Assembly: GCA_904063045.1 (NCBI GenBank)
Contig: CAJFCJ010000022.1
Location: 496,001-560,000 of the forward strand
Length of the DNA: 64,000 nt
Origin: Dimorphilus gyrociliatus
Taxonomy: Eukaryota; Animalia; Annelida
Direction: 5' to 3'
In this document: positions 1 to 64,000 of the stretch, in pieces
Layout of the letters: the number at the start of each line of letters is the position of its first letter
Position numbering within the stretch: the stretch's first letter is position 1
The notes under the pieces: generated by a model
Told to the model about the DNA's origin: nothing
Seen by the model: the letters and a program-made list of their open reading frames with translations, nothing else
The model's database searches: none
Position numbers and translations under genes: made by a program

Positions 1-1685
1 CATCTTATGAGGCGGTACATGAAGTCCTTCTTGAAAAATCAACAGATTTTGCAGGAAGGTTAGAACCTTTTAGAATTGCCGTAAGCTGCACATTCAAACG
101 GTTTCCTTATTAATTAAACAATCCATTTATTTCGTTTCAAAGCTTTCATACGATCTTCCGAATGATTTAATATTTACAAGTTTCTCACCCGAATGGAACG
201 CAAGGAAGAAGTTGGCTATGAAATCAATGAAGGTTCCTTATTCAATTCACTTTGAATACTCTAATTCACTCGCTAAAATATTCGTATTCTTGTTTAGATG
301 TATGGAGAAGGCTTGGAAGATCTCGAAAGGGTAACTGATCAAGTACTCGATGACTTTTTCAAAAACATCGATGAAAAACAAGGTCAACCTTGGGTGATTA
401 ACGAAGATATCATCAATTGTTTCGTCAACATCATCTTTACTTTGGTATATATTTTCTCTTCATATCACTTGTCTCTATAGTATTATCTTTCTATCCACTT
501 TTTTTATAATATAGGCTCTTGGAAAACGATTACCATGGAATGACCCAGCAATAGGTTTCTTGAAGAAAAATTTCGATGCTGCCACTCCATCTCAAATATC
601 ACCGGAAGGGATTATTTTGGACATATTCCCTTTCTTATGGAAGATGAATTTTCCAAGCAAAATATGCTCGGATTTACAAAAAGGTTTAGACGCCAACAAA
701 TGGTTTAAGAACGAAATTGACGAACAATTGGTAAACTAATAAATTCACTTTTAATCCACTTTAAACTTTCTATTATTATGTTGATTATAAACAGAAAACA
801 TTCGAAGCCAATAAGCCACGTGGCTACTTGGACCTATTCTATCAAGAATATCTAAATGAGCAGAAATTGGATTCAAAGACAAAGATATCTTATCCTCAAC
901 TTGTTATGATGACTATTCAAACTTTGGTTGCCGGTAATTTCTCTTCATTTTTCAATCAATGACATAATAGCAACTGTTTGAAATTTTTTATTTAACCCAA
1001 TTGCCACTAGGTTACGCTACTACTGCTACTGCCGTAACTTGTTTTATTCAATTAATGCTAAGATATCCAGAAATTCAAGAAAAGATTTATCAAGAAATCA
1101 TTGATAATGTAGGAAATGATAGACGTCCAAATATCAATGATAAAAATAATCATCATTATCTAATGGTATTGCGTTAAATTGAACAATTTGTAAACCGTTT
1201 CACAATTCGCTTTATCTCTTCCTTAGGCTTCAATATATGAGCTTTTACGATTCATCAGTCATGTTCCTATGGCAGGGCACAGGGCTATTAAAAATACTAC
1301 TTTGCTTGGATACAAAGTTCCAAAGGATCACAAAGTGTTCGTTTCTATGTGGGGTCTACACCACGATGAGAAAATCTTTCCAGAACCGTACAAGTTTAAG
1401 CCTGAAAGATATTTAGAAGAAAACGGGGAGTTTGTTGCACCGGGACATCCTTGCAGAAAAGCTCTATTTGCCTTTGGAGCCGGTAGACGTGTTTGTTTGG
1501 GAGAAACTTTGGCAAAGAATCGATTGTTTCTTGTGATAGGAGCATTGGTTCAGAACTATAAATTCCTTCCAGGAAATGGTAAGGACGTAGGAGAGGATGT
1601 AGATCCTAGAGACTATAAATTTGGAATCGTACTCAATCCAGGAGATCTAAATGTTCGAATGATAAGGAGAAACGGTAAAACTTAG
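1..1685 (+). CDS. Cytochrome P450, clan-2-like (CYP1/2/17/21-type); 5'-truncated, 7 exons in window
   Basis: Exons <1-80, 143-232, 298-444, 515-730, 795-933, 1011-1165, 1227-1685 join in frame through GT-AG introns of 61-77 nt (phases 0,0,0,0,1,0). Motifs: STDFAGR, C-helix WNARKK, I-helix AGYATT, K-helix ELLR, KPERY, heme-binding FGAGRRVCLG. Stop TAG ends at 1685. Confidence 0.97.
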
Positions 1686-1771
1686 GCGAAAACTATGAGA
1701 ATGTATGCACAGAGATTTAATCAGCCACCTTTTCATGTATATTGCTGTTGTATTAAATTTATCTAGATTTT

Positions 1772-1777
1772 AATAAA
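1772..1777 (+). promoter_or_regulatory. Probable poly(A) signal of the P450
   Basis: First AATAAA after the stop codon, 87 nt downstream; AT-rich context weakens specificity. Confidence 0.5.
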
Positions 1778-3944
1778 CGAAAACTGAATTGAACTGAATT
1801 GACTTCTTCATGCAAAAAATAAGGGATAAATTTTCATTGATTTATCCTTTTTATCTGAAAATTGGCTGATAAAGCGTAATATTTCGTAACAAGTCAAATA
1901 ATGGACATTAATGCCAATCACTCATTATATATGTAATCTATAAAACATTAAATCCATTGAATAAACTGCTCTACTTTAATCTTAAAGCTTAGATAGTGTT
2001 ATTTCCTATCGTGTAGTTTGGTATTGAAAAATGCAAGTTATTATTGAGTAGTAAAGAATGTTTTAGCTGAGTAATGTTTCCTAATACTTTCCCGTCTGTG
2101 AACTTGCATTGTTTAGAGGAAAAATATTGTCTATAGATGGAAAAGAAAGAAAATCTGTACCCTTTGAGATAAATGAGCAAATATAAAAAGCACATTTATT
2201 AACCTTTTAGACTGTTTTCATTGTGAATAATAAGTTTATTACTAATTATTATTAATATAGACAACTGAACTAACTGAATAGAGAGAATATTCATTGATGT
2301 AAACAATCTAATATATCCTCTCTCTCTCTCTCTTCTCTCTCGCTATGTTTACAGACAGTAACATTTCTTTTAATTTCTGTCTAAATGTTACTTTAAATTA
2401 GCTATCGTGTCTATTTTGCTTAAACAAGTGACATTACCTTCTCCTTCTTTTCTATTGCTTTACGACAAGCGTATGATCGTTAATAATTTGTATAGTGGAA
2501 GCGATATAAAACCCGATCCAAGACGATATTTGCTAAATGAATAAAGAAAAAGAATCGTTGTACGCCGAGATATTTAAACAACTTGTAGCTTAGTTTGCTA
2601 GTTTATGTAAACGTTCTTGTTTTCAGCCATTCGGTTATATTTTTGGGGGAAATTTCCTGGAAATTTAAGAATAATATTGAGTAATACAACACAATTTGAA
2701 AGTCTTAATTGCCTCTAACTTGTTCAATTTGAAATATGACGTTATAATTAAAAAGAAAAATAACGACATTCTCAAAGGTCAAATTGATTTTAATAATTCC
2801 TTACTTAACAATGTGTCATATAGTCTTCATACGATTATCTGTAATAGAGCGTTATCGTAATAATGAGTGTATACTTTAATTTCTTAATTTTATAAAATAT
2901 TTATATTCACCTAGTAGCGACATCTGGCTTTTATTTCTGCTGCTACAACAAATTTTACTCATCTTTTTTCATTGGATAATGTTTGAAGGACGTTTGGCTG
3001 TCCCGTTTTTGGGTTATATACCGGAAACGTACAAATTTATACATAAACGCAGCTATAAAGCCAGCATAAACACGTATATTGTTTTAAATTGAAAAATAGA
3101 AATGAGAAATTCAATAGCAAGAAAATCAAACACCAAAGGTCATAGTTCATTCTGTTTAATGATGAAATAACGGTGTAAGTAAAGATTTAAAAGGTAACTG
3201 ATAAGACTGGTTATAACCCAATATTACAACAGATATTAGAATGATGAGCAATAATAACAACAAATCTTAGGAGACAGAGAAGGGGGGAGAAAAAACAAAA
3301 TTAATGATTAAGTATCAAAAAGGATACTTTCAACTTTTAAGATAATATATTGTTGTTTTTCTTTATTATGAAACATAGCAAAAGGTTTATTGTTTATCTT
3401 TAGGTAACTGACATATACTATATATATATATATATGTATATATATAGTCACAATAAATAAAAAAGTGCTTTAGTATTGCGCAATAACTCCTCATATAAAT
3501 GTATAATAAATATATATATATAGCCATTTATCATTTTCTGTGAAATTCCACGAAAGTCTTTTAGGAGGCTGGAATTTAGTTTTCACTTGAAACACAAGCA
3601 AAGAGTAAAAACAATACAGAAAAAGTACCATAATAAAACTTTTTCTCTTAGCTTACAAACACCAGCTAAAAATAACTCGAAACTTTTAATAACAATACAT
3701 TTGCATATAATAAACAAGAAGTATATAAAAATTATTCTATCAAACAATAACTTCATAAAATGTATAGCGAAAAAAATAATAACAAAAACAAGATTCAACA
3801 GTTTTCAAAATGTAAAACAGCAGATCGATTCATTTTGTTTGTCAATCATTATTCCTTTCTCTTTTTTCATTTCTGCAATATCTATATAGCGTGAGATTTG
3901 AGACTGAAGAAAAAGAAACGGAAGAAGATGTAGAAAAGAATAGG

Positions 3945-5897
3945 CTAGAAATCCTTCTCTATTAAACGGGTTGTTAATTTTCTTAACCATAAAGCGGCAT
4001 CTGTACTTCTCGCTCGGCTTTCGCACACAACTACTAATATAAATGTTCTCGACTTTGAAACGATAAAGTATTTCGATCCGTTGAAGGCTATTAATTGGCG
4101 TTCGTCTCTTTCCCTAATAACGTAGGTAGTTCCATCTAGGGTAAGGCTATCTACTGGAAGATCTTGCAATCCTTTTTCGAAAGTTTTGCTTAGAATCTGT
4201 TAGAAAAAGCAAAAAATAAATGCTATTAGTTTAATTGAATAGACGAATAAATAATTGATTGATCGATTAATAGACAATTAAGCTCCAGGGTTGTATGTAT
4301 GTACATGTATATATATATATGTATACATTATTGGTATTATCCTATAGCGTATGGTCTACGTGCGTCAGTCGGATTTAATCTATAAACTTAAAAAAAAATT
4401 CATTGATAGATGGATGAATAGCTGAATGAAAAAATGATGCTTCACTTCTGCTGTTTCAGCCTAGCGATTTAGTAACAGAAGTTTTCCTAATGTCAATGTT
4501 TTGAAAGTAAATACTCGTGTTTTGTACTGACGTCAAAGATTTAGTTTTAAAGTCCATGTGTACATAAAAGTTTATATATATATTCTACTACAAATACTTT
4601 ATCCTTTTAGATAATTGTTGTTGGAATTATCTAGAAAATTATGGAGAAAACTGACAATTGCCAAATAGTTTAAGTATGATTGTCTAGACTTTAACAATAG
4701 TTTTAATACGAATTAGAGGCCTACATATACAATATAATATCAGACCATATTAAAATTAGAAATAAATGCAATAGATCTGAAATGAAAATTGTCTGGAGTT
4801 TTACAAAAAAAAAAAAACTATGAAATAGTTTTTCTACAATGTTTGACAAAGGAAACAGGTAAAAATGAATAAAACTCTGCCATCTATTCACAAGAATTTC
4901 ACATTTTTTCGTTCTCTAATAAAAGCCTTTATTATGCTAATCGTATTACAAAATATTCGCATTTATTCTAAATAGTGACTACGTCATGGAAATATCAGGA
5001 ATAAATCACGAGCATAGAATGTGAAACACTTAAAAACTAAAACATGAATATTAAGTGAAAAGAAGTACACATTATTTTATTTTAACTACCACTGATATCG
5101 TATGTTATTTATGTATTTAGGTCAAATTTGACAACAAAGCATCGCAGTATCCTGCAATTATTACAAGGTTAAGTAGAGGCAGGAATTTAATATTGTTTTA
5201 ATAACTTATCAAATGTTATTCTTTAACAAGTATTAAAAAAAATTAACTGATCATTAAAAAAAACAAGCAAAAGATTACGTAATTTTTTTGTTATTGGTAA
5301 ATCAAGAATAGAAGGAGGTAGTTGTAAGAGATTAACAAAACTATTCTAAATTTATCAAACAGATAAGGATAAAGGAAATTTACTTTTCTATTTCCTTTTG
5401 TTATTTATTTTCTTTATTTTGGTTTTTAACTAGTAAATAAGCTGTTTTAAAGTAATTATCTAGTGGTTTCTTTCTTCAACCTACTTTATCGATGACCTAA
5501 AGGATTATGAACAAATTAATATAAAAGGCCAAGTTCTAAAAAGGTGCTTTTTTTTAAGCTTTCACTTTATCTAATTTATAAAATTTTGATAAACAGCGTA
5601 CTTTTAATCGTTATCATATCTGACGCAAATCAATTTCGCGAGAAATTCGTATAGATTACTTCTTAATAATTATAAATTTTAAGAAAGACCATCAAAATAT
5701 TTTGTATGGAAATTATTTACCGTTATTTCTTTTTGTGGCATCGTAAAACCGGAAGTAGATGATACAACATTTCCGTTCAATTTAAATAAACCAGCTTTAG
5801 CCAGTTTAAAATTGTCTTTTTGTTTCATAATATGCTTTATCCAAACTTGCCATGTTTTTGACGGTTGATTTTTCATCAGACTATGGATTCCCAACAT
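3945..5897 (-). CDS. Divergent profilin-family protein (142 aa, 2 coding exons)
   Basis: Exons 5897-5721 (ACG|gtaaat) and 4196-3945 (ctaacag|ATT) join in phase 0. The product follows the profilin pattern: N-terminal W helix (TWQVWIKH), AGLFKLNG..STSGF, LTLDGTTYVIRERDER, FIVSKSRTFILV and a C-terminal helix. Confidence 0.88.
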
Positions 5898-5915
5898 CTT
5901 TAGAGCGATTAATTT

Positions 5916-6336
5916 CTGAATTGGTAATAAATAATAATATGAACAATGTGTTTATATACAAAAGAAAACTGTAGGCCTTATAAGATTCTTTAGCATTGCT
6001 ATCAAATAACCAGAAATGATTAGGCATTGTCTTAAAGAAGATATTTATTTTCCTAAATATAGAACTAAACGTTACGTTGTTCTCTCTCTCTCTCTCTCTC
6101 TCTCTTTAATGTAATTAAATAATTCTACCTTTAGAAAGTGAAAATGAATTTAAAATAAACTCTATATTGAATTATCTTGAATCTGAGGCTTTTGAACGGT
6201 TAGGTATTGTAGAAATATTGCCTATGATTTCCAATTATATAATCAACGACTCTAAATTGGGGCATGTTCGATATTCGTTCGGTGGAAATTTCCACTCGAA
6301 AGACACACATTTAGAATTAATTATTTATTAACTCAC
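5916..6336 (-). other. Probable 5'-UTR intron of the profilin-like gene
   Basis: Minus-strand acceptor ttcag| 18 nt before the ATG and a strong donor AAG|gtgagt at 6336. A CpG-rich patch with a CCAAT-like and a CRE-like motif at about 6740-6830 could be the promoter. Confidence 0.45.
6081..6104. repeat. (TC)12 microsatellite
   Basis: Direct reading. Confidence 0.95.
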
Positions 6337-8393
6337 CTTTTACTTGTATTTTATTCTCTTCAATGAAATAGATGAAATTGCAATAAAATGTTTCTTTAGT
6401 TTCACTTGTCCTTGCGAAATCTACTAACAAAATGTGGACGATTAGCGTAATACAATCGTATGTATATACGATAAAAAATTAATTTTAACAAGATCTCTTA
6501 CTCGACTATAATCTTTGTTTATATTCGAGAATATTCTTTTTCAGATATTCCAAATTTACTATCCGAAAGATGACGAATAAGAGTGAAAATATTTTTTACC
6601 GGTTTCAATTTCAATATATAAAAATTTTCTTTATTGAAATACTCAAAGCATTGTAGTCATGCCCCACTTTTGCCGTTTATATATCTTGTGCGAATCTATC
6701 CTTTTCTATTTGTAAACGCGAATACACTACACTAATAGCTGATTGGTTACTCAGGGTCACGCCAAAGTCGGTCTGACGTCGCCACGTATACACGGCTTGG
6801 GTGGATAGAGACGAGGAACAGAGTACCAGTCTTTTTTCATTCACCCACTGATAAGATATTCAAGGAACACAACAGTTAGTAATAATGTCAAAAGTTCGAG
6901 TGGGAGTTAAGAAAAAAGTTTAAGAATAGAATTTGTATAAAAAGATCATGCCACTTTTCAATTTTTTATTATTTTTATTTCACTTCTCGGCCATTTTATT
7001 TTAAAATTTAGGTGTGTGCAACTATTTTTTATGGCCATTTCGTTGGAAGTTTAGGTCGTGTGAGGAAGAACGTACGACAAGTTCGATAAATCACCAAATC
7101 GTTTAGTACTTGTAATTGATAAGATAACGTTATCATAATCAGACGTCTGTGTTGACCTTATTTGCATAATTCATGTTAAAATTTTCCACGTATTTCATAA
7201 TATTTAAACATAATATAAAACAATAATAGAAAGAAGGAAAAAAGGAATCTATTGATTACCGAATCTATCGTTTCCGCCTCTTATTTAGTTTAACTTTTAT
7301 ATTTTTACTACAAACTATCGTGCCAAAGTCAGCGAGAATGTCTCTTTTATCCTTGAAAAGCGGTGCGTGCAATTGATTAATTGATTGATTGAAAGAAGAA
7401 GAAAAAAAAGGATCTGTTCGATAGGTTTGAGACTAATGGCAAGCATATTCGTATTCTCTTACAATTGCTAAAGAGATTACCTTCCTTTTTTCCTTCTTCT
7501 TCATTCTTTTTTTATGTTCTTATATTCACATTTATAGATTCAATATCAGAAGAATAGCTTAGGCGGTCTGTCTCTAATGAAATCCAGATAAGATTCTAGA
7601 AGAGACCTACTCTATTAATAATAGAAATTTACCACCCAACGGTGTATATCTCAGTCCACCTAGTCATTTTACATCTACACCTACAGCTGTTCATTTTTCT
7701 CATTCATTCACTAAATTCAAGTTATTATTATCTATTTATAAACTCTTCACACCCTTGCACGTAAGCATAGCCTGTAGAATATATAATACAGCAACCTTGA
7801 ATACAATGCCTGAAGGGCGAAAAGGAGATTTATTCGTTCAATCTCCGTGATTGTACCATAAAAAAGACTATATTCAACAGCATTGCTTGTTGAAATTTGT
7901 TCTTTTTCATTTCAATTATCAATTTAACTAGAAGTTACTATCTTAGAAAATATTAAATAGAAGGTAATATTTAATAACAAATAAATAATTTTTAACCTCT
8001 TGCTTAGTAATCAGTTATTTTATTTTTTATTGATAAATTCTTTAAATAACTTCCTACATATAGAGAGAGGATATCATTTCGTTGCTTTAGTTAAAAGCTT
8101 CATAATTTAATAATCCGCAAGATGTCACTATTACTTTTATTAAAATTGATGGATAATTTCTTATAGTCATATCATTTCGTGATGTTTTATTGATTTCATT
8201 AATAATTTCATTAATGAATATGAAAATTAAAAAAGGGGGAAGAAACACACTTATCGGCTAAAGAATGCAATGGAATTTTAGTACTTTTCCTGGTAATTTC
8301 CTATGATTTTTATCACGTAATTGTGATAATTAAAGAATAATCATTACTTTTATCAAAATGTTAAGTATATATATATATTCATTGTGTAGATAT

Positions 8394-8602
8394 TGTAGGA
8401 AGTTGGTGTGAAAACTTTTCGTATATCTATATATAAGTATAGGATTAAAGAGTGTTCTTGTTGTACTGATAGTATATCAAGCGTGGAATGTTCTATGCAC
8501 CTGTATATAAAAAATATATAATATGTATATATGTATAAAAGTGTCAAAATTATAGCAATTGTCTACAATAAAGATATGAAATTCGTTTGCCAACTTCCTA
8601 CA
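8394..8602. repeat. 13-bp perfect inverted repeat pair spanning 209 bp (decayed MITE/foldback-like)
   Basis: tgtaggaagttgg at 8394-8406 and ccaacttcctaca at 8590-8602; a third partial copy (aacttcctaca) lies near 8048. No target-site duplication seen. Confidence 0.35.
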
Positions 8603-9341
8603 CGTTACCGCATTATAAAACTAATATGTAGAGAGATATCGGTTGTTTAAAGAGAGTAAACTTTTTTACCTGAATGGGTTGAACGTTGGCAGATGAGATG
8701 GGAAAATTTATTTCTATGTTGGTAGAATGAAATGTAGCGAAAACGAAAATACTCCCTTTATATGCACCAGTTTTCTTTCAATACAAATTCTTAGAAATAG
8801 TCCCTGGCCCAAATGTTGAATACTCTAACCTGTTTTAATATTTCGGATACAACGAGTAACCGATGACATTAACAGTTCGACGGATATTTCATTTTCATTT
8901 ATTTTCAAATAAATTACCGCAGTTGCTATTAAATATTTAGATAACGTTAGAATAATTGTATCAGTGTATAGATGTCTAGAGACAGTATACAAGGAAGAAC
9001 AAATACAATTGGAAATATGGGGAATAAAACCGACTATATATGGTGCAAGCATGTATATATACTGTATATTAGTATATATATAGATAGATAGAGACATGTA
9101 TTACAACTCCATGCATAATCTATATAATACTTAAAACATTAGAACAGTAACTTACGGCTAAGTTGACTTTGATCTCTTTAAATTAGACAAAGATGACGTA
9201 AGCAGCTACGAACAACGACTACAATTTACTCTAGTAAATTTTGAAATGAAAATATACCTGATACACGTAATTTAAACAAACAACAACGACAACGGTAACA
9301 AGGCTAAAATAGATGGATGAAAAAAGAAGAAAAACACTTAT

Positions 9342-9345
<4 letters not shown>

Positions 9346-9379
<34 letters not shown>

Positions 9380-9388
9380 CACACACAC
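9346..9388. repeat. Compound (CT)n-(AC)n microsatellite
   Basis: Direct reading; lies just 3' of the GPCR1 stop. Confidence 0.9.
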
Positions 9389-9538
9389 GCACACACAACA
9401 CACAAAACCAAAGTGTAGTCAAGTTTGTCGAGTTATTTCTCTTATTTTCTCTAATCAAGTAAATTGAATAAATTCAATTTTAATTATCAAGATATAGAAT
9501 AAACTATATAAAAAATATAAATCTACTTTTGGTTCTGC

Positions 9539-10753
9539 TTAATAGTTCAAGTCCTTTGTCTCTTGTAGTTGATAGGATGTTGATATTGTTTGTCGACTAA
9601 AGGATATGAGCGACATTCGTTTTTTGACTCCTCTAAACATTGTTTGTAATTCCTTACGAAATGCCCTTTCCGCTAGGCAATAGAGAATAAAATTAAAGCT
9701 AAAGTTAATTGATTGTAACAAATTCGCTATCTCAAGGAGTTTTTGAGGAAGTTGTAAATTTGTTACAATAATTTCGCCATTATAAGAATTCTCCTTTTGA
9801 GATTCGTAGTTTCGCCATATCATCTTCTCAATTGCTTCAAATTTGATCAATTCGCTTGGAAATACAAAGAAAAATTGCATAATTATTAAAATCACTAATA
9901 TTCTAGCGATCTTAACGCCATCTTTTGTCACTGAATTTTGGAGGTAAGTACTCCTTTTGTTATGCGCTCTCCACAGGCAAATCATCAGGTTAATATTACA
10001 GAATATTAACAATAAGTAAGGTGTAAAGATAACTAGTAAGGGCCACACCCACTGATGATAGATTTCGAACGCCCTAAAAAAGCTGGAGCCAATGAAACGC
10101 TGTCTCGGCTGATAGAGAGTTTTTGATCCGAATTTGCACGGAACAGTTTGAACCCTTAAGAATTCGGGTATCGTGACCAAAATACAAACAAGAAGTAATA
10201 TGACAAATACAATAAGCGACTTCTTTATGGTTAGATATCTTTTGAAGTGAAGAGGCCATATGATCATTAGATTCCTTTCAACCGCCATCTTAACCGTTAG
10301 CCAAGTGCTTAGAACAAGGAAAAAGTTTAAGCTCGTTACCCCGTATACTCGAAATTCCGATGACATTTTAAAATAATCTGTTGATGCGTTAGTATTTCGC
10401 CAGTAGAGAATTGAAAATGGAACGTTTAATAAGTTATAACATAGATCGGCAAAAGCTAAAAATAGAAATCCCAAACAAGCACATAATCTTAGTTCACCAA
10501 TTTTACTATTGTGTATACGTCGGCCAAAGATTATTAAATTTAAGATATTTCCAAAAATACCAAATATGGCTAATCCCAGCTGAACGTAAACCGGCCAAAA
10601 GAAGCCGTCATTCTTCAATATATTACATTTTTCACTACTCTTCATATTTCTTCTAGTTTCTTCAATAACTTCTTTATAGGTTCTATTAAAGTGTTTCCTA
10701 AGTATTCTCTTAACAAGTTCGATATCGAATGTTTGATTGTACGTAGACGCCAT
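9539..10753 (-). CDS. Class A GPCR, FMRFamide/sex-peptide-receptor-like orphan peptide receptor (404 aa, single coding exon)
   Basis: Seven hydrophobic segments with TM1 GNILN, TM2 LAFADL, TM3 AVERN, TM5 P, TM6 FFFVFP, TM7 NFSFNFILYC and helix 8 FRKEL. The track ORF starts at a TTG (10831); the first ATG is at 10753 (MASTYNQTF, N-glycosylation sequons), downstream of a splice acceptor at 10800. Confidence 0.95.
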   Translation of the reverse strand: MASTYNQTFDIELVKRILRKHFNRTYKEVIEETRRNMKSSEKCNILKNDGFFWPVYVQLGLAIFGIFGNILNLIIFGRRIHNSKIGELRLCACLGFLFLAFADLCYNLLNVPFSILYWRNTNASTDYFKMSSEFRVYGVTSLNFFLVLSTWLTVKMAVERNLMIIWPLHFKRYLTIKKSLIVFVILLLVCILVTIPEFLRVQTVPCKFGSKTLYQPRQRFIGSSFFRAFEIYHQWVWPLLVIFTPYLLLIFCNINLMICLWRAHNKRSTYLQNSVTKDGVKIARILVILIIMQFFFVFPSELIKFEAIEKMIWRNYESQKENSYNGEIIVTNLQLPQKLLEIANLLQSINFSFNFILYCLAERAFRKELQTMFRGVKKRMSLISFSRQTISTSYQLQETKDLNY

Positions 10754-12182
10754 TATCCCAGTAACGCTTTCCCCTTCGCCTTTTCGATTCCTTCTGTTGC
10801 TGTCTGGGCAAAGAAACGATAATGTATTCAAATGGTACGCTTTCTTTATATTTCATATTTAATTATCTCTCTTTTTGTCTCTCATTCATTCATTCAATCA
10901 ATCGTATATTCATTTAGATAAACAGTTCCCTCTCTCTATCCATGTATCTAAATCACTATCTATCAGACAACTTCCGACTAATTCCACCTACGTATAGCTA
11001 TTACACGGATTATCTACATATTATACAAAGAATAATTTACACCAATACACTAACCAATAATAAAGCAGTGTATTTCGAACATTTGCAAATGACTACTCGA
11101 TTAATTTTCCTAGGCTGAAATTGTTTCTTTTTTTAAACTTTTTTTCGCGTTAAAAGATGAAAGAATAATAGTTTTTAAATAGAGAACGTCTAGTATTACA
11201 TTCAGATTTGGTCTTTCTTTAAAAAGCTAAAGAAGATAGAAGATAAAAGGGAAGAAGAAAAATCCTAGAAGAAATAAAAGAAAGTTACAAAAACTATTAA
11301 ACGTTGGCAACTATACTCGGAAAAGTTAATTTCGTTATCATTCATTTTAGTAACGACCTTGGCATTTTTTACTGCAAATAGCATAGATTTAAAAATAAAC
11401 ATATTCTATTTCCTGCTTTAACCTAACTCTTTCTCCTCTCTACTACGTACACCTATTTCATGGAATTTTTTCTTTTTTTCCCCTCTCTTCTCTGATCAAT
11501 CAATCGTTATTTTCCACCTCCAACTCCATCATCTAACTACCCAATGATCCACCCACAAAAATTTACGCCTTTCAGTCACAATATTTATATTTAAGTGAAA
11601 AGAATGGAAAGGGCAAATGGACAAAAAAAGGAAGAGACGTGGGAGGAAAAGTGGCATTTTTTTTATGTGGAAAATTTAAATACTTTTCTTTTTTAGGTTT
11701 TTTTCATTTGATCAAATAAACTAGAAAAAATTGGAAAAGAAATCAACATTTTCGTATAACTACGACAAGGCCAATTAATTATGAAAAGGCCTGTAATTAT
11801 TCTTTTACTTCCGTACATGTTGAATCATTATCATATTTATAAGTGTTTGTGACAGATGTAGATCATATATATATATATATGTACATATGCTGTATATACG
11901 CATTTTGATAACAAAGTGTAACCTTCTCTTTTGACACTTGTTGACAAATAAGCCCTAAAACGGAGAAATCTCTTAAAATAAACAAAAAGGAAAGAGAAGA
12001 GTCAACTCTTTATCAGCAGAAAAAATAATAAACAATTATAATAAACAAATTTTGACAAGAGAGCAGTAGAGATAAAGAAGGGAGACAGAACGACAGCTAG
12101 AAAAGAAGAAAGAAAAGAAGAAGAGGAAGAAGAAGAAGAAGAGATAAAAATATATGAACAAATAAGTTAAAATAAATAAAGG

Positions 12183-13817
12183 ATGGATTTGAAAGTAACA
12201 AAAGTGGTTGGTATTTTAATTTATGACCTCAATAATTAATAATTGAGTAAAAATACATATTTTTGTATAGTTTATTTATTGGGCGATAATACTATTATTA
12301 TTAGAAAATGATTTACTAAGGGGATATACATCGGTCTATCCTTCTGAAGTAAGCGAAAGGTTTGTAATTGTATAAAATGTACAATGAAAAACTTGATGTA
12401 TTTATTCCGCGTTTTATTTAAGTTAAAACTTTAGAGCTTTTCTAATTCTATTAAAAAATTATATTAAAGTAAATTTATTGAGATAGAAACGGCTGTGTTC
12501 TCTTTTAAACATTTCTTACAAATTTCATTTGGTTTGGAAATAATAGAAAAAATAGAAATTGCTTAGAATACAATTTTGAGAAGATGAGTAATTAATTGTA
12601 TTACTATTATTTGTTAATGTTTGAATCCGTGAACAAAAGTATTCTAGTGATTGACTCTTTAATAAATTACATATCTATATTCGAGTACAAATGATAGTTT
12701 TGTTGTTGTTGTTGTTGTTGTTATTGTTAATGATGGATAAAGAGTTTATTGAGTGCAAAAAAATAGAAATTTGAATGTATGGGTATGCGTGCATGTGGGT
12801 TGAATGAATGTATGAATGCAAGTATGTCGATGTATGTATGTACGTAGATACGTACGCTGTAGTTTAAAATAGTGTATGAATGAATAATAAAGAGTAAATA
12901 AGTGAATGAGGTTAATTTATAAGACCAATATCCTTCCTTCTCCCTTTTACTATTAGAATTGATAAACAAGGTAGCAATAAAAGAATAATGAAGATAATAA
13001 TTGATATATGAAAAGAACATCTATTTTTGGTTAGTTACCAATGGGATTAGTTAAATTATAATAGAGAAATATATCTATTAAAGTATAAATAAACCATAAT
13101 TAGCATACAATAGACATAAATATATATATTTATATATATACTGTATATAAGCATACAGTACAGTAATACTTTTGAAAGAATTTTATTATTATTAACGTTA
13201 TTATTATACTATTTACATTTATAATTATTACTATAATTATAATTATAGAAGTAATTCGCCTGCTATCGCACATTTCTCACATTCGTCATGCTGCAGGGAT
13301 ATTTCTAAATGTTGCAGTATAAGAGCTCTAGTAAGTATTATTTTGGGAAAAGTCCTGTATATAAATTAGAATTGATTGATGGATAAAAGTTTCTATATAT
13401 ACTAATTTATTAGTATAGCATATTCAATGTTAAAATTCAAAAAGGCTGACGCAGTGTTGGATGATAAATAAATGTTGTTTTACATTCTAGGAATCGGCCA
13501 AGAAACTTTGCTGTACTCCGAAAATCTACAATACGTGCTGTAACCGATTCAATTCAGTTTGTAAACTTATTTTATTTGTTTATTTGATTGAAACGAGGGA
13601 ATTTTCGATTTTTCTCCTATAGGAAAATCACAGCAATATTTGCTGTAAGCTTATTAGAAGAGAGAAAAAAAAGAATTCTTCCAATTACAAAATTTTCCTC
13701 AGAAGTCTCGATAGAATTGAAAAAAATCCTCCCACATCAGATGGTATCTGCTCTAATATTTGTATTTTATATATTCATAGACTTTCTGCTAATATATGCG
13801 TTGAAGACAATTGTTAA
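12183..13817 (+). CDS. Uncharacterised small Cys-doublet protein (about 141 aa, 5 exons; not in ORF track)
   Basis: Exons 12183-12210, 12305-12359, 13249-13330, 13491-13556, 13623-13817 join in frame via GT-AG introns. ATG is in an AxxATGG context. Five in-frame Cys-Cys doublets fall in three separate exons. The 3' exon structure and two donor choices are ambiguous. Confidence 0.62.
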
Positions 13818-14198
13818 TAAGACAACTTGTACTCGAAATGAAAGAAACAAACAAACAAAATGAATTTATGATAAACAAATACAAATTTATAGAAAAGTAA
13901 TATTTTCACTTATTGCCTAATCGTTTCCGTTCCACATCATTTAAGATTATATTATCAATTATAAATGACTACAGTCCCTTTTCTCTCTCAAGAGATTTCT
14001 CCCGCCTCTTTTTGTTAAGCTGTCGTAATATTTCTCTTTAGCAGTTAAAGAGGTTAAAGTTTAATTCGTTAAGTCGTAAAATATAAAATAACATACACAC
14101 AAACCCTACAAACACGAATAGAGAGATATGTATAAATAAAAATGTAGAATATATACTGTATATATGTACAATCTACTGAACATGTCGGATATACTATA

Positions 14199-14201
<3 letters not shown>

Positions 14202-14235
<34 letters not shown>
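14202..14235. repeat. (TA)17 microsatellite
   Basis: Direct reading. Confidence 0.95.
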
Positions 14236-14239
<4 letters not shown>

Positions 14240-17107
14240 TACAGCAGATCTATGTATAATACTGTTTACAATAAGAAATTAATGGTAATGAATCTGTACA
14301 AGATATACAACAAAACCCTCTTCAAACATTTCTTCAATATTAGATATTATATGTATATATTATCAATTCTTAATTTAATGTAATAAGTAACACAAATGCG
14401 TATTATGTAATTGAGATTAGAACAATGTGATTTAGACATATAGATAAGGATAAAGAGGGGGAAAGAGAGAGAGAGGGAGAGAGAGGGAAAGGGAGGGAGA
14501 CAGAGAATGAAAGTCAGGAATAAAGAAAAAAAATTTAAGAACCCGTAAACCAGATGTTTTCTTTTTTTCTATAATAAATTCAATGTGTATAATTAACAAG
14601 AAACGGAACATTATTTTGTTGTTGTTATTGTTTTTATTAAAAAAATACGCATTAGGAAAAGAGAGAGAGAGAGAGAGAAGAGAAATCAAAAATTAAAATG
14701 CATACATACACGCACTTACACATACACACTGTTAATTAGGAAATAAATTAAATACAAAGCGTAATAGATCGCCGGAATAAAACCTAACAAACCTATTTAT
14801 AATTCATCTCTATCTATAAAGAGCAATTGTTTAATAAAGTTTGTCAAATAGATTTAAAAAACAATGAAAAGAAAAGATAAAAAACTGAAAAAAAGAGATT
14901 TACCTGACAAACTACAAACAAGAAGAAATTTTGAACAGCAGTTATTATACTTACAAAGATATCAGAGTTTACTTTTCAATGAACTCTGTGTGTTTTCTTT
15001 TTTCTAGTTGTATATTGCTAGTTTCCAAATGTAAAAAATTATTTATACTGTCTGCTTATTTTAGCCTCTAGATAAGATATATCAACGGCAGATGCGTAGG
15101 GGGCGCTTAAGTCTAATAAAAATTCATAATTTCGTCTCTAAATATCAAATATATAATACACGGAATAAATTAATTATCATAATAATAAAGGGCAATACAA
15201 TATAAATATATATAATAAATATATTGCATATACAGTAGTCGCTATATTGGTGTATAGTACACATCAAATATATACAGTATATATCTATATATATATATAT
15301 ACATATATGTAAACGGCAGCTCCACTACAAATGCATTATGATGTGTAGTTTATCAACTTGAATATACAGTATAATTGGATATTTTATATACTCTGGATAA
15401 AAGTTGAAACGTCACGATAAAGAAAACAATCTGTACGTTTCAATCTTATGTGTTTAAGTATTGTTGTCCTATATAATTCAAAATTGAGAAATAATAATTA
15501 ACAATACATCACATTTGTTCAAACAGACATGTAATGTAAACAAGTGGGGTTTTTTTTTCCAATAATAAGTAAGATTGATTCTTTTTCTTCTATCTTTTTC
15601 AACCCTTTACTGAGTTTATGTAATCACAAATCTTTGTATAAATCAATTATTGTCAGAAAAAAAAGACTCTTTAATTAAACAGATGTATAAGCTTTCTTTA
15701 TCATATGAAATCCTTTAAGTATTCTCTTGAATGTTAAACTCTTTCATTAATGCTCTAATATGTCCACTGAATTGCAAAATGATGACAAATATTAACTTTT
15801 GAAAGGTCAGTCAACCATTGATCTACTAGCCGGCATTATAAGGTGGTCGAAAGACAAAGCAGAAAAGAAGAGGAGGAGGAGGAAGAAGAGAGTGAGACAA
15901 TCTTTGTGAAATGAAACGAAAAAAGATAGGAGATAGCTCGGTAATAATAATAGTAATGCTAGAATGAAGAAGATAAAAAGATACTCGAGTATATAAGATT
16001 AATCTCTTGTTATGTTTTGAAATGGGATATGTCTAATATATATATCTACATATATAAGTTTATACCGAATATAAGAAGTTTTTCGTTAACATAATCACTA
16101 GAAAGACCACTTACTATTCATTTGCTGAAGTAGGTCAGGATTTAATAAATTACAACATACATTTAAACCGTATAAACAATTAATAGAATAAGAATCTAAA
16201 TATCACAAAATGCAAAATAAAGGAAAAAGAGAAAAATGACAAAAGCCTATAGTTTAAATATTCATTCGTTACCTCTATAAATTGTTCTTGCTATTCCTTC
16301 TAACGACCTTTTACCGTCTGAATGTCTCTTTCTATAAGAGTATAATACTCTTATAATATATGTTTATGAATATTTGACTTTTTTTCCGTCTTTTCTCCTC
16401 TATCTTTGCTCTCTTCTTTTTATATTTCCTTCTCTACTTCGTTTCAACCATGCAGTATGTATTAATACTTTATATATATATATAGAGAGAGAGAGATAGA
16501 TAGATACATACATACATACATATATGTGAGAACTTTACACTATTCACTATGAAACAATAATTACCAATTGTTTAAAATGAAACAATATGGTTTGAAAACC
16601 AATATATGCGTATATTGTTATATCCATTGGTTTGTCCAATATATTGTTATACTATAAATTAGTATTTTGTAAATATTTTCACACAAGCAAAACTGAAAGA
16701 ATTAAAAAGTGAAAAAAGTTTACTATCTGTTAAAAAATTCCCTATTTCTTCTCTAAATTACACTTTTTCTACATTTATACTATACAAAGAAATATACGAT
16801 TATGTTATACTACCACTCGTAAATCAGATATTCATCTATTCAGCTATTTACTCAATAGATTATTAAACGGTGAGGTAGACAATGTTTTTATCATTTAACT
16901 ACTTTATTATTACTAATTTATAATAGATAAAGAAATATTTTATTACGATCAACCGGAAGTAATTGTGAATGGAAACAACTTCCCCATAAATACAAAAAAA
17001 AAATAGCTGAATAAAAATTTACAACTGTGACGTGGAAAGGAAAAACGTTTCCATGGCGATGATAGCGTAAATGATAAACGCATCCCAAAGCAGTAAAGAT
17101 AAATGGT

Positions 17108-17108
<1 letters not shown>

Positions 17109-17138
<30 letters not shown>
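17109..17138. repeat. (AG)15 microsatellite
   Basis: Direct reading. Confidence 0.95.
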
Positions 17139-17141
<3 letters not shown>

Positions 17142-18488
17142 AAGAGAGTGAAAAGTAGCAAAAAAGTAAAAAGAAAAGCAAAGGCGACTTCTTAAAAGTA
17201 GTAAATGGATTAAGATATTAAACTATAGTTTTTGGGAAAGTCTCCTTCTCAATAGAATAAAAACAAGAAATTTGATATAAATTCTATAGAATAAAAATAT
17301 ATCTCGTTAACAAAACTTTCAACAAACTTCTCTTGGCTATTGTTTGTTTGTTTTTACAACATTGCCGACTATGTCAATATTAAAGGAATTAAAAGGAAAT
17401 TGCTCTTCACTCTTCCCCTCATGATCTAACTAAACTAACCTATATTCCAGCTTTTCTCTTGTTCTTAGTGGAATACTAAATTTATTTCACTGCTTTAACT
17501 TATTAATTGCTGTGATGTTTTTAGCTTTCTTCTATTATCTGCCCACGACCACTTCTCCCTTCTGTCTTTCTTTCATTCCTCAAAGAAATGCTGTATAACT
17601 CTTCAGTGCAATTTTTCAATTATTAACTTTTCCTTTATTACCGTTAAATGTATGCTAATAATTCATAAAGTATATATTTTTGGCCTATTCCCTTACAACT
17701 TATTCCTAGAAAAGGTAATGAGATTAATTTTTGCATTTCCGATTAAATACTCAAGTAGATGGCGTTAGTGTTTAGTCTTATGTAAGTTTGTTCGTGGAAT
17801 CTTATTATAAGAAATTTATTTATAGTAAAGAAAGGGTTTGATCGAGGGAGGGAGGGATGGATGGATGGATGGAAAGAAGGAGGAAGAGCGATAGAGGAGA
17901 GGTAGGAGGACTGAGCCAGAGACAGAGAGAGAGAGAGAGAGCGAAGAGGGAATAACTAAGGGGGGTTTGATTTAATTTGTTTCTAGGCGTTGATAAATTG
18001 TCAGAAATTATTAGCGCTCCTTTAGCATTAAGGTGAAAGATACGATTGGTAGATTGTGTTAGTTTGGTAAAAATCGGACAAATAATTCTAAACGATGATA
18101 AAAATAGGAAAATCTACTAGCAATTGAATAATCTTCTTAAACTTCACAGAAAAAAGTTTGCATGCTATAGAAAAAATTGATTATTCTCTTTTCCTATTTT
18201 AATGGAGAAATACACAAATAAGGGAGAATTATGAAGAGAAAGAGAGAGAGAGAGAGAGAAAAACATAAACACAAAAATGCGCTTGTTTTGAATAAGAATA
18301 AATAATAAGGAACGATTACTTCTTCTTAAATGGTTTTTAGTATGATAAAATTGAATGTATTAAATTATTTTATCCGATCTACGGTTGACTAATTAATCAC
18401 TACTTCAAGCTATAAAAAATATTACAAAAAATGTCTCTAATATTCTTTCTTTCGTCTCAAATTAATCTAATTTTAATTATTATCCGAA

Positions 18489-21400
18489 TCAAGGACCCAT
18501 AGCTTTGACAATATCAGCTTCATCCAAAATCTCTTGGGCAGTGTAACGATTTAGTTCGTCGTAGTTTGGGTCGAGTGTAAACCACATAGCAACGGCACAC
18601 CGACGTCCTTTCGTTACAGGTAAGACGCCGTGATAATGACCAGCATTAAAGCCGACAAGTCTTCCACACTGCGGTTCAAGTAAGGCTTGCGTGGTAAAAT
18701 TTTGATTAGCGAACAAAAATTTGCCTCCTTCGAAATCGCCATTGAGATACAAGATGGCGCTGTATGAAAAAAAATATACATTTTAGAAACAATGAGACAA
18801 CTGTTTACAATAAAGAGGTGTGTAGACTAGAGAATTTGTATCATGTACAGTATATACAGTATATATATATACTAATATAATATATATATATCTATATCTA
18901 TATATAGTACACAACATACTCTTATATAGTATAATTGTATAAAATTAGTAAATGGTAAAATTCGTTTTATAAAGGATGCCAAGTAGGAAATGTGCTGACC
19001 AATCAACCGATAAATATATCCTTTATTAACTTATAACGCCGAGTATTATTTAGTTAGAGTTTTCAAGCACAGGAGGAATTATTTGCAAAAATCACGCATG
19101 CGTATTCAAAAGAAGCTGATCCGTCAACTGATCAAAGAAATTTGAGCGGTAGCTTTTATGAACTGTTCACGCTTCTACATTGAGAACTCTATCGCTTCCG
19201 AAAACCACTTCGCGCAATAATCAGATTACACTCAAGACGGAAAAACCCTACCTATAATCCCTTTGAACGTAAGCCGGCCTTGTTCTAATACAAGTCTTAT
19301 CTTTCTGCATAACGCAATTATCGGCGTGTATAGGGTGACTTAAATCTTGGCGGTTATTTTGTGCACCTGGATAGTATTAGATAATAATCATTTTCATTCA
19401 AAAGAAAAAGATGTTATGTCTAAACAATTCCAACCTTCAATAGCCTCTCTACAAACCAAATGCGTATAATCAAAATAAATTTGTTTCTTTCCGTTTGTAA
19501 AGTAACTTTCAGCTATTTGTCGGCTTCTTTCACTCTTTCGAAGGTAAGTTGTAACCGCCTCCTTCAACGCCTTTTTCTCTTTCACCAACTGTTTAAGTAA
19601 AACAAAAAAAAAAAATACTTGTATATATCAATGAAATTATTATAACTCAAATAAATGACATTTCAAGAGCAGATAGACAATTTTTCAAATGCAATTAATT
19701 TGCCTCGCGGGAGCATCAACTCCAGTATAAAACCATAAAAACAAGAAAACTAATCTCATCCCATATTCTTGTTGCTAAGCAACAAATGTTTTTGTAACTA
19801 GAAACAAAAACAGATTAGCCAAAGAGGAAGAAGAATTTTACAGATAAAATATGATTAAGAGAGGAAAATATTCTAAAATTTTTACATTATTACTATTTGT
19901 TATTATTGTTATTGCCATAGTTTAATTTTACTTTCTTTCCCTTTCCCTCTCTATCTGTCTGTCTGTCTCTCTCTCTCTCTCTCGCTCTCTCCCTCCCTCC
20001 CTCCCTTTTTCCTTTCACCTTCCCAAATCTATTAGTAAAGTAAACATTTTAGAGACATTGTACAATTGGGGGTTTATCCCGCTATTATTAATTGTTTTGG
20101 GCCCAGAAATCCGATATGGGAAGAAGGGATAAGGGAAAAAAAGGGGTCATAATTAAAAAAAAAATACATTAAGCTTATAGTAATCTTGACGTTGATCATA
20201 CTTACGCAATTAAGGTTGCTATTTTGTTTATATCTTTTTTTTGGCCTCTTTTTTATGTTTTTTATTGTCAACAGTTTGGGCGAAGATTAAAGATCTATTC
20301 TATTGAAGGTTGTAATGTTATATTAGTAGAGGAATAGGAGGAGAAACGTTGAAATGTTGATAAATAGAAGACAGTTTGAAATTTCTCAACATAAAATGAA
20401 AATAAAATATTAAACAAGTTAGAATGTTAGTTTCTTTATAAAGAAAGTATAAACCAGTTCGTTAGATCAAAGTAGAAACATAATTAACTCACTTCCGCCG
20501 CCCTTTTAGGGGTCATTCCAGCGAAAAATTCACTATTTGTATGTGGAGATGTTCGCGACTCCATTCCTGGATAACCGTCACCAACGAGCGAGCCGGTCTA
20601 AAAGAAACGCCATACAATAAGGTCTATTGTTCAATTTGTATAAGAAATATACGAAAAATCTTACGTCTGCTAAATCAATTAAAAGTTTACAAGTATCTTC
20701 ATCTAGCACATTATCAACAACGAATCTATCGGTTCCGTTCAAGTCGTCTTCCCTCTTAAATACTTCCAAGTGGTCTTCTTGAACAATTTTCAAGAAATTT
20801 TCCTTCTCCTCCATATTCTCCATTTTCCGAACGGAATTAAATAGCGAAAGAGAGTTTTGAATTGTTTGATGTATTGAACGGCGATTGAAAGAAAATTCCA
20901 TTTTGATAAAGTACCTATTGCTATTTTGAATAGGGGATACTCTGTGACCTAATTTTTGAACTATCATTCGTCCGCAATTAGGCTTAACAAGACCTTCAAC
21001 TTCGCTTTCCGATTCGAGGAACAGTGAAGCTCTACAAAGTAAAAAATCAATCTAATCAATTCTTGTACTTATTCATTGAATTTCACTATATATAGATATA
21101 TTGGAAATTGATATTGGCTAATATCCACTACACGAATAAAAGAAAAGATAGAGGAAAGATTAGGGTTAAGAAGAAATAAAGAATGGTTCTGGTTAGGGTT
21201 GAAATGTTCAATTAGGTCAATTTAATTCAATAAAATTGGTCTTTTGGGTAAAATGGAATTGACTTTTAACCATAAAAAAAAAGGTTTAGGTCAGGAAAGG
21301 AAGTATCTTATTAAATGGAATAGACTAAAAGCTAAACGTACGTGATATCGGGAGAATCTGCACAACTGCTTTCAGGCGAATCGCAATATTCCAGATCTGG

Positions 21401-24400
21401 AAAGAGAAAATTACACATTTTCTTTTTTTGTTGCAGTTCAACCAAAAAAATTAATTAAATAGGAAAACGAATGATATAATAGAGGGGAAGACCTTTAGAA
21501 TTCTTCGTAGTTAATTCTATTAATGAATAATATATTTTCCCATCAAGATAAAAATATAAATCAGTAAACTTTCTAGCTTTTTCAACCACTTCCAAGTACT
21601 TTTCGACACGAAGAATGTCCAATTTTTTATCCCGAAGCGCCATCTGTCGTCAAAATTTCAAGTTATTTTTTTACGTATAATTACTATCATTATAACAGTT
21701 ACCTGCACAGCATCGCCCACGGTTAAAACTTCCTTCTTGTAATCTTTATGCTCGCTCTTTTCAGCTACACTGCTATACGCCTATAAATATACCCAGAGAA
21801 GATCGAAAAATCGTTAGGAAACAATAGAAAACTATATACTGTAGCAAGTTCCGTAAGTGCATTACACTCTTCTTCATTTAGAAGACCGTCTACTACAATA
21901 TGATTTTCGCCTTTAAGCTCGTTGCCATTGGCGTAAATCGAGAGTCCGTGCCGTTTATTAAATGATGAAACTATTTCTTCTTCGCTCCTTTTCTTAAGAG
22001 TCTAAAAGCAAAAAAGCATCCCTTTTATTAACAGCGTCAGCGAGGATCTATAGTATTGAAGTTAGATTTTCCTTTACCCTTTATTATTATTATTATTGTT
22101 ATTATTATATTTATTATTATATTTATATATCGTTTGCCTACTGTAGCTATAACCTTAATAGAAAATAAATTACCTGAGCTTCGATTTCTTTCAAGTGGAA
22201 AACTTGAGCTGCCTCTTCGTTGTCTCTTCTTGTCGTTTCGACATAGGCCTGCAAAGTAACAGTTTTTTTGCAATTTTTTTTTTGTTTTTTTGCTTTTTTT
22301 TACTTTGCACTCGACATGTAACAAAGCAAATAGAAACCGTTTAAGGAATTGGAAAAGAGAGGAACACTTTTAGCATTTCGATGCAACTTGTAAAAAAAAC
22401 GGGTAATTATCACTGGAAAAATTCAGACAAAAGCCTGACACGTGTCAATTAAACAAACTCGGTCACTCTCACCAAACAATTATCACTTAATCAGTAACAA
22501 TTATCGGCTTATGCCTGTAATCTTTCATCATTTGGGTACATTTTATTTTCTAAGGTAAGAGAATTCTGTGTACTATATTGGTTTGTCTCCCTCTGCCCCA
22601 CTCTCTCACTCTTATCTATGTTTTTTCCTTACGAAAACTGTTAATCTTCAATTAAGCATATACGCAAATAAATTTTAGTACCTTTCGAGGAGATAGATCT
22701 TCTTGACCTAGGATCTGAAGATAGTATTTCAAATTAGACTTCTGCCTCTTGTCATCAGCCGTAAAGAGGAGATAAGTCAAGCTACATTCCGCCGCTTCCT
22801 TTATCTTTTTGACTATAAAAAAAAGAAAAGAAAACGAAATAAAAGAAGAAATAAGAGAATAATAAGCAGGTTGAACTTCAAAAAGCGAAATCTAATTAGG
22901 ATAATGCCTTTTTCTTTCAGTCTCTCTTTGAAATTTTTACTAAGCCAGATGTAACGCTGCTTTAAAAAAACAATCTTTTTGAAAATTATGCCCGACAGGG
23001 CGTTGATATTTTTATCTGCTTATCGGAATGTGACTGACGATATGCCAAGGTAAAGGGGTTGAATTTTTTTTGTTATGTGCTACTTTCCCTCTTGCTTCTT
23101 TCTTGTCTGTAGACTCTTTCTTCAACTTCAAAAATGATAAGGTTGAGAAAACACTTTTTCGTTGAAGGAGAATGCTTTTGGGTGCAGGTTTCTTTGAGAT
23201 GAGAGAAAGAAATCACTCAGTAAGCCTCTCTTCTACCTCCTTTAGTTCCGTCCTTAGGAACGTATCACTATGGCTAATAATGAGCTTTAGACGAAAAGTA
23301 AAGTACTCTAGAGGGGCTTATTCGCCAATACTAGGAATACTAAAAATAAATATCGAATAACAAGACTCAAGGGAAGAGTATTTAAATTCCATCCAGCGGC
23401 GTGCGACAGAACAGCTGTATTTAAAAACAGCCTACACCTGGACCAATCGAGACAAGAAATTTATCAAATTTTCAACGTTATCGTGAAAATCCCACGAGTA
23501 AATGGGTCGCCGACCCGAAAATGTGCGAGTAAGCGTGCGGAATCCTTAAAGAATGCCTTAACTAGGAGGAAAACATCTGCGCCGATTATTATATAAATAC
23601 TAACCTTTATAATAAGCAAATTGTAAGTAATCGAATAAATCTCTGACGAAATTCTCTATAAAATATCCTTTGATTGTTTGTACTTTCCGTTTGCAATCGA
23701 CCTTACATTTGATATTCTCAATTAGGCCTCCTGAAGTAAAAAGAAATATACTAAGTAAGTAAGTAAGTTAGTCAGTCAGTCAATGAATAAGCAAATAATG
23801 ACTATGTGATAAACATAAAAGTTTCCCACTTTCCTCTTTTCTCCCTCATTATTTTCATACAAACTCCATAAAGATCAAATGAACGAAGAGAAAAGAATAA
23901 AGAGAAAGAAAACATACGAGCTTTAAAGACGATAAACATATGCTTTTATAAAATACAAACTTGTTATATTTGCTGAATTTTATCATTTACATAATTCTTG
24001 ATGATTATTAACAAAGAAAGTTTAAATAGCTTTCATTTGTCCGACACTTCAGCGTAAAAACTACATTAATCATAGGAAGATAGTACGTGACCAGCTCATA
24101 AACGCACTCTAGGCCTAAAAATGTTTCCAAAACGATCGCTTCTGAATGAATTAGATTGGGCGGGAAAAACGACTGTATTTAGTTGTGCCAGGGCAGAGAG
24201 ATTATAGATTCTATCGAATAAACTTTCTAATAATCTTATGCAATGAGTCTTAAAACTCGTAGGCCTGGAATTGGATCCTAAAGGCAAACAAATAATCAGC
24301 ATCCTTCCTGGCTTTTAAACGGAACAGCATATCTCCCATTGCTTTTATATTTCTAATGTGTAAAGTCAACCTGAGTCGATTCTACAGGCATATTTCTCTT

Positions 24401-25947
24401 TTGATGTTTATTTTTTACAAGAGGTCGGAAGAGAAGGGAAAAAACCTTAAAGAGGAAAACCTATTTACTTGATAGAACATTATGGAGTGCTGTATCATTT
24501 TCAGCAAAGTTCAAGAGATCATAGTCGCAGAGAGATCTACACTTTTCAGTTTCCTCTTCTACTTCAGATAACGTTTCCTCGATCACATTAATAAGCTTCT
24601 TAAATTCCTCTTTTTGATATAAATCCAATATTTTATCCCACGACACCTGCAGCAGAAAAAAAATACAGCAAAATCAATCTTACAACTCTAATAATAAAGT
24701 CTAGGTAAACATTATGCTGGTTTACGCAACCTTATTCGATTATGGTTGGAATATCTTAAGGAAACGTAAAAATTCTTGCTAATTCTATTATAAAACGGTT
24801 CTTTCCCCTTCCATCATGGAAGAATGGTAAGAAGGAAAAGAAGAAATATAAGGCAGCATATAGAAACATATACATTAAAAATAAATCTTTACCTCCCTCC
24901 CTCCATCCGCCTTTTTCTACTTAAATCGCGTATGGAAAGATGAAATATAGGCCAAAACAATAAAGAGAAAAATATAATAGGAACGTGTAAATACAAAAAT
25001 AAGGGAAAATTTGAACATGTCACGTTTATTATCTGATTATTTTGGATGAGAAAATACTCTCTATTGGGTTATATATCTTCGGCGTCATACGATAAAAAGT
25101 ATACCAATAAATAAATAAATAACCGCAATATTTATCTCAAAAACATCAATCGCATCAATGTTGATTACACTAGGCCTATTTATATACAATAGACAAAATA
25201 TGCAATGTCTACTAGTCGTTACTAAGTTTAACAGTTATCTATTAAAGAGTGTAGGGCGTAAAGTTTAAATTTAATTAATTATTAATCGATTTGCAGTTGA
25301 TACACTCACCTCGTACGACTTTTCCAAATAATTAACAAACAAACTTTCGTCAAAGCCTTCTAAATCGCCAAATCGTTTAAGTTTATCGTTATTTAATTCT
25401 GGATTGCTTATATACAATGTATAAGCAGCATTTGCGGCAGCTTTTAAGTTACCGATCTAAAAAAAAACAGTCATTAAAGAACAATTTTACGCAATTATAT
25501 CACCTCAAAAGCAGCAGCTAGTAAGTATTCATACGGTTCGAGTAACTTGAAAGCTTTGTCTACTTCATAATTACTGGGCGTCTGTTTTAGACGCTTAGAT
25601 AAACAGCTTCTAATACAATGAGAATTTTCTATTAAATTCAAAATCAATTTGGATTCTTCAGTAGTTATATCTTGGTATGTTCCTCCTTTCTTACATAATT
25701 GAGAACAAGATACTTTAACCCTTCGAACGCTTTCGTATTCGTGTATTGAAGTTGACACGTAGTCGAATAAAGCCGGCCAATCTTTCTCTTCAAAAGCTAC
25801 TTTCGCTTTTAAATAATAATCAATGTAATTCTTATCACTATCTCGAAGCTCGGCTTCCTGTTGATCCCCTCCACAAGCATTAATTAAGCAAACTATAATA
25901 CTTATTATTGTAAATAGTTTAAAAGTTACGCATTGTGCAGCCGCCAT
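18489..25947 (-). CDS. P3H: Prolyl 3-hydroxylase (leprecan family), 852 aa, 15 exons, with a tandemly duplicated dioxygenase module
   Basis: Exons (minus) 25947-25504, 25456-25310, 24646-24469, 23730-23605, 22812-22682, 22248-22174, 22001-21840, 21780-21703, 21643-21493, 21396-21342, 21031-20665, 20597-20493, 19588-19435, 19366-19252, 18759-18489 total 2559 nt, all GT-AG and in frame. It has a signal peptide, four CxxxC motifs (CSQLC, CIRSC, CRSLC, CKVDC), YLQFAYYK, GDGY..TSPHT, YFDYTHLVCR, HPIHADNC, RDYSAILYLNGDFEGG, PQCGRLVGF and HGVLPVTKGRRCAVAMWFT. Confidence 0.97.
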
Positions 25948-26465
25948 ATTTGATTAAAGAAAGAGTTTCGCATTGAAAATCATTAATAATTTCTTAGCAA
26001 ACTAGTCTTTGGCTATTATTAACATATATTTAATGGTTTACCACTAAAAACAATTGAAAATAATCATTGATTCATTATCGTCTGGTATCCTGTCCACAAT
26101 TAGAAATTTTTTTCACGTAAACTGGTAACCAGGTAATATGCTCCACCTCGTGGCGGGAAATAAATAGTTAGAGGACGCAGTTGAAGAGAAACGGCAGTGT
26201 AGCACGGATCTATACATTACATATATATATATATATAGTTATATATATATGTAAATATTTTTTTATTATATATATACTTCTACATTATTCTCAATATATC
26301 TCTTCGTTCTCTCTCTCTCTCTCTCTCTCGCTCACTCACTCATTGAAAGTCAAGAAGCTTAACAAGAAACCTCTATTTTGTTAGATATCTTTTATTTTTT
26401 ATATATATAAAGGAGCATATAATTTTTTGCGGAAAGTTAAATAACGTGGAGAGCAGCATTCGAAG
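25948..26465. promoter_or_regulatory. Short divergent (head-to-head) promoter region shared by P3H and ephrin
   Basis: Only 518 nt separate the two ATGs. Contains an E2F-consensus TGGCGGGAAA (26151-26160) in a CpG patch, plus (TA)n and (CT)n tracts. Confidence 0.7.
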
Positions 26466-29400
26466 ATGTTATGGACTGAATTATTATCTGCAATGCTCAC
26501 TTTTTTTCTGTATATCGATACCGTTCAAAATCGTCAACTGGATTCGGTTTATTGGAACATGTCAAATCCTATGTGAGTATCTCATTTTCCTTAATTTTTT
26601 TCCGTCTTGAATATGATATGGTCCTGTAACGTTTTATATTTGAAAATGTCAATAAGTGCGAACCTGTAACACATTTTCCTCGCGGCATTAATATATTCCG
26701 TTTTAGGCTAAGACCATAGTGTAATTTGGTTAATTAGTCGCAAGACGTCGTCTTGGCCGAGACTTAGTTTTAATCGTTTGTCATGTCACGGTCGTCTTAC
26801 TTGTATTTTTCTTCCCCTTTCTATTGCTTCTTCTTCTTCTCGTAGTTCTTTCTCTATTTTTGGTTGACTAAACTCAAAGAGTAAAAACAAAGTAGAAAAG
26901 AAGAGAAGAAGAAAAAAAGGCTAAGATGTTTGCCGACTCGTTTGTCATATCGCTATGTCTTTGTTCACGCCTTGTGGTTGTTTTCTTTATTTAAAAAAAA
27001 GGTTACTTTGTATTAATTACACTGCTAGGTTTTCCATAGCTCGGACAAACAATAACTAGGATAAAAAAGTAAACATGGTTTTTATTCCTTTAAATACGTA
27101 AACATAAGGGAAAAACAGAATTATTTTTATAGTCTTGCAATTTTACTTCAAAAATTTGATTAAGACTGGAATAGCTAATTAGTTCAACTGACGGTTTAAT
27201 GACTGCTGTGGGTAGAAGAGTACATTTTCATCTGTTTAAGTGTTATTTTTTTCTCTCTATCCTTCTTTCTGCGTCCGTCTGTCTGACTGACCGTCTGTCT
27301 CTCTTACTGTCGCCTTGTATTCTTACTCTACACTTTGAATTGTGGGCGAGTCCAGAGGATTTCCTATTAGATTCAACATACGTATACATTTGTACATCAA
27401 CAGATATGTTATCTAATCAAACCATAACCACTTAATTAACTGTCATCTTTTATGGAAGATAAGAAAATTTGCGTATAACGATTGATAATGAGTCTGCTTA
27501 ACATCGTCATTCGCTCTTACAATAGTCGTTTGTCGTTTATCAACTCTTATCTCCTATTCTTAACAAAACAAAAGTCAGAAGAAGTTAAGACATGTTCCGG
27601 AAATTGTGGGCGTTTTCTTCTCTAAACGTTCCGTTTTTATTTAGATATAAAATGTGCAGGTAAAAAACTTTTTAAGAAAATATTTTTCAAACAACAAAGA
27701 GAATAAGATCGTAAAAAATCCTTAATGACACCGATAGCCTTTGTACTCATGCGAAAATTTACAAGTTGGAGCATAAAAGAAGCTTTTGTTGAAAGGGGCC
27801 GCTTAAACCGTTCTTTTAGGGGGGAGGGGAGGGGGTGAATAAAAGAGAGGGAGGGAGGGAGGAAGAATGAGCATAGAGGGGGGAGGGGGTTTCGAATTGA
27901 GAACATATACTGTATAAACTCAACTTTACAACTAGATCCTCCTTCTTACGTTTAGCTAATGGCGTTGAATTAAGTAATGAGAAATAAAATGTAAAGGGAA
28001 AAAAAACGTTAAAATTACTTCATCCCTTAGGGTATGATCTTGTTTTTTAAGATGAAGGGTAATTACCTAGTTTTTTCCCTGCTTAGTCAATTGGAATACT
28101 GAAATACTGTATGCAGTAGTATTTATTATGTTTAATTAGCTGGAATGACTGATATATAATGGGTCATTGTCTGTTTGACTGACATGGAGGAATATCCGAT
28201 TCTTGGTCCCAAAAGGATTGCCCATGCGGGCTTCATTGGCGAAACTCTTTGTTAAATTCGTATTAGTTTGGAAAGATTTCCTTTAATCTAGTCAACTTAC
28301 GAACTGATACAATGAAACGAGCTGAAAGAATGAAAGAATCTTATGAATAAAGGGATAGGGAAAAAAGTTACAGACTAGCTTTCTATATAAACATTAAAGA
28401 GTATGATAAATTACTTGCAGAAGAATCTGGATATTATCAGTTAAACAATTATCAGGTAATTTCATATTCCACCTTTGAAAGCCCAAAGGTGTTCGCCTGT
28501 CAAGGTCCTTTTGATAAAAGCTTACTGATTTAAAAACCTCTTTCCAGCTTCAAAAGGGATATAAGGCACATGCGTCCCAAAGGATTCGTTGAGCTGTTAG
28601 GTCTTTTAAGATATTCTATATATTCTACTGCATTTTGTATACTGAACGTGCTTCGTATAGCCTTTACATGACTAGATTAGCCGTTCAATACCTTGTTATG
28701 TAGCCGACACTCGTCGATTTGTCAATAATAATGCAACCTATCAGCATGGATTAGAACCCCTCCCATTATGTCATGCAATACTGTCCCTTGTGGGATTCAG
28801 TGTGAGTATCAATTGTTGAGTCCTACTCCATGCCTTTGTTAGGAAAAGGAAAGATGCGCTTGACGTTTAGAGGATCTCAACAAGGGGCGTAGTTTCTGCA
28901 CTTTCAATTAGTCCGTCAACATGTGTTGCGGGACGAAGATGAATCGCTAAAGATTTCGTTTATCTATCATTTAACATAAAGCAAACGGGCCATACTTTGC
29001 CTTTCCTTATACCGATTTGTTTACATTCAAACTCTGGCTAGTGTCATCCGCTTAAAACAATACAAAAAGAGTCCTTTTCTCTACCCCCCGCCTTTCTCTT
29101 TCATTGCCCCCCTCCTCTCTGTCCTACCTCACTTCGCATACCTGGATACGCGCCTGACGTCATTGTAACGACGCTAAGCGTTTTTCTGGCGTCTGTTCGT
29201 TAGGCAAGGATTTTTGCTTCTATCTAGGCCATCTAAAAAAGTACTCGACATGCATAGAGTTTGCTATAACGAAATCAACCAGCAAATTGACCGCTATTAT
29301 CTAGTTTGTACATTGATTATATTCGATATATGTAAATTAACATGTTTACAAAAAAGCGATGCGGAAAACTGGCTGCTTTGTAATTAGGAAAATTGAAGAG

Positions 29401-32400
29401 CTTTCTTTGAGATAAGCAGACCGTCGCTTGTATATGGAAAGCATTCGTGAAATTTTTCATTATATTTTCTCCCCTACTGCTCTAAACGCCTCTTCTACCG
29501 ACAGCTAATTAGCAATCTTTATTATCACCATTTTCATTCACTCCTTTTATCTGCCTCAACGTCTATGATGAAGACTTTAAATTAATTACATCTTATAAGC
29601 GTTACTGATTATACAATAATACTACACAATACCAGAGCAGACACTCCAAGCACATCCTCTAGACATCTGTTCAAGCGAAAAAAGGATTTTTACCAGCACT
29701 TTCCTTTGATGGCACTGATTATGTTTGAATTTTTTTCCTCCTCCTTTATTTTCTTTTGCATTAGTCGGAAAATCTGTTCTAATCGAATTTTTATTTTTTT
29801 CTTCTCTCTCTCTCTCGCACTCTGTCTCTCTCTCACTCCCTCTTAATACCTATCCACGTGTCTCTTCAGAACAATCTTTCAAGTGTAAACGTTCCTTCGA
29901 GGAGGAGTCTCTGAGCTCCGACTTAAATCCCTAAAGTGCACAATAATGTCCCTACTAGGATTTTGGTAAGCAACTATAATATTGCCCGAATCAGGTGTCC
30001 TGCTACTAACAGGATTCCTTACATCTTCTTTTGCTTCTTACCTTACTTTTACTTACTCAATTTTCATTTCTTTCATTTGCCAAGCTTGAACAAGCGGCGT
30101 GAGAAAATCACGTGATAAAGGGCACAATATCATGACGGTTCAAAGTAACCTGTTGTTTTCTTTATTTGGTTGGAATTTTTGAGGAAATGGGCCAACTTTG
30201 CTTGTGTAAACCGATTAGAAAGATGAAATATTTAAGGCGTTTGTAATGAATTTCTTTTGCCTTTGTTTAACCTTTATGAATGTTTTTCCAAATCACAATG
30301 GGGCATGCTAAGACACTTCAGAAAGCCGCTTCCGGGCGTCTGTTCATCTAGAAAAGCATTTTCCATCCCTATCTATCCCATCAGCAAACGCTCGGAATCG
30401 TGTTTATCACGGATTTTCATCAACCTCCGAATGAACTCTGCCCGACCGTGATGCGTCGAGCCGGAGGCGTCTAAGGGCTAATTAAAAGCATCGAACGGAA
30501 CCATTATCGATTCGAAAGCTATGTTCTAAATAATCTGACCAATTAATGATTGCGCAAGCAGGTGTGGCTTTGTTTACGGTTATGAGAAAAGAGACACGTG
30601 TTTGACATGAGAAAAGTATGCGATAGCCCAATATCGTGCAATGATTTTAATATTAAGCTCTCTTTCTCTCTTCCATTATAAAACATCCTATAAAGAGAAA
30701 CAATGGCCAAGTGGAAATTTATTTGCTTTGTTTCAACTCTGCCAGTGAACCATTCGACTCGAGTGCGGACCTAATCGCTCGATAAAAACGTCAGCCATCT
30801 GTGCGACGCTTAAAAAACCGCCTTTCTCCACCTACTCGTAAAAGCGGCCCGGTAAGGGCCACATCACGTGGTGCGGATTGAAATCGGATTAAAACCCCGA
30901 ATCGATATGTTTTATATGCTATGCGTCGTTTTGTATAGTTCTTTGTTTCAGCTGATGCGTTTAATTTCGTCTAAGTGGCTTTATTAGACGCCCAGAAAAT
31001 ATAGGGTTACATTAAATATGTGTGTAATTTGATACGGTCCGTCGAAATTGATTTCGTACGAATCGTTATGCAAGGCGTTCGTATAAAAAATTGTATTTTT
31101 AACTCTTTTAAGTTTCAACACATTTGCGAAAGTAGCATTTTTTTTCTCTTCAACTTCTGTCAGTTAGTCTCTGTCTGCTGTTCTATATTTACCGTGTTTG
31201 TATCAGTTTTTCCTCCTTTCTCCACCTCCCCTACTGTTCTTGGGTCAAAAAAGAAAAGAAAATTATCTGGTAGCGTCCGATATTCTTTAGGGTCGCAATC
31301 TTTCCCCTAGTCGTTTATTCAACGATAAAATTGCACCTTTATTTTGTTCTAAGTCAGGGCTGATTAATTTTCATGAATATTAATGAGAATGATCTATGAA
31401 GATCGGATTTGTAGTCTTTCGTTGTATTCGACCTTTTACTATTTCTATTGAACGATAAAATCTGTGTAAATTGGTAATTCTACAAAAATTTTTTCCTATT
31501 AAAGCCGTTTAGATAATAGGGTAGACACATAAAAAAAGAGCTTGACTTTATCTACCATGCTGACAGTATGGTAGGAGAATAAATGTATGGAGTGGGTAGG
31601 CAGCGCATAGACATAGGTTTCCTTCAGGGCTGTCTATTATGCAAGTATTGCGTTATGTACAATATTATATATATATATATATATTATTAGTTAGATAAAA
31701 AGAGTTTTGAATAATTCTCCTTTGTACTTTTTGTTTTTATTGCATAACGCATCGATAGTTCATTAGTTATTAAAATATTTTCTAGCTTATGCTTATCCAG
31801 TATAAACAAAGCTGTATATTGTAGAACATGTTCGCTAGAACACTATTGTTTAGGTTACTTCATTTCCAATATCGACGTTTACCAATACAAATATCGTAAG
31901 TGTAAACAAAAGCGTTAGTTTTCATAAATCAATGACAAGTATGTTTAATTCATTATAACTCGCTTATTACTTCCAATAAATGAATATATTTCTATTAACT
32001 TATAAGATTTTCTCTTAATGCGTTTCCTTCCTTCTCTCTTTCTATGAGTTTCTAATTAATTAGATTGATAAGACTTCTGGTTGCCAATCCTAAGGTTTTG
32101 ATTGTCAATATAACAGTTCTACCTGAGAAGGTGAGAGGAAAGAGACTTGCAGGGAGGGAGGAGTAGCAAAGAGAAAAGTATAGGGAAGAATGAACAAGCA
32201 TTGAATTTATTGTAATGATGCCAAGTAACTAGATGTTTAAACAACTTGACATTTTGTGTGTTTTTAAAGAGAAACTCTTCCCCCTACTGATATAATTATA
32301 GGCGACGAATGGTCAATTTTTAGCGCCTTTCCCTCAAACATGCCAAAAATTCGTATGACTCGTAGACGTTGGCGAAATATTTAATAAAGGAGATCGCATT

Positions 32401-35400
32401 CAGAATACAGATGTTTATACAAGGCTAGTTAATCTATTAAGAACGAAACGCCGTATCGTTTTTCACTATTGACCTTCTATTTACAGTCGATATTTGCCCA
32501 TGAGCTTCTCGAGTACGTCGGCCCACCCCAACTTCCGGTTTAGAAATTTACTCCATACATTCATCTAGTTTAATTAACTAGGCAATAAAAACGCCTGTCA
32601 CGAAAATAATTAGTAGGAACATCTCTTTTATATAGACTCATAACCGTTGTTCACTACGATCGTTTCATCCATCGAAAATGAAATTAGTCACGTGATAAAA
32701 ACCGGAAAGCTATACCCAAAAAACTTTAGTTGTCTAGATAATCAGTAATAAATCCATTCGAGTGCATGTATTTGTTTAATTTGAGTGATTTTTTATGATA
32801 TAGGTGAATTTTAAGCCAATGCTGACCTTTTAATAAACTTATTTTGCACCGAATGGCCAGAATTCGGCCCCATTACACTTTTTAAGTTATTCGTTTTATG
32901 CGATGCTTAGTTTAATAGACTGTAAAAAGGAGGAATGTTTATGAATATGAACAAGCGTATATATTAACTTTGCCACCTGTCGGTAGAGTCTTTTTACACC
33001 TTTGTTTTAATTATGCAAAACGATACAATACGTATCTTGGGTTAGTTATTCTACTATATTTTTCCCTTTAGCAGTTGTTTGTTTAACCCTTGCCGTTTTT
33101 TTTTCATGTTTGTAATAGGCTATTTAAAAAGGCTAGGCTTATCTTTTATCTGTTTTTCTATCCATCCGGCTCTAGTGTGTAAGGTGTTTGTTAGTCATTT
33201 TTCGTTTTCAACTTTTCGAACTCTCCATTTCCCTTGGGTCGAATGAAATTTTAAACATTGTTATATAATTAACAAAGACAATTATATTACATTCTAATCT
33301 GTGTGAGATCTAATGAATAAATAAGGTAGGTAGAGTTGAAAAGATGGGGGGGAAAAAGAAAGAAAACTAACTAGAAAAGTTACGAATTAACTCGAACATT
33401 TGACCTAGATAATGGTGGATTATCGCCTTAAGCCCCTTGACACGCGCCCTAACAGAAATAGTCAATAACTCGAAGCGGTAAAAAAACTCTCGAATTTCTC
33501 CTAATTAAAAATATAACACTGGAGGGCGAACTGCCAAAATCTGTTTTCCCTACCACTCGTCCATGTTGAATAAACTGAGAAAGAATGTTTGGGAAGAGTG
33601 TATGCTCAACACTCATTCTTATTTCATCTAGACGAAATCAAAAAAAAGGGGGAAGAAGGGAAAAAAACAGCTCGCTTGACTCTTTGAATAGGGTCCCTTT
33701 TTTAATTCAGACGTTTTTAAGTTATTACGTAATTGGGTGGAAGATTAAAGGCTAGTTTATGACTGTACGCCTTGTTGACTTTCGCCCTCTGTTTGTTTGT
33801 GCTGTTTACGACCGGGCGGCAGGCTTAAGAACTTTTATAGAGGCCTTTGATTGTGAAATCTAGCAGGCGTTTAGAACCTACATCTCGATTCCATTTTATT
33901 GCATTTTGATGTCTTTGTTTATAACTGACCAATTACCCTTTATGGCCATTGAAAAAAACGACTGGAGAACGTCAACAACTTTCCTCCTTTGGTTCGTTAT
34001 TTTAGCAACACAATAAATTATTCCAAGAGTAGAAGGCTGAAAAAGAAGAAAGAACTAGAATGACTATTCGATTATTAAGGAGTCTTATATTTTGTTTTTC
34101 TTTTAAAAGGCTGGTCAATACGTTAAGGTGATAATTTAACTCATGCGGTTTCAATTAGGCCAAGTACGCGAAAAACGGCGGCGAATTGCTGCTACAGAAA
34201 ATTTCTTATAAGCTTCTTTCAAATGGCCACCAAGAAAAATAATATTTAGCCTTAGAAAAACACAAAATGAATAGTTGTGGCGGCATTGTAGTAAATAATT
34301 ACAAAGGAGGAGAGAAAATGCTCTTTTAAAAAGAACTTAAAAAAATTGCCATGCATGCTTAAGCCCCCTCTCTTCTAAGTATGTACATATTTCGTAAAAT
34401 AATAATATAAAGGCCTATTATTCAAGCGTTATTTTACACATTCGTTGACACTGAAGAGATATTAATGGCAAAATTGGACCAGCTCAAATAGCCTACGGCA
34501 CAATCCTTTTTCTTATAGTCTTATAATCTGTTGTCTTCGTAATATTTCCATATGATTTTTAATTGGGTGGAAAGTCGACTCAATCGCAAAGATTCTTATC
34601 ATAATAAACATCATCTGCTTACTTTCAAAACCGTCGGACGAACAGAGATAAAATGAGGAGAGGAGGGGGTAGTTAGATGGAGTTAAACTATAAAAGGAGC
34701 CGAACCGGAACACTGCGTTTTTCTTATCCATTAACTCTGCGTTTTTATAAAGAAGGCGGCCAGATAAGAAACCAAACACTGGGTATTTCCTGCATAATGT
34801 ATACATAAGTATGTATAAAACATTAAGACCAGACCCTAGTAAGTTACGTCACACCTGTAGGCTACTCTTTCTCATACCATGCGTGTTTTTTGAAAAAACC
34901 TTAAATCGTTCCATCCAGATGGCCCCCCGACAACGATAGGAGCGTTATCAGTGCCCTTCTTTGTTTCTTGGCACGTTCGCAATTGTTTTTCTTATAAAAG
35001 ACATATTTTGTACAGTAAAGTTTTGTAGTAAATATTCGGCACACGTCTCTCCTTCACTGAATATAGACAAAGGCGAATTTGGTGAGAAAAATGGCCATCG
35101 GCAAAGTCTGGAAAATGCCGTAAGAAAATTCGTTTATTATATAAATCTGATTTCTTTGCTCGGTATTGCGTAATTGGATTGTTAAAAGAGGGGGGCGTCT
35201 AGCGCGTGGCGCGGCCGAGATAAAGGAATGACCCTTCAATTCAACAGGTGACGATCGTGTTTGGCTCAGTCCAGGTGTGCCCGATTATTGACGAGAGGCA
35301 GTTCTACTCTGGGTTCTATATGCTTTGTATACTTTATACCTTTCCCAATGTTAGTTCCTTTCAATCCCGGTACTCCTCTATGTTGAAAGAATCTCGTTAA

Positions 35401-38400
35401 CAAGACTACGCCAATCGATATTGCACGTAGTTGATTAAGCAGAGTATCCCGATGAATTCTTACCTAATCATTCTAACAAAGAAGTTGTAAAATTTAGTCA
35501 GGGCCTCAACAGTGACCGTGATCATGACCTATTGAACCGTGTTCATGTGCATCAAATAAAAAAGTAAATTGTACGAATGCGCTAATGTTTGGATATGCGT
35601 TGAATATCCATCTAGCACTGGTTCTTTTTTGTATTGCTAAGAAGGAAAGGAGTCGTTGTTTAATTTAGAGATACTGTTAGTTCCCTTTTTTCCTTTTCGG
35701 AAGAGGGGATGGACGTAATTTGTAATATCAATTTACACAATTTCTTGCCTTAATGCGAACAAATGCAAGAAGGCTAAAGTTTCTTTAGAAGTCAATGTCC
35801 ATCAAGATTTCTAAACACCCCTGACGTGACTTAATTTTCAAGTGGATAAAGACTGTCTATCGCATTGCGCTACGTAGAAAAAATAAAACTACTGTTTATC
35901 TGGGATTTTTTTTTGCAGTTGAACTATCCACCCTTAGAGAATTACGCTATAAGGAGAAATCTGTAAATACAATTTGTATATATATAGATACATACAGTAT
36001 ATATATATATATATATAATAGATTCTTAATTAAGAGGTTATTCGGTACATTTTCTTTAATGATTTAGGCTTTTGTAATCGTTGATGTAAAATTATATGTC
36101 TTCAAACAAAGTCAAAGTGATAATTGACAGTTGGAAAGCGTCGAGTCAAGTTATGCCCTCTTTCCTGTATAATTTTCAATGTAATTAAAGGAAAAATTGA
36201 ATTTGGTCAACTCTCCTGAGATTAAAAGTAGACCGACACCTGTCCTCCCAACAACCCTCAATCACTATTGGTTCTCTTTCTCTCCTTCTCCTGCTCTCTC
36301 TTTAACGTAAAATCGTTGATTCGCAACCCTGACCCAATATTCAATTATGATCGCGACCCAGCTGACCCTTGTCTAAATCCACCATACGGCTATGCGTCCT
36401 TGGGGCGTCGATGAACCGTAATACTGTTGACTCTTCCATTCATAGATTTTTGGATTAAAAAGCTAAGCATTTCGATATGGATGGAAACTGGAAGATATTT
36501 TTATTATCACGCTGACCCTGCCTGACCCAGATATAAATCCTCGCCAAACTATATTAGTTACTAGCCCGCAGCTCTTTCTCTGAGAGTAGAAAAGTCGAGG
36601 GCTTCGAAAAGAGAAGAGAGAGAGGGTTAAGAAAGTCAATTGATAGGCTTTATCCTGGGGAAAATATGTAAGAGTACGCGTAAAGAAGCACTGTATATAG
36701 ATATGCATCTTCTCTGCTTTAGAAATATAAAATGTTAATAAGGGAAATTATCACAAGAATTGCAGATGGCAAAGTGCGTAAGCAGGTGTTTATTGGTTAG
36801 ATGGACAGGGAGAAAAAGAGAAAGAGGGAAGGGGGAGGAGGGGTGAAAGGAGGAGGATGAGGAGGAAGAAGAGGAGCGGGACACAGAAAGAGCGAGAGAA
36901 AGAGCGAAAGAAAGACAAAAAAATGAGTTAATGACTTGGAATGTATATGGTAAATGTCGCAGTGTGTGCTAAAAGTTTTTTTTATGATGAAACAAGCTGA
37001 TTTATGGTTTCTGAGTATAATAGTTTTGACATTTTAATAGTTGTATCGCTTACTCAAGGCTTTTTGTTCAGCGTATAAAGGTGTTAAAAAAAACGGTTGT
37101 TAAGCTAAAATGTACGAGCTAATGTGACAACCCTGACTAGTTTTTAATAGTTGAATTACTAAGATCCTTTTGACCCTGCCTAAATCCGTAGTAAGGCTAC
37201 GTGCATCCTGCGGGCGTCGCCCAACCGTAATATAGTTGACGCCGTTAACGAGCAGTCTCCCTTTGTGGCTATACTTCCTCTCGTGGTGCTTTCGTTTGTG
37301 TTCTTTTTTTTTTCTCACCAGTATTACATTGTGTAGAGTACGTATACTTGACGGTATGTGACGTATGTCGAACAGTAGAGAGCCTTTAATCAATTTTTCC
37401 CTTTTATCTATCGAATAACCGGATTCTTATCTTACTTATCATTATCAATCGACGGTAAACCGATCTTGCATTGTGGCGATTGTCGGCAACTGTTTCTGCA
37501 CGACTAGAACGTGATCTAATTGGCGTCTTAGAAATGGTTGAATGAACAACGCCGAGTTGGGCTTGTGTGAAATTCCTTTTGTTACAGGCATTCGACGCCT
37601 TGTTGAATTTTTATTCGGATGTAAAAACTTCAAAAAAGCCGCCTTTATGTCGTGTTCCGAACGATTTAATCCCTGAACAGATGTCACTGTTGGGGTGTGT
37701 TTGCTTCTATCTTTATTAATAATCTCTAGGGTAGTATGATTGCTACACGGATGAAAGAATACCGATATTTAGGGATTTGTTAGTGGTAATTAATTTTAGA
37801 TTTGTTGTCTTGCGCTCGTTGACCTTAATTGGGTCCATTCGCTGCCCAAATATGGAAGGGAAGGAATGAAAAAAAGGGAAAACAGAGGCGGAAATTAGAA
37901 GTTGTAAAGCTTTACAAAAAAAATAAATAATCCAACATTTCTCGTACGAAAATTGATATCTAAAAAAATTACCAATTAATCTAATTCCGCCCAATTTTTA
38001 AAGTGGGAAGGAAACCTAGTACAGGAAATAGACACCCAATCGTTCATGCGCTCAAATTACCATCTGAAAAAATGGCGGAACAAAAGAAAGGCGTGACGTC
38101 ACGCGACAAATTTCGTCTAGAAAATAATCGAATGCCCGCTAACCATATGCCGCCTCGCCCTTTTTTTATACTTTATTTAATAAACATATATATTTTATAT
38201 AAGTTGCGTATAAAATATTAAGAAAAAGAAGGGAATAGGCTGAGATGGAAGTGTACAAAAGAGACAGAGAGAGAGAAGGCAAATCATTCTCAATATTTCT
38301 CATCCTAGATTTATTTATACCTTTTACATTCCAAAGAGACCTTTTTGCCAGATTTTTCCTTTTTTATCATTATCAAAAAGTTATCTAATTTCACCCTGAC

Positions 38401-41400
38401 ACTGGCTTTACGTCTGTTTTTAATAAATTCTAAATTCTAAGAGATTTCGTATACAATACACAGTATACAACTGTATATCATCCAACATAATAGATGTCGA
38501 AAAGAGGAAGAGAGAGAGAGAGAGAGAGAGAGAGAAGGGAGAAAAGAAAAGAAATATAAAGAGTCTTTACTCGTACAACATTATAGCCGTCTACCTTGCG
38601 CATTATTGTACAGTAATTGAGGTAACGGTTGTTATGCTCTAGTTTTGACAATAATGGAAAAATGAATAAAATGAAAGAAAATTGCTACAGATATAATCTT
38701 TCGACGACAACTAGCAAGCTTCTAGTGTCACTTATATCTTGACGGGTGTACATATACGTACTGTATAATACGTATAAATGTGTATATTAGAATGTTTGCA
38801 TAGCCATCTAAAGTATCTTTATATTTATATTACAAGTGCCTAGCAAAGAGTCTTGGACACCTGAATTCCTCTCCTTCTTTATTTCGTAGGGAATATCGTA
38901 TTAAAAACTGTACAACAATAGCAAAACATAGTCTAGTCCGGTTAATTTATAAATTACAAAGTTCTTTTTTTACCATTTAACTTACATAGTCTCCTCTTTT
39001 TTGTTGGGATTAGTCGCGTGCAACCGATTGACTTGCACTCGGCTCAAACGACTAGAATTCTGTCTTTTTATTACCTTATCCAATTAAATCGACCAACTAA
39101 TTACGTACTTTTATAAGCTTTTATAGCAGTAACAACTTTTGATTTATGTATTCTCATACAGAAATCAATATAAGGTTCAAAAACAGTGTTTGTTATAGAA
39201 ATTGGACTAATTAGAACACGCAACCTTATTAGAGACTTGCCGCAGAAATTTGCCCTTATGATTTCTCTCCTCACAAAGAGATTAGCGTAAGATTCCACTT
39301 GGCCTGAAAAACTGGGCAAAAAGGAAAGGATAGGGGATAAGATAAAAGTCTTTTGATTACTTAGAGTAACTTACTCCCACTATTCAAAATACAGCTGCTT
39401 AGAGACTTAGCGAAAGAAAAAGAGCATACGTTCCAGAAGCATGCAACAAGATTAAAGTAGATTAATGAAGCATCTCCAATTAGAGTGTTTTATTCGAATG
39501 AATAATCCAGATATTTTGTTTGGCTAAAGAGAAAGAATGAAAAAATACTTCACAGTCTCTTCCTCCCTTTTTTCCGTTCTGTCCATTCATTTTTCAGAAA
39601 GACTATGGATATGTCGATATTATCTACTTAACGATTAATAATAGCCACTGTAATCTTCATTTTTGTTGTTATTTTTGTCTGTATATCTCTCCCTGTCTCT
39701 CTCCCACATAGTCAATCTTACCTCACATCTTTTTCATTCCCCACCCTTTATTTTTATAGCTAAATGATAATAGTACTTTGCCATTTATATAAATTTGTGG
39801 AATACGACTTTTAAATGTTTTTTTTATTGAAATATAGGCCTATCAATCAGTTTCTTAATCCTTATGGATACTATAAATGGATTTATATTATGTGATAAAA
39901 AAACTTCAATATTTGAATATTCTAATTAAAACCTCATTTAATTTACAAAAACTCGCCAGTCTTGTCTAATGTTTACACCTCTAACAAAAAATCGCACGGA
40001 TAAACCGGATTACTAACAGAGTTAAGTGCGTAAAACGCAAATATTTGCCGTCTCTTTACAAACAGTCCTAAAATTGTAAAAAAAAAAAATATACATAGGC
40101 CTAAAACTGCCGAAAACAACACTAACGAAACCATTAAAAATTTTCTTCTTTCTTTCACTGTCTTTCTTCTTGGATAGAGAAAATTGACTTTACAACGCGA
40201 AAAGGTATTGAGTAATTAAGGCATTAAGACTTGTAACTATTTTTCAGCTGTGGAATTTTTGTGCTATTAAAAAAAACTGGTAGTAAAGGTTCGCTTTGAT
40301 GTAGAGTCCCTTTCTTTCAATTAAATCTTCATTCGCTTACTTCCTTTGATCTCGCCGAATGCGATATATGGATAATGGAAGCGTTTTGCAAGCTGGACTG
40401 ATTCTGTAATGTTCTAGTCAATTGGTGTTTGTTGGAAATTGTATAGGCCCAAAGTGATATACGGCGACGTCTCTTAAGTACTTAAATGCAATGAGTGCGA
40501 TCTGCACTTTCTTGTAGATTGTTTATGCGACGCCGTCTGTCGCTCCACGTCCTAGAATAATGTAGACGCTAGTTGAGAAAAAAGCACGTACAAAAAAGAG
40601 ACGAGAGTATAGAGAGAGGGGGGGAGGGGAGGAGTTGTACTATGAAAAATGGGCTAGGAGTGAGTGAGCAAATGGTCAAACCCATTGAATACTACTTGAG
40701 CAATTTTAAGATTAATTTTCCGACCAGACACAATAGACGACGTAGTTAAAAAAAGCCAAAAGCCAAGCCGAGTCGAGTCAGTTGCTCTAATGGCACTTGC
40801 CCATCAAAACTCTACCATCTGCCTAATCTGTCTATAATGCCCGTTGAATATTTTCCAAATTGCTGTATGAATAGGCCTGAAAGTGATGGGTACGACTATT
40901 TACGAGGAGTATAGACTAGCAGAGTATTTGCATACGGTAAAATCTTTTATTCAAAGAGAAGAGAAAGAGAAAAAGAGTTCGATATCTTTTGAGACGGACG
41001 AATGGACAACAAACAAACCGTATCATGTAAAATAAGGAAAGAACAATAGGAGATGAATAAGCTCAACTAGTGAGAGAAATATTATTAATTGGTTATTTTT
41101 CTCTCCTATATAAATAGACGAAGAGGAAACTTTAAATATTAAACAATTGGCAGACAATAAATTAATGAGCATTTTTCTCATACGATTAGTATGAACGCTT
41201 AATTAAGAGTATATTGCTTTGTAAATTGTCATCTATTCGATGACATAGATGGATTATGTATTTACTTTGTTTTGGGAAAAGAACGTCTGCCTTTATAAAA
41301 TGAGAATTAGGTGGGGTGAAAAGATCTTTTTCTCTCCCTTTGTCTTTTAACAAAATGCTAGATTAAGTGTGAAATTCCCTTTTGGTACCACGTGGTCAAA

Positions 41401-44400
41401 TTACACAAACTATTAATTTACGATTAATTTGGTATTACTTTCTGATGAGAATCCATTTGAGTTTACTGATGAAAAAAGAAAGAGGAAGGCTGGGAACGAG
41501 ACAATAGAAAAGTACAGGTAGCCGTCTCCTCGCAAGACGCAGACAGGAGATAGAGAAAGAGAGAAAAGGAATAGGAACGGGAAAAAAATACAAAAGAAGA
41601 GAGACGAGATAGTTTTCTCGTTCTTATCTAACAATATAAAGTCGCTTCTTCTTTTTTTTTACTTCTTCTCCTTCGGAATGTAAATAAAAAGGTAAATTGT
41701 TCCAAAGAGACTACTAACAGTATTCGCCTGGAAGCGTTTTTTTTTACCACATACACGCTTTATTTTTTTTATCAAAGCCATATTTTTATAATTCAAACAG
41801 TGACGTAATATCTATGTGTTTAGTAAATCACCTACAACGTCCATTTCTAGTGCAAACGTATTTTACGCATCGATAGACTAATTCGCTGTGTTTTTACGCC
41901 GTTTTTTTCGTTCGACTGAATTTTCCATACATTCATAGCCAAAAGCGTTTTTTCTTTTGAACATAATTCAAATTCTTTCTACGCCTCGTAAAATTTGCAT
42001 AATGACCATTTGACGACCGAATAAAAAAAAAACTTTAGCCCATTCGGCAACGTCGTAAAATCTGCACTGTAAATTGCTACGATAATTTACCTGTGGCTGT
42101 GCAGGTGTATTAACCGGATAGGTTTGCACTTAGCAGGTAATAATACACTCTTGGTGATTCTGGTTTGTTCGTCTGGAATAATTCGGTGCTTTCAGCTCTA
42201 TAGCGGCGTGTATTCGAGTTGTTGGCCATTTTATTGAAATGATAAAATGAAATCATATCAGGTTTCTCTCTCTCTGTCGGTATAGAGAATTTTAATTTTT
42301 AGAAATATTCTCTTTGTTACCACGCAAAAGCACTTAGGAAGTGGAGACAGATCTAGTCCTACTCTTCCCCCTCTCTTTCATTTATACTGTCATTGAGCAA
42401 ATATTTTCATTTATTCCACTCTGCCCTTTATCAGCTAAGAGACAATTTAAACTCGACAATTATGCCAGTCGTAAGCTCAATGATGATGGACTAATTCGGT
42501 AGAGAATCAAGAGGAAATGAATAAAAATTATATAAACAGAAGTATCTACATTCTTGAATAATAGACAAGTTGAGAAAGAAAATAATTAAGAGTTTGCCAT
42601 TGCATAATCTATTGGAAATTAATACGTCAATTGTTCTATTCTTTTTCCTTGATATTGTATTATATAACGAGAAGGGTTCGGTTGGAATGACACAGAGAGA
42701 CAGGGAAAGAGCGTCTAAAAAACCAGATATATATATATATATATATATATATTTGTATACATCTCTTTCCCCTCTTTGTCTAGTTTGATTCTTTCAACGC
42801 ATTCTGTGTGCTCTTTGCCGTATGGAATAAAAAAGAAAAACAAGCAAATGTTGTTTTCCCAAAACTGACTTGTTTGCTCATGACGTCACTCTGAAGTAGT
42901 TTGTTTTTCATCCGCAATTTCTTCTTGTAATTGCGTAGAACTAGTAGAGATTAGATGATGATTATCTCTCCGATCGATAATCCTTCTATAAACACACGTG
43001 GCACAGCACTTTCTCTAATTTTCGTGATAAAATTTTCTCTAAAAGATAAAGTGTTATTGAAAGATGTCATTCTCGAGTTGTGTGGTTTCAGGCAAGAACT
43101 TTATGTTTTCCCTTTTTTATTATTTATAGTTGTTGGTTGCTTGATATGGCAGATGGATAGATTAGATTGATCCAGGTGTTCATATCCTATTTATCACTGG
43201 TTTTGACGAGGTTTTGATTTAAATTTCAAAACTCTCGCACATGATAATTCACAGAGGAATTTGCATAACATCACAAAACCTCAAAGCAAACCGGATATAT
43301 AAACTTGATAAAGAATAGGGGACGAAAGCAATATCTTTTCAATATAGTTTATTTATATAATAAAAAACGAGTTTAAAGCCATATCTATATATCTATATCT
43401 AATCTATGTTAAATGTTATTTATGAACACAAATTTTCCAAAGCAGTCAACCGAAAATTACCGATAATTCACGAGTTTTTAGCGGTAATTAAATTAATAAA
43501 TGGATTTGGGTGGTGGGAAAAAAAAAGAGATGAGGAGAAAGAGGCAGAGAGTCAGAGAGGCAAAAGGGGTGGAAAGGGTAAAGCGTTAGTATTTAAAAAA
43601 GAAAAGAGAAAAAGACGCTACCTCCTTGGTCTTTTTTTTTTGTGTTTTTGTTACAAAAGAGCTACTGGGCCAACTAGTAAAGAGAAGAAAGAATATTTCT
43701 CAGGACAATAAAACATAATTTAAAGAGAAATTGCTTATTCCCTAAAGCCAGATTAGTCATTGCCAGCAACTAAAAAAATACTCTCGAACCTATTTTCATT
43801 TAGGGTCGAAAGCTTAATTTACAAAATATAATACGGATAGAGAACGAGCGTGTGTGTATGACAGACAGACAGAGAGAGAGAGAGAGAAAGGGCAAAAAAC
43901 TTGTTACCTTATTGAAAAAAATTGATGGAGGGTATTCTCAAATAGAATGAAAATAAACAAAAAGAAAAAAGCGTTAAAGTAAAGAAAGAGCGGAACAAAA
44001 TCATAAAAAAAAGGAAAAATAATAGAAAATCGAAATTCTTTATGTAACGAAAAACCTTATAATTAAATGAAAAACAAACTTAGTAAGATAAAATACCAAG
44101 CGTTACATAATAAACGATCAATGGCGTCTCTTCTTCCAACTATTTTTTATTTGTCTTTTATAAACATTTGATCATGTAAATTCTTTTGAAATCGTCATAA
44201 ATCGAATAGGAACAAACAATCTTTGATACGAACATTGCAATTGTATACTATAAATCAATAGTCCATTTCAAAATTAAACCTCTACTCTCCTATTCTTTAC
44301 TTTTAAGCCAACGAGTAAGGGAATAAGCAGCTAAGCAAGAGTCTATTCATGAAAATTATTACCCACCTAAACCGATTAATTAGCAAACTATATTTTATAA

Positions 44401-44652
44401 ACACGTGAACCCTTTTTCTCTATCATGTTGTTTTTTCTTTATTTACTTTTTCTAACCCTATCCTTTCTTTGCCTTCATTAGTTGAGGCTCTTATTTATTC
44501 ATCAAAACAAACTTTCACTCGGAATGGTAATGAAAAGGTCTAAATCGCACTTTATGAACATAATAGATATCAATTCACAACAGGTGCCTTTTAACTTATT
44601 CATAGAAAAACACTTGCATCTGCAAGTATTTTATCAACATTTATTAATTCTT

Positions 44653-44688
<36 letters not shown>

Positions 44689-47600
44689 ACTCTCCTCCAT
44701 CAATCCCTTTCGTCCTACTCTTCAGCTCATCTAACCGTTCCATCAAATTTTATTACCGAAATCAAAGGGAAATCGTATTTTTCTACGTTATCAACAAATA
44801 AACGCTTATATTACGTCATTGCTAAAGTAAAATCCAAATATTACGCTAATACTTGTAAAGTGAATCTCATTCTCTTCAGTATTTGTGTACTCGGCACAGT
44901 TCTTTAGTGGCTGTAGTTAATTATTTATATATTTAAATAATGATAAATTCTATTAGCGGCATTAACAGGCCTATCAAGGTTAGGGATAGGGGCCATAGGG
45001 TTGTCACTCAATTCAGTATTCGGCTGTTATTTTTATTTTTTAGGCCCAAAAAGAAAATAACACCCTTAGGGTTTGAATAAAGTAAAATATAGCAAATATT
45101 CGGTTTTGAATTACAGTAATAAGGTTTTCTAGCCAAAAAATGGAATCAAATTTAAGGCTATAACAAAATTTATTTCCTTCTTTATTGTCGTTGGTTTAAC
45201 GAAAGCATAATATTGTTTTTTGGCTTAATAAAATAACTGCAAGCTAAGGAGGGGCGAAGAGGAGGAAGGAGAAGAACAGTCTTAAAGGTAATACAAAGGC
45301 TAGATTACAGTTATATTATAAACTAACAGTCATCCTTCTTTCTCTTCGCATAAAACACAACAGCAACCCTAAAGCTAAACTAACTAAACAAACATAGCCC
45401 AACAGATAATATCAGATTAGTACCGCCAAATCAATAATCCCCTCACAACAGGTGACGGCCTCTCGTCTTTCAGTGAGACACCAAGTGCCGTCACTCCCCG
45501 GAGAGGGACGTTGCCTCTCTTTTATTTAAGGGAAAGAAAACTCCAGACTACTTTTATCGACGAGCCTCAACAGGGGAGGCGCAGGTGGGCGGCGTCGCTT
45601 TACCTTAAGGGCGTCATTTTCGTCCCTATCGATTTTCTCACACTTTGTGTGACAGAAAAGTGAGTAAGCATCTCCAAGTGGTAAATTAAGCAAGGGTTTG
45701 CCAATTATGAATTTTTAATTAAGAGTCTATTTACTTACGAATTGATACACTCATTGCCCTTTTAGAATTAGATATTTCCCACGGAATTTTTCCCATTCGC
45801 ACCCCCGCCTTTCGGCTATAATGTTGCCGCATATGCGCAAAGAATTAAAGATGTAGTCACGTGACCTTTCCACACATCGGTAAGGCACCTTTCCGCTGGA
45901 GAAAAAATTTTATATTGGAAATTCTCCTCTTCTTTAGCCTCTCTTATCTAATCGATTCTGAGATTTATTGTCCATTAATAGCAGCTTATGAAATGTTTTA
46001 AGACACACAAGGAGAGTTGTAAAGCGAAAAAAAAAAGAGTCGTGCAGATTGTTTCGCCTTTGTTTTTTAGTTGTTGTACTCTCTCTTCATCCGAAAAGAA
46101 GAGAAGAATGAGTTGGGGCGGAAGATAATAGGAGAGAGAAGGGGAGGGAAAGAGCGTATTCTCATTACTTGAATGTTTTTTGAATGTTAACAATACTTTG
46201 TACGTTTTTTTTGTGTTTTGTTCGAGAGAAAGAAAGAAAGAAAAGATAGAAATCCGTTTGATTTATTGGTCGAATAAACTCAACAAATACATTTTTTCAA
46301 TTTGTAATAAGAGAATTTATTATTTCTACAGATTTAAAACCAATAACAATGATCACATTATCGACGTTAAAGATGGAGATAATATGGATTTTATATGTCC
46401 CTTTTACAAAACCGGAAGAAGAGGATTTTTTGAAAAATACATTGTCTATCAGGTACGTCAATCTTACATCTACAGTATGCAATATACATACATACAAACA
46501 GATGCAGAATTCATCAATTATACCTGTCTAAATTTACATGTAAAGTTATAGTATACGGGTATAGCACAGAGATTCTGCTTTCCATTTTATCTATTAAGCA
46601 ATTTATCATTTATTATCAGGTTGGAGAGTCTGAATATGAATCATGTAGCGCTCCTGAATCAAGTTCTCCGAAATTAATTTTGTCCTGCGATCAGCCTAAA
46701 ACGACTAGAGATTTCTCGTTATCTTTCCAAGAGTTTTCTTCCAACCCCTTTCAGGCTTTCAAGATCGGCAATAGCTACTATTTTATCGGTAAGATAATTT
46801 AAATATTTATATGTTATTCCGCTCAGTATATACAAAATATATACATAAAGATAAAATAGTTATACTATACAATAAATATACAAAATACAGCTCTTTATCC
46901 TGGTTCCACGCACGGAGGGCCTTGTGCTAAAAATTATATGAAAGTGAAAATAAACTTTCGAGAAGTTTCTGAAGGTTCTGCAAAATATGGTAAGTAGTTT
47001 TTTAAGCGAGAGAATATTTTTCCTGTCAGCTGTTTAGAGTTAGAGTTTAAAGAATTTCGAGAACGAACAACTTTGATCTAAACCCATTGCTGTACAGTTT
47101 TCTTTAACCGACCTTTTCACCTTGACCTTGCTAAGTTGAGCGGAAATAAGTTTGCACCGTTCAAATTACGTTTGGTTGGCTTCTTTCTATAGTCTAGACA
47201 TTTGATATTCGTTTCCCTTGTTTTCCTTTCAGTTTGTGCAAATATTTATGGAATTTTCTCAATTCACAAAAATTTTTTGGTTTAATGTTCTTTATCAGCT
47301 TTCATTATATCTTATCTTTGTTGAGAGAGAGAGTTAAAGCTGTGGGGCGTATAATTTATAGCATTTAATGGCATCCTCCTCCATTTTTTAATTCTCCCTC
47401 TATCTATCTCTCTCTCTCTCTCTCTCTGTCTTTCTCTTGCTCACTCACTCACTCACTCTCTGTCACATCTTCTTTTTATCTTAACTTTAAATACCTTTTT
47501 ATTAAAATACTTAATCAAAACAAAGATTGTTGCTTAGTAACAGAAATGAGAGTGTATTGGTTTAGTCTACAGTTTTCTATATCTAAATAATTTTTAATAT

Positions 47601-48719
47601 TTCTAATGTAAACATTAAGAAATCAAATAGAAAGGAAATGGAGAATAATGGCTATGGAAATGCATATAAGAGTAACGTCGATTTAGATATTTATAAGTTT
47701 TTCCTCCCTCCCCTCTCCCTCCTCCCCCTACCCTCTATTTTTGTGAAATATTCAATGAAAGCGGTAGAGACATCTACTCGGTCATTAATTAATTCATTGT
47801 CGCTATCCATTTATATAAAAAGTATAGAAAGATGAAGAAGAAGATAATGAAAACTAAAATATAGACAGACTGCTCCTACTCATTGCAAGAGAGAATTTGT
47901 TCGTTCTTTTCGATATTCTTTTGCATGCATCATGCAATATTTCAACATTTTCTTTAATATCCTAAACAAGAGAAAAAAAACTAGAGCACGTAGTTGTAAA
48001 ACAATTAACAAAAAAAACCATAAAAAACCTAAACAAACCAAAAAAAACAAACAAAAATTAAAAAGAAAAAAAAGAAACATGCATGATTTGTTGTTTGTCA
48101 CACCAGCAACCGAACCAAATCCGATTTTTTCAACAAATAAAGAATATACAACAACAGGTGGGCTGACCTTTTCTGTTGTAAATAAATATTGCATTTTGCA
48201 TTATGAACCTAATTAGACAAGGGTTTTAAAATGATAAAATAGATTAGGATGACGATAAGATATAGTAGGAACTAAAGGAGTAATATACTCTATTACATAG
48301 AAAGATATATTACTAATATTAAGGAAAAGTAGAAATTTTGTATCGCAGGGAGATGGAATAATGTTCTTAATATTCCAACTAATGTTTCTCATTTACACTC
48401 TTATAGCTCCCGAAGATGATGAAGATATTGGCTTGAGAATTGAAGATACTGAGAAAACTTATAGCCGTCCCTACGATTTCAATAATAACGGTATTTGATT
48501 AATTCCATATCTTTATTATTAAATCTATCTCCTTTCTTGTCTACTAATATGTCCTTTTTCTTATATTTGCTTCCAGGTAGGAAAACTGTCCGCGACAATA
48601 CCGGAAATGATGCCTCCGGATCTACAAGCGGCCATAAATCATCTAGTCTAAGTCATGTCACAACTTTTCGGCTGCCAGTACTTCTAGGCCTGCTTCTGAT
48701 AGTGTATTTGACTAGGTGA
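26466..48719 (+). CDS. Efn: Ephrin (Eph receptor ligand), 240 aa, 6 exons, predicted GPI anchor
   Basis: Exons 26466-26572, 46332-46452, 46620-46788, 46891-46989, 48407-48490, 48577-48719 total 723 nt in frame. Signal peptide, then SVYWNMSNPIF, DNMDFICP, YESC, LSCDQP, FSLSFQEFSSNP, YYFI, GGPCAKNYMKV. C-terminus is a small-residue stretch followed by the hydrophobic tail LPVLLGLLLIVYL-TR*, with no cytoplasmic domain. Confidence 0.95.
38509..38534. repeat. (AG)13 microsatellite
   Basis: Direct reading. Confidence 0.95.
44657..44684. repeat. (TC)14 microsatellite
   Basis: Direct reading. Confidence 0.95.
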
Positions 48720-49958
48720 TGGTAACGCCATCTACATTCCGGCGGACTGTGATTTTTTTTAAAAAAAAAAAGAAAAGAAAATATTATTAAGAATGTTTTT
48801 TCATGTAAAAAAGAAACTAAAAACGAAAATAAGAGAAGAAATTAAGGAAAAAATAAAAAAATATTAAAATTTCGCTTCTAAAAAACAGAAAAAACAAAAA
48901 AAATACCAAAAAAGTGAAAATTTTGAAAAACAATGAAAGAAGAAACAAGCAAAAGATTTATCATCATTTTAATCATTTTTACTTATTAATTATTAAAAAT
49001 TCTAAAGTGAAAACAATTTGTTCGGTGTTTAAAAGTTGTCTTTGTTAAGGTATCGATTATATTTCATGTGTACAGGAAAACAGAATACATTATATAACAT
49101 ATAAACTATCTTGTCTTCCTTTGTAGAAGTAACAGTTTTACCACTGCAAAAATAATAGCAGATTTTTAAGGATTAATCAAATAATTAAAGTTAAATAAGT
49201 AGAATTGTAAATAACCGATTTTTCATAGATTTATCAAAGTAAACAATAAAGGAAAAATGCATATTTGTACACGATATACTAAGTTCTTTCCTCTCTTCTC
49301 GCTACGCTTTTCTTCCCTCCCTTATCTTTTGTCTCTCTCGTCTCTTCAATTAGTCAGTTTGCCTGTGTTCTCCAACAAAAGTCTAATATCTTATACAATG
49401 GTATTGTACACAATACAGTGTGTCTATTATAAAAATGGAATATTTCAGACGTCCTCGTTCGACGGCCGACGCTATGGGAGAGGGAAAAAGACTAGCCTTG
49501 AGAGACGGAAATAGAACCCCTAATAACTAACCCGTAAGCTATGTATGTCAAGGTTATTTGCCTCGCTTTCTTCTCTTCCTCAGTCGGTAGAGTGGAACGA
49601 CCATCTACAGTGAGAATAAAGCTCGTGTATTAAGTTTTCATTGTGATAATTAGTCGCGTTGATGATACGAGCTAAACTCTGGCAAGAATTTCTCAAATTC
49701 ATTAATTAAATTAGTTAAAAATTTGAAGGAATAAAACTCAATAAGACATCATCAATATTCCTTATTGATACTTTCCTACTCGAAGATTATCGATATTCTT
49801 TAGTCAGAAAAAAAATATTAACCTAAATTCAAAATGTATTTAATGTATTTCTACTACTGTAAATATTTTATCAGCAACTTAACACTTGTAGCATTGATTT
49901 CTTCTAGGCTTTATGAAAACATTACCATTGTTCACTTGCATAAAAATCTGTTTAAGGG

Positions 49959-52900
49959 ATGGGACATCTAATATCTTCTATTCTTTATATTTTACTCTAT
50001 TCATCAAGCGTTCGATCTTTTGGGCCTGGAAATAATTTTCCATCGGGTAATGGAAATGGCGGAAACAACTGGGGTAATGGAAATGGACACAGTGATGGAA
50101 GCGAAGGAACTGGAGGAACAGGAGGAACTGGAGGATATGGAGCAACTGGAGCAAGTTCAGGTACTTCGGGGACTGTAGGATCTGGAGTTTATTTTCCAAC
50201 AAACACATGGAAGAAGCTATATTATCACCAATTGCCTCAGTTTCTAGACTGTGAGCTAATCGTCAAACATGTTGACGTTGACAAATGGAAAAGTGTATTA
50301 ATATAAGCGAATTAACTTTATTCCTCTTTTTTAATTCCTTTTCTTTTCATTTTTTCTATAGATTCATATAAACTCTAGGCAAGTTTTTAATCAACCCTCA
50401 TCCACTTGTATTCCTTTTAGCTTCGGAAATGTTTCGGGTAAATTGGTTACTCTTTTCATCCATTATGAATCTATGTACTGGGATAATAATTGTAAGAATT
50501 TACCAACTTCTATGGCTGAATTGAATGCTACAGGAGTTGTATTCCAAGCATTGGAAAGCCATAGTAAGTACATTTCAGTAATTTTTCTTTTTAGATTCTT
50601 ATATCGCGTGATAATGAATAAAAATTACATACATAACAGAAAGGCATATCGAAGACCTATTACTTTCAAAGAATTTTCAGATTCCAGTTGGCTACACCGT
50701 TAGTCAAGTAGAGCCTTTCTTCCATAGCGATAGTCATTCGGTTATTGTTACGGAAAATTCTGAATTGCCGTTCTTATACTCAGAAAGAAACTTACTTATG
50801 GATTATGGCAATCAAAAGTTGGTATTTATTTAAAGTAGGATTGTAGAGTCAAAAAATATCAATATAAAAATATAGCAGTAGATTCTATCGTTCATTTCTT
50901 TTACAGTTTTGTGGCATCCGCCGTACTCGATAGGAACCAAGCGACTTGTGTTCAATCCTATCCGTACAATGTCTTTAATCTGCCGAAAAGGGCTTGGATA
51001 CATACTGTTAAAATATGCCTACAGGCAACTGGTATATAAGAATAATTAACATTGTAGTTAGCACGCTCTTGATTCAATTTAACAAATACTCTTTACCTTT
51101 CCAGGAGGCTCTGCTAAAGTAGGAACAAACTCTTTCGCCACCATGTGTACAGAAGCGCCATCTGTATTGCCGTGTTTATATTTCAATTGTCAGAAACTAA
51201 AGAGAGGAAGCTACATACAAGCTTCGTTTAGTATCGGAGTGAAAATATGCGAAATAGAAATATTTTCTTATAATTTGGCTTACGGTTCAAAAATAATACT
51301 ATCAGATGATACAATGCTCAATATGATACATTCAAAATCGTTAATAGCTGACTTAAATACAGAAGATGAAGTAAGCTCGGCCTTAAAACTGAAATCATGC
51401 CATAAAGTAGAAATAGTATTCAATAGAAGAGTTTCAATACAATCTTTCGCCGCTAGAATTTCTTGTAAATATACTTTATTCATATATTTATTCCTTTATT
51501 GTTTCTTATACTTTACTTAGGTAAAAGTCAGGAATGCGAGAAAATTATTCAAATCAAGCCTACTATTGAAAATGATGAAAACAACTTTTGTGAAGAGTTT
51601 AGAATGGAAAAGATGTCAATGAATAATTTTTTTTGGGCTAGATTCCATTGTGGAGGGCAATCGAATTTCGTTAGAATAAAGAATATAATAGGACTAATTC
51701 ATATTGATGAAGTTGAAGTGTTTGGTGTAGACGGTAACGAGACAATTAATAACTGTAATCAGTCCAGTAGCTTGAATGGCAGAATGAATTGTAAACAATT
51801 CGCCCTTTGGAAAGTGGCAAATAATAGCAAAGTTTCACTTAATCAAACGTACAATCCATTCTCGTTGATAGACGATCGTTTTAATACATGCGTTCCGTTT
51901 AAGTTCCTGTATTATTACGAATGGAAAAGTGAATTCTATTCAAAACCATTCACAATCACCTTTACGAAAATCGTTTTCGAGTTGGTTGAATTAAAAAGGG
52001 ATCCCATACTTGTTGTGATCTATAAGAATAAAGATAAAACCTTTAGTCAGACAATACCCATAAAGGCAACTGGAATTGATATAACCTCGGGAAAGAGTGT
52101 TTTATATTGGACAACTTCACTCTCTTTTCCCCCGTTAGAGGTGTATCTTAGAGCGACAAGAATCGACTACGGTTCGTTATGCGAAATTATACTTGAAGGA
52201 GAAGGGCATCAACCATCTTTAAAACAGTTAAATTGGAAAGAAAAGGTTGAATTTAAAAATCGAATAACTTGCGAGGATTCCGATGTTCTAAACGATTCAA
52301 ACTGGAACCCTCAATTTTCTAATTGTATGAGTTTTCAATATGCAAATCAAGAGTATCCTTGGATAATTTTTGATCTTGAAAGTCCGTATGTAGTTAAGAA
52401 ATTACTGATTTCTTATTTGAAAGCAATCTCATCAATTGACATTTCGCTTCTTAACACATCGAGAGGAGTTGAATACTTGGATAAGAGGAAATTTCCCTAC
52501 AATTCTCAAAGAATTATTTGCGTAACGAAACTTTCCTTAAAACATTTTAGTGATGAAATATTTTGCAGAGAAAATGCAGTTGGATCTTTATTGACTATAT
52601 CAACTTTTAATCGTTTAGATTCTTTACAGATTTGCGAAGTAAAAATATTTGGTGAAGAAACCACTTTTATAGAGCACGAAGTCCTTTTGAGGACAAATGG
52701 AACAATTAGAAATGGAGATCGTATAGCCTTGGATACATTTTCAAATATAACAGCAATTTCAATTAGACCTAATAGGAATATCTCGGAAAAGCTAATAATA
52801 CACCTATCGAATAATCAAATAATTGATAAAGACCAATTGCATTTAAGTGATGGATCGTTAACTATCGATTTTAAGGAGTTAGAAATAGGAGATGAAAATA

Positions 52901-53408
52901 ATAATGTCTTATTACCAATATCTCCTATGAATCATGTGAGATATCTACACATTTTTGGTAACTTTACCGAAACTATACTACTAAGAATATTCGGATTATT
53001 CGAAAGAGGAAGTAATAAAATCTATATACCATTGCAAATATTCTTAATTAAGTTAAAATTAGACATACATACATACAAACAGACGAATAAATTCTCTTTT
53101 TCCCTTTTTATTCAGACCTGTTTCGTCGAATAGCAATCAATTTACAACTAGCAAATGGCCAAGTTAAAGATGAACACGATACTTTTCAAGAATGCGTTAA
53201 ATTCTGCCACGACAACAAAGATTGTTGGGCATTCTCTTGGAATAGACACGATAAATGCGTCTGCTCATTTAAACCGGAAACTGGGGGAACAGTGAGAGAT
53301 TTTTACCAGTATGATAATAGCAGCAGTTTGGAACTAATTAGACAAAATGGCTCGGAAATTTATTCTTTGTGCTTAACAAAGAAACAATTGAATATTATCC
53401 ATTGTTGA
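49959..53408 (+). CDS. Secreted multi-domain F5/8 type C / fucolectin-like protein with C-terminal PAN/apple-like domain (paralog 1, about 994 aa, 7 exons)
   Basis: Exons 49959-50294, 50362-50563, 50640-50817, 50907-51031, 51105-51464, 51521-53011, 53116-53408 (phases 0,1,2,1,1,1). Signal peptide, Gly-rich segment, repeated module motifs (LDRNQATC, IDDRFNTC, PWIIFDL, ICEIEIFS, IDEVEVFG, LCEIILEG, ICEVKIFG), then ECVKFCHDNKDCWAFSW..KC. Exon 2-3 boundaries are the least certain. Confidence 0.82.
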
Positions 53409-55901
53409 AAAAGCTGACTTTTATATTTATATTTATAGATATATTATGTATAAATATCGTAAATACAGTAAAAATATATACTGCACATAGACGCTTTATG
53501 TTCGTGTAGGAAAGTTCTTTCCTTTCGATTAAAACTATGATTTCTCTTTCTCTCTATCTCTTACCAAGTTTTCCATTATCCGCATCATAGAATTTGAATA
53601 TAATATATATCTAATAGAGCACAGTTTTATGACTGCATTATTTAGCATTTAGGATGAATTTTCACAAACAGAGAGAGAGGGAGAGAGAGAGAGATATCGA
53701 GGGAGGAAAGAGTATAGGAATAATAATTGTAATTTCAACCAATATTTTGTCATTAATTATAAAATTTCGAAGCGATCAATAGTGAACTAAATTAGTTTTT
53801 CACTTCTTAGAAATACGTAGCGTGTTATTAGTAAAGTTACTTTTATTTTTAAGAGCGTTTGTAAAATTTAGTGACAGAATTATCTCTAAGTTCGTTATCC
53901 TATGGAGATTGTAAATAATTAAGAGACTCTACTTGATACAGAAATGAGAGGATTAAGTTAGAGTATGATGAGAGCATTCTGGGACAAACTATTAAAAGAC
54001 AAACTGCTTCAAGTATAGAATTTATGGAAAATGATAAATATGATATTTAGAAAGAGCTGGAAATGAATACATAATAATCCAATTAGTTGAAAAAGGAAGC
54101 AAAAAAGGGAGTGAGAGAGAGAGAAAGTAAAAACCTGTTTGCAACAAGTACATTATTTTCATAACCCTTTTCTTATCATATATAGAATATAATATTTTCG
54201 TATTTTTCAAACTTTTAAAGTAAATAAACAAGTTTTTATAGACTGCATAATTATTTTTCTAATAATATTATCAAGCCTAATCATAATACTGATTATTCAA
54301 TAAATACATTATATACTCAAATGTTTGCCTACTCAAATAGACTAGGAGGCTGTTCTGTGTCAAATAAGTCTAGGTGGATGGTTAACAATTAATTATTAAA
54401 ATATATATTATATAGCTATATACTGTGTATATAGTATACTTTTACATTGTATGTGCGTGTGTGTGTGTGTGTGCCATAGCATATGTGCTACTTTCACAAC
54501 GATGATACACTTATTACAATTCTATAGACAATGTATAAAGCGTTCCATTCGCAGTGATTTCAATTCAAATGATTTGGTTTATTTATTGATTATATCAAAA
54601 AAAAAAGAAAATAAGTATCAAAGTATCAAAGAGATAGGAGAAGGGAATGTCTGCGTGATGTTTTCTCTTGCAATTACTCTTCTTTTATAAAGTAGATATT
54701 ACTGTGTATTTACTTTTTTTCAACAACAACAACAATACGTTTTCTATAAAAAAACATCATATACAATATTTATTTATTTGTTTATTTATTTAAATTTTAA
54801 TGTTGTAACAAATACTTTGATCATTTGTTTATCTTACTTGACTTACTTTTCGCAACTTTTTGTAAGGAAACTTTAACATTGAATTTTATGTCACGTAAAC
54901 GCCAAAGTTTAATTAAGAACGTTTTGAATAATTCAAAAAGGTTGTACAAGTACTTTTAATGCATTCCTTAAACTTTGTTCAGTTTAATGGTTTGCACTGA
55001 GATAATATAGATCTAGTTTTATGAATAATTCATGCTTCAGTGTTGGTAAATTGTAATAAGTACAAATGATTTATTAATATGGTTGAACTGGGAAGTGCTT
55101 TTCAGATATAATTTCAATAATTTACAAAAAATACTAATAACTTTGCCTTTCTTTGTGAAATCTATTCTTATACTGAATGCTGATCCTTCTCTCTACTAAT
55201 CAAAAGATTATGTACATATAATATACATACAGTATCAATAATACTCTGTATTTACCGTTTGCGTGTACGAAATTTGCCTTCTAGCTTTAATAATAAAGTA
55301 TACATGTATGTAATATATTACCGTATATTCATCAATTATTATCGTCAATACCCAGATCCCTCTAAGCAATTTTAAGCTTTTTCTGTACGAGTTTTTCGTT
55401 GATTAACTCAAAACAAAAAATCTTTGGCACTGAAAGAAACTTATCAAAACCTTTTTTACTATATACATTGTATCCTCTTTCATATGTTTATAATAACCCT
55501 TATTATTAGTTTAGCTCTTGTTTTTTTCAATAATTACAAAAGAGAAATACAAGGAAAACTACATAGAAACAAAGGAAACGTAAAAAGAAGCAAAACTTCT
55601 CGGCGTTCTGTTAACGATAATACAAACAATTGAATTTTCTGAATATATAAAATATTAAGGTAAAAAGTTATTTACTGTTCAAGATAAAATGATTAATACC
55701 AAAGGGAATTAAAAAATCAGTAACCTAATTCATCAATTATGAAAAGAAAACAATGATATAAAAATATTGATAAAGTAGTTTGTGAGTTATCTATAGTTTG
55801 TAGTAAGGTGTCTTTTGCAGACATGATACTGTGCTGTTAGAGTGATTTAGTGTTATCTGGAGACAAGTGAATATATATATAGATGTAGAATTATAAATAC
55901 A

Positions 55902-56963
55902 TTAAATTCCCCTTGAAGTTACTGTGCAGTTTTGTGTTTGGCCGTGTGAACCATTCGAAAATTTTCTTGTACTTTCAGGACTTAGGATTTTTATAAGAGC
56001 TAATCTAAATGCTTTACCAGAGGCACAATACAAGTAAAAGTTCAATATATAATTAGAATAGAATAGTATTTGAAAACTATTCCAAAGCAAACCAGTATTA
56101 TCTGGACCAATGCGGGCTTGAATGTTATTAAACTCTCTCGAGAAAACGAGCAATGGAGCAGTCGTTACGAGAAATGCAAAGCTGACTGTTAGAAGCATGA
56201 TGGTTGTTGACTTGATCTTATTCTGATCTTTATTTATAGAACCTTGCGTTAGATTCTGTTGAGTTCTCCTCGATCTTAACATTAAGGAAAGGATGATCAA
56301 GTTTCCCGTCAGGATAAAGGCAAAAGGGATAAAACTGCCGAATATTTGATCGAAAAGTTCTCTAGCTTCACTCAATCCTTTATTCCAGCCGTCGTGGCAC
56401 ACTCTTATTGTTTTAGTCTTACTTTCCAGTTTCATACCGAATAAAACATATGAATTAGAAGCGAATGTAACCAAAAGAACAATTATTATAGAAATCCACT
56501 CGACCCGATGCGTAATCCAAGCTTTAACCTTTAGTGGAGATATTAAACTCAATGCTCTCATACCCGTAACGAGAACTAGGAGCCATGCTGATGAGTGAGT
56601 CATCCAAAATTCTAGAAATGGTTGCAATTTGCAAAGACCGGTATTTACATTTCTTATTTCTTTTTCGCTTACAGATGTAGTGAAAACTCTTAGAACGCCA
56701 ACCAACAATACAAGTGAATCAACAATCGCTAAAGCTACTAAAACTCTGGATGATGGCACCTTTCGAAAAGACTTTGATCTAAGAACAATAGTAGCCAAAA
56801 GATTTCCACCAATACCAATTAGAAACACAATTGGGCACAATATAAGATACATAGCCTGAATTTTCCATGCTGTTGATTGATAGTTGATTTGAACAGGCGG
56901 GGTTCCGTAAAAATTATTTTTCGAGTTATCAACCAAACTTGAGTTGTTTCCAGACAGAGGCAT
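55902..56963 (-). CDS. Class A GPCR, FMRFamide/TRH-receptor-like orphan peptide receptor (353 aa, single coding exon)
   Basis: TM1 GIGGNLL, TM2 LAIVD, TM3 CKL..SAWLLVLVTGMRA..PL, ECL2 Cys, TM5 FIPF..N, TM6 FAFLVTTAP, TM7 SNYILNFYLYC, helix 8 GKAFR. The track ORF's first 48 aa are intronic (polypyrimidine tract and acceptor at 56980); the likely start is MPLSGNNSS at 56963. Confidence 0.95.
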   Translation of the reverse strand: MPLSGNNSSLVDNSKNNFYGTPPVQINYQSTAWKIQAMYLILCPIVFLIGIGGNLLATIVLRSKSFRKVPSSRVLVALAIVDSLVLLVGVLRVFTTSVSEKEIRNVNTGLCKLQPFLEFWMTHSSAWLLVLVTGMRALSLISPLKVKAWITHRVEWISIIIVLLVTFASNSYVLFGMKLESKTKTIRVCHDGWNKGLSEARELFDQIFGSFIPFAFILTGNLIILSLMLRSRRTQQNLTQGSINKDQNKIKSTTIMLLTVSFAFLVTTAPLLVFSREFNNIQARIGPDNTGLLWNSFQILFYSNYILNFYLYCASGKAFRLALIKILSPESTRKFSNGSHGQTQNCTVTSRGI

Positions 56964-57760
56964 TTTACGTGAATGACCGCTGTTTGAGGACAATATAATA
57001 AAGATAATAATAAAAAAAAAAAGAAAAAAAAAGCGGTTATGGCGTCTGTAAGTGATTGGCAAAACGACCCATTTAGTACATACATATTGTATGTTTGTTT
57101 GGATCATTAACGTAGTGTTTTTATTGGTTTCTGAAAGCTCACGACTGATTGAAAATGAATGATTGTACTGTGCGAATATTTATTATTGATTAAAAAATGC
57201 ATTCATAATTGATTTTTGCACTCGGGTATGGCCATTAAGATAACTGATATCTTATTGACGGCGCAATTTGACCTAATATCCCTTTGTAAGAGAAAAGAGT
57301 AAGAGGGAGAGAGAGAGAGAGAGAGAAGTAGCCTGAAATAGTTGATAATGAGCAAAGGGAAAAGATGGGGAAAGAAAGCGAGAAAAAATACGAAATTGAT
57401 TTAGGAGCTTATGTACTCACATTTTCTCTCCTTTCTCTTTTCCTTCCTTCCTTTCCTCCTTGATTTTAAGGTTTATTGGATAAATAAAACGACCAAACTA
57501 TATCGCTTTTTCTTTATCAAATCCAAAGTTTTGTCATTCTCATCCTATTAGAAGCTTTCAATAATTCCCTATAAAACCATACTCTTTCTTTATAAGAGAG
57601 ATGCAAATATATTAGTTAAGGTACCCCCACTTAAACTTTTGAATTATAACGCTTTAAACATTTTCTTTTTCATTATTTATAGAAGATAATTACATTTTCA
57701 CAAAACATTCTCTCTCGTAGGATACTCCCACTCATCCACTCTCCAGCTTTGTTTCTTCCA

Positions 57761-57791
<31 letters not shown>

Positions 57792-60700
57792 CTCTTACTC
57801 CCCCTCCATCTCTCTCACTTATCCATCAATCTAGCATTTCACCTTCTGCGTCTTAGACAGTAAAAAGGCATATTTCCTAATTATTAAATCCTATGGGTAT
57901 ACATACTAATCGAAAATAGTAAAATAGTAGACGTTGTAATATCTACTATTTGAATAATGCGGGATACTTGAAAGATAAAAGTAAATTGAAAGAAGAAATA
58001 GCCGCAGCGATGATTTATATAAAGTAGCTTTGCAGGAAACTTATAAGAGTAGTATAATCATTTTATTGAATATTTCCAAAAGCATATGTCCAATGTGTAA
58101 CCATCTGTTCACTTGGTCCATTCATATTTAGATTATTATTTTCAGTTTTTGCAAGTTATCATTATTTTATTAGTGCACTATCCTATACTATCTATTATTG
58201 ATTATCAGTAGTATTTCGACATCGTATTTTTGTTTGTTGTTTGATTTTCATTCATTTTAATCTCTTTTTAAGGTTTATTAAGAAGAAAAAGAAGCGCACT
58301 GCCTATTTGTTTTTATGTTTGAATGTTTGTATAGTTAACTAATCGTGGGAGTGTCAATATGTGTTTTACTAGAAATCTAAATGATTTCCCTTCTTACGAG
58401 TCAATTTCTGTGTGTGAATAAATTCAATTCTCTAAATATACAAGTTTAAGAGATACATTTTCGCAGAATGAATAATATTTATATTGATTCTGAAGGCATC
58501 TGTTAAACTATTTACATTAAAAGAATAAAAGAGATTATATACTTTTGTTTCTCCCACCGATAATCGAATATATCAAATTATCTACAAACATTTATTTCAT
58601 TTACATAAAAAAAAATGACTTAAAAATTTACAAGTACCTCTCTTTCCTTTTATCTCCCAGTCCTCTTCCTTTTGCCCAGCTCTGTCCTTCACCCTGTCTC
58701 TTATTTTTACTTACTGACACACAATCTTTGCTCTACTCTTTGGCTCTCTGTATCCCTCCCTCTCTCTCTCTTTCGCTTTTCCTCTTGGTAGTAGATAACA
58801 AAAATTCAAAAAGAATATTTTTGGCCAACAGCAAATTATATATATTGTTTGTACAAGTGCAATACTTTTCGTATCTCTTTTTGATTCTTGATTTTGGCAA
58901 TAAAAAGTACAAATGGCAAAATAATTTTTGATTTCTCTTCTTTTCTCCTCTCTTCCTTCTATTGCAGATGTCTTGTTAGGAAACAAATTGAGAAAGAGAA
59001 GACTCTACTCCAAGCTTAACCAGCAATCGACGATAGAACGCTCTCGCGATATTCTCTTTCTGAAATCGTTTGTTATTGGTTGATATTATCCCCCAACTAA
59101 AATGTTTCTTTAAATGATCGCATAAACCATCGTTTATATACCATGAGTGACGTCACGGGGTGACGAGTTCTTTGTCTTGTAATCAGGTAGAGAATATGAC
59201 AGTGTAATCCTTTAACATTAGTTGTTTTTATTAAAATATTTGATAGCTATTTGTATTTGTATTTACTTCCGTATTATATTGTGAAAAGAGAGAAAGAAGA
59301 AAATAGGGAGAAAGGAAGAGAGAAAGAAACAAGAAGAGAGTAAATGTGTATATATGAATACGAGTATATAAGTGTACGTTACTAGAAGGATGAAAAGGTA
59401 GATTAACAGGAGATTTGTCGCACTTTCAAGCCAATAATGAATTACATATTCAATTTTGATAGAGGTGAAAGGGCGATAAATACAATTGAATAATAAAGTA
59501 TACAGTAAAAAGAGAACACTTTTTTCTGAAGGGAATCATTGTTTAAATATTTAAAAGTTATAGAGAAAAATGCTAATTTCTTCACTTTTAAACTCATTTC
59601 AAGCCTAAAAATAGAAAGAATGAAAAGGAAAATTCTATAAGGGAGAGCGAGAGAAGAGAGAAGAGTGCAGCGAAAAGATGAAAATTGCGTAATAGAGATT
59701 GGATTTTAAAGTTGACAATAAAATGAAATCGTACTTTTAAATTTATTAACTTAATTAAATTGACTATAATTGCTAACCAATTTTTAAAATATTCTTTAAA
59801 TAAAGCGTTAAAAGTGTTAAATTATATAGAAGAATAGTACAGGCGTAAAGACTTTTAGCCCACTCTTTGTCACGCAGAATTTCATTAGAAGCGTAAATAA
59901 ACGCCACAAAGATAATCTTATGCATAAAGAGAGAAATGAAAATTCATGTACTTTTTCTTAAAAATTGAAAGAGAGGGTAAAATAGGAAAAAAAGTAATAT
60001 CAATTGTATTTAATAGCCGATATAACTGCACTATATAGATATTTATAAAGGCAGAACATGTACTTACTTTTGTATAGGGTATATATACAATATGCAGTTA
60101 ATATTTACTAGATAAGAAGGCCTAAAAAAGTCTATAAGCAGATAGAAGCGGTACCTAAAAGAATTGCCTGATCTCATGTAAATATCAAGAAATGAAGAAG
60201 AGTCTTAGATATTAGTAATACTGTATATAAAAACAATGATTTTGTCTAATTTTGATAATGCACTATTAATATTAATACAGTATTTGACATTTATAAAATT
60301 TTGTATTTTTTTTCGCTCTCTCTCTCTCTCTCTCATTCTCATTCTCAGCTTGCATGCTTCTCTATTAAATTTCATCATAAGTTAATTAATTATTAGTAAT
60401 GCTATCATTATCTATTTTAAAGATTAAAAATAAATATTGTAAAAAACGGACATATAACAGTAGATTTACTATATACTGTGTATATATATGAACCAAGATG
60501 ATACTAGTAAAGTCTGTATTATAAACTCTACTTTCTTTCATCAATTATCTTCTAATTTTCCCATGACTCTTTCTATAAATAGACGAAGCACGTAGATAGG
60601 AAAGAATCCTAGTTTTTTCAATATATCAACCAATACTGTAACAGAAATAAATTTCTCGTTATTTAAACTACTTCTATTCAACTGCTTTTCTCGATTTTTT

Positions 60701-61048
60701 TTTAAAAAAAAGTATCTTTCTCTCAAATTATACTAATTAAAAAGTCATTATTGAGAAATTGTGAACATTATTCAATCACCTTTTGTCTCACTTCTGTCTC
60801 ATTCACTTTGTCAGTCAGCCAGGCTTAGTTAATTGGTCAGTTTCTCTTGATTCAGCTATCTATTTCTCTGAATCTTCTCTCTCTCTCTCTCTCTACTTTG
60901 TTCTCTCCTGGAAAACTTTCTCCGAATTTCTTCCTACTAATCTTCCTGCCTCTGGCTTGCTCTCTGTCTCTTTCTCTTCATTTTTTTAGTCTGTATTGCT
61001 TTGCACTCCTCTTCTATTCAGAGTTTTTACAGAGAAAAACGATTAACA

Positions 61049-64000
61049 ATGAACGCGAAAAATCTCTCCCTCGTTATTTTCTTCGTTCAAATGTATTCCT
61101 CTCACCATTTTTTAATGTCGACAACTACAATGAAATTACATCAAATTCCTCATATTTACGATTTAAACGTTCAAGTTCCGTCATCTCAAGTTGACCTGTG
61201 GAAAGAGGTTTTTGTTTTTTATTTTATGTTAATTGAATAAAAGAAGGAGATAAAAACTTTCCTTTATTAGATTCATATAAATACAAGTGGTATTGTGGTA
61301 ATTGATGAAGTAAACCCAGCAGAGTTTCCTTTGTATACGAATAAGATTGTGATTGTGACAAAATATTTGGGAGGAAGTCAATTAACGTTCATTGAAGATA
61401 CTAGAATTCATGCAAAAGCTTTAGTTATTACCATACCAAGTTAATATTTTCAATATTATGATGATATTCGTAAATTTTAGACTAGTCCTACAATGAAATC
61501 TTTTACTTTCTTTACAGTTCCTAGTCTATTTTATGATCCAATCTATGAATTGATTCCTGTTGCTTTTGCTAATCCATCTTCTATAAATTTTACTTCAGAG
61601 GTAAAGATGATAATGTTAAGTTTAACGCAAGATTTACCTCTAGACGGAGGATCGAAGAATTTTATGCAGACTATAATGAATGGGTAAGAAAAATGAAAGA
61701 ATATTTCAGAACAACTTCATTCTACTAATAATGATAATTTTCATTGATAATTAGAGGAGCTTTTAATCAAATAATTGATGGAAATTATTCAACTTGTTCT
61801 ACACCTTTGCAGTACATTTCAGTTATTTTGCCAAGTACTAAAATGTGGGTAGGAAAGGTAACAGTCTGTACAACGGAACAAAGTAAATTACATATAGACT
61901 CATAGCTATGTATCTTATTTATTGAATAATAATTGAAATATTTATGAAAACTAGATGTTCACTTGAATGTTTCATTCTATTCACCCAATGGACCAAGTTG
62001 TAATTATACTGGAACTTCACCTGCACATGTTGGATGCCAGATATTTTCGTGTTATATCCTTAGGTATAACTCTCATTACACGAAACTCTATGTAAACTCA
62101 TTGAATCACTATGTGCACTTATGTGAACTGGAAGTAACAATGCTTAATATGGCTATAGGAACAACAGTTACGGCCAAGATAAATGGTTCGACAGTATCAA
62201 TACCGTATTATAGAGATCTAAATATTATAGTGGAGAAGTGTATAACAACTAATTTTAAACTTGGTCGCGATGTTTTCGTTCAAATTCTAATGACGAGAAT
62301 CGATTGTAAGCGTTTCTTTTTATTTATTAATTTAATTATATATTCACTGGTTTATTCATTTAATTATTTTTCGCTTTAAAGGTTCTGGAAGTCTTTGTTC
62401 TGGACATTTTCGGTTTAGGGCAATTATGGATAAGGGGGAAAAAAACTACTGTCCTTCACTTACAACCAAACCAAATAGTCTCGAATGGATTGTTTGGCCG
62501 TGTTTCGGAATTACTTCTCACATTATTTTAGTTAACGATTTAACTACTACACGCATAATTAGTATAGAGATTTATGGATCGGAGGTATCTACTTCTACAG
62601 CTCTACTTAACCTGCTACCTTCGACAGATTGCTCTATTATGGGTGCAAATTCAAATATAATATGCGGACAATTCTCCTATTGGACTAGTAAATCAGAAGA
62701 TAGTGCGCCAAACAATTACAATCCATTCCTAATATTGGACGATAGTCATACTACTTGTATAAGTAGCGAGATATTTAAGAATTTCTCGTGGATTTCCATA
62801 CTTCCCGGTCAATACGATCTGGAGAAGCTTGTTATAATCACTAATTCAACACCTCCTCTACTAACGATACCAGTCAATTTCACATTTTGCGATGACAATG
62901 GACTAGTTGAAGTTATTACAGAAAATATTAAATTTGGCGAAGGGTTATACACCTGTACATTTAATCTATCATTGTCCATTAAGCCGTCAAGTTTAAATAT
63001 AACAATAGACGAAGGATATTATGGAGAATTTTGCGAGTTTCAACTCTATGGATCAAAGATATCCTCGTCTAAAAATGCAATATCAGTATCGAATTTTCAA
63101 ATGTCTCTTAGCAATTCTTATAATTGTACAAGCCCTGGAGAAAAGCTGGAAGATTTTATCTGGCTTCCCTCTAGTGAATATTGTTATTCTATATACGGTA
63201 GAGTTAATGGTAAACCGTGGGTTAGAGTAAAATTTACTTATAGCTACCTAATAGAAACTGTACTAATATCGCATATGGACAACATATCGAGTGTAGATAT
63301 TGGTTTGGTGGGAACATGGAGAGGTGTTGAGTATTTAACGGAAAATGAATATCCTTTCAAAAGTCAGAGGAGGATCTGCGCTACTGAAATCAATTTGAAT
63401 AGGTTCAGTGAAAGGATTAACTGTCTTGAGAACGCTTATGGAAATTATTTATATGTTGGGTCGTTAAACTATAAAGCCACAATTAGAATATGCGAGTTAG
63501 GCTTTTTTGGCTATAGATTCGATTATCTTGAGAATGAACATCTATTACGAATGGTTGATAAAGTGTCGACCAGCTCATTAATACATTTTGATGGAAATTC
63601 AAATGTTACTTCCCTGTCAATTTCACCAATGTTTAATGGAGAAGGTGAATTGATTATTTACGGCCTACCTAGGAATTATCCTATTCAATTCCTAAACGAG
63701 TCTAACATTCTGTTGCGTTTAAATGAACCATTCGTAAAGAATAACGATATACTTTATGACGTTCAGCAAAGTTCAATAGAAAGTTTACTTTTCGAAGGAG
63801 ATTTTACAGCAGAGCTATTTGTAAGAATTTTTGGAATTTTTAAAAGAGGAGGTTGACATTGATACATATATATATATTTAAATTCGATATTCTTTTACTT
63901 TATTTATCGTTTCAGTCTACTCTAAACCTATTGTGAACGATGCTAAACTCTATCAAGGAACCTCAAAACTATTTAACACTTTTCAATTGTGCAGTAGCGA
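61049..64000 (+). CDS. Secreted multi-domain F5/8 type C / fucolectin-like protein (paralog 2), 3'-truncated by window end
   Basis: Exons 61049-61207, 61271-61439, 61518-61683, 61755-61882, 61955-62305, 62382-63851, 63916->64000. Intron phases (0,1,2,1,1,1) are the same as paralog 1. Shared motifs: HQ(L/I)P..WK, exon-2 start IHIN, IDGNYSTC, YNPF.I(L/I)DD..TC, PW, RGVEYL, ICE..FG, RIFG.F.RG. Confidence 0.85.

Follow-up and report, generated by a model that had tools for sequence, protein, structure and literature searches.

We judge it an even call whether a short segment of the plus strand in the Dimorphilus gyrociliatus genome contains the core of a real, spliced, lineage-restricted coding gene. 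The core would comprise an exon at 13249–13330, an intron of 160 nt, an exon at 13491–13556 (or ending at 13560), an intron of 62 or 66 nt, and a last exon beginning at 13623. Each of the first two of these exons would encode one CC-x(5–7)-CC unit within a hydrophilic, basic peptide, and the paired cysteines are putative functional residues. The segment had been described in an earlier note as a five-exon gene, and the exon numbers of that model are retained here, so that the core consists of exons 3, 4 and 5. Exons 3 and 4, and possibly exon 5, were supported by the intrinsic statistics of the sequence, while exons 1 and 2 proved to be one choice among dozens and the two GTTTGT donors on which the model relies were of an unenriched class. 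Translation of the five exons reproduced the peptide of the model exactly (pieces 12183–12209, 12307–12357, 13250–13330, 13491–13556 and 13623–13817), including its stop codon, TAA at 13815–13817.

The window, that is, the whole 64-kb stretch of DNA analyzed, corresponds to contig positions 496,001–560,000 of a 77.9 Mb assembly and is AT-rich eukaryotic DNA with a GC content of 26–38% in 2-kb steps. For this species, the published figures are a genome of 73.8 Mb, a density of 209 genes per Mb and introns with a median of 66 bp, and trans-splicing is absent (PMC7854359). The candidate locus is inside a 7.6-kb spacer without long open reading frames, which is flanked on one side by a single-exon GPCR gene (9539–10831, minus strand) and on the other by the 3′ end of a prolyl 3-hydroxylase gene (18489, minus strand). 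The best named match of the GPCR was a protein of the annelid Capitella teleta with 29% identity, and the Pfam domains 7TM_GPCR_Srw and 7tm_1 were found in its closest visible relative. A DNA search of the worm's own genome returned the locus as single copy, and it is therefore neither a repeat nor a transposon. When 10800–18600 was compared with Rfam, no family was matched and only sub-threshold miRNA noise was obtained. Coding on the minus strand was ruled out, as no open frame of at least 25 residues was present opposite exons 3 and 4. An origin of the Cys-Cys hexamers from repeats or microsatellites was also ruled out: 13250–13820 lacks tandem repeats, and its one direct repeat, a 15-nt pair, lies around the CC pairs at 13536 and 13641.

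Exon 3 (13249–13330, 82 nt) is the best-supported piece of the model. It contains two CC pairs spaced as CC-x5-CC, has a GC content of 0.40 and three CpG dinucleotides, and is preceded by 150 nt of GC 0.15 and followed by an intron of GC 0.25. Exon 4 (13491–13556, 66 nt, or 70 nt with the donor at 13561) contains two further CC pairs spaced as CC-x7-CC, with a GC content of 0.41 and four CpG, and is followed by an intron of GC 0.26. The two GC-rich blocks terminate exactly at AG and GT. Exon 3 has a single open frame, which is the frame of its CC codons and which leads through the splice into the CC frame of exon 4. The intervening intron 3 (13331–13490, 160 nt) begins with a consensus GTAAGT donor, ends in TTCTAG, and has a branch-like CTGAC at 13446–13450, 41 nt before the pyrimidine-rich acceptor. 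Use of donor classes was judged by asking which GT-hexamers are enriched where coding open stretches of this genome end, and GTAAG was the most enriched class of all, with 21 occurrences against 4.3 expected. Introns of 160 nt and of 62 or 66 nt agree with those of the species (median 66 nt; PMC7854359).

How often such an arrangement arises without a gene was estimated with a pattern scan, in which an AG-bounded, open, GC-rich exon had to be followed by a GTAAG donor, an AT-rich intron of 45–200 nt with a pyrimidine-rich acceptor, and further open sequence that was again GC-rich. Six or seven sites were found in 528 kb of strand sequence, compared with 0.2–0.3 in third-order Markov simulations, and four of the five other sites were clear coding exons of von Willebrand A-like and EGF-like type. 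The thresholds of the scan were chosen after the locus had been viewed, and with looser settings the ratios of real to simulated sites were 17:4 and 32:15. Exons 3 and 4 are probably a genuine spliced pair, and we state this no more strongly because the thresholds were set post hoc and the looser ratios were lower.

Codon usage was scored as log-odds per codon. Exon 3 had a raw score of 0.19 and exon 4 one of 0.24, compared with −0.16 ± 0.15 for open stretches arising by chance. Since Cys codons accounted for about 10 of the 14 bits of raw score, the test was repeated Cys-blind. Scored in this way, exons 3 and 4 together reached 0.029 per codon, placing them at the 92nd percentile among chance stretches and at the 49th, or about the median, of real coding sequence. 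The open frame of exon 3 just outside its two boundaries scored −0.70 and −0.24, and the stretch between the TAG-bounded blocks scored −0.29, which is non-coding-like. The encoded peptide has about 50 residues and is hydrophilic and basic, with seven Lys/Arg versus two Asp/Glu. Its eight cysteines are arranged as CC-x5-CC, x11, CC-x7-CC, with one unit per exon.

The most serious competitor of a real gene core, although an unlikely one, is a chance arrangement, in which Cys-Cys hexamers, open frames and splice-like motifs happen to coincide in a non-coding spacer that offers many GT and AG dinucleotides to choose from. The five CC pairs had been called very unlikely by chance, a claim that holds locally and needs qualifying at the scale of the genome. 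TGYTGY hexamers of the model are at 13289, 13310, 13509, 13536 and 13641, and a sixth, at 13473, is inside the proposed intron 3, which counts toward a chance origin. The six lie within 358 bp, compared with an expectation of 0.32 per 400 bp in a 264-kb sample read on both strands and a mean of 0.36 per 400 bp within the window, where the hexamers are otherwise dense only in a (TTG)n microsatellite at 12700. With microsatellites removed, this was the only cluster of at least five TGYTGY on both strands of the 264 kb (528 kb of strand sequence), and the one other cluster, of four, was without frame coherence. A Poisson estimate from the sampled density (0.0008 per base and strand) nevertheless gives about one to two such clusters by chance in a 78-Mb genome. 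Since the search in effect extended to the whole genome, the hexamers by themselves are not decisive.

Several further properties of the locus fit a chance origin. Two of the four donors of the model are of a class whose use does not exceed background, in-frame joins to exon 3 arise easily here, and no homologue or paralogue was found in the protein collections searched or in the worm's own genome. What makes chance unlikely is that, at exons 3 and 4, the cluster is joined by open frames, blocks of raised GC content and good splice signals: the hexamers coincide with two sharply bounded blocks that come with a perfect GTAAGT donor and a pair of good acceptors, and only inside these blocks is codon usage coding-like, even when cysteine is disregarded. 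By rough multiplication, a hexamer cluster placed at random would combine all of these features with a probability well below 1 in 1000.

For a gene core that is real, the C-terminus depends on the choice of donor for intron 4. This intron extends from 13557 to 13622 (66 nt) if the GTTTGT donor at 13557 is used, and is 62 nt long if it begins with GTAAAC at 13561. Its acceptor, TTTTTCTCCTATAG, is very good, with 11 of 12 pyrimidines in the tract, and the in-frame TAG at 13620–13622 is the acceptor itself. With the donor at 13557, exon 5 (13623–13817) contributes a frame of 64 codons that includes the fifth CC pair and four more cysteines. With the donor at 13561, which is of the enriched GTAAA class (21 seen against 10.8 expected), a TGA is formed across the junction and exon 5 becomes 3′ UTR. 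This is the shortened 78-residue form described previously. The two donors overlap (GTTTGTAAAC), and both could therefore be used.

The composition and codon usage of exon 5 were also scored. Its GC content of 0.29 equals that of its flanks and bears no compositional coding signature, and its Cys-blind score of −0.069 per codon is ambiguous (77th percentile of chance, 20th of real coding sequence). A 91-codon frame that overlaps exon 5 in another frame scored −0.188 (48th percentile of chance, 4th of coding). This frame is plainly non-coding, so that long open frames, which evidently arise by chance at this locus, are no evidence here by themselves. If exon 5 were untranslated, it would be unlikely for the fifth CC pair and four more cysteines to come into phase, as they do only through the 66-nt intron. 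An ending just after exon 4, with four CC pairs, and an ending with five CC pairs plus four further cysteines have roughly equal prospects. The number of cysteines is even in both versions, at 8 or 14.

A second alternative, which we consider distinctly unlikely, is that the exons are real and encode no working CC protein, being part of a long non-coding RNA, an untranslated part of another transcript, or the remnant of a decaying Cys-rich gene. The supported exons have no start codon and no convincing first exon, the composition of exon 5 is like that of its flanks, and no relatives of exon 5 were found among 1.84 billion representative proteins, all of which would suit a non-coding or decayed locus. 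Decay is also suggested by the hexamers at 13473, 13509, 13536 and 13641, which share one genomic frame and are split only by the TAGs at 13488 and 13620. However, both TAGs end good acceptors with pyrimidine tracts, so that introns fit better than stops introduced by point mutation, and a single long ancestral open reading frame is not indicated because the sequence between the TAG-bounded blocks uses codons in a non-coding-like way. For non-coding exons, moreover, the presence of both CC codon pairs in the sole open and splice-continuous frame would not be expected.

Returning to a translated core, an upstream coding exon is required, as no ATG is in frame within exons 3 and 4. In the model this role is filled by exon 1 (12183–12210), an ATG plus 25 nt with a GTATTT donor, which is unsupported, and by exon 2 (12305–12359), which is mildly GC-richer (GC 0.36) and ends at the GTTTGT donor at 12360. 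Their 26 codons together scored 0.077 per codon Cys-blind, at the 96th percentile of chance and the 62nd of real coding sequence. The in-frame link from exon 2 to exon 3 needs a microsatellite-rich intron of 889 nt, in a species with a median intron of 66 nt (PMC7854359). In the 2.4 kb upstream, 55 other ATG-to-GT segments join exon 3 in phase, and none of these 55 has a consensus-class donor. Exons 1 and 2 of the model are arbitrary. One alternative first exon, at 12691, is phase-compatible through a weak GTGCAA donor at 12753 and encodes Met-Ile-Val followed by a leucine run (Leu10) derived from a TTG microsatellite; although this start is signal-peptide-like, it is given little weight.

The donors of the model and their rivals were compared in the same way. 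The GTTTG class, to which the donors at 12360 and 13557 were assigned, was not enriched at exon ends (8 seen against 10.2 expected). The competing donors that had been pointed out, at 12349 and 13561, are of classes in use, and splicing at either one would break or shorten the protein. GTAAGC at 12349, 11 nt upstream of the 12360 donor, is in the enriched GTAAG class, and its use leads the frame into a TAA at 13252–13254 in exon 3 (AAG TAA, 13249–13254).

The model exactly as drawn, that is, five exons encoding a 140-residue cytosolic protein without signal peptide and with five CC pairs as sites of S-palmitoylation, metal binding or a structural role in sperm, is very improbable: although it is open and in frame throughout, gains an intron of exactly the species median of 66 nt (PMC7854359) from the 13557 donor, which also brings the fifth CC pair and the 64-codon frame with its four additional cysteines into phase, and has a mildly coding-like score over exons 1 and 2 (26 codons only), it needs two GTTTGT donors where better-class donors are 11 nt upstream and 4 nt downstream, respectively, an intron of 889 nt filled with microsatellites, a pair of first exons picked from dozens of options, and an exon 5 without a match in any protein collection searched by word search or HMMER. 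The claim that the protein lacks a signal peptide holds for exons 1 and 2 as drawn, which carry none, and is not established because those exons are themselves without support. For the same reason, the choice between a cytosolic and a secreted product cannot be made from it.

All homology searches were run exon by exon, and the large HMMER search, which takes queries of at least 30 residues, was run with exon 5, exons 3 and 4 being shorter. No Pfam family was matched by any exon piece at E up to 10, where only noise was returned, in agreement with the original statement that no family could be recognized. A PDB sequence search with three pieces gave nothing meaningful. Word searches returned zero candidates for exon 5 (64 residues) and none among proteins of 31–100 residues for a 57-residue open stretch containing exon 3, and a full HMMER pass with exon 5 over the 1.84 billion representative proteins gave 0 matches. 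Six-frame searches of the worm's own genome for paralogues of exons 3, 4 and 5 found none beyond the locus itself, two scans of metagenome contigs for exact DNA patterns were without a match, and a literature search for cysteine-doublet mini-proteins returned nothing relevant.

Exact look-ups of three long open reading frames of the window returned nothing on record, in collections that do not hold the species' own proteins. In a calibration search with the neighboring GPCR, the protein of this genome was not returned, and only a 76%-identical protein from two Logan contigs of a related worm, together with distant annelid matches, was obtained. The longer contig of this relative (L025, 3300 nt) follows the order of the window between the GPCR and approximately 12180, where it ends in a GA repeat before exon 1. 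No conserved ATG was seen at this GA-repeat end, where the alignment is unreliable.

If the gene is real, its closest counterparts in kind are taxonomically restricted genes for small cysteine-rich proteins, which are likewise small, multi-exonic, rich in cysteine, interrupted by short introns, without a detectable family and readily overlooked by ORF tracks; the core cysteines here differ in occurring only as adjacent pairs. Small animal proteins this rich in cysteine are mostly secreted and disulfide-bonded. Because disulfide bonding is the usual fate of such proteins, a secreted or structural reading is tentatively favored, in which each exon-encoded CC…CC unit would be stapled by disulfides and an additional signal-peptide exon would be needed. 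Given a real gene, a secreted or structural disulfide-stapled peptide is our tentative first choice, by analogy. The spacing is reminiscent of framework V (“CC-CC”) conotoxins of the T superfamily, in which two pairs arranged as CC-x(4–7)-CC form two cross disulfides, and the x5 of exon 3 and the x7 of exon 4 are within this range. In contrast to these conotoxins, the model has no signal or propeptide, and the predicted peptide shows no sequence similarity, comes from another phylum, and would carry two or three units per chain. Homology to framework V conotoxins was unsupported by any of the Pfam, word and HMMER searches run with the exon pieces.

A multiply S-acylated cytosolic protein is a possible but doubtful candidate function, again given a real gene. 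S-acylation is not inferable from sequence, and no sequence profile defines it. Multiply S-acylated proteins of the DNAJC5, GAP-43 and PI4KII-alpha (CC) type resemble the predicted peptide in their adjacent cysteines, basic flanks and hydrophilic stretch. Here, by comparison, the Cys pairs are distributed over approximately 50 residues and do not make up one string, and the predicted peptide has neither a J domain nor any other Pfam domain. It is also unlike a cysteine-string protein in having pairs 5–11 residues apart, not a string of more than 10 Cys.

Metal binding is an unlikely candidate function of a real gene, and the remaining probability falls to something else. Like metallothioneins, the product would be a small protein with a high fraction of cysteine in its core, where the model has 10 Cys within about 45 residues. 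The C-x-C and C-x-x-C motifs of metallothioneins were absent from the core, which has only CC doublets, no Pfam match was obtained at E up to 10, and Phe, Tyr and His residues are present in exons 3–5, unlike in metallothioneins. For keratin-associated and sperm mitochondrial Cys-rich proteins, which have CCxP or CCQP repeats of the Keratin_B2 type, neither a Pfam match nor a tandem repeat was found. If the product is cytosolic, a palmitoylated, metal-binding or sperm structural protein is possible. A cytosolic, basic mini-protein built of exon-sized CC-x(5–7)-CC units, with four or five vicinal pairs that are lipidated or bind metal, is nevertheless quite improbable overall; if true, it would be a new repeat family without relatives in 1.8 billion representative proteins.

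In the searches run, no family matched the design of the predicted peptide, in which cysteines occur only as adjacent pairs and each exon supplies one CC…CC unit. Should the gene prove real, a genome noted for its compaction would gain another small cysteine-rich gene of restricted lineage, a modest addition to the catalogue of orphan genes and to what is known of the genes that annotation misses.

Two single-exon, rhodopsin-type GPCR genes lie within the 64-kb window, at 55902-57107 and 9539-10831, both on the minus strand. Neither ORF product was present in the protein collection by exact look-up (0/2), which fits a collection without this species' own records. An orthologue of the 9539-10831 GPCR, 76% identical, is present on two Logan contigs from a related worm, L025 and L026 (runs SRR23372229 and SRR23372216), and both contigs are colinear with the spacer upstream of the 9539-10831 gene in the window.

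Within this spacer, a block of 85-97 nt (window 11323-11419, corresponding to L025:882-977), which lies ~570-670 nt 5′ of where the GPCR gene starts, shows 93% identity between the window and the relative's contig, compared with 78% for the GPCR coding sequence and ~65% for the flanks. The block had no match in an Rfam search, and fold tests gave z values of -1.55 and +0.18, with no convincing structure. The block may be a conserved promoter or 5′-UTR element, or it may be a small upstream ORF, for which the candidate is a minus-strand ORF at 11265-11402 that overlaps it.

At the candidate spliced gene encoding Cys-Cys doublets, a (TTG)n microsatellite preceded by an ATG, upstream of exon 3 (13249-13330), creates a 27-codon plus-strand ORF at 12691-12774. 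Its product, Met-Ile-Val followed by a leucine run, is signal-peptide-like in appearance, and the ORF joins exon 3 in phase via donors at 12744 and 12753, both weak; it is probably a microsatellite by-product. In the proposed exon 5, a palindrome with a 9-bp stem (ACAGCAA/TTGCTGT) spans 13628-13648 and was flagged by a scan as terminator-like on the minus strand. It is centered just 5′ of the fifth Cys-Cys codon pair, so that the TGCTGT hexamer of this pair forms one hairpin arm.

Toward the end of the window, two similar plus-strand gene units, 51143-53133 and 61963-63856, lie ~11 kb apart. In each, a short ORF (125-138 residues) precedes a long one (544 and 476 residues, respectively), and the long ORFs have motifs in common, such as ...ICE(V/L)...FG... 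close to the end. The units appear to be tandem paralogues.

What the first reader, a model, noticed from the sequence alone, without database searches (positions are those of the whole stretch)
18489..22001. Prolyl 3-hydroxylase with a tandemly duplicated dioxygenase module: pseudo-enzyme copy plus intact copy
Seen: the catalytic module occurs twice. Copy 1 (exons 7-11): ELKGENHIVVDGLLNEEEC..LAT|..LTVGDAVQ|..ARKFTDLYF..IYYS..K|DLEYC..C..DIT|ASLFL..VKPNCGRMI..GHRVSP..NRYFIKMEF. Copy 2 (exons 11-15): DLNGTDRFVVDNVLDEDTC..LAD|..MTPKRAAE|..SRQIAESYF..IYFDYTHLVC..|..HADNC..C..RDYS|AILYL..LEPQCGRLV..YHGVLP..RRCAVAMWF. The four introns in each copy fall at equivalent positions with the same phases (0,0,1,2), pointing to a genomic internal duplication. 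Copy 1 aligns DLE where copy 2 has the HAD iron ligands (19328-19320) and lacks the NGDFEGG strand, but keeps the distal His and the 2OG-binding Arg. Established: vertebrate P3Hs have one such domain, need HxD..H for Fe(II), and hydroxylate Xaa-position Pro of collagen. Inference: copy 1 is a catalytically dead or repurposed collagen-binding or dimer-mimicking module. If the host is an annelid, it could relate to the unusual Xaa-position hydroxylation known from annelid cuticle collagens (speculative). I cannot confirm that this architecture is undescribed.
Basis: partly seen in the sequence, partly recalled or inferred. Interest (0 to 1): 0.88.

Follow-up and report, generated by a model that had tools for sequence, protein, structure and literature searches.

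The report
Prolyl 3-hydroxylase with dead duplicate domain
This collagen prolyl 3-hydroxylase gene does carry a second, iron-site-less copy of its catalytic domain, but the two-domain layout is old and shared by molluscs, ribbon worms, a leech and a lamp shell, and this worm's copy is the most eroded of those compared.

Summary
A 15-exon, all GT-AG, 852-aa gene lies on the minus strand at 25947-18489. It encodes a leprecan-type TPR domain, then a degenerate dioxygenase module (aa 385-568), then an intact one (aa 602-829; H738, D740, H806, R816). The four introns inside each module sit at equivalent places with phases 0,0,1,2.

The layout is not special to this genome. About 50 database proteins of 850-1000 aa have it: bivalves, gastropods, cephalopods, two nemerteans, Lingula and Helobdella. 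Most are named "prolyl 3-hydroxylase 1-like", and Pfam sees only one oxygenase domain in them. Vertebrate, echinoderm, hemichordate, arthropod and one bryozoan protein have a single module.

The upstream module lacks the HxD iron ligands in 53 of 54 proteins; only Lingula keeps them. It evolves about as fast as the TPR domain and is predicted to fold like the human P3H1 catalytic domain.

The window's copy is more eroded: about 45 residues shorter and missing both invariant cysteines.

The closest known analogue is OGFOD1/Tpa1. I found no paper describing this layout in P3Hs. This scan has not, as far as I saw, reported it elsewhere.

The parts
18489..25947 (-). Whole coding region of the prolyl 3-hydroxylase (leprecan-family) gene. 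It has 15 exons: 25947-25504, 25456-25310, 24646-24469, 23730-23605, 22812-22682, 22248-22174, 22001-21840, 21780-21703, 21643-21493, 21396-21342, 21031-20665, 20597-20493, 19588-19435, 19366-19252, 18759-18489. The product is 852 aa.
   Evidence: all introns are GT-AG and the frame is open; it aligns end to end (aa ~36-843) at 28-31% identity with two-module P3H-like proteins.
22174..25947 (-). Exons 1-6: hydrophobic N-terminus (probable signal peptide), the leprecan TPR-like domain and the start of the linker (aa 1-367).
   Evidence: Pfam PF23557 TPR_leprecan, E = 3.9e-8 on exon 1 and 0.0025 on exon 3; tblastn of homologues places exons 1-5.
20875..21950 (-). Module 1 (aa 385-568; exons 7-10 and the first part of exon 11): a degenerate copy of the dioxygenase domain without an iron site. 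DLE (21493-21389, across an intron) replaces HxD. H545 lies within 20949-20932 and R555 within 20919-20893.
   Evidence: It keeps 17 of the 39 positions that are at least 70% conserved among 51 other module 1 sequences. Both invariant Cys are lost. It is about 45 residues shorter than module 2.
20776..20874 (-). Linker between the modules (aa 569-601), inside exon 11.
   Evidence: It is 80% identical to the relative L001. The leech and the clam have an intron here.
18561..20775 (-). Module 2 (aa 602-829; end of exon 11 to exon 15): the intact 2OG/Fe(II) dioxygenase domain. H738 and D740 lie in HADNC at 19328-19314, H806 in 18635-18618 and R816 in 18605-18579.
   Evidence: PF13640, E = 2.9e-9 on the last exon; profile E = 8e-98; the four key residues H, D, H, R are present, as in 121 of 123 catalytic modules; dN/dS is 0.10 against the relative.
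18489..18560 (-). C-terminal tail (aa 830-852) and stop codon. The protein ends ...KAMGP with no KDEL-type signal.
   Evidence: no downstream exon with a KDEL-like end within 3 kb; the relative L001 ends the same way.

Best explanation
This is the ortholog, in a fast-evolving lophotrochozoan (an annelid according to earlier scan notes), of a two-module collagen prolyl 3-hydroxylase shared by molluscs, nemerteans, a leech and a brachiopod. An ancestral P3H gene duplicated the six-exon block that encodes its dioxygenase domain in tandem. That gave the order TPR domain, module 1, linker, module 2. Module 2 kept the Fe(II) ligands (His, Asp, His) and the 2OG-binding Arg, and is the working hydroxylase (inferred from sequence). 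Module 1 lost the HxD ligands in every lineage sampled except Lingula, so it cannot hold the catalytic iron. It was nevertheless kept as a folded jelly-roll domain under about the same constraint as the TPR domain. Most likely it is a non-catalytic binding or scaffolding domain for the collagen chain or a partner protein, in the way the dead second domain of OGFOD1/Tpa1 is thought to work (inference, untested). In the window's lineage module 1 has shrunk further. It lost the strand pair around NGDFEGG, the loop that carries HxD and a conserved cysteine pair. Part of it (aa 498-543) is still under purifying selection, and the strands with the old distal His and Arg now drift. The gene also lost three introns, one of them at the duplication junction, which is why exon 11 spans both modules.
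For: Gene model and intron phases. Pfam TPR_leprecan and 2OG-FeII_Oxy_3. Exon 11 used alone as a query finds the middle of 846-916-aa proteins of Solemya, Ruditapes and Helobdella. About 50 two-module proteins from bivalves, gastropods, cephalopods, nemerteans and Lingula cover 98-100% of the query, while proteins of other phyla are shorter and match only the C-terminal quarter. Two modules are detected per protein in 54 proteins and one module in 70. Key residues: module 2 and single modules carry H, D, H, R in 121 of 123; module 1 does so only in Lingula. Human P3H1 H587A, D589A, H659A and R669A mutants lose activity: PMC11381544. Module 1 identity between species tracks that of the TPR domain (for example Octopus/Argonauta 73.5 against 73.2%, Haliotis/Mizuhopecten 40.4 against 40.1%). 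The AF2 model of an isolated module 1 (P0058) has pLDDT 84.6 and pTM 0.85, and its best PDB matches are human P3H1 chains (E about 2e-15, TM 0.72). In the ML tree the module 1 sequences of Lingula, the leech-type proteins, nemerteans and molluscs group together and mirror the species groups. Holding all 18 together, the window's included, is not rejected (p-AU 0.24). Six-exon blocks with matching introns occur in both modules of Solemya, and the leech and the clam have a junction intron. Against the relative, dN/dS is 0.10 for module 2, 0.11 for module 1 aa 498-543 and about 2.3 for aa 544-566. Contigs of about 3 kb that encode 814-1015-aa two-module ORFs in relatives are best read as transcripts. 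An RNA-seq run holds 0.43 of the sampled words of exons 7-10 plus their introns, where about 0.52 is expected for exons alone.
Against: The tree cannot exclude separate duplications: Lingula module 1 with module 2 gives p-AU 0.105, and mollusc module 1 with module 2 gives p-AU 0.43. The window's module 1 sits on a branch of length 3.1 and is not placed with confidence. It keeps only 17 of 39 conserved module 1 positions, so it may no longer share whatever function module 1 has elsewhere. The window's own module 1 could not be folded, because the tools take no spliced sequence. The inter-domain arrangement in the full-length model is uncertain (pTM 0.51). No experiment bears on binding or scaffolding.
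Confidence: 0.8

Rival explanations
1. In this lineage module 1 is only a decaying vestige that serves as a spacer between the TPR domain and the catalytic domain. It has no binding or structural role of its own.
For: It lacks 22 of 39 conserved module 1 positions, including both invariant cysteines. It is about 45 residues shorter, and profile positions ~119-172 are missing. The stretch aa 544-566 is 26% identical to the nearest relative, with dN/dS about 2.3. Its branch length in the tree is 3.1.
Against: Five exons keep their frame and their splice sites. For aa 498-543, dN/dS is 0.11, the same as the catalytic module. The relative keeps the same short form. Words of exons 7-10 are present in an RNA run. 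The dN/dS estimates rest on 23 and 45 codons and on only the last third of the module.
Confidence: 0.3
2. The two-module layout arose more than once: separately in brachiopods, and perhaps separately in molluscs, annelids and nemerteans. Loss of the HxD ligands would then have happened in parallel.
For: AU tests do not reject Lingula module 1 with module 2 as a clade (p = 0.105), nor mollusc module 1 with module 2 (p = 0.43). Lingula module 1 is as well conserved as a catalytic module (profile E = 1e-100).
Against: The ML tree puts all module 1 sequences except the window's long branch on one side (supports 72/84 and 74/63). The domain order is the same everywhere, with the dead copy upstream. 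Module 1 sequences share a consensus of their own. One gain is more parsimonious than three or four identical ones.
Confidence: 0.2
3. The two-module reading is a gene-model artefact. Exons 7-10 would be skipped or belong to a separate or dead gene, and the real product would be a normal single-domain P3H.
For: The window's own full-length protein did not turn up in the protein library.
Against: Exon 11 is one open exon that carries the end of module 1, the linker and the start of module 2. Splicing exon 6 straight to exon 11 would break the frame, because exon 6 ends in phase 0 and exon 11 begins with the last base of a split codon. The protein is collinear with about 50 two-module proteins, several on transcript-sized contigs. 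An RNA run holds the words of exons 7-10.
Confidence: 0.05
4. Module 1 is still an enzyme or a 2OG sensor that uses other ligands, for example D498 and E500 with H545.
For: Most module 1 sequences keep the distal His (about 80%) and the Arg (94%). D and E at the HxD place are shared with the relative.
Against: The first His of the triad is absent in 53 of 54 module 1 sequences. In human P3H1 single changes of H587 or D589 cut activity strongly (PMC11381544). The window's relative has lost H545 and R555. The strands around the site are deleted here.
Confidence: 0.03

Closest known systems
Human prolyl 3-hydroxylase 1 (P3H1/leprecan; PDB 8k0e, 8k0f, 8k0m; PMC11381544)
   Same: Both have an N-terminal leprecan TPR domain and a C-terminal 2OG/Fe(II) jelly-roll domain with His-x-Asp...His and an Arg for 2OG. 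Module 2 aligns with it over its whole length. An AF2 model of a module 1 also matches its catalytic domain best.
   Different: P3H1 has one dioxygenase domain, joined to the TPR domain by a linker helix. Here a second domain of about 185-225 residues without an iron site sits between them. The window's protein also lacks a KDEL-type end.
OGFOD1 / Tpa1p / Ofd1, the ribosomal uS12 prolyl 3-hydroxylases (PDB 4nhx, 3kt4; PMC4396695)
   Same: One chain carries two jelly-roll domains, one catalytic and one without a metal site. The pair is thought to come from a duplication, and the dead domain is proposed to bind substrate or partners. Foldseek matches the full-length two-module model to Tpa1 and OGFOD1 over about 600 columns.
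   Different: There is no sequence kinship beyond the superfamily (one search finds only P3H1 and CRTAP). The order is reversed: there the dead domain is C-terminal, here it is upstream of the active one. Those enzymes have no TPR domain, act on a different substrate and work in the cytosol or nucleus. The low TM score (0.15-0.24) shows no similar domain packing.
Unstudied database proteins named 'prolyl 3-hydroxylase 1-like / 2-like' of molluscs, nemerteans and Lingula, and Helobdella HELRODRAFT_181486
   Same: They have the same TPR, module 1, linker, module 2 order and align end to end with the window's protein at 28-31% identity. Module 1 lacks HxD in all but Lingula.
   Different: Their module 1 spans the whole domain profile and keeps the invariant cysteines and the NGDFEGG-type strand. 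They end in KDEL-like signals. The leech and the clam have three introns that the window has lost.

Membership tests
Leprecan / collagen prolyl 3-hydroxylase family | N-terminal leprecan-type TPR domain | tested here: met
   PF23557, E = 3.9e-8 (exon 1) and 0.0025 (exon 3). The N-terminal part is collinear with P3H-like proteins.
Leprecan / collagen prolyl 3-hydroxylase family | C-terminal 2OG/Fe(II) dioxygenase domain with the His-x-Asp...His triad and the 2OG-binding Arg | tested here: met
   PF13640, E = 2.9e-9. P3H catalytic-domain profile, E = 8e-98. H738, D740, H806 and R816 are present.
Leprecan / collagen prolyl 3-hydroxylase family | ER residence: signal peptide and a KDEL-type C-terminal retrieval signal | tested here: not met
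   The N-terminus is hydrophobic, but the protein ends ...KAMGP and no KDEL-like exon lies within 3 kb downstream. The relative L001 ends alike. Homologues end in KDEL, RDEL, HDEL or HVEL. This is typical of the family rather than strictly defining.
Leprecan / collagen prolyl 3-hydroxylase family | 3-hydroxylation of Xaa-position proline in Gly-Pro-4Hyp of collagen | not testable with these tools
   This needs an enzyme assay or Hyp mapping by mass spectrometry.
Lophotrochozoan two-module P3H (unnamed group defined here) | A second dioxygenase-like module between the TPR domain and the catalytic module | tested here: met
   The profile hits aa 385-508 (3e-14) and aa 516-568 (3e-3) upstream of the full hit at aa 602-829. 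Exon 11 matches the middle of the Solemya, Ruditapes and Helobdella proteins.
Lophotrochozoan two-module P3H (unnamed group defined here) | Module 1 without the HxD ligands but with the group's conserved core (two invariant Cys, the Cys loop, CGR, distal His, Arg) | tested here: inconclusive
   HxD is absent, and the Cys loop, CGR, His and Arg are present. But both invariant Cys are lost and only 17 of 39 conserved positions are kept. Placement in the tree is unsure, although a single module 1 clade is not rejected.
OGFOD1/Tpa1/Ofd1 tandem jelly-roll prolyl hydroxylases | Two jelly-roll domains in one chain, one lacking the metal site | tested here: met
   The description of OGFOD1 is taken from PMC4396695.
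OGFOD1/Tpa1/Ofd1 tandem jelly-roll prolyl hydroxylases | Catalytic domain first and dead domain last, with sequence kinship to OGFOD1 | tested here: not met
   The order is reversed. A sequence search of the PDB with a two-module protein finds only P3H1 and CRTAP. So this gene works like that family in layout but is not a member.

The most novel reading that the evidence does not exclude
Module 1 is a conserved non-catalytic partner of the active site. It would be a built-in collagen-chain or chaperone-binding domain that takes over part of the role played in vertebrates by separate subunits around P3H1 (CRTAP/PPIB). The lophotrochozoan enzyme would then be a self-contained collagen-processing machine. 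Lingula, with both iron sites intact, would have a true double-headed hydroxylase that shows the intermediate state.
Probability: 0.15. Interest if true: 0.65.

Novelty: new variant of a known kind. Interest (0 to 1): 0.42.

Why it matters
P3H enzymes are studied almost only in vertebrates, where faults cause brittle-bone disease and the enzyme works in a three-protein complex. This analysis shows that a large block of animal phyla uses a P3H with an extra dioxygenase-like domain that cannot bind iron. Standard domain annotation (Pfam) does not see that domain. One lineage, Lingula, keeps both copies with catalytic residues, so the series shows how an enzyme domain turns into a pseudo-enzyme domain. 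It gives a direct handle for asking what a dead jelly-roll domain contributes to collagen processing. It also flags that the labels 'P3H1-like' and 'P3H2-like' on these proteins hide a different architecture. For this window alone the value is that of a sound annotation and an example of further erosion in a compact genome.

Tried and rejected
(1) I first counted a candidate extra exon at 24277-24104. I dropped it because homologues align straight from exon 3 to the exon at 23730, and those two exons join in phase without it.

(3) Two further homologous-protein searches were meant to list more annelids and other phyla. One used the module 1 region of P0058 and the other an alignment of ten two-module proteins. 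Each returned only the query, which is a limit of the word index and not evidence of absence.

(4) The look-up of encoding contigs had no record for the Lingula, Tubulanus and Patella proteins. Gene structures could therefore be compared only for Helobdella and Solemya.

(5) I looked for a downstream exon with a KDEL-type end and found none.

(6) Broad multi-term literature searches were swamped by unrelated papers. The narrow ones found nothing on the architecture: 'prolyl 3-hydroxylase' with 'protostome' gave 0 papers and with 'mollus*' gave 2 irrelevant papers.

(7) AU tests did not separate a single duplication from several duplications.

An annelid-type module 1 (P0058) and a full-length nemertean protein (P0044) were folded instead.


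Full report
**What is in the window.**
I placed the splice sites by eye and with tblastn of homologues. The result is a 15-exon model in which every intron is GT-AG and the frame stays open for 852 codons. A sixteenth candidate exon (24277-24104) was dropped because homologues align straight across it.

Pfam finds the leprecan TPR domain in exon 1 (E = 3.9e-8) and 2OG-FeII_Oxy_3 in the last exon (E = 2.9e-9). Intron phases after exons 7-10 and after exons 11-14 are 0,0,1,2 in both sets. In an alignment of the two modules, the introns fall in the same columns, the third within one residue of a gap edge.

**The two modules.**
I built a profile from 109 P3H catalytic domains. It hits aa 602-829 at E = 8e-98. 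It also hits aa 385-508 (3e-14) and aa 516-568 (3e-3), with profile positions ~119-172 missing between the last two.
- Module 2 has H738, D740, H806 and R816. These correspond to the human P3H1 residues H587, D589, H659 and R669, whose mutation cuts activity (PMC11381544).
- Module 1 has D-L-E at the HxD place. It lacks the NGDFEGG strand and is about 45 residues shorter, but it keeps H545 and R555.

**The layout is widespread.**
Exon 11 encodes the end of module 1, the linker and the start of module 2. Searched alone against 1.8 billion representative proteins, it found four hits:
- a 158-aa fragment, 71% identical, from a close relative;
- the middle of an 846-aa protein of the clam Solemya;
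- the middle of an 887-aa protein of the clam Ruditapes;
- the middle of a 916-aa protein of the leech Helobdella (identified).

A search with the Solemya protein then listed about 50 proteins of 850-1200 aa that cover 98-100% of it. They come from bivalves, gastropods, cephalopods, the nemerteans Tubulanus and Lineus, and the brachiopod Lingula. Vertebrate, echinoderm, hemichordate, arthropod and bryozoan proteins are mostly 620-750 aa and match only the C-terminal quarter.

Domain counting with phmmer and the profile gives two modules in 54 proteins and one in 70. Pfam itself reports only one oxygenase domain in these proteins, which probably explains why the layout goes unremarked. The window's protein aligns end to end with them at 28-31% identity.

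Several two-module proteins sit on contigs of about 3 kb that are almost filled by the reading frame. I read these as assembled transcripts, which would mean the two modules are made as one message in those species.

**State of the iron site.**
Across the alignment, catalytic and single modules carry H, D, H, R in 121 of 123 cases. Module 1 carries them only in Lingula. Everywhere else the first His is gone and the Asp usually is too, while the distal His (about 80%) and the Arg (94%) are mostly kept.

Module 1 is not decaying in general. Between species pairs its identity tracks that of the TPR domain, for example 73.5 against 73.2% for Octopus/Argonauta and 40.4 against 40.1% for Haliotis/Mizuhopecten. 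Module 2 is more conserved.

An AlphaFold2 model of the module 1 of P0058 (an unnamed protein that groups with the leech's), built with 51 module 1 sequences, has pLDDT 84.6 and pTM 0.85. Its best PDB matches are human P3H1 chains (E about 2e-15, TM 0.72, 27% identity), followed by PHD2 and other 2OG oxygenases.

In a full-length model of the Tubulanus protein (pLDDT 83.8), both modules are confidently folded. The arrangement between domains is uncertain (pTM 0.51). Its PDB matches are P3H1, CRTAP and then Tpa1 and OGFOD1.

**Origin.**
In Solemya each module is encoded by six exons with matching boundaries. Solemya and Helobdella both have an intron in the linker between the modules. Helobdella module 1 and both Solemya modules also have an extra intron inside what is the last exon of the unit in the window.

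This is the footprint of a tandem duplication of an exon block. It also shows that the window has lost three introns, so the junction inside exon 11 is secondary.

In the careful ML tree, the module 1 sequences of Lingula, the leech-type proteins, nemerteans and molluscs group together and repeat the species groups seen for module 2. The supports are moderate (72/84 and 74/63). The window's module 1 has a branch of 3.1 and floats. Holding all 18 module 1 sequences together costs 0.77 log-likelihood units (p-AU 0.24).

The data also fail to reject Lingula module 1 with module 2 (p = 0.105) or all mollusc modules together (p = 0.43). One old duplication is therefore the most economical reading, but it is not proven.

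**This lineage.**
A 4.8-kb genomic contig of a close relative (L001, Logan SRR23372229) covers exons 10-15 with the same exon layout. Nei-Gojobori estimates against it:

| Region | dN/dS | Codons |
|---|---|---|
| Module 2 | 0.10 | 216 |
| Module 1, aa 498-543 | 0.11 | 45 |
| Module 1, aa 544-566 | about 2.3 | 23 |

The last stretch holds the old distal His and Arg. The relative has Arg in place of the His and Lys in place of the Arg.

Against 51 other module 1 sequences, the window keeps 17 of 39 well-conserved positions and has lost both invariant cysteines. The window's module 1 is therefore a further-eroded form. Part of it is still constrained and part is drifting.

The protein, like its relative, ends without the KDEL-type signal that its homologues carry.

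**Expression.**
Indirect evidence remains:
- An RNA-seq run (X1, labelled coral metagenome) holds 0.43 of the sampled words of 21342-22001, which is exons 7-10 with three short introns. I expect about 0.52 from exons alone and 1.0 from genomic DNA.
- The frame is kept through all five exons that carry module 1 (exons 7-11).
- Exon 11 physically joins the two modules.
- Leaving out exons 7-10 would break the frame.

**Comparison with what is known.**
The gene meets the sequence criteria for the leprecan/P3H family. It differs from every studied member by the extra module.

The nearest known design is the OGFOD1/Tpa1/Ofd1 group of ribosomal prolyl 3-hydroxylases. They have an active jelly-roll domain followed by one without a metal site. 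That pair is thought to come from a duplication, and the dead domain is thought to serve in partner or substrate binding (PMC4396695). Here the order is reversed and there is no close sequence kinship. So this gene works like that group in layout but is not a member.

I found no paper on this architecture in P3Hs. 'Prolyl 3-hydroxylase' with 'protostome' gave no paper, and with 'mollus*' gave two irrelevant ones. The library lacks most subscription journals.

The layout is not annelid-specific and module 1 is dead in the annelid-type proteins. The unusual Xaa-position residue reported as abundant in earthworm collagen is 4Hyp, not 3Hyp (PMC8233474).

**Organism.**
Earlier notes of this scan call the genome that of the miniature annelid Dimorphilus gyrociliatus. 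I did not verify this. Short introns and low G+C are compatible with it. In my tree the window's module 2 is not placed firmly with the leech.

**Verdict.**
This is a real gene and a real internal duplication with a dead upstream copy. It is an old layout spanning several phyla, present in dozens of database entries but apparently undescribed. It is a new variant of a known kind and of moderate interest. This window holds its most degenerate example.

Noticed in passing
window 18489-18560 (-); L001:3257-3529: The protein ends ...KAMGP followed by a stop, with no KDEL-type ER retrieval signal and no such exon within 3 kb downstream. The close relative ends ...KAVGP. Homologues in other phyla end in KDEL, RDEL, HDEL, HVEL or NMDL. 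The enzyme may be held in the ER by a partner, or it may be secreted.
   Followed up: partly
P0045 (Lingula anatina isoform X3) aa 418-640 and 688-885: In Lingula the upstream module keeps the full His-x-Asp...His...Arg set and scores like a catalytic domain (profile E = 1e-100). The downstream module also has HxD but is cut short in this isoform by a different 3' end. This may be a P3H with two active sites.
   Followed up: partly
L003 (Helobdella robusta KB097642.1) nt 4947-5039 and 6031-6138: The leech gene model contains two consecutive copies of the second exon of module 2 (aa 728-758 and 759-794, both phase 0/0). It lacks the parts with the YFDYTHLVCR and YLNxDFEGG motifs. The two copies may be mutually exclusive alternative exons wrongly joined, in a model that is faulty elsewhere.
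   Followed up: no
window exon 11 (21031-20665) and exon 15 (18759-18489), compared with L003 and L004: The window lacks three introns that the clam has: one inside the last exon unit of each module and one at the junction of the modules. The leech model shows the module 1 intron and the junction intron. This fits a compacted genome.
   Followed up: yes
window 9539-10831 (-) and 55902-57107 (-): Two long single-exon ORFs (430 and 401 aa) match rhodopsin-family 7TM receptors: PF00001 at E = 3e-11 and 5.8e-21, with weaker Srw chemoreceptor hits.
   Followed up: no
window 1269-1685 (+): This ORF matches the C-terminal part of cytochrome P450 (PF00067, E = 4.9e-31). It is probably the last exon of a P450 gene.
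   Followed up: no
window 51499-53133 (+) and 62426-63856 (+): Two long ORFs (544 and 476 aa) have no Pfam match at E <= 0.001. They were not examined further.
   Followed up: no
   Followed up: no
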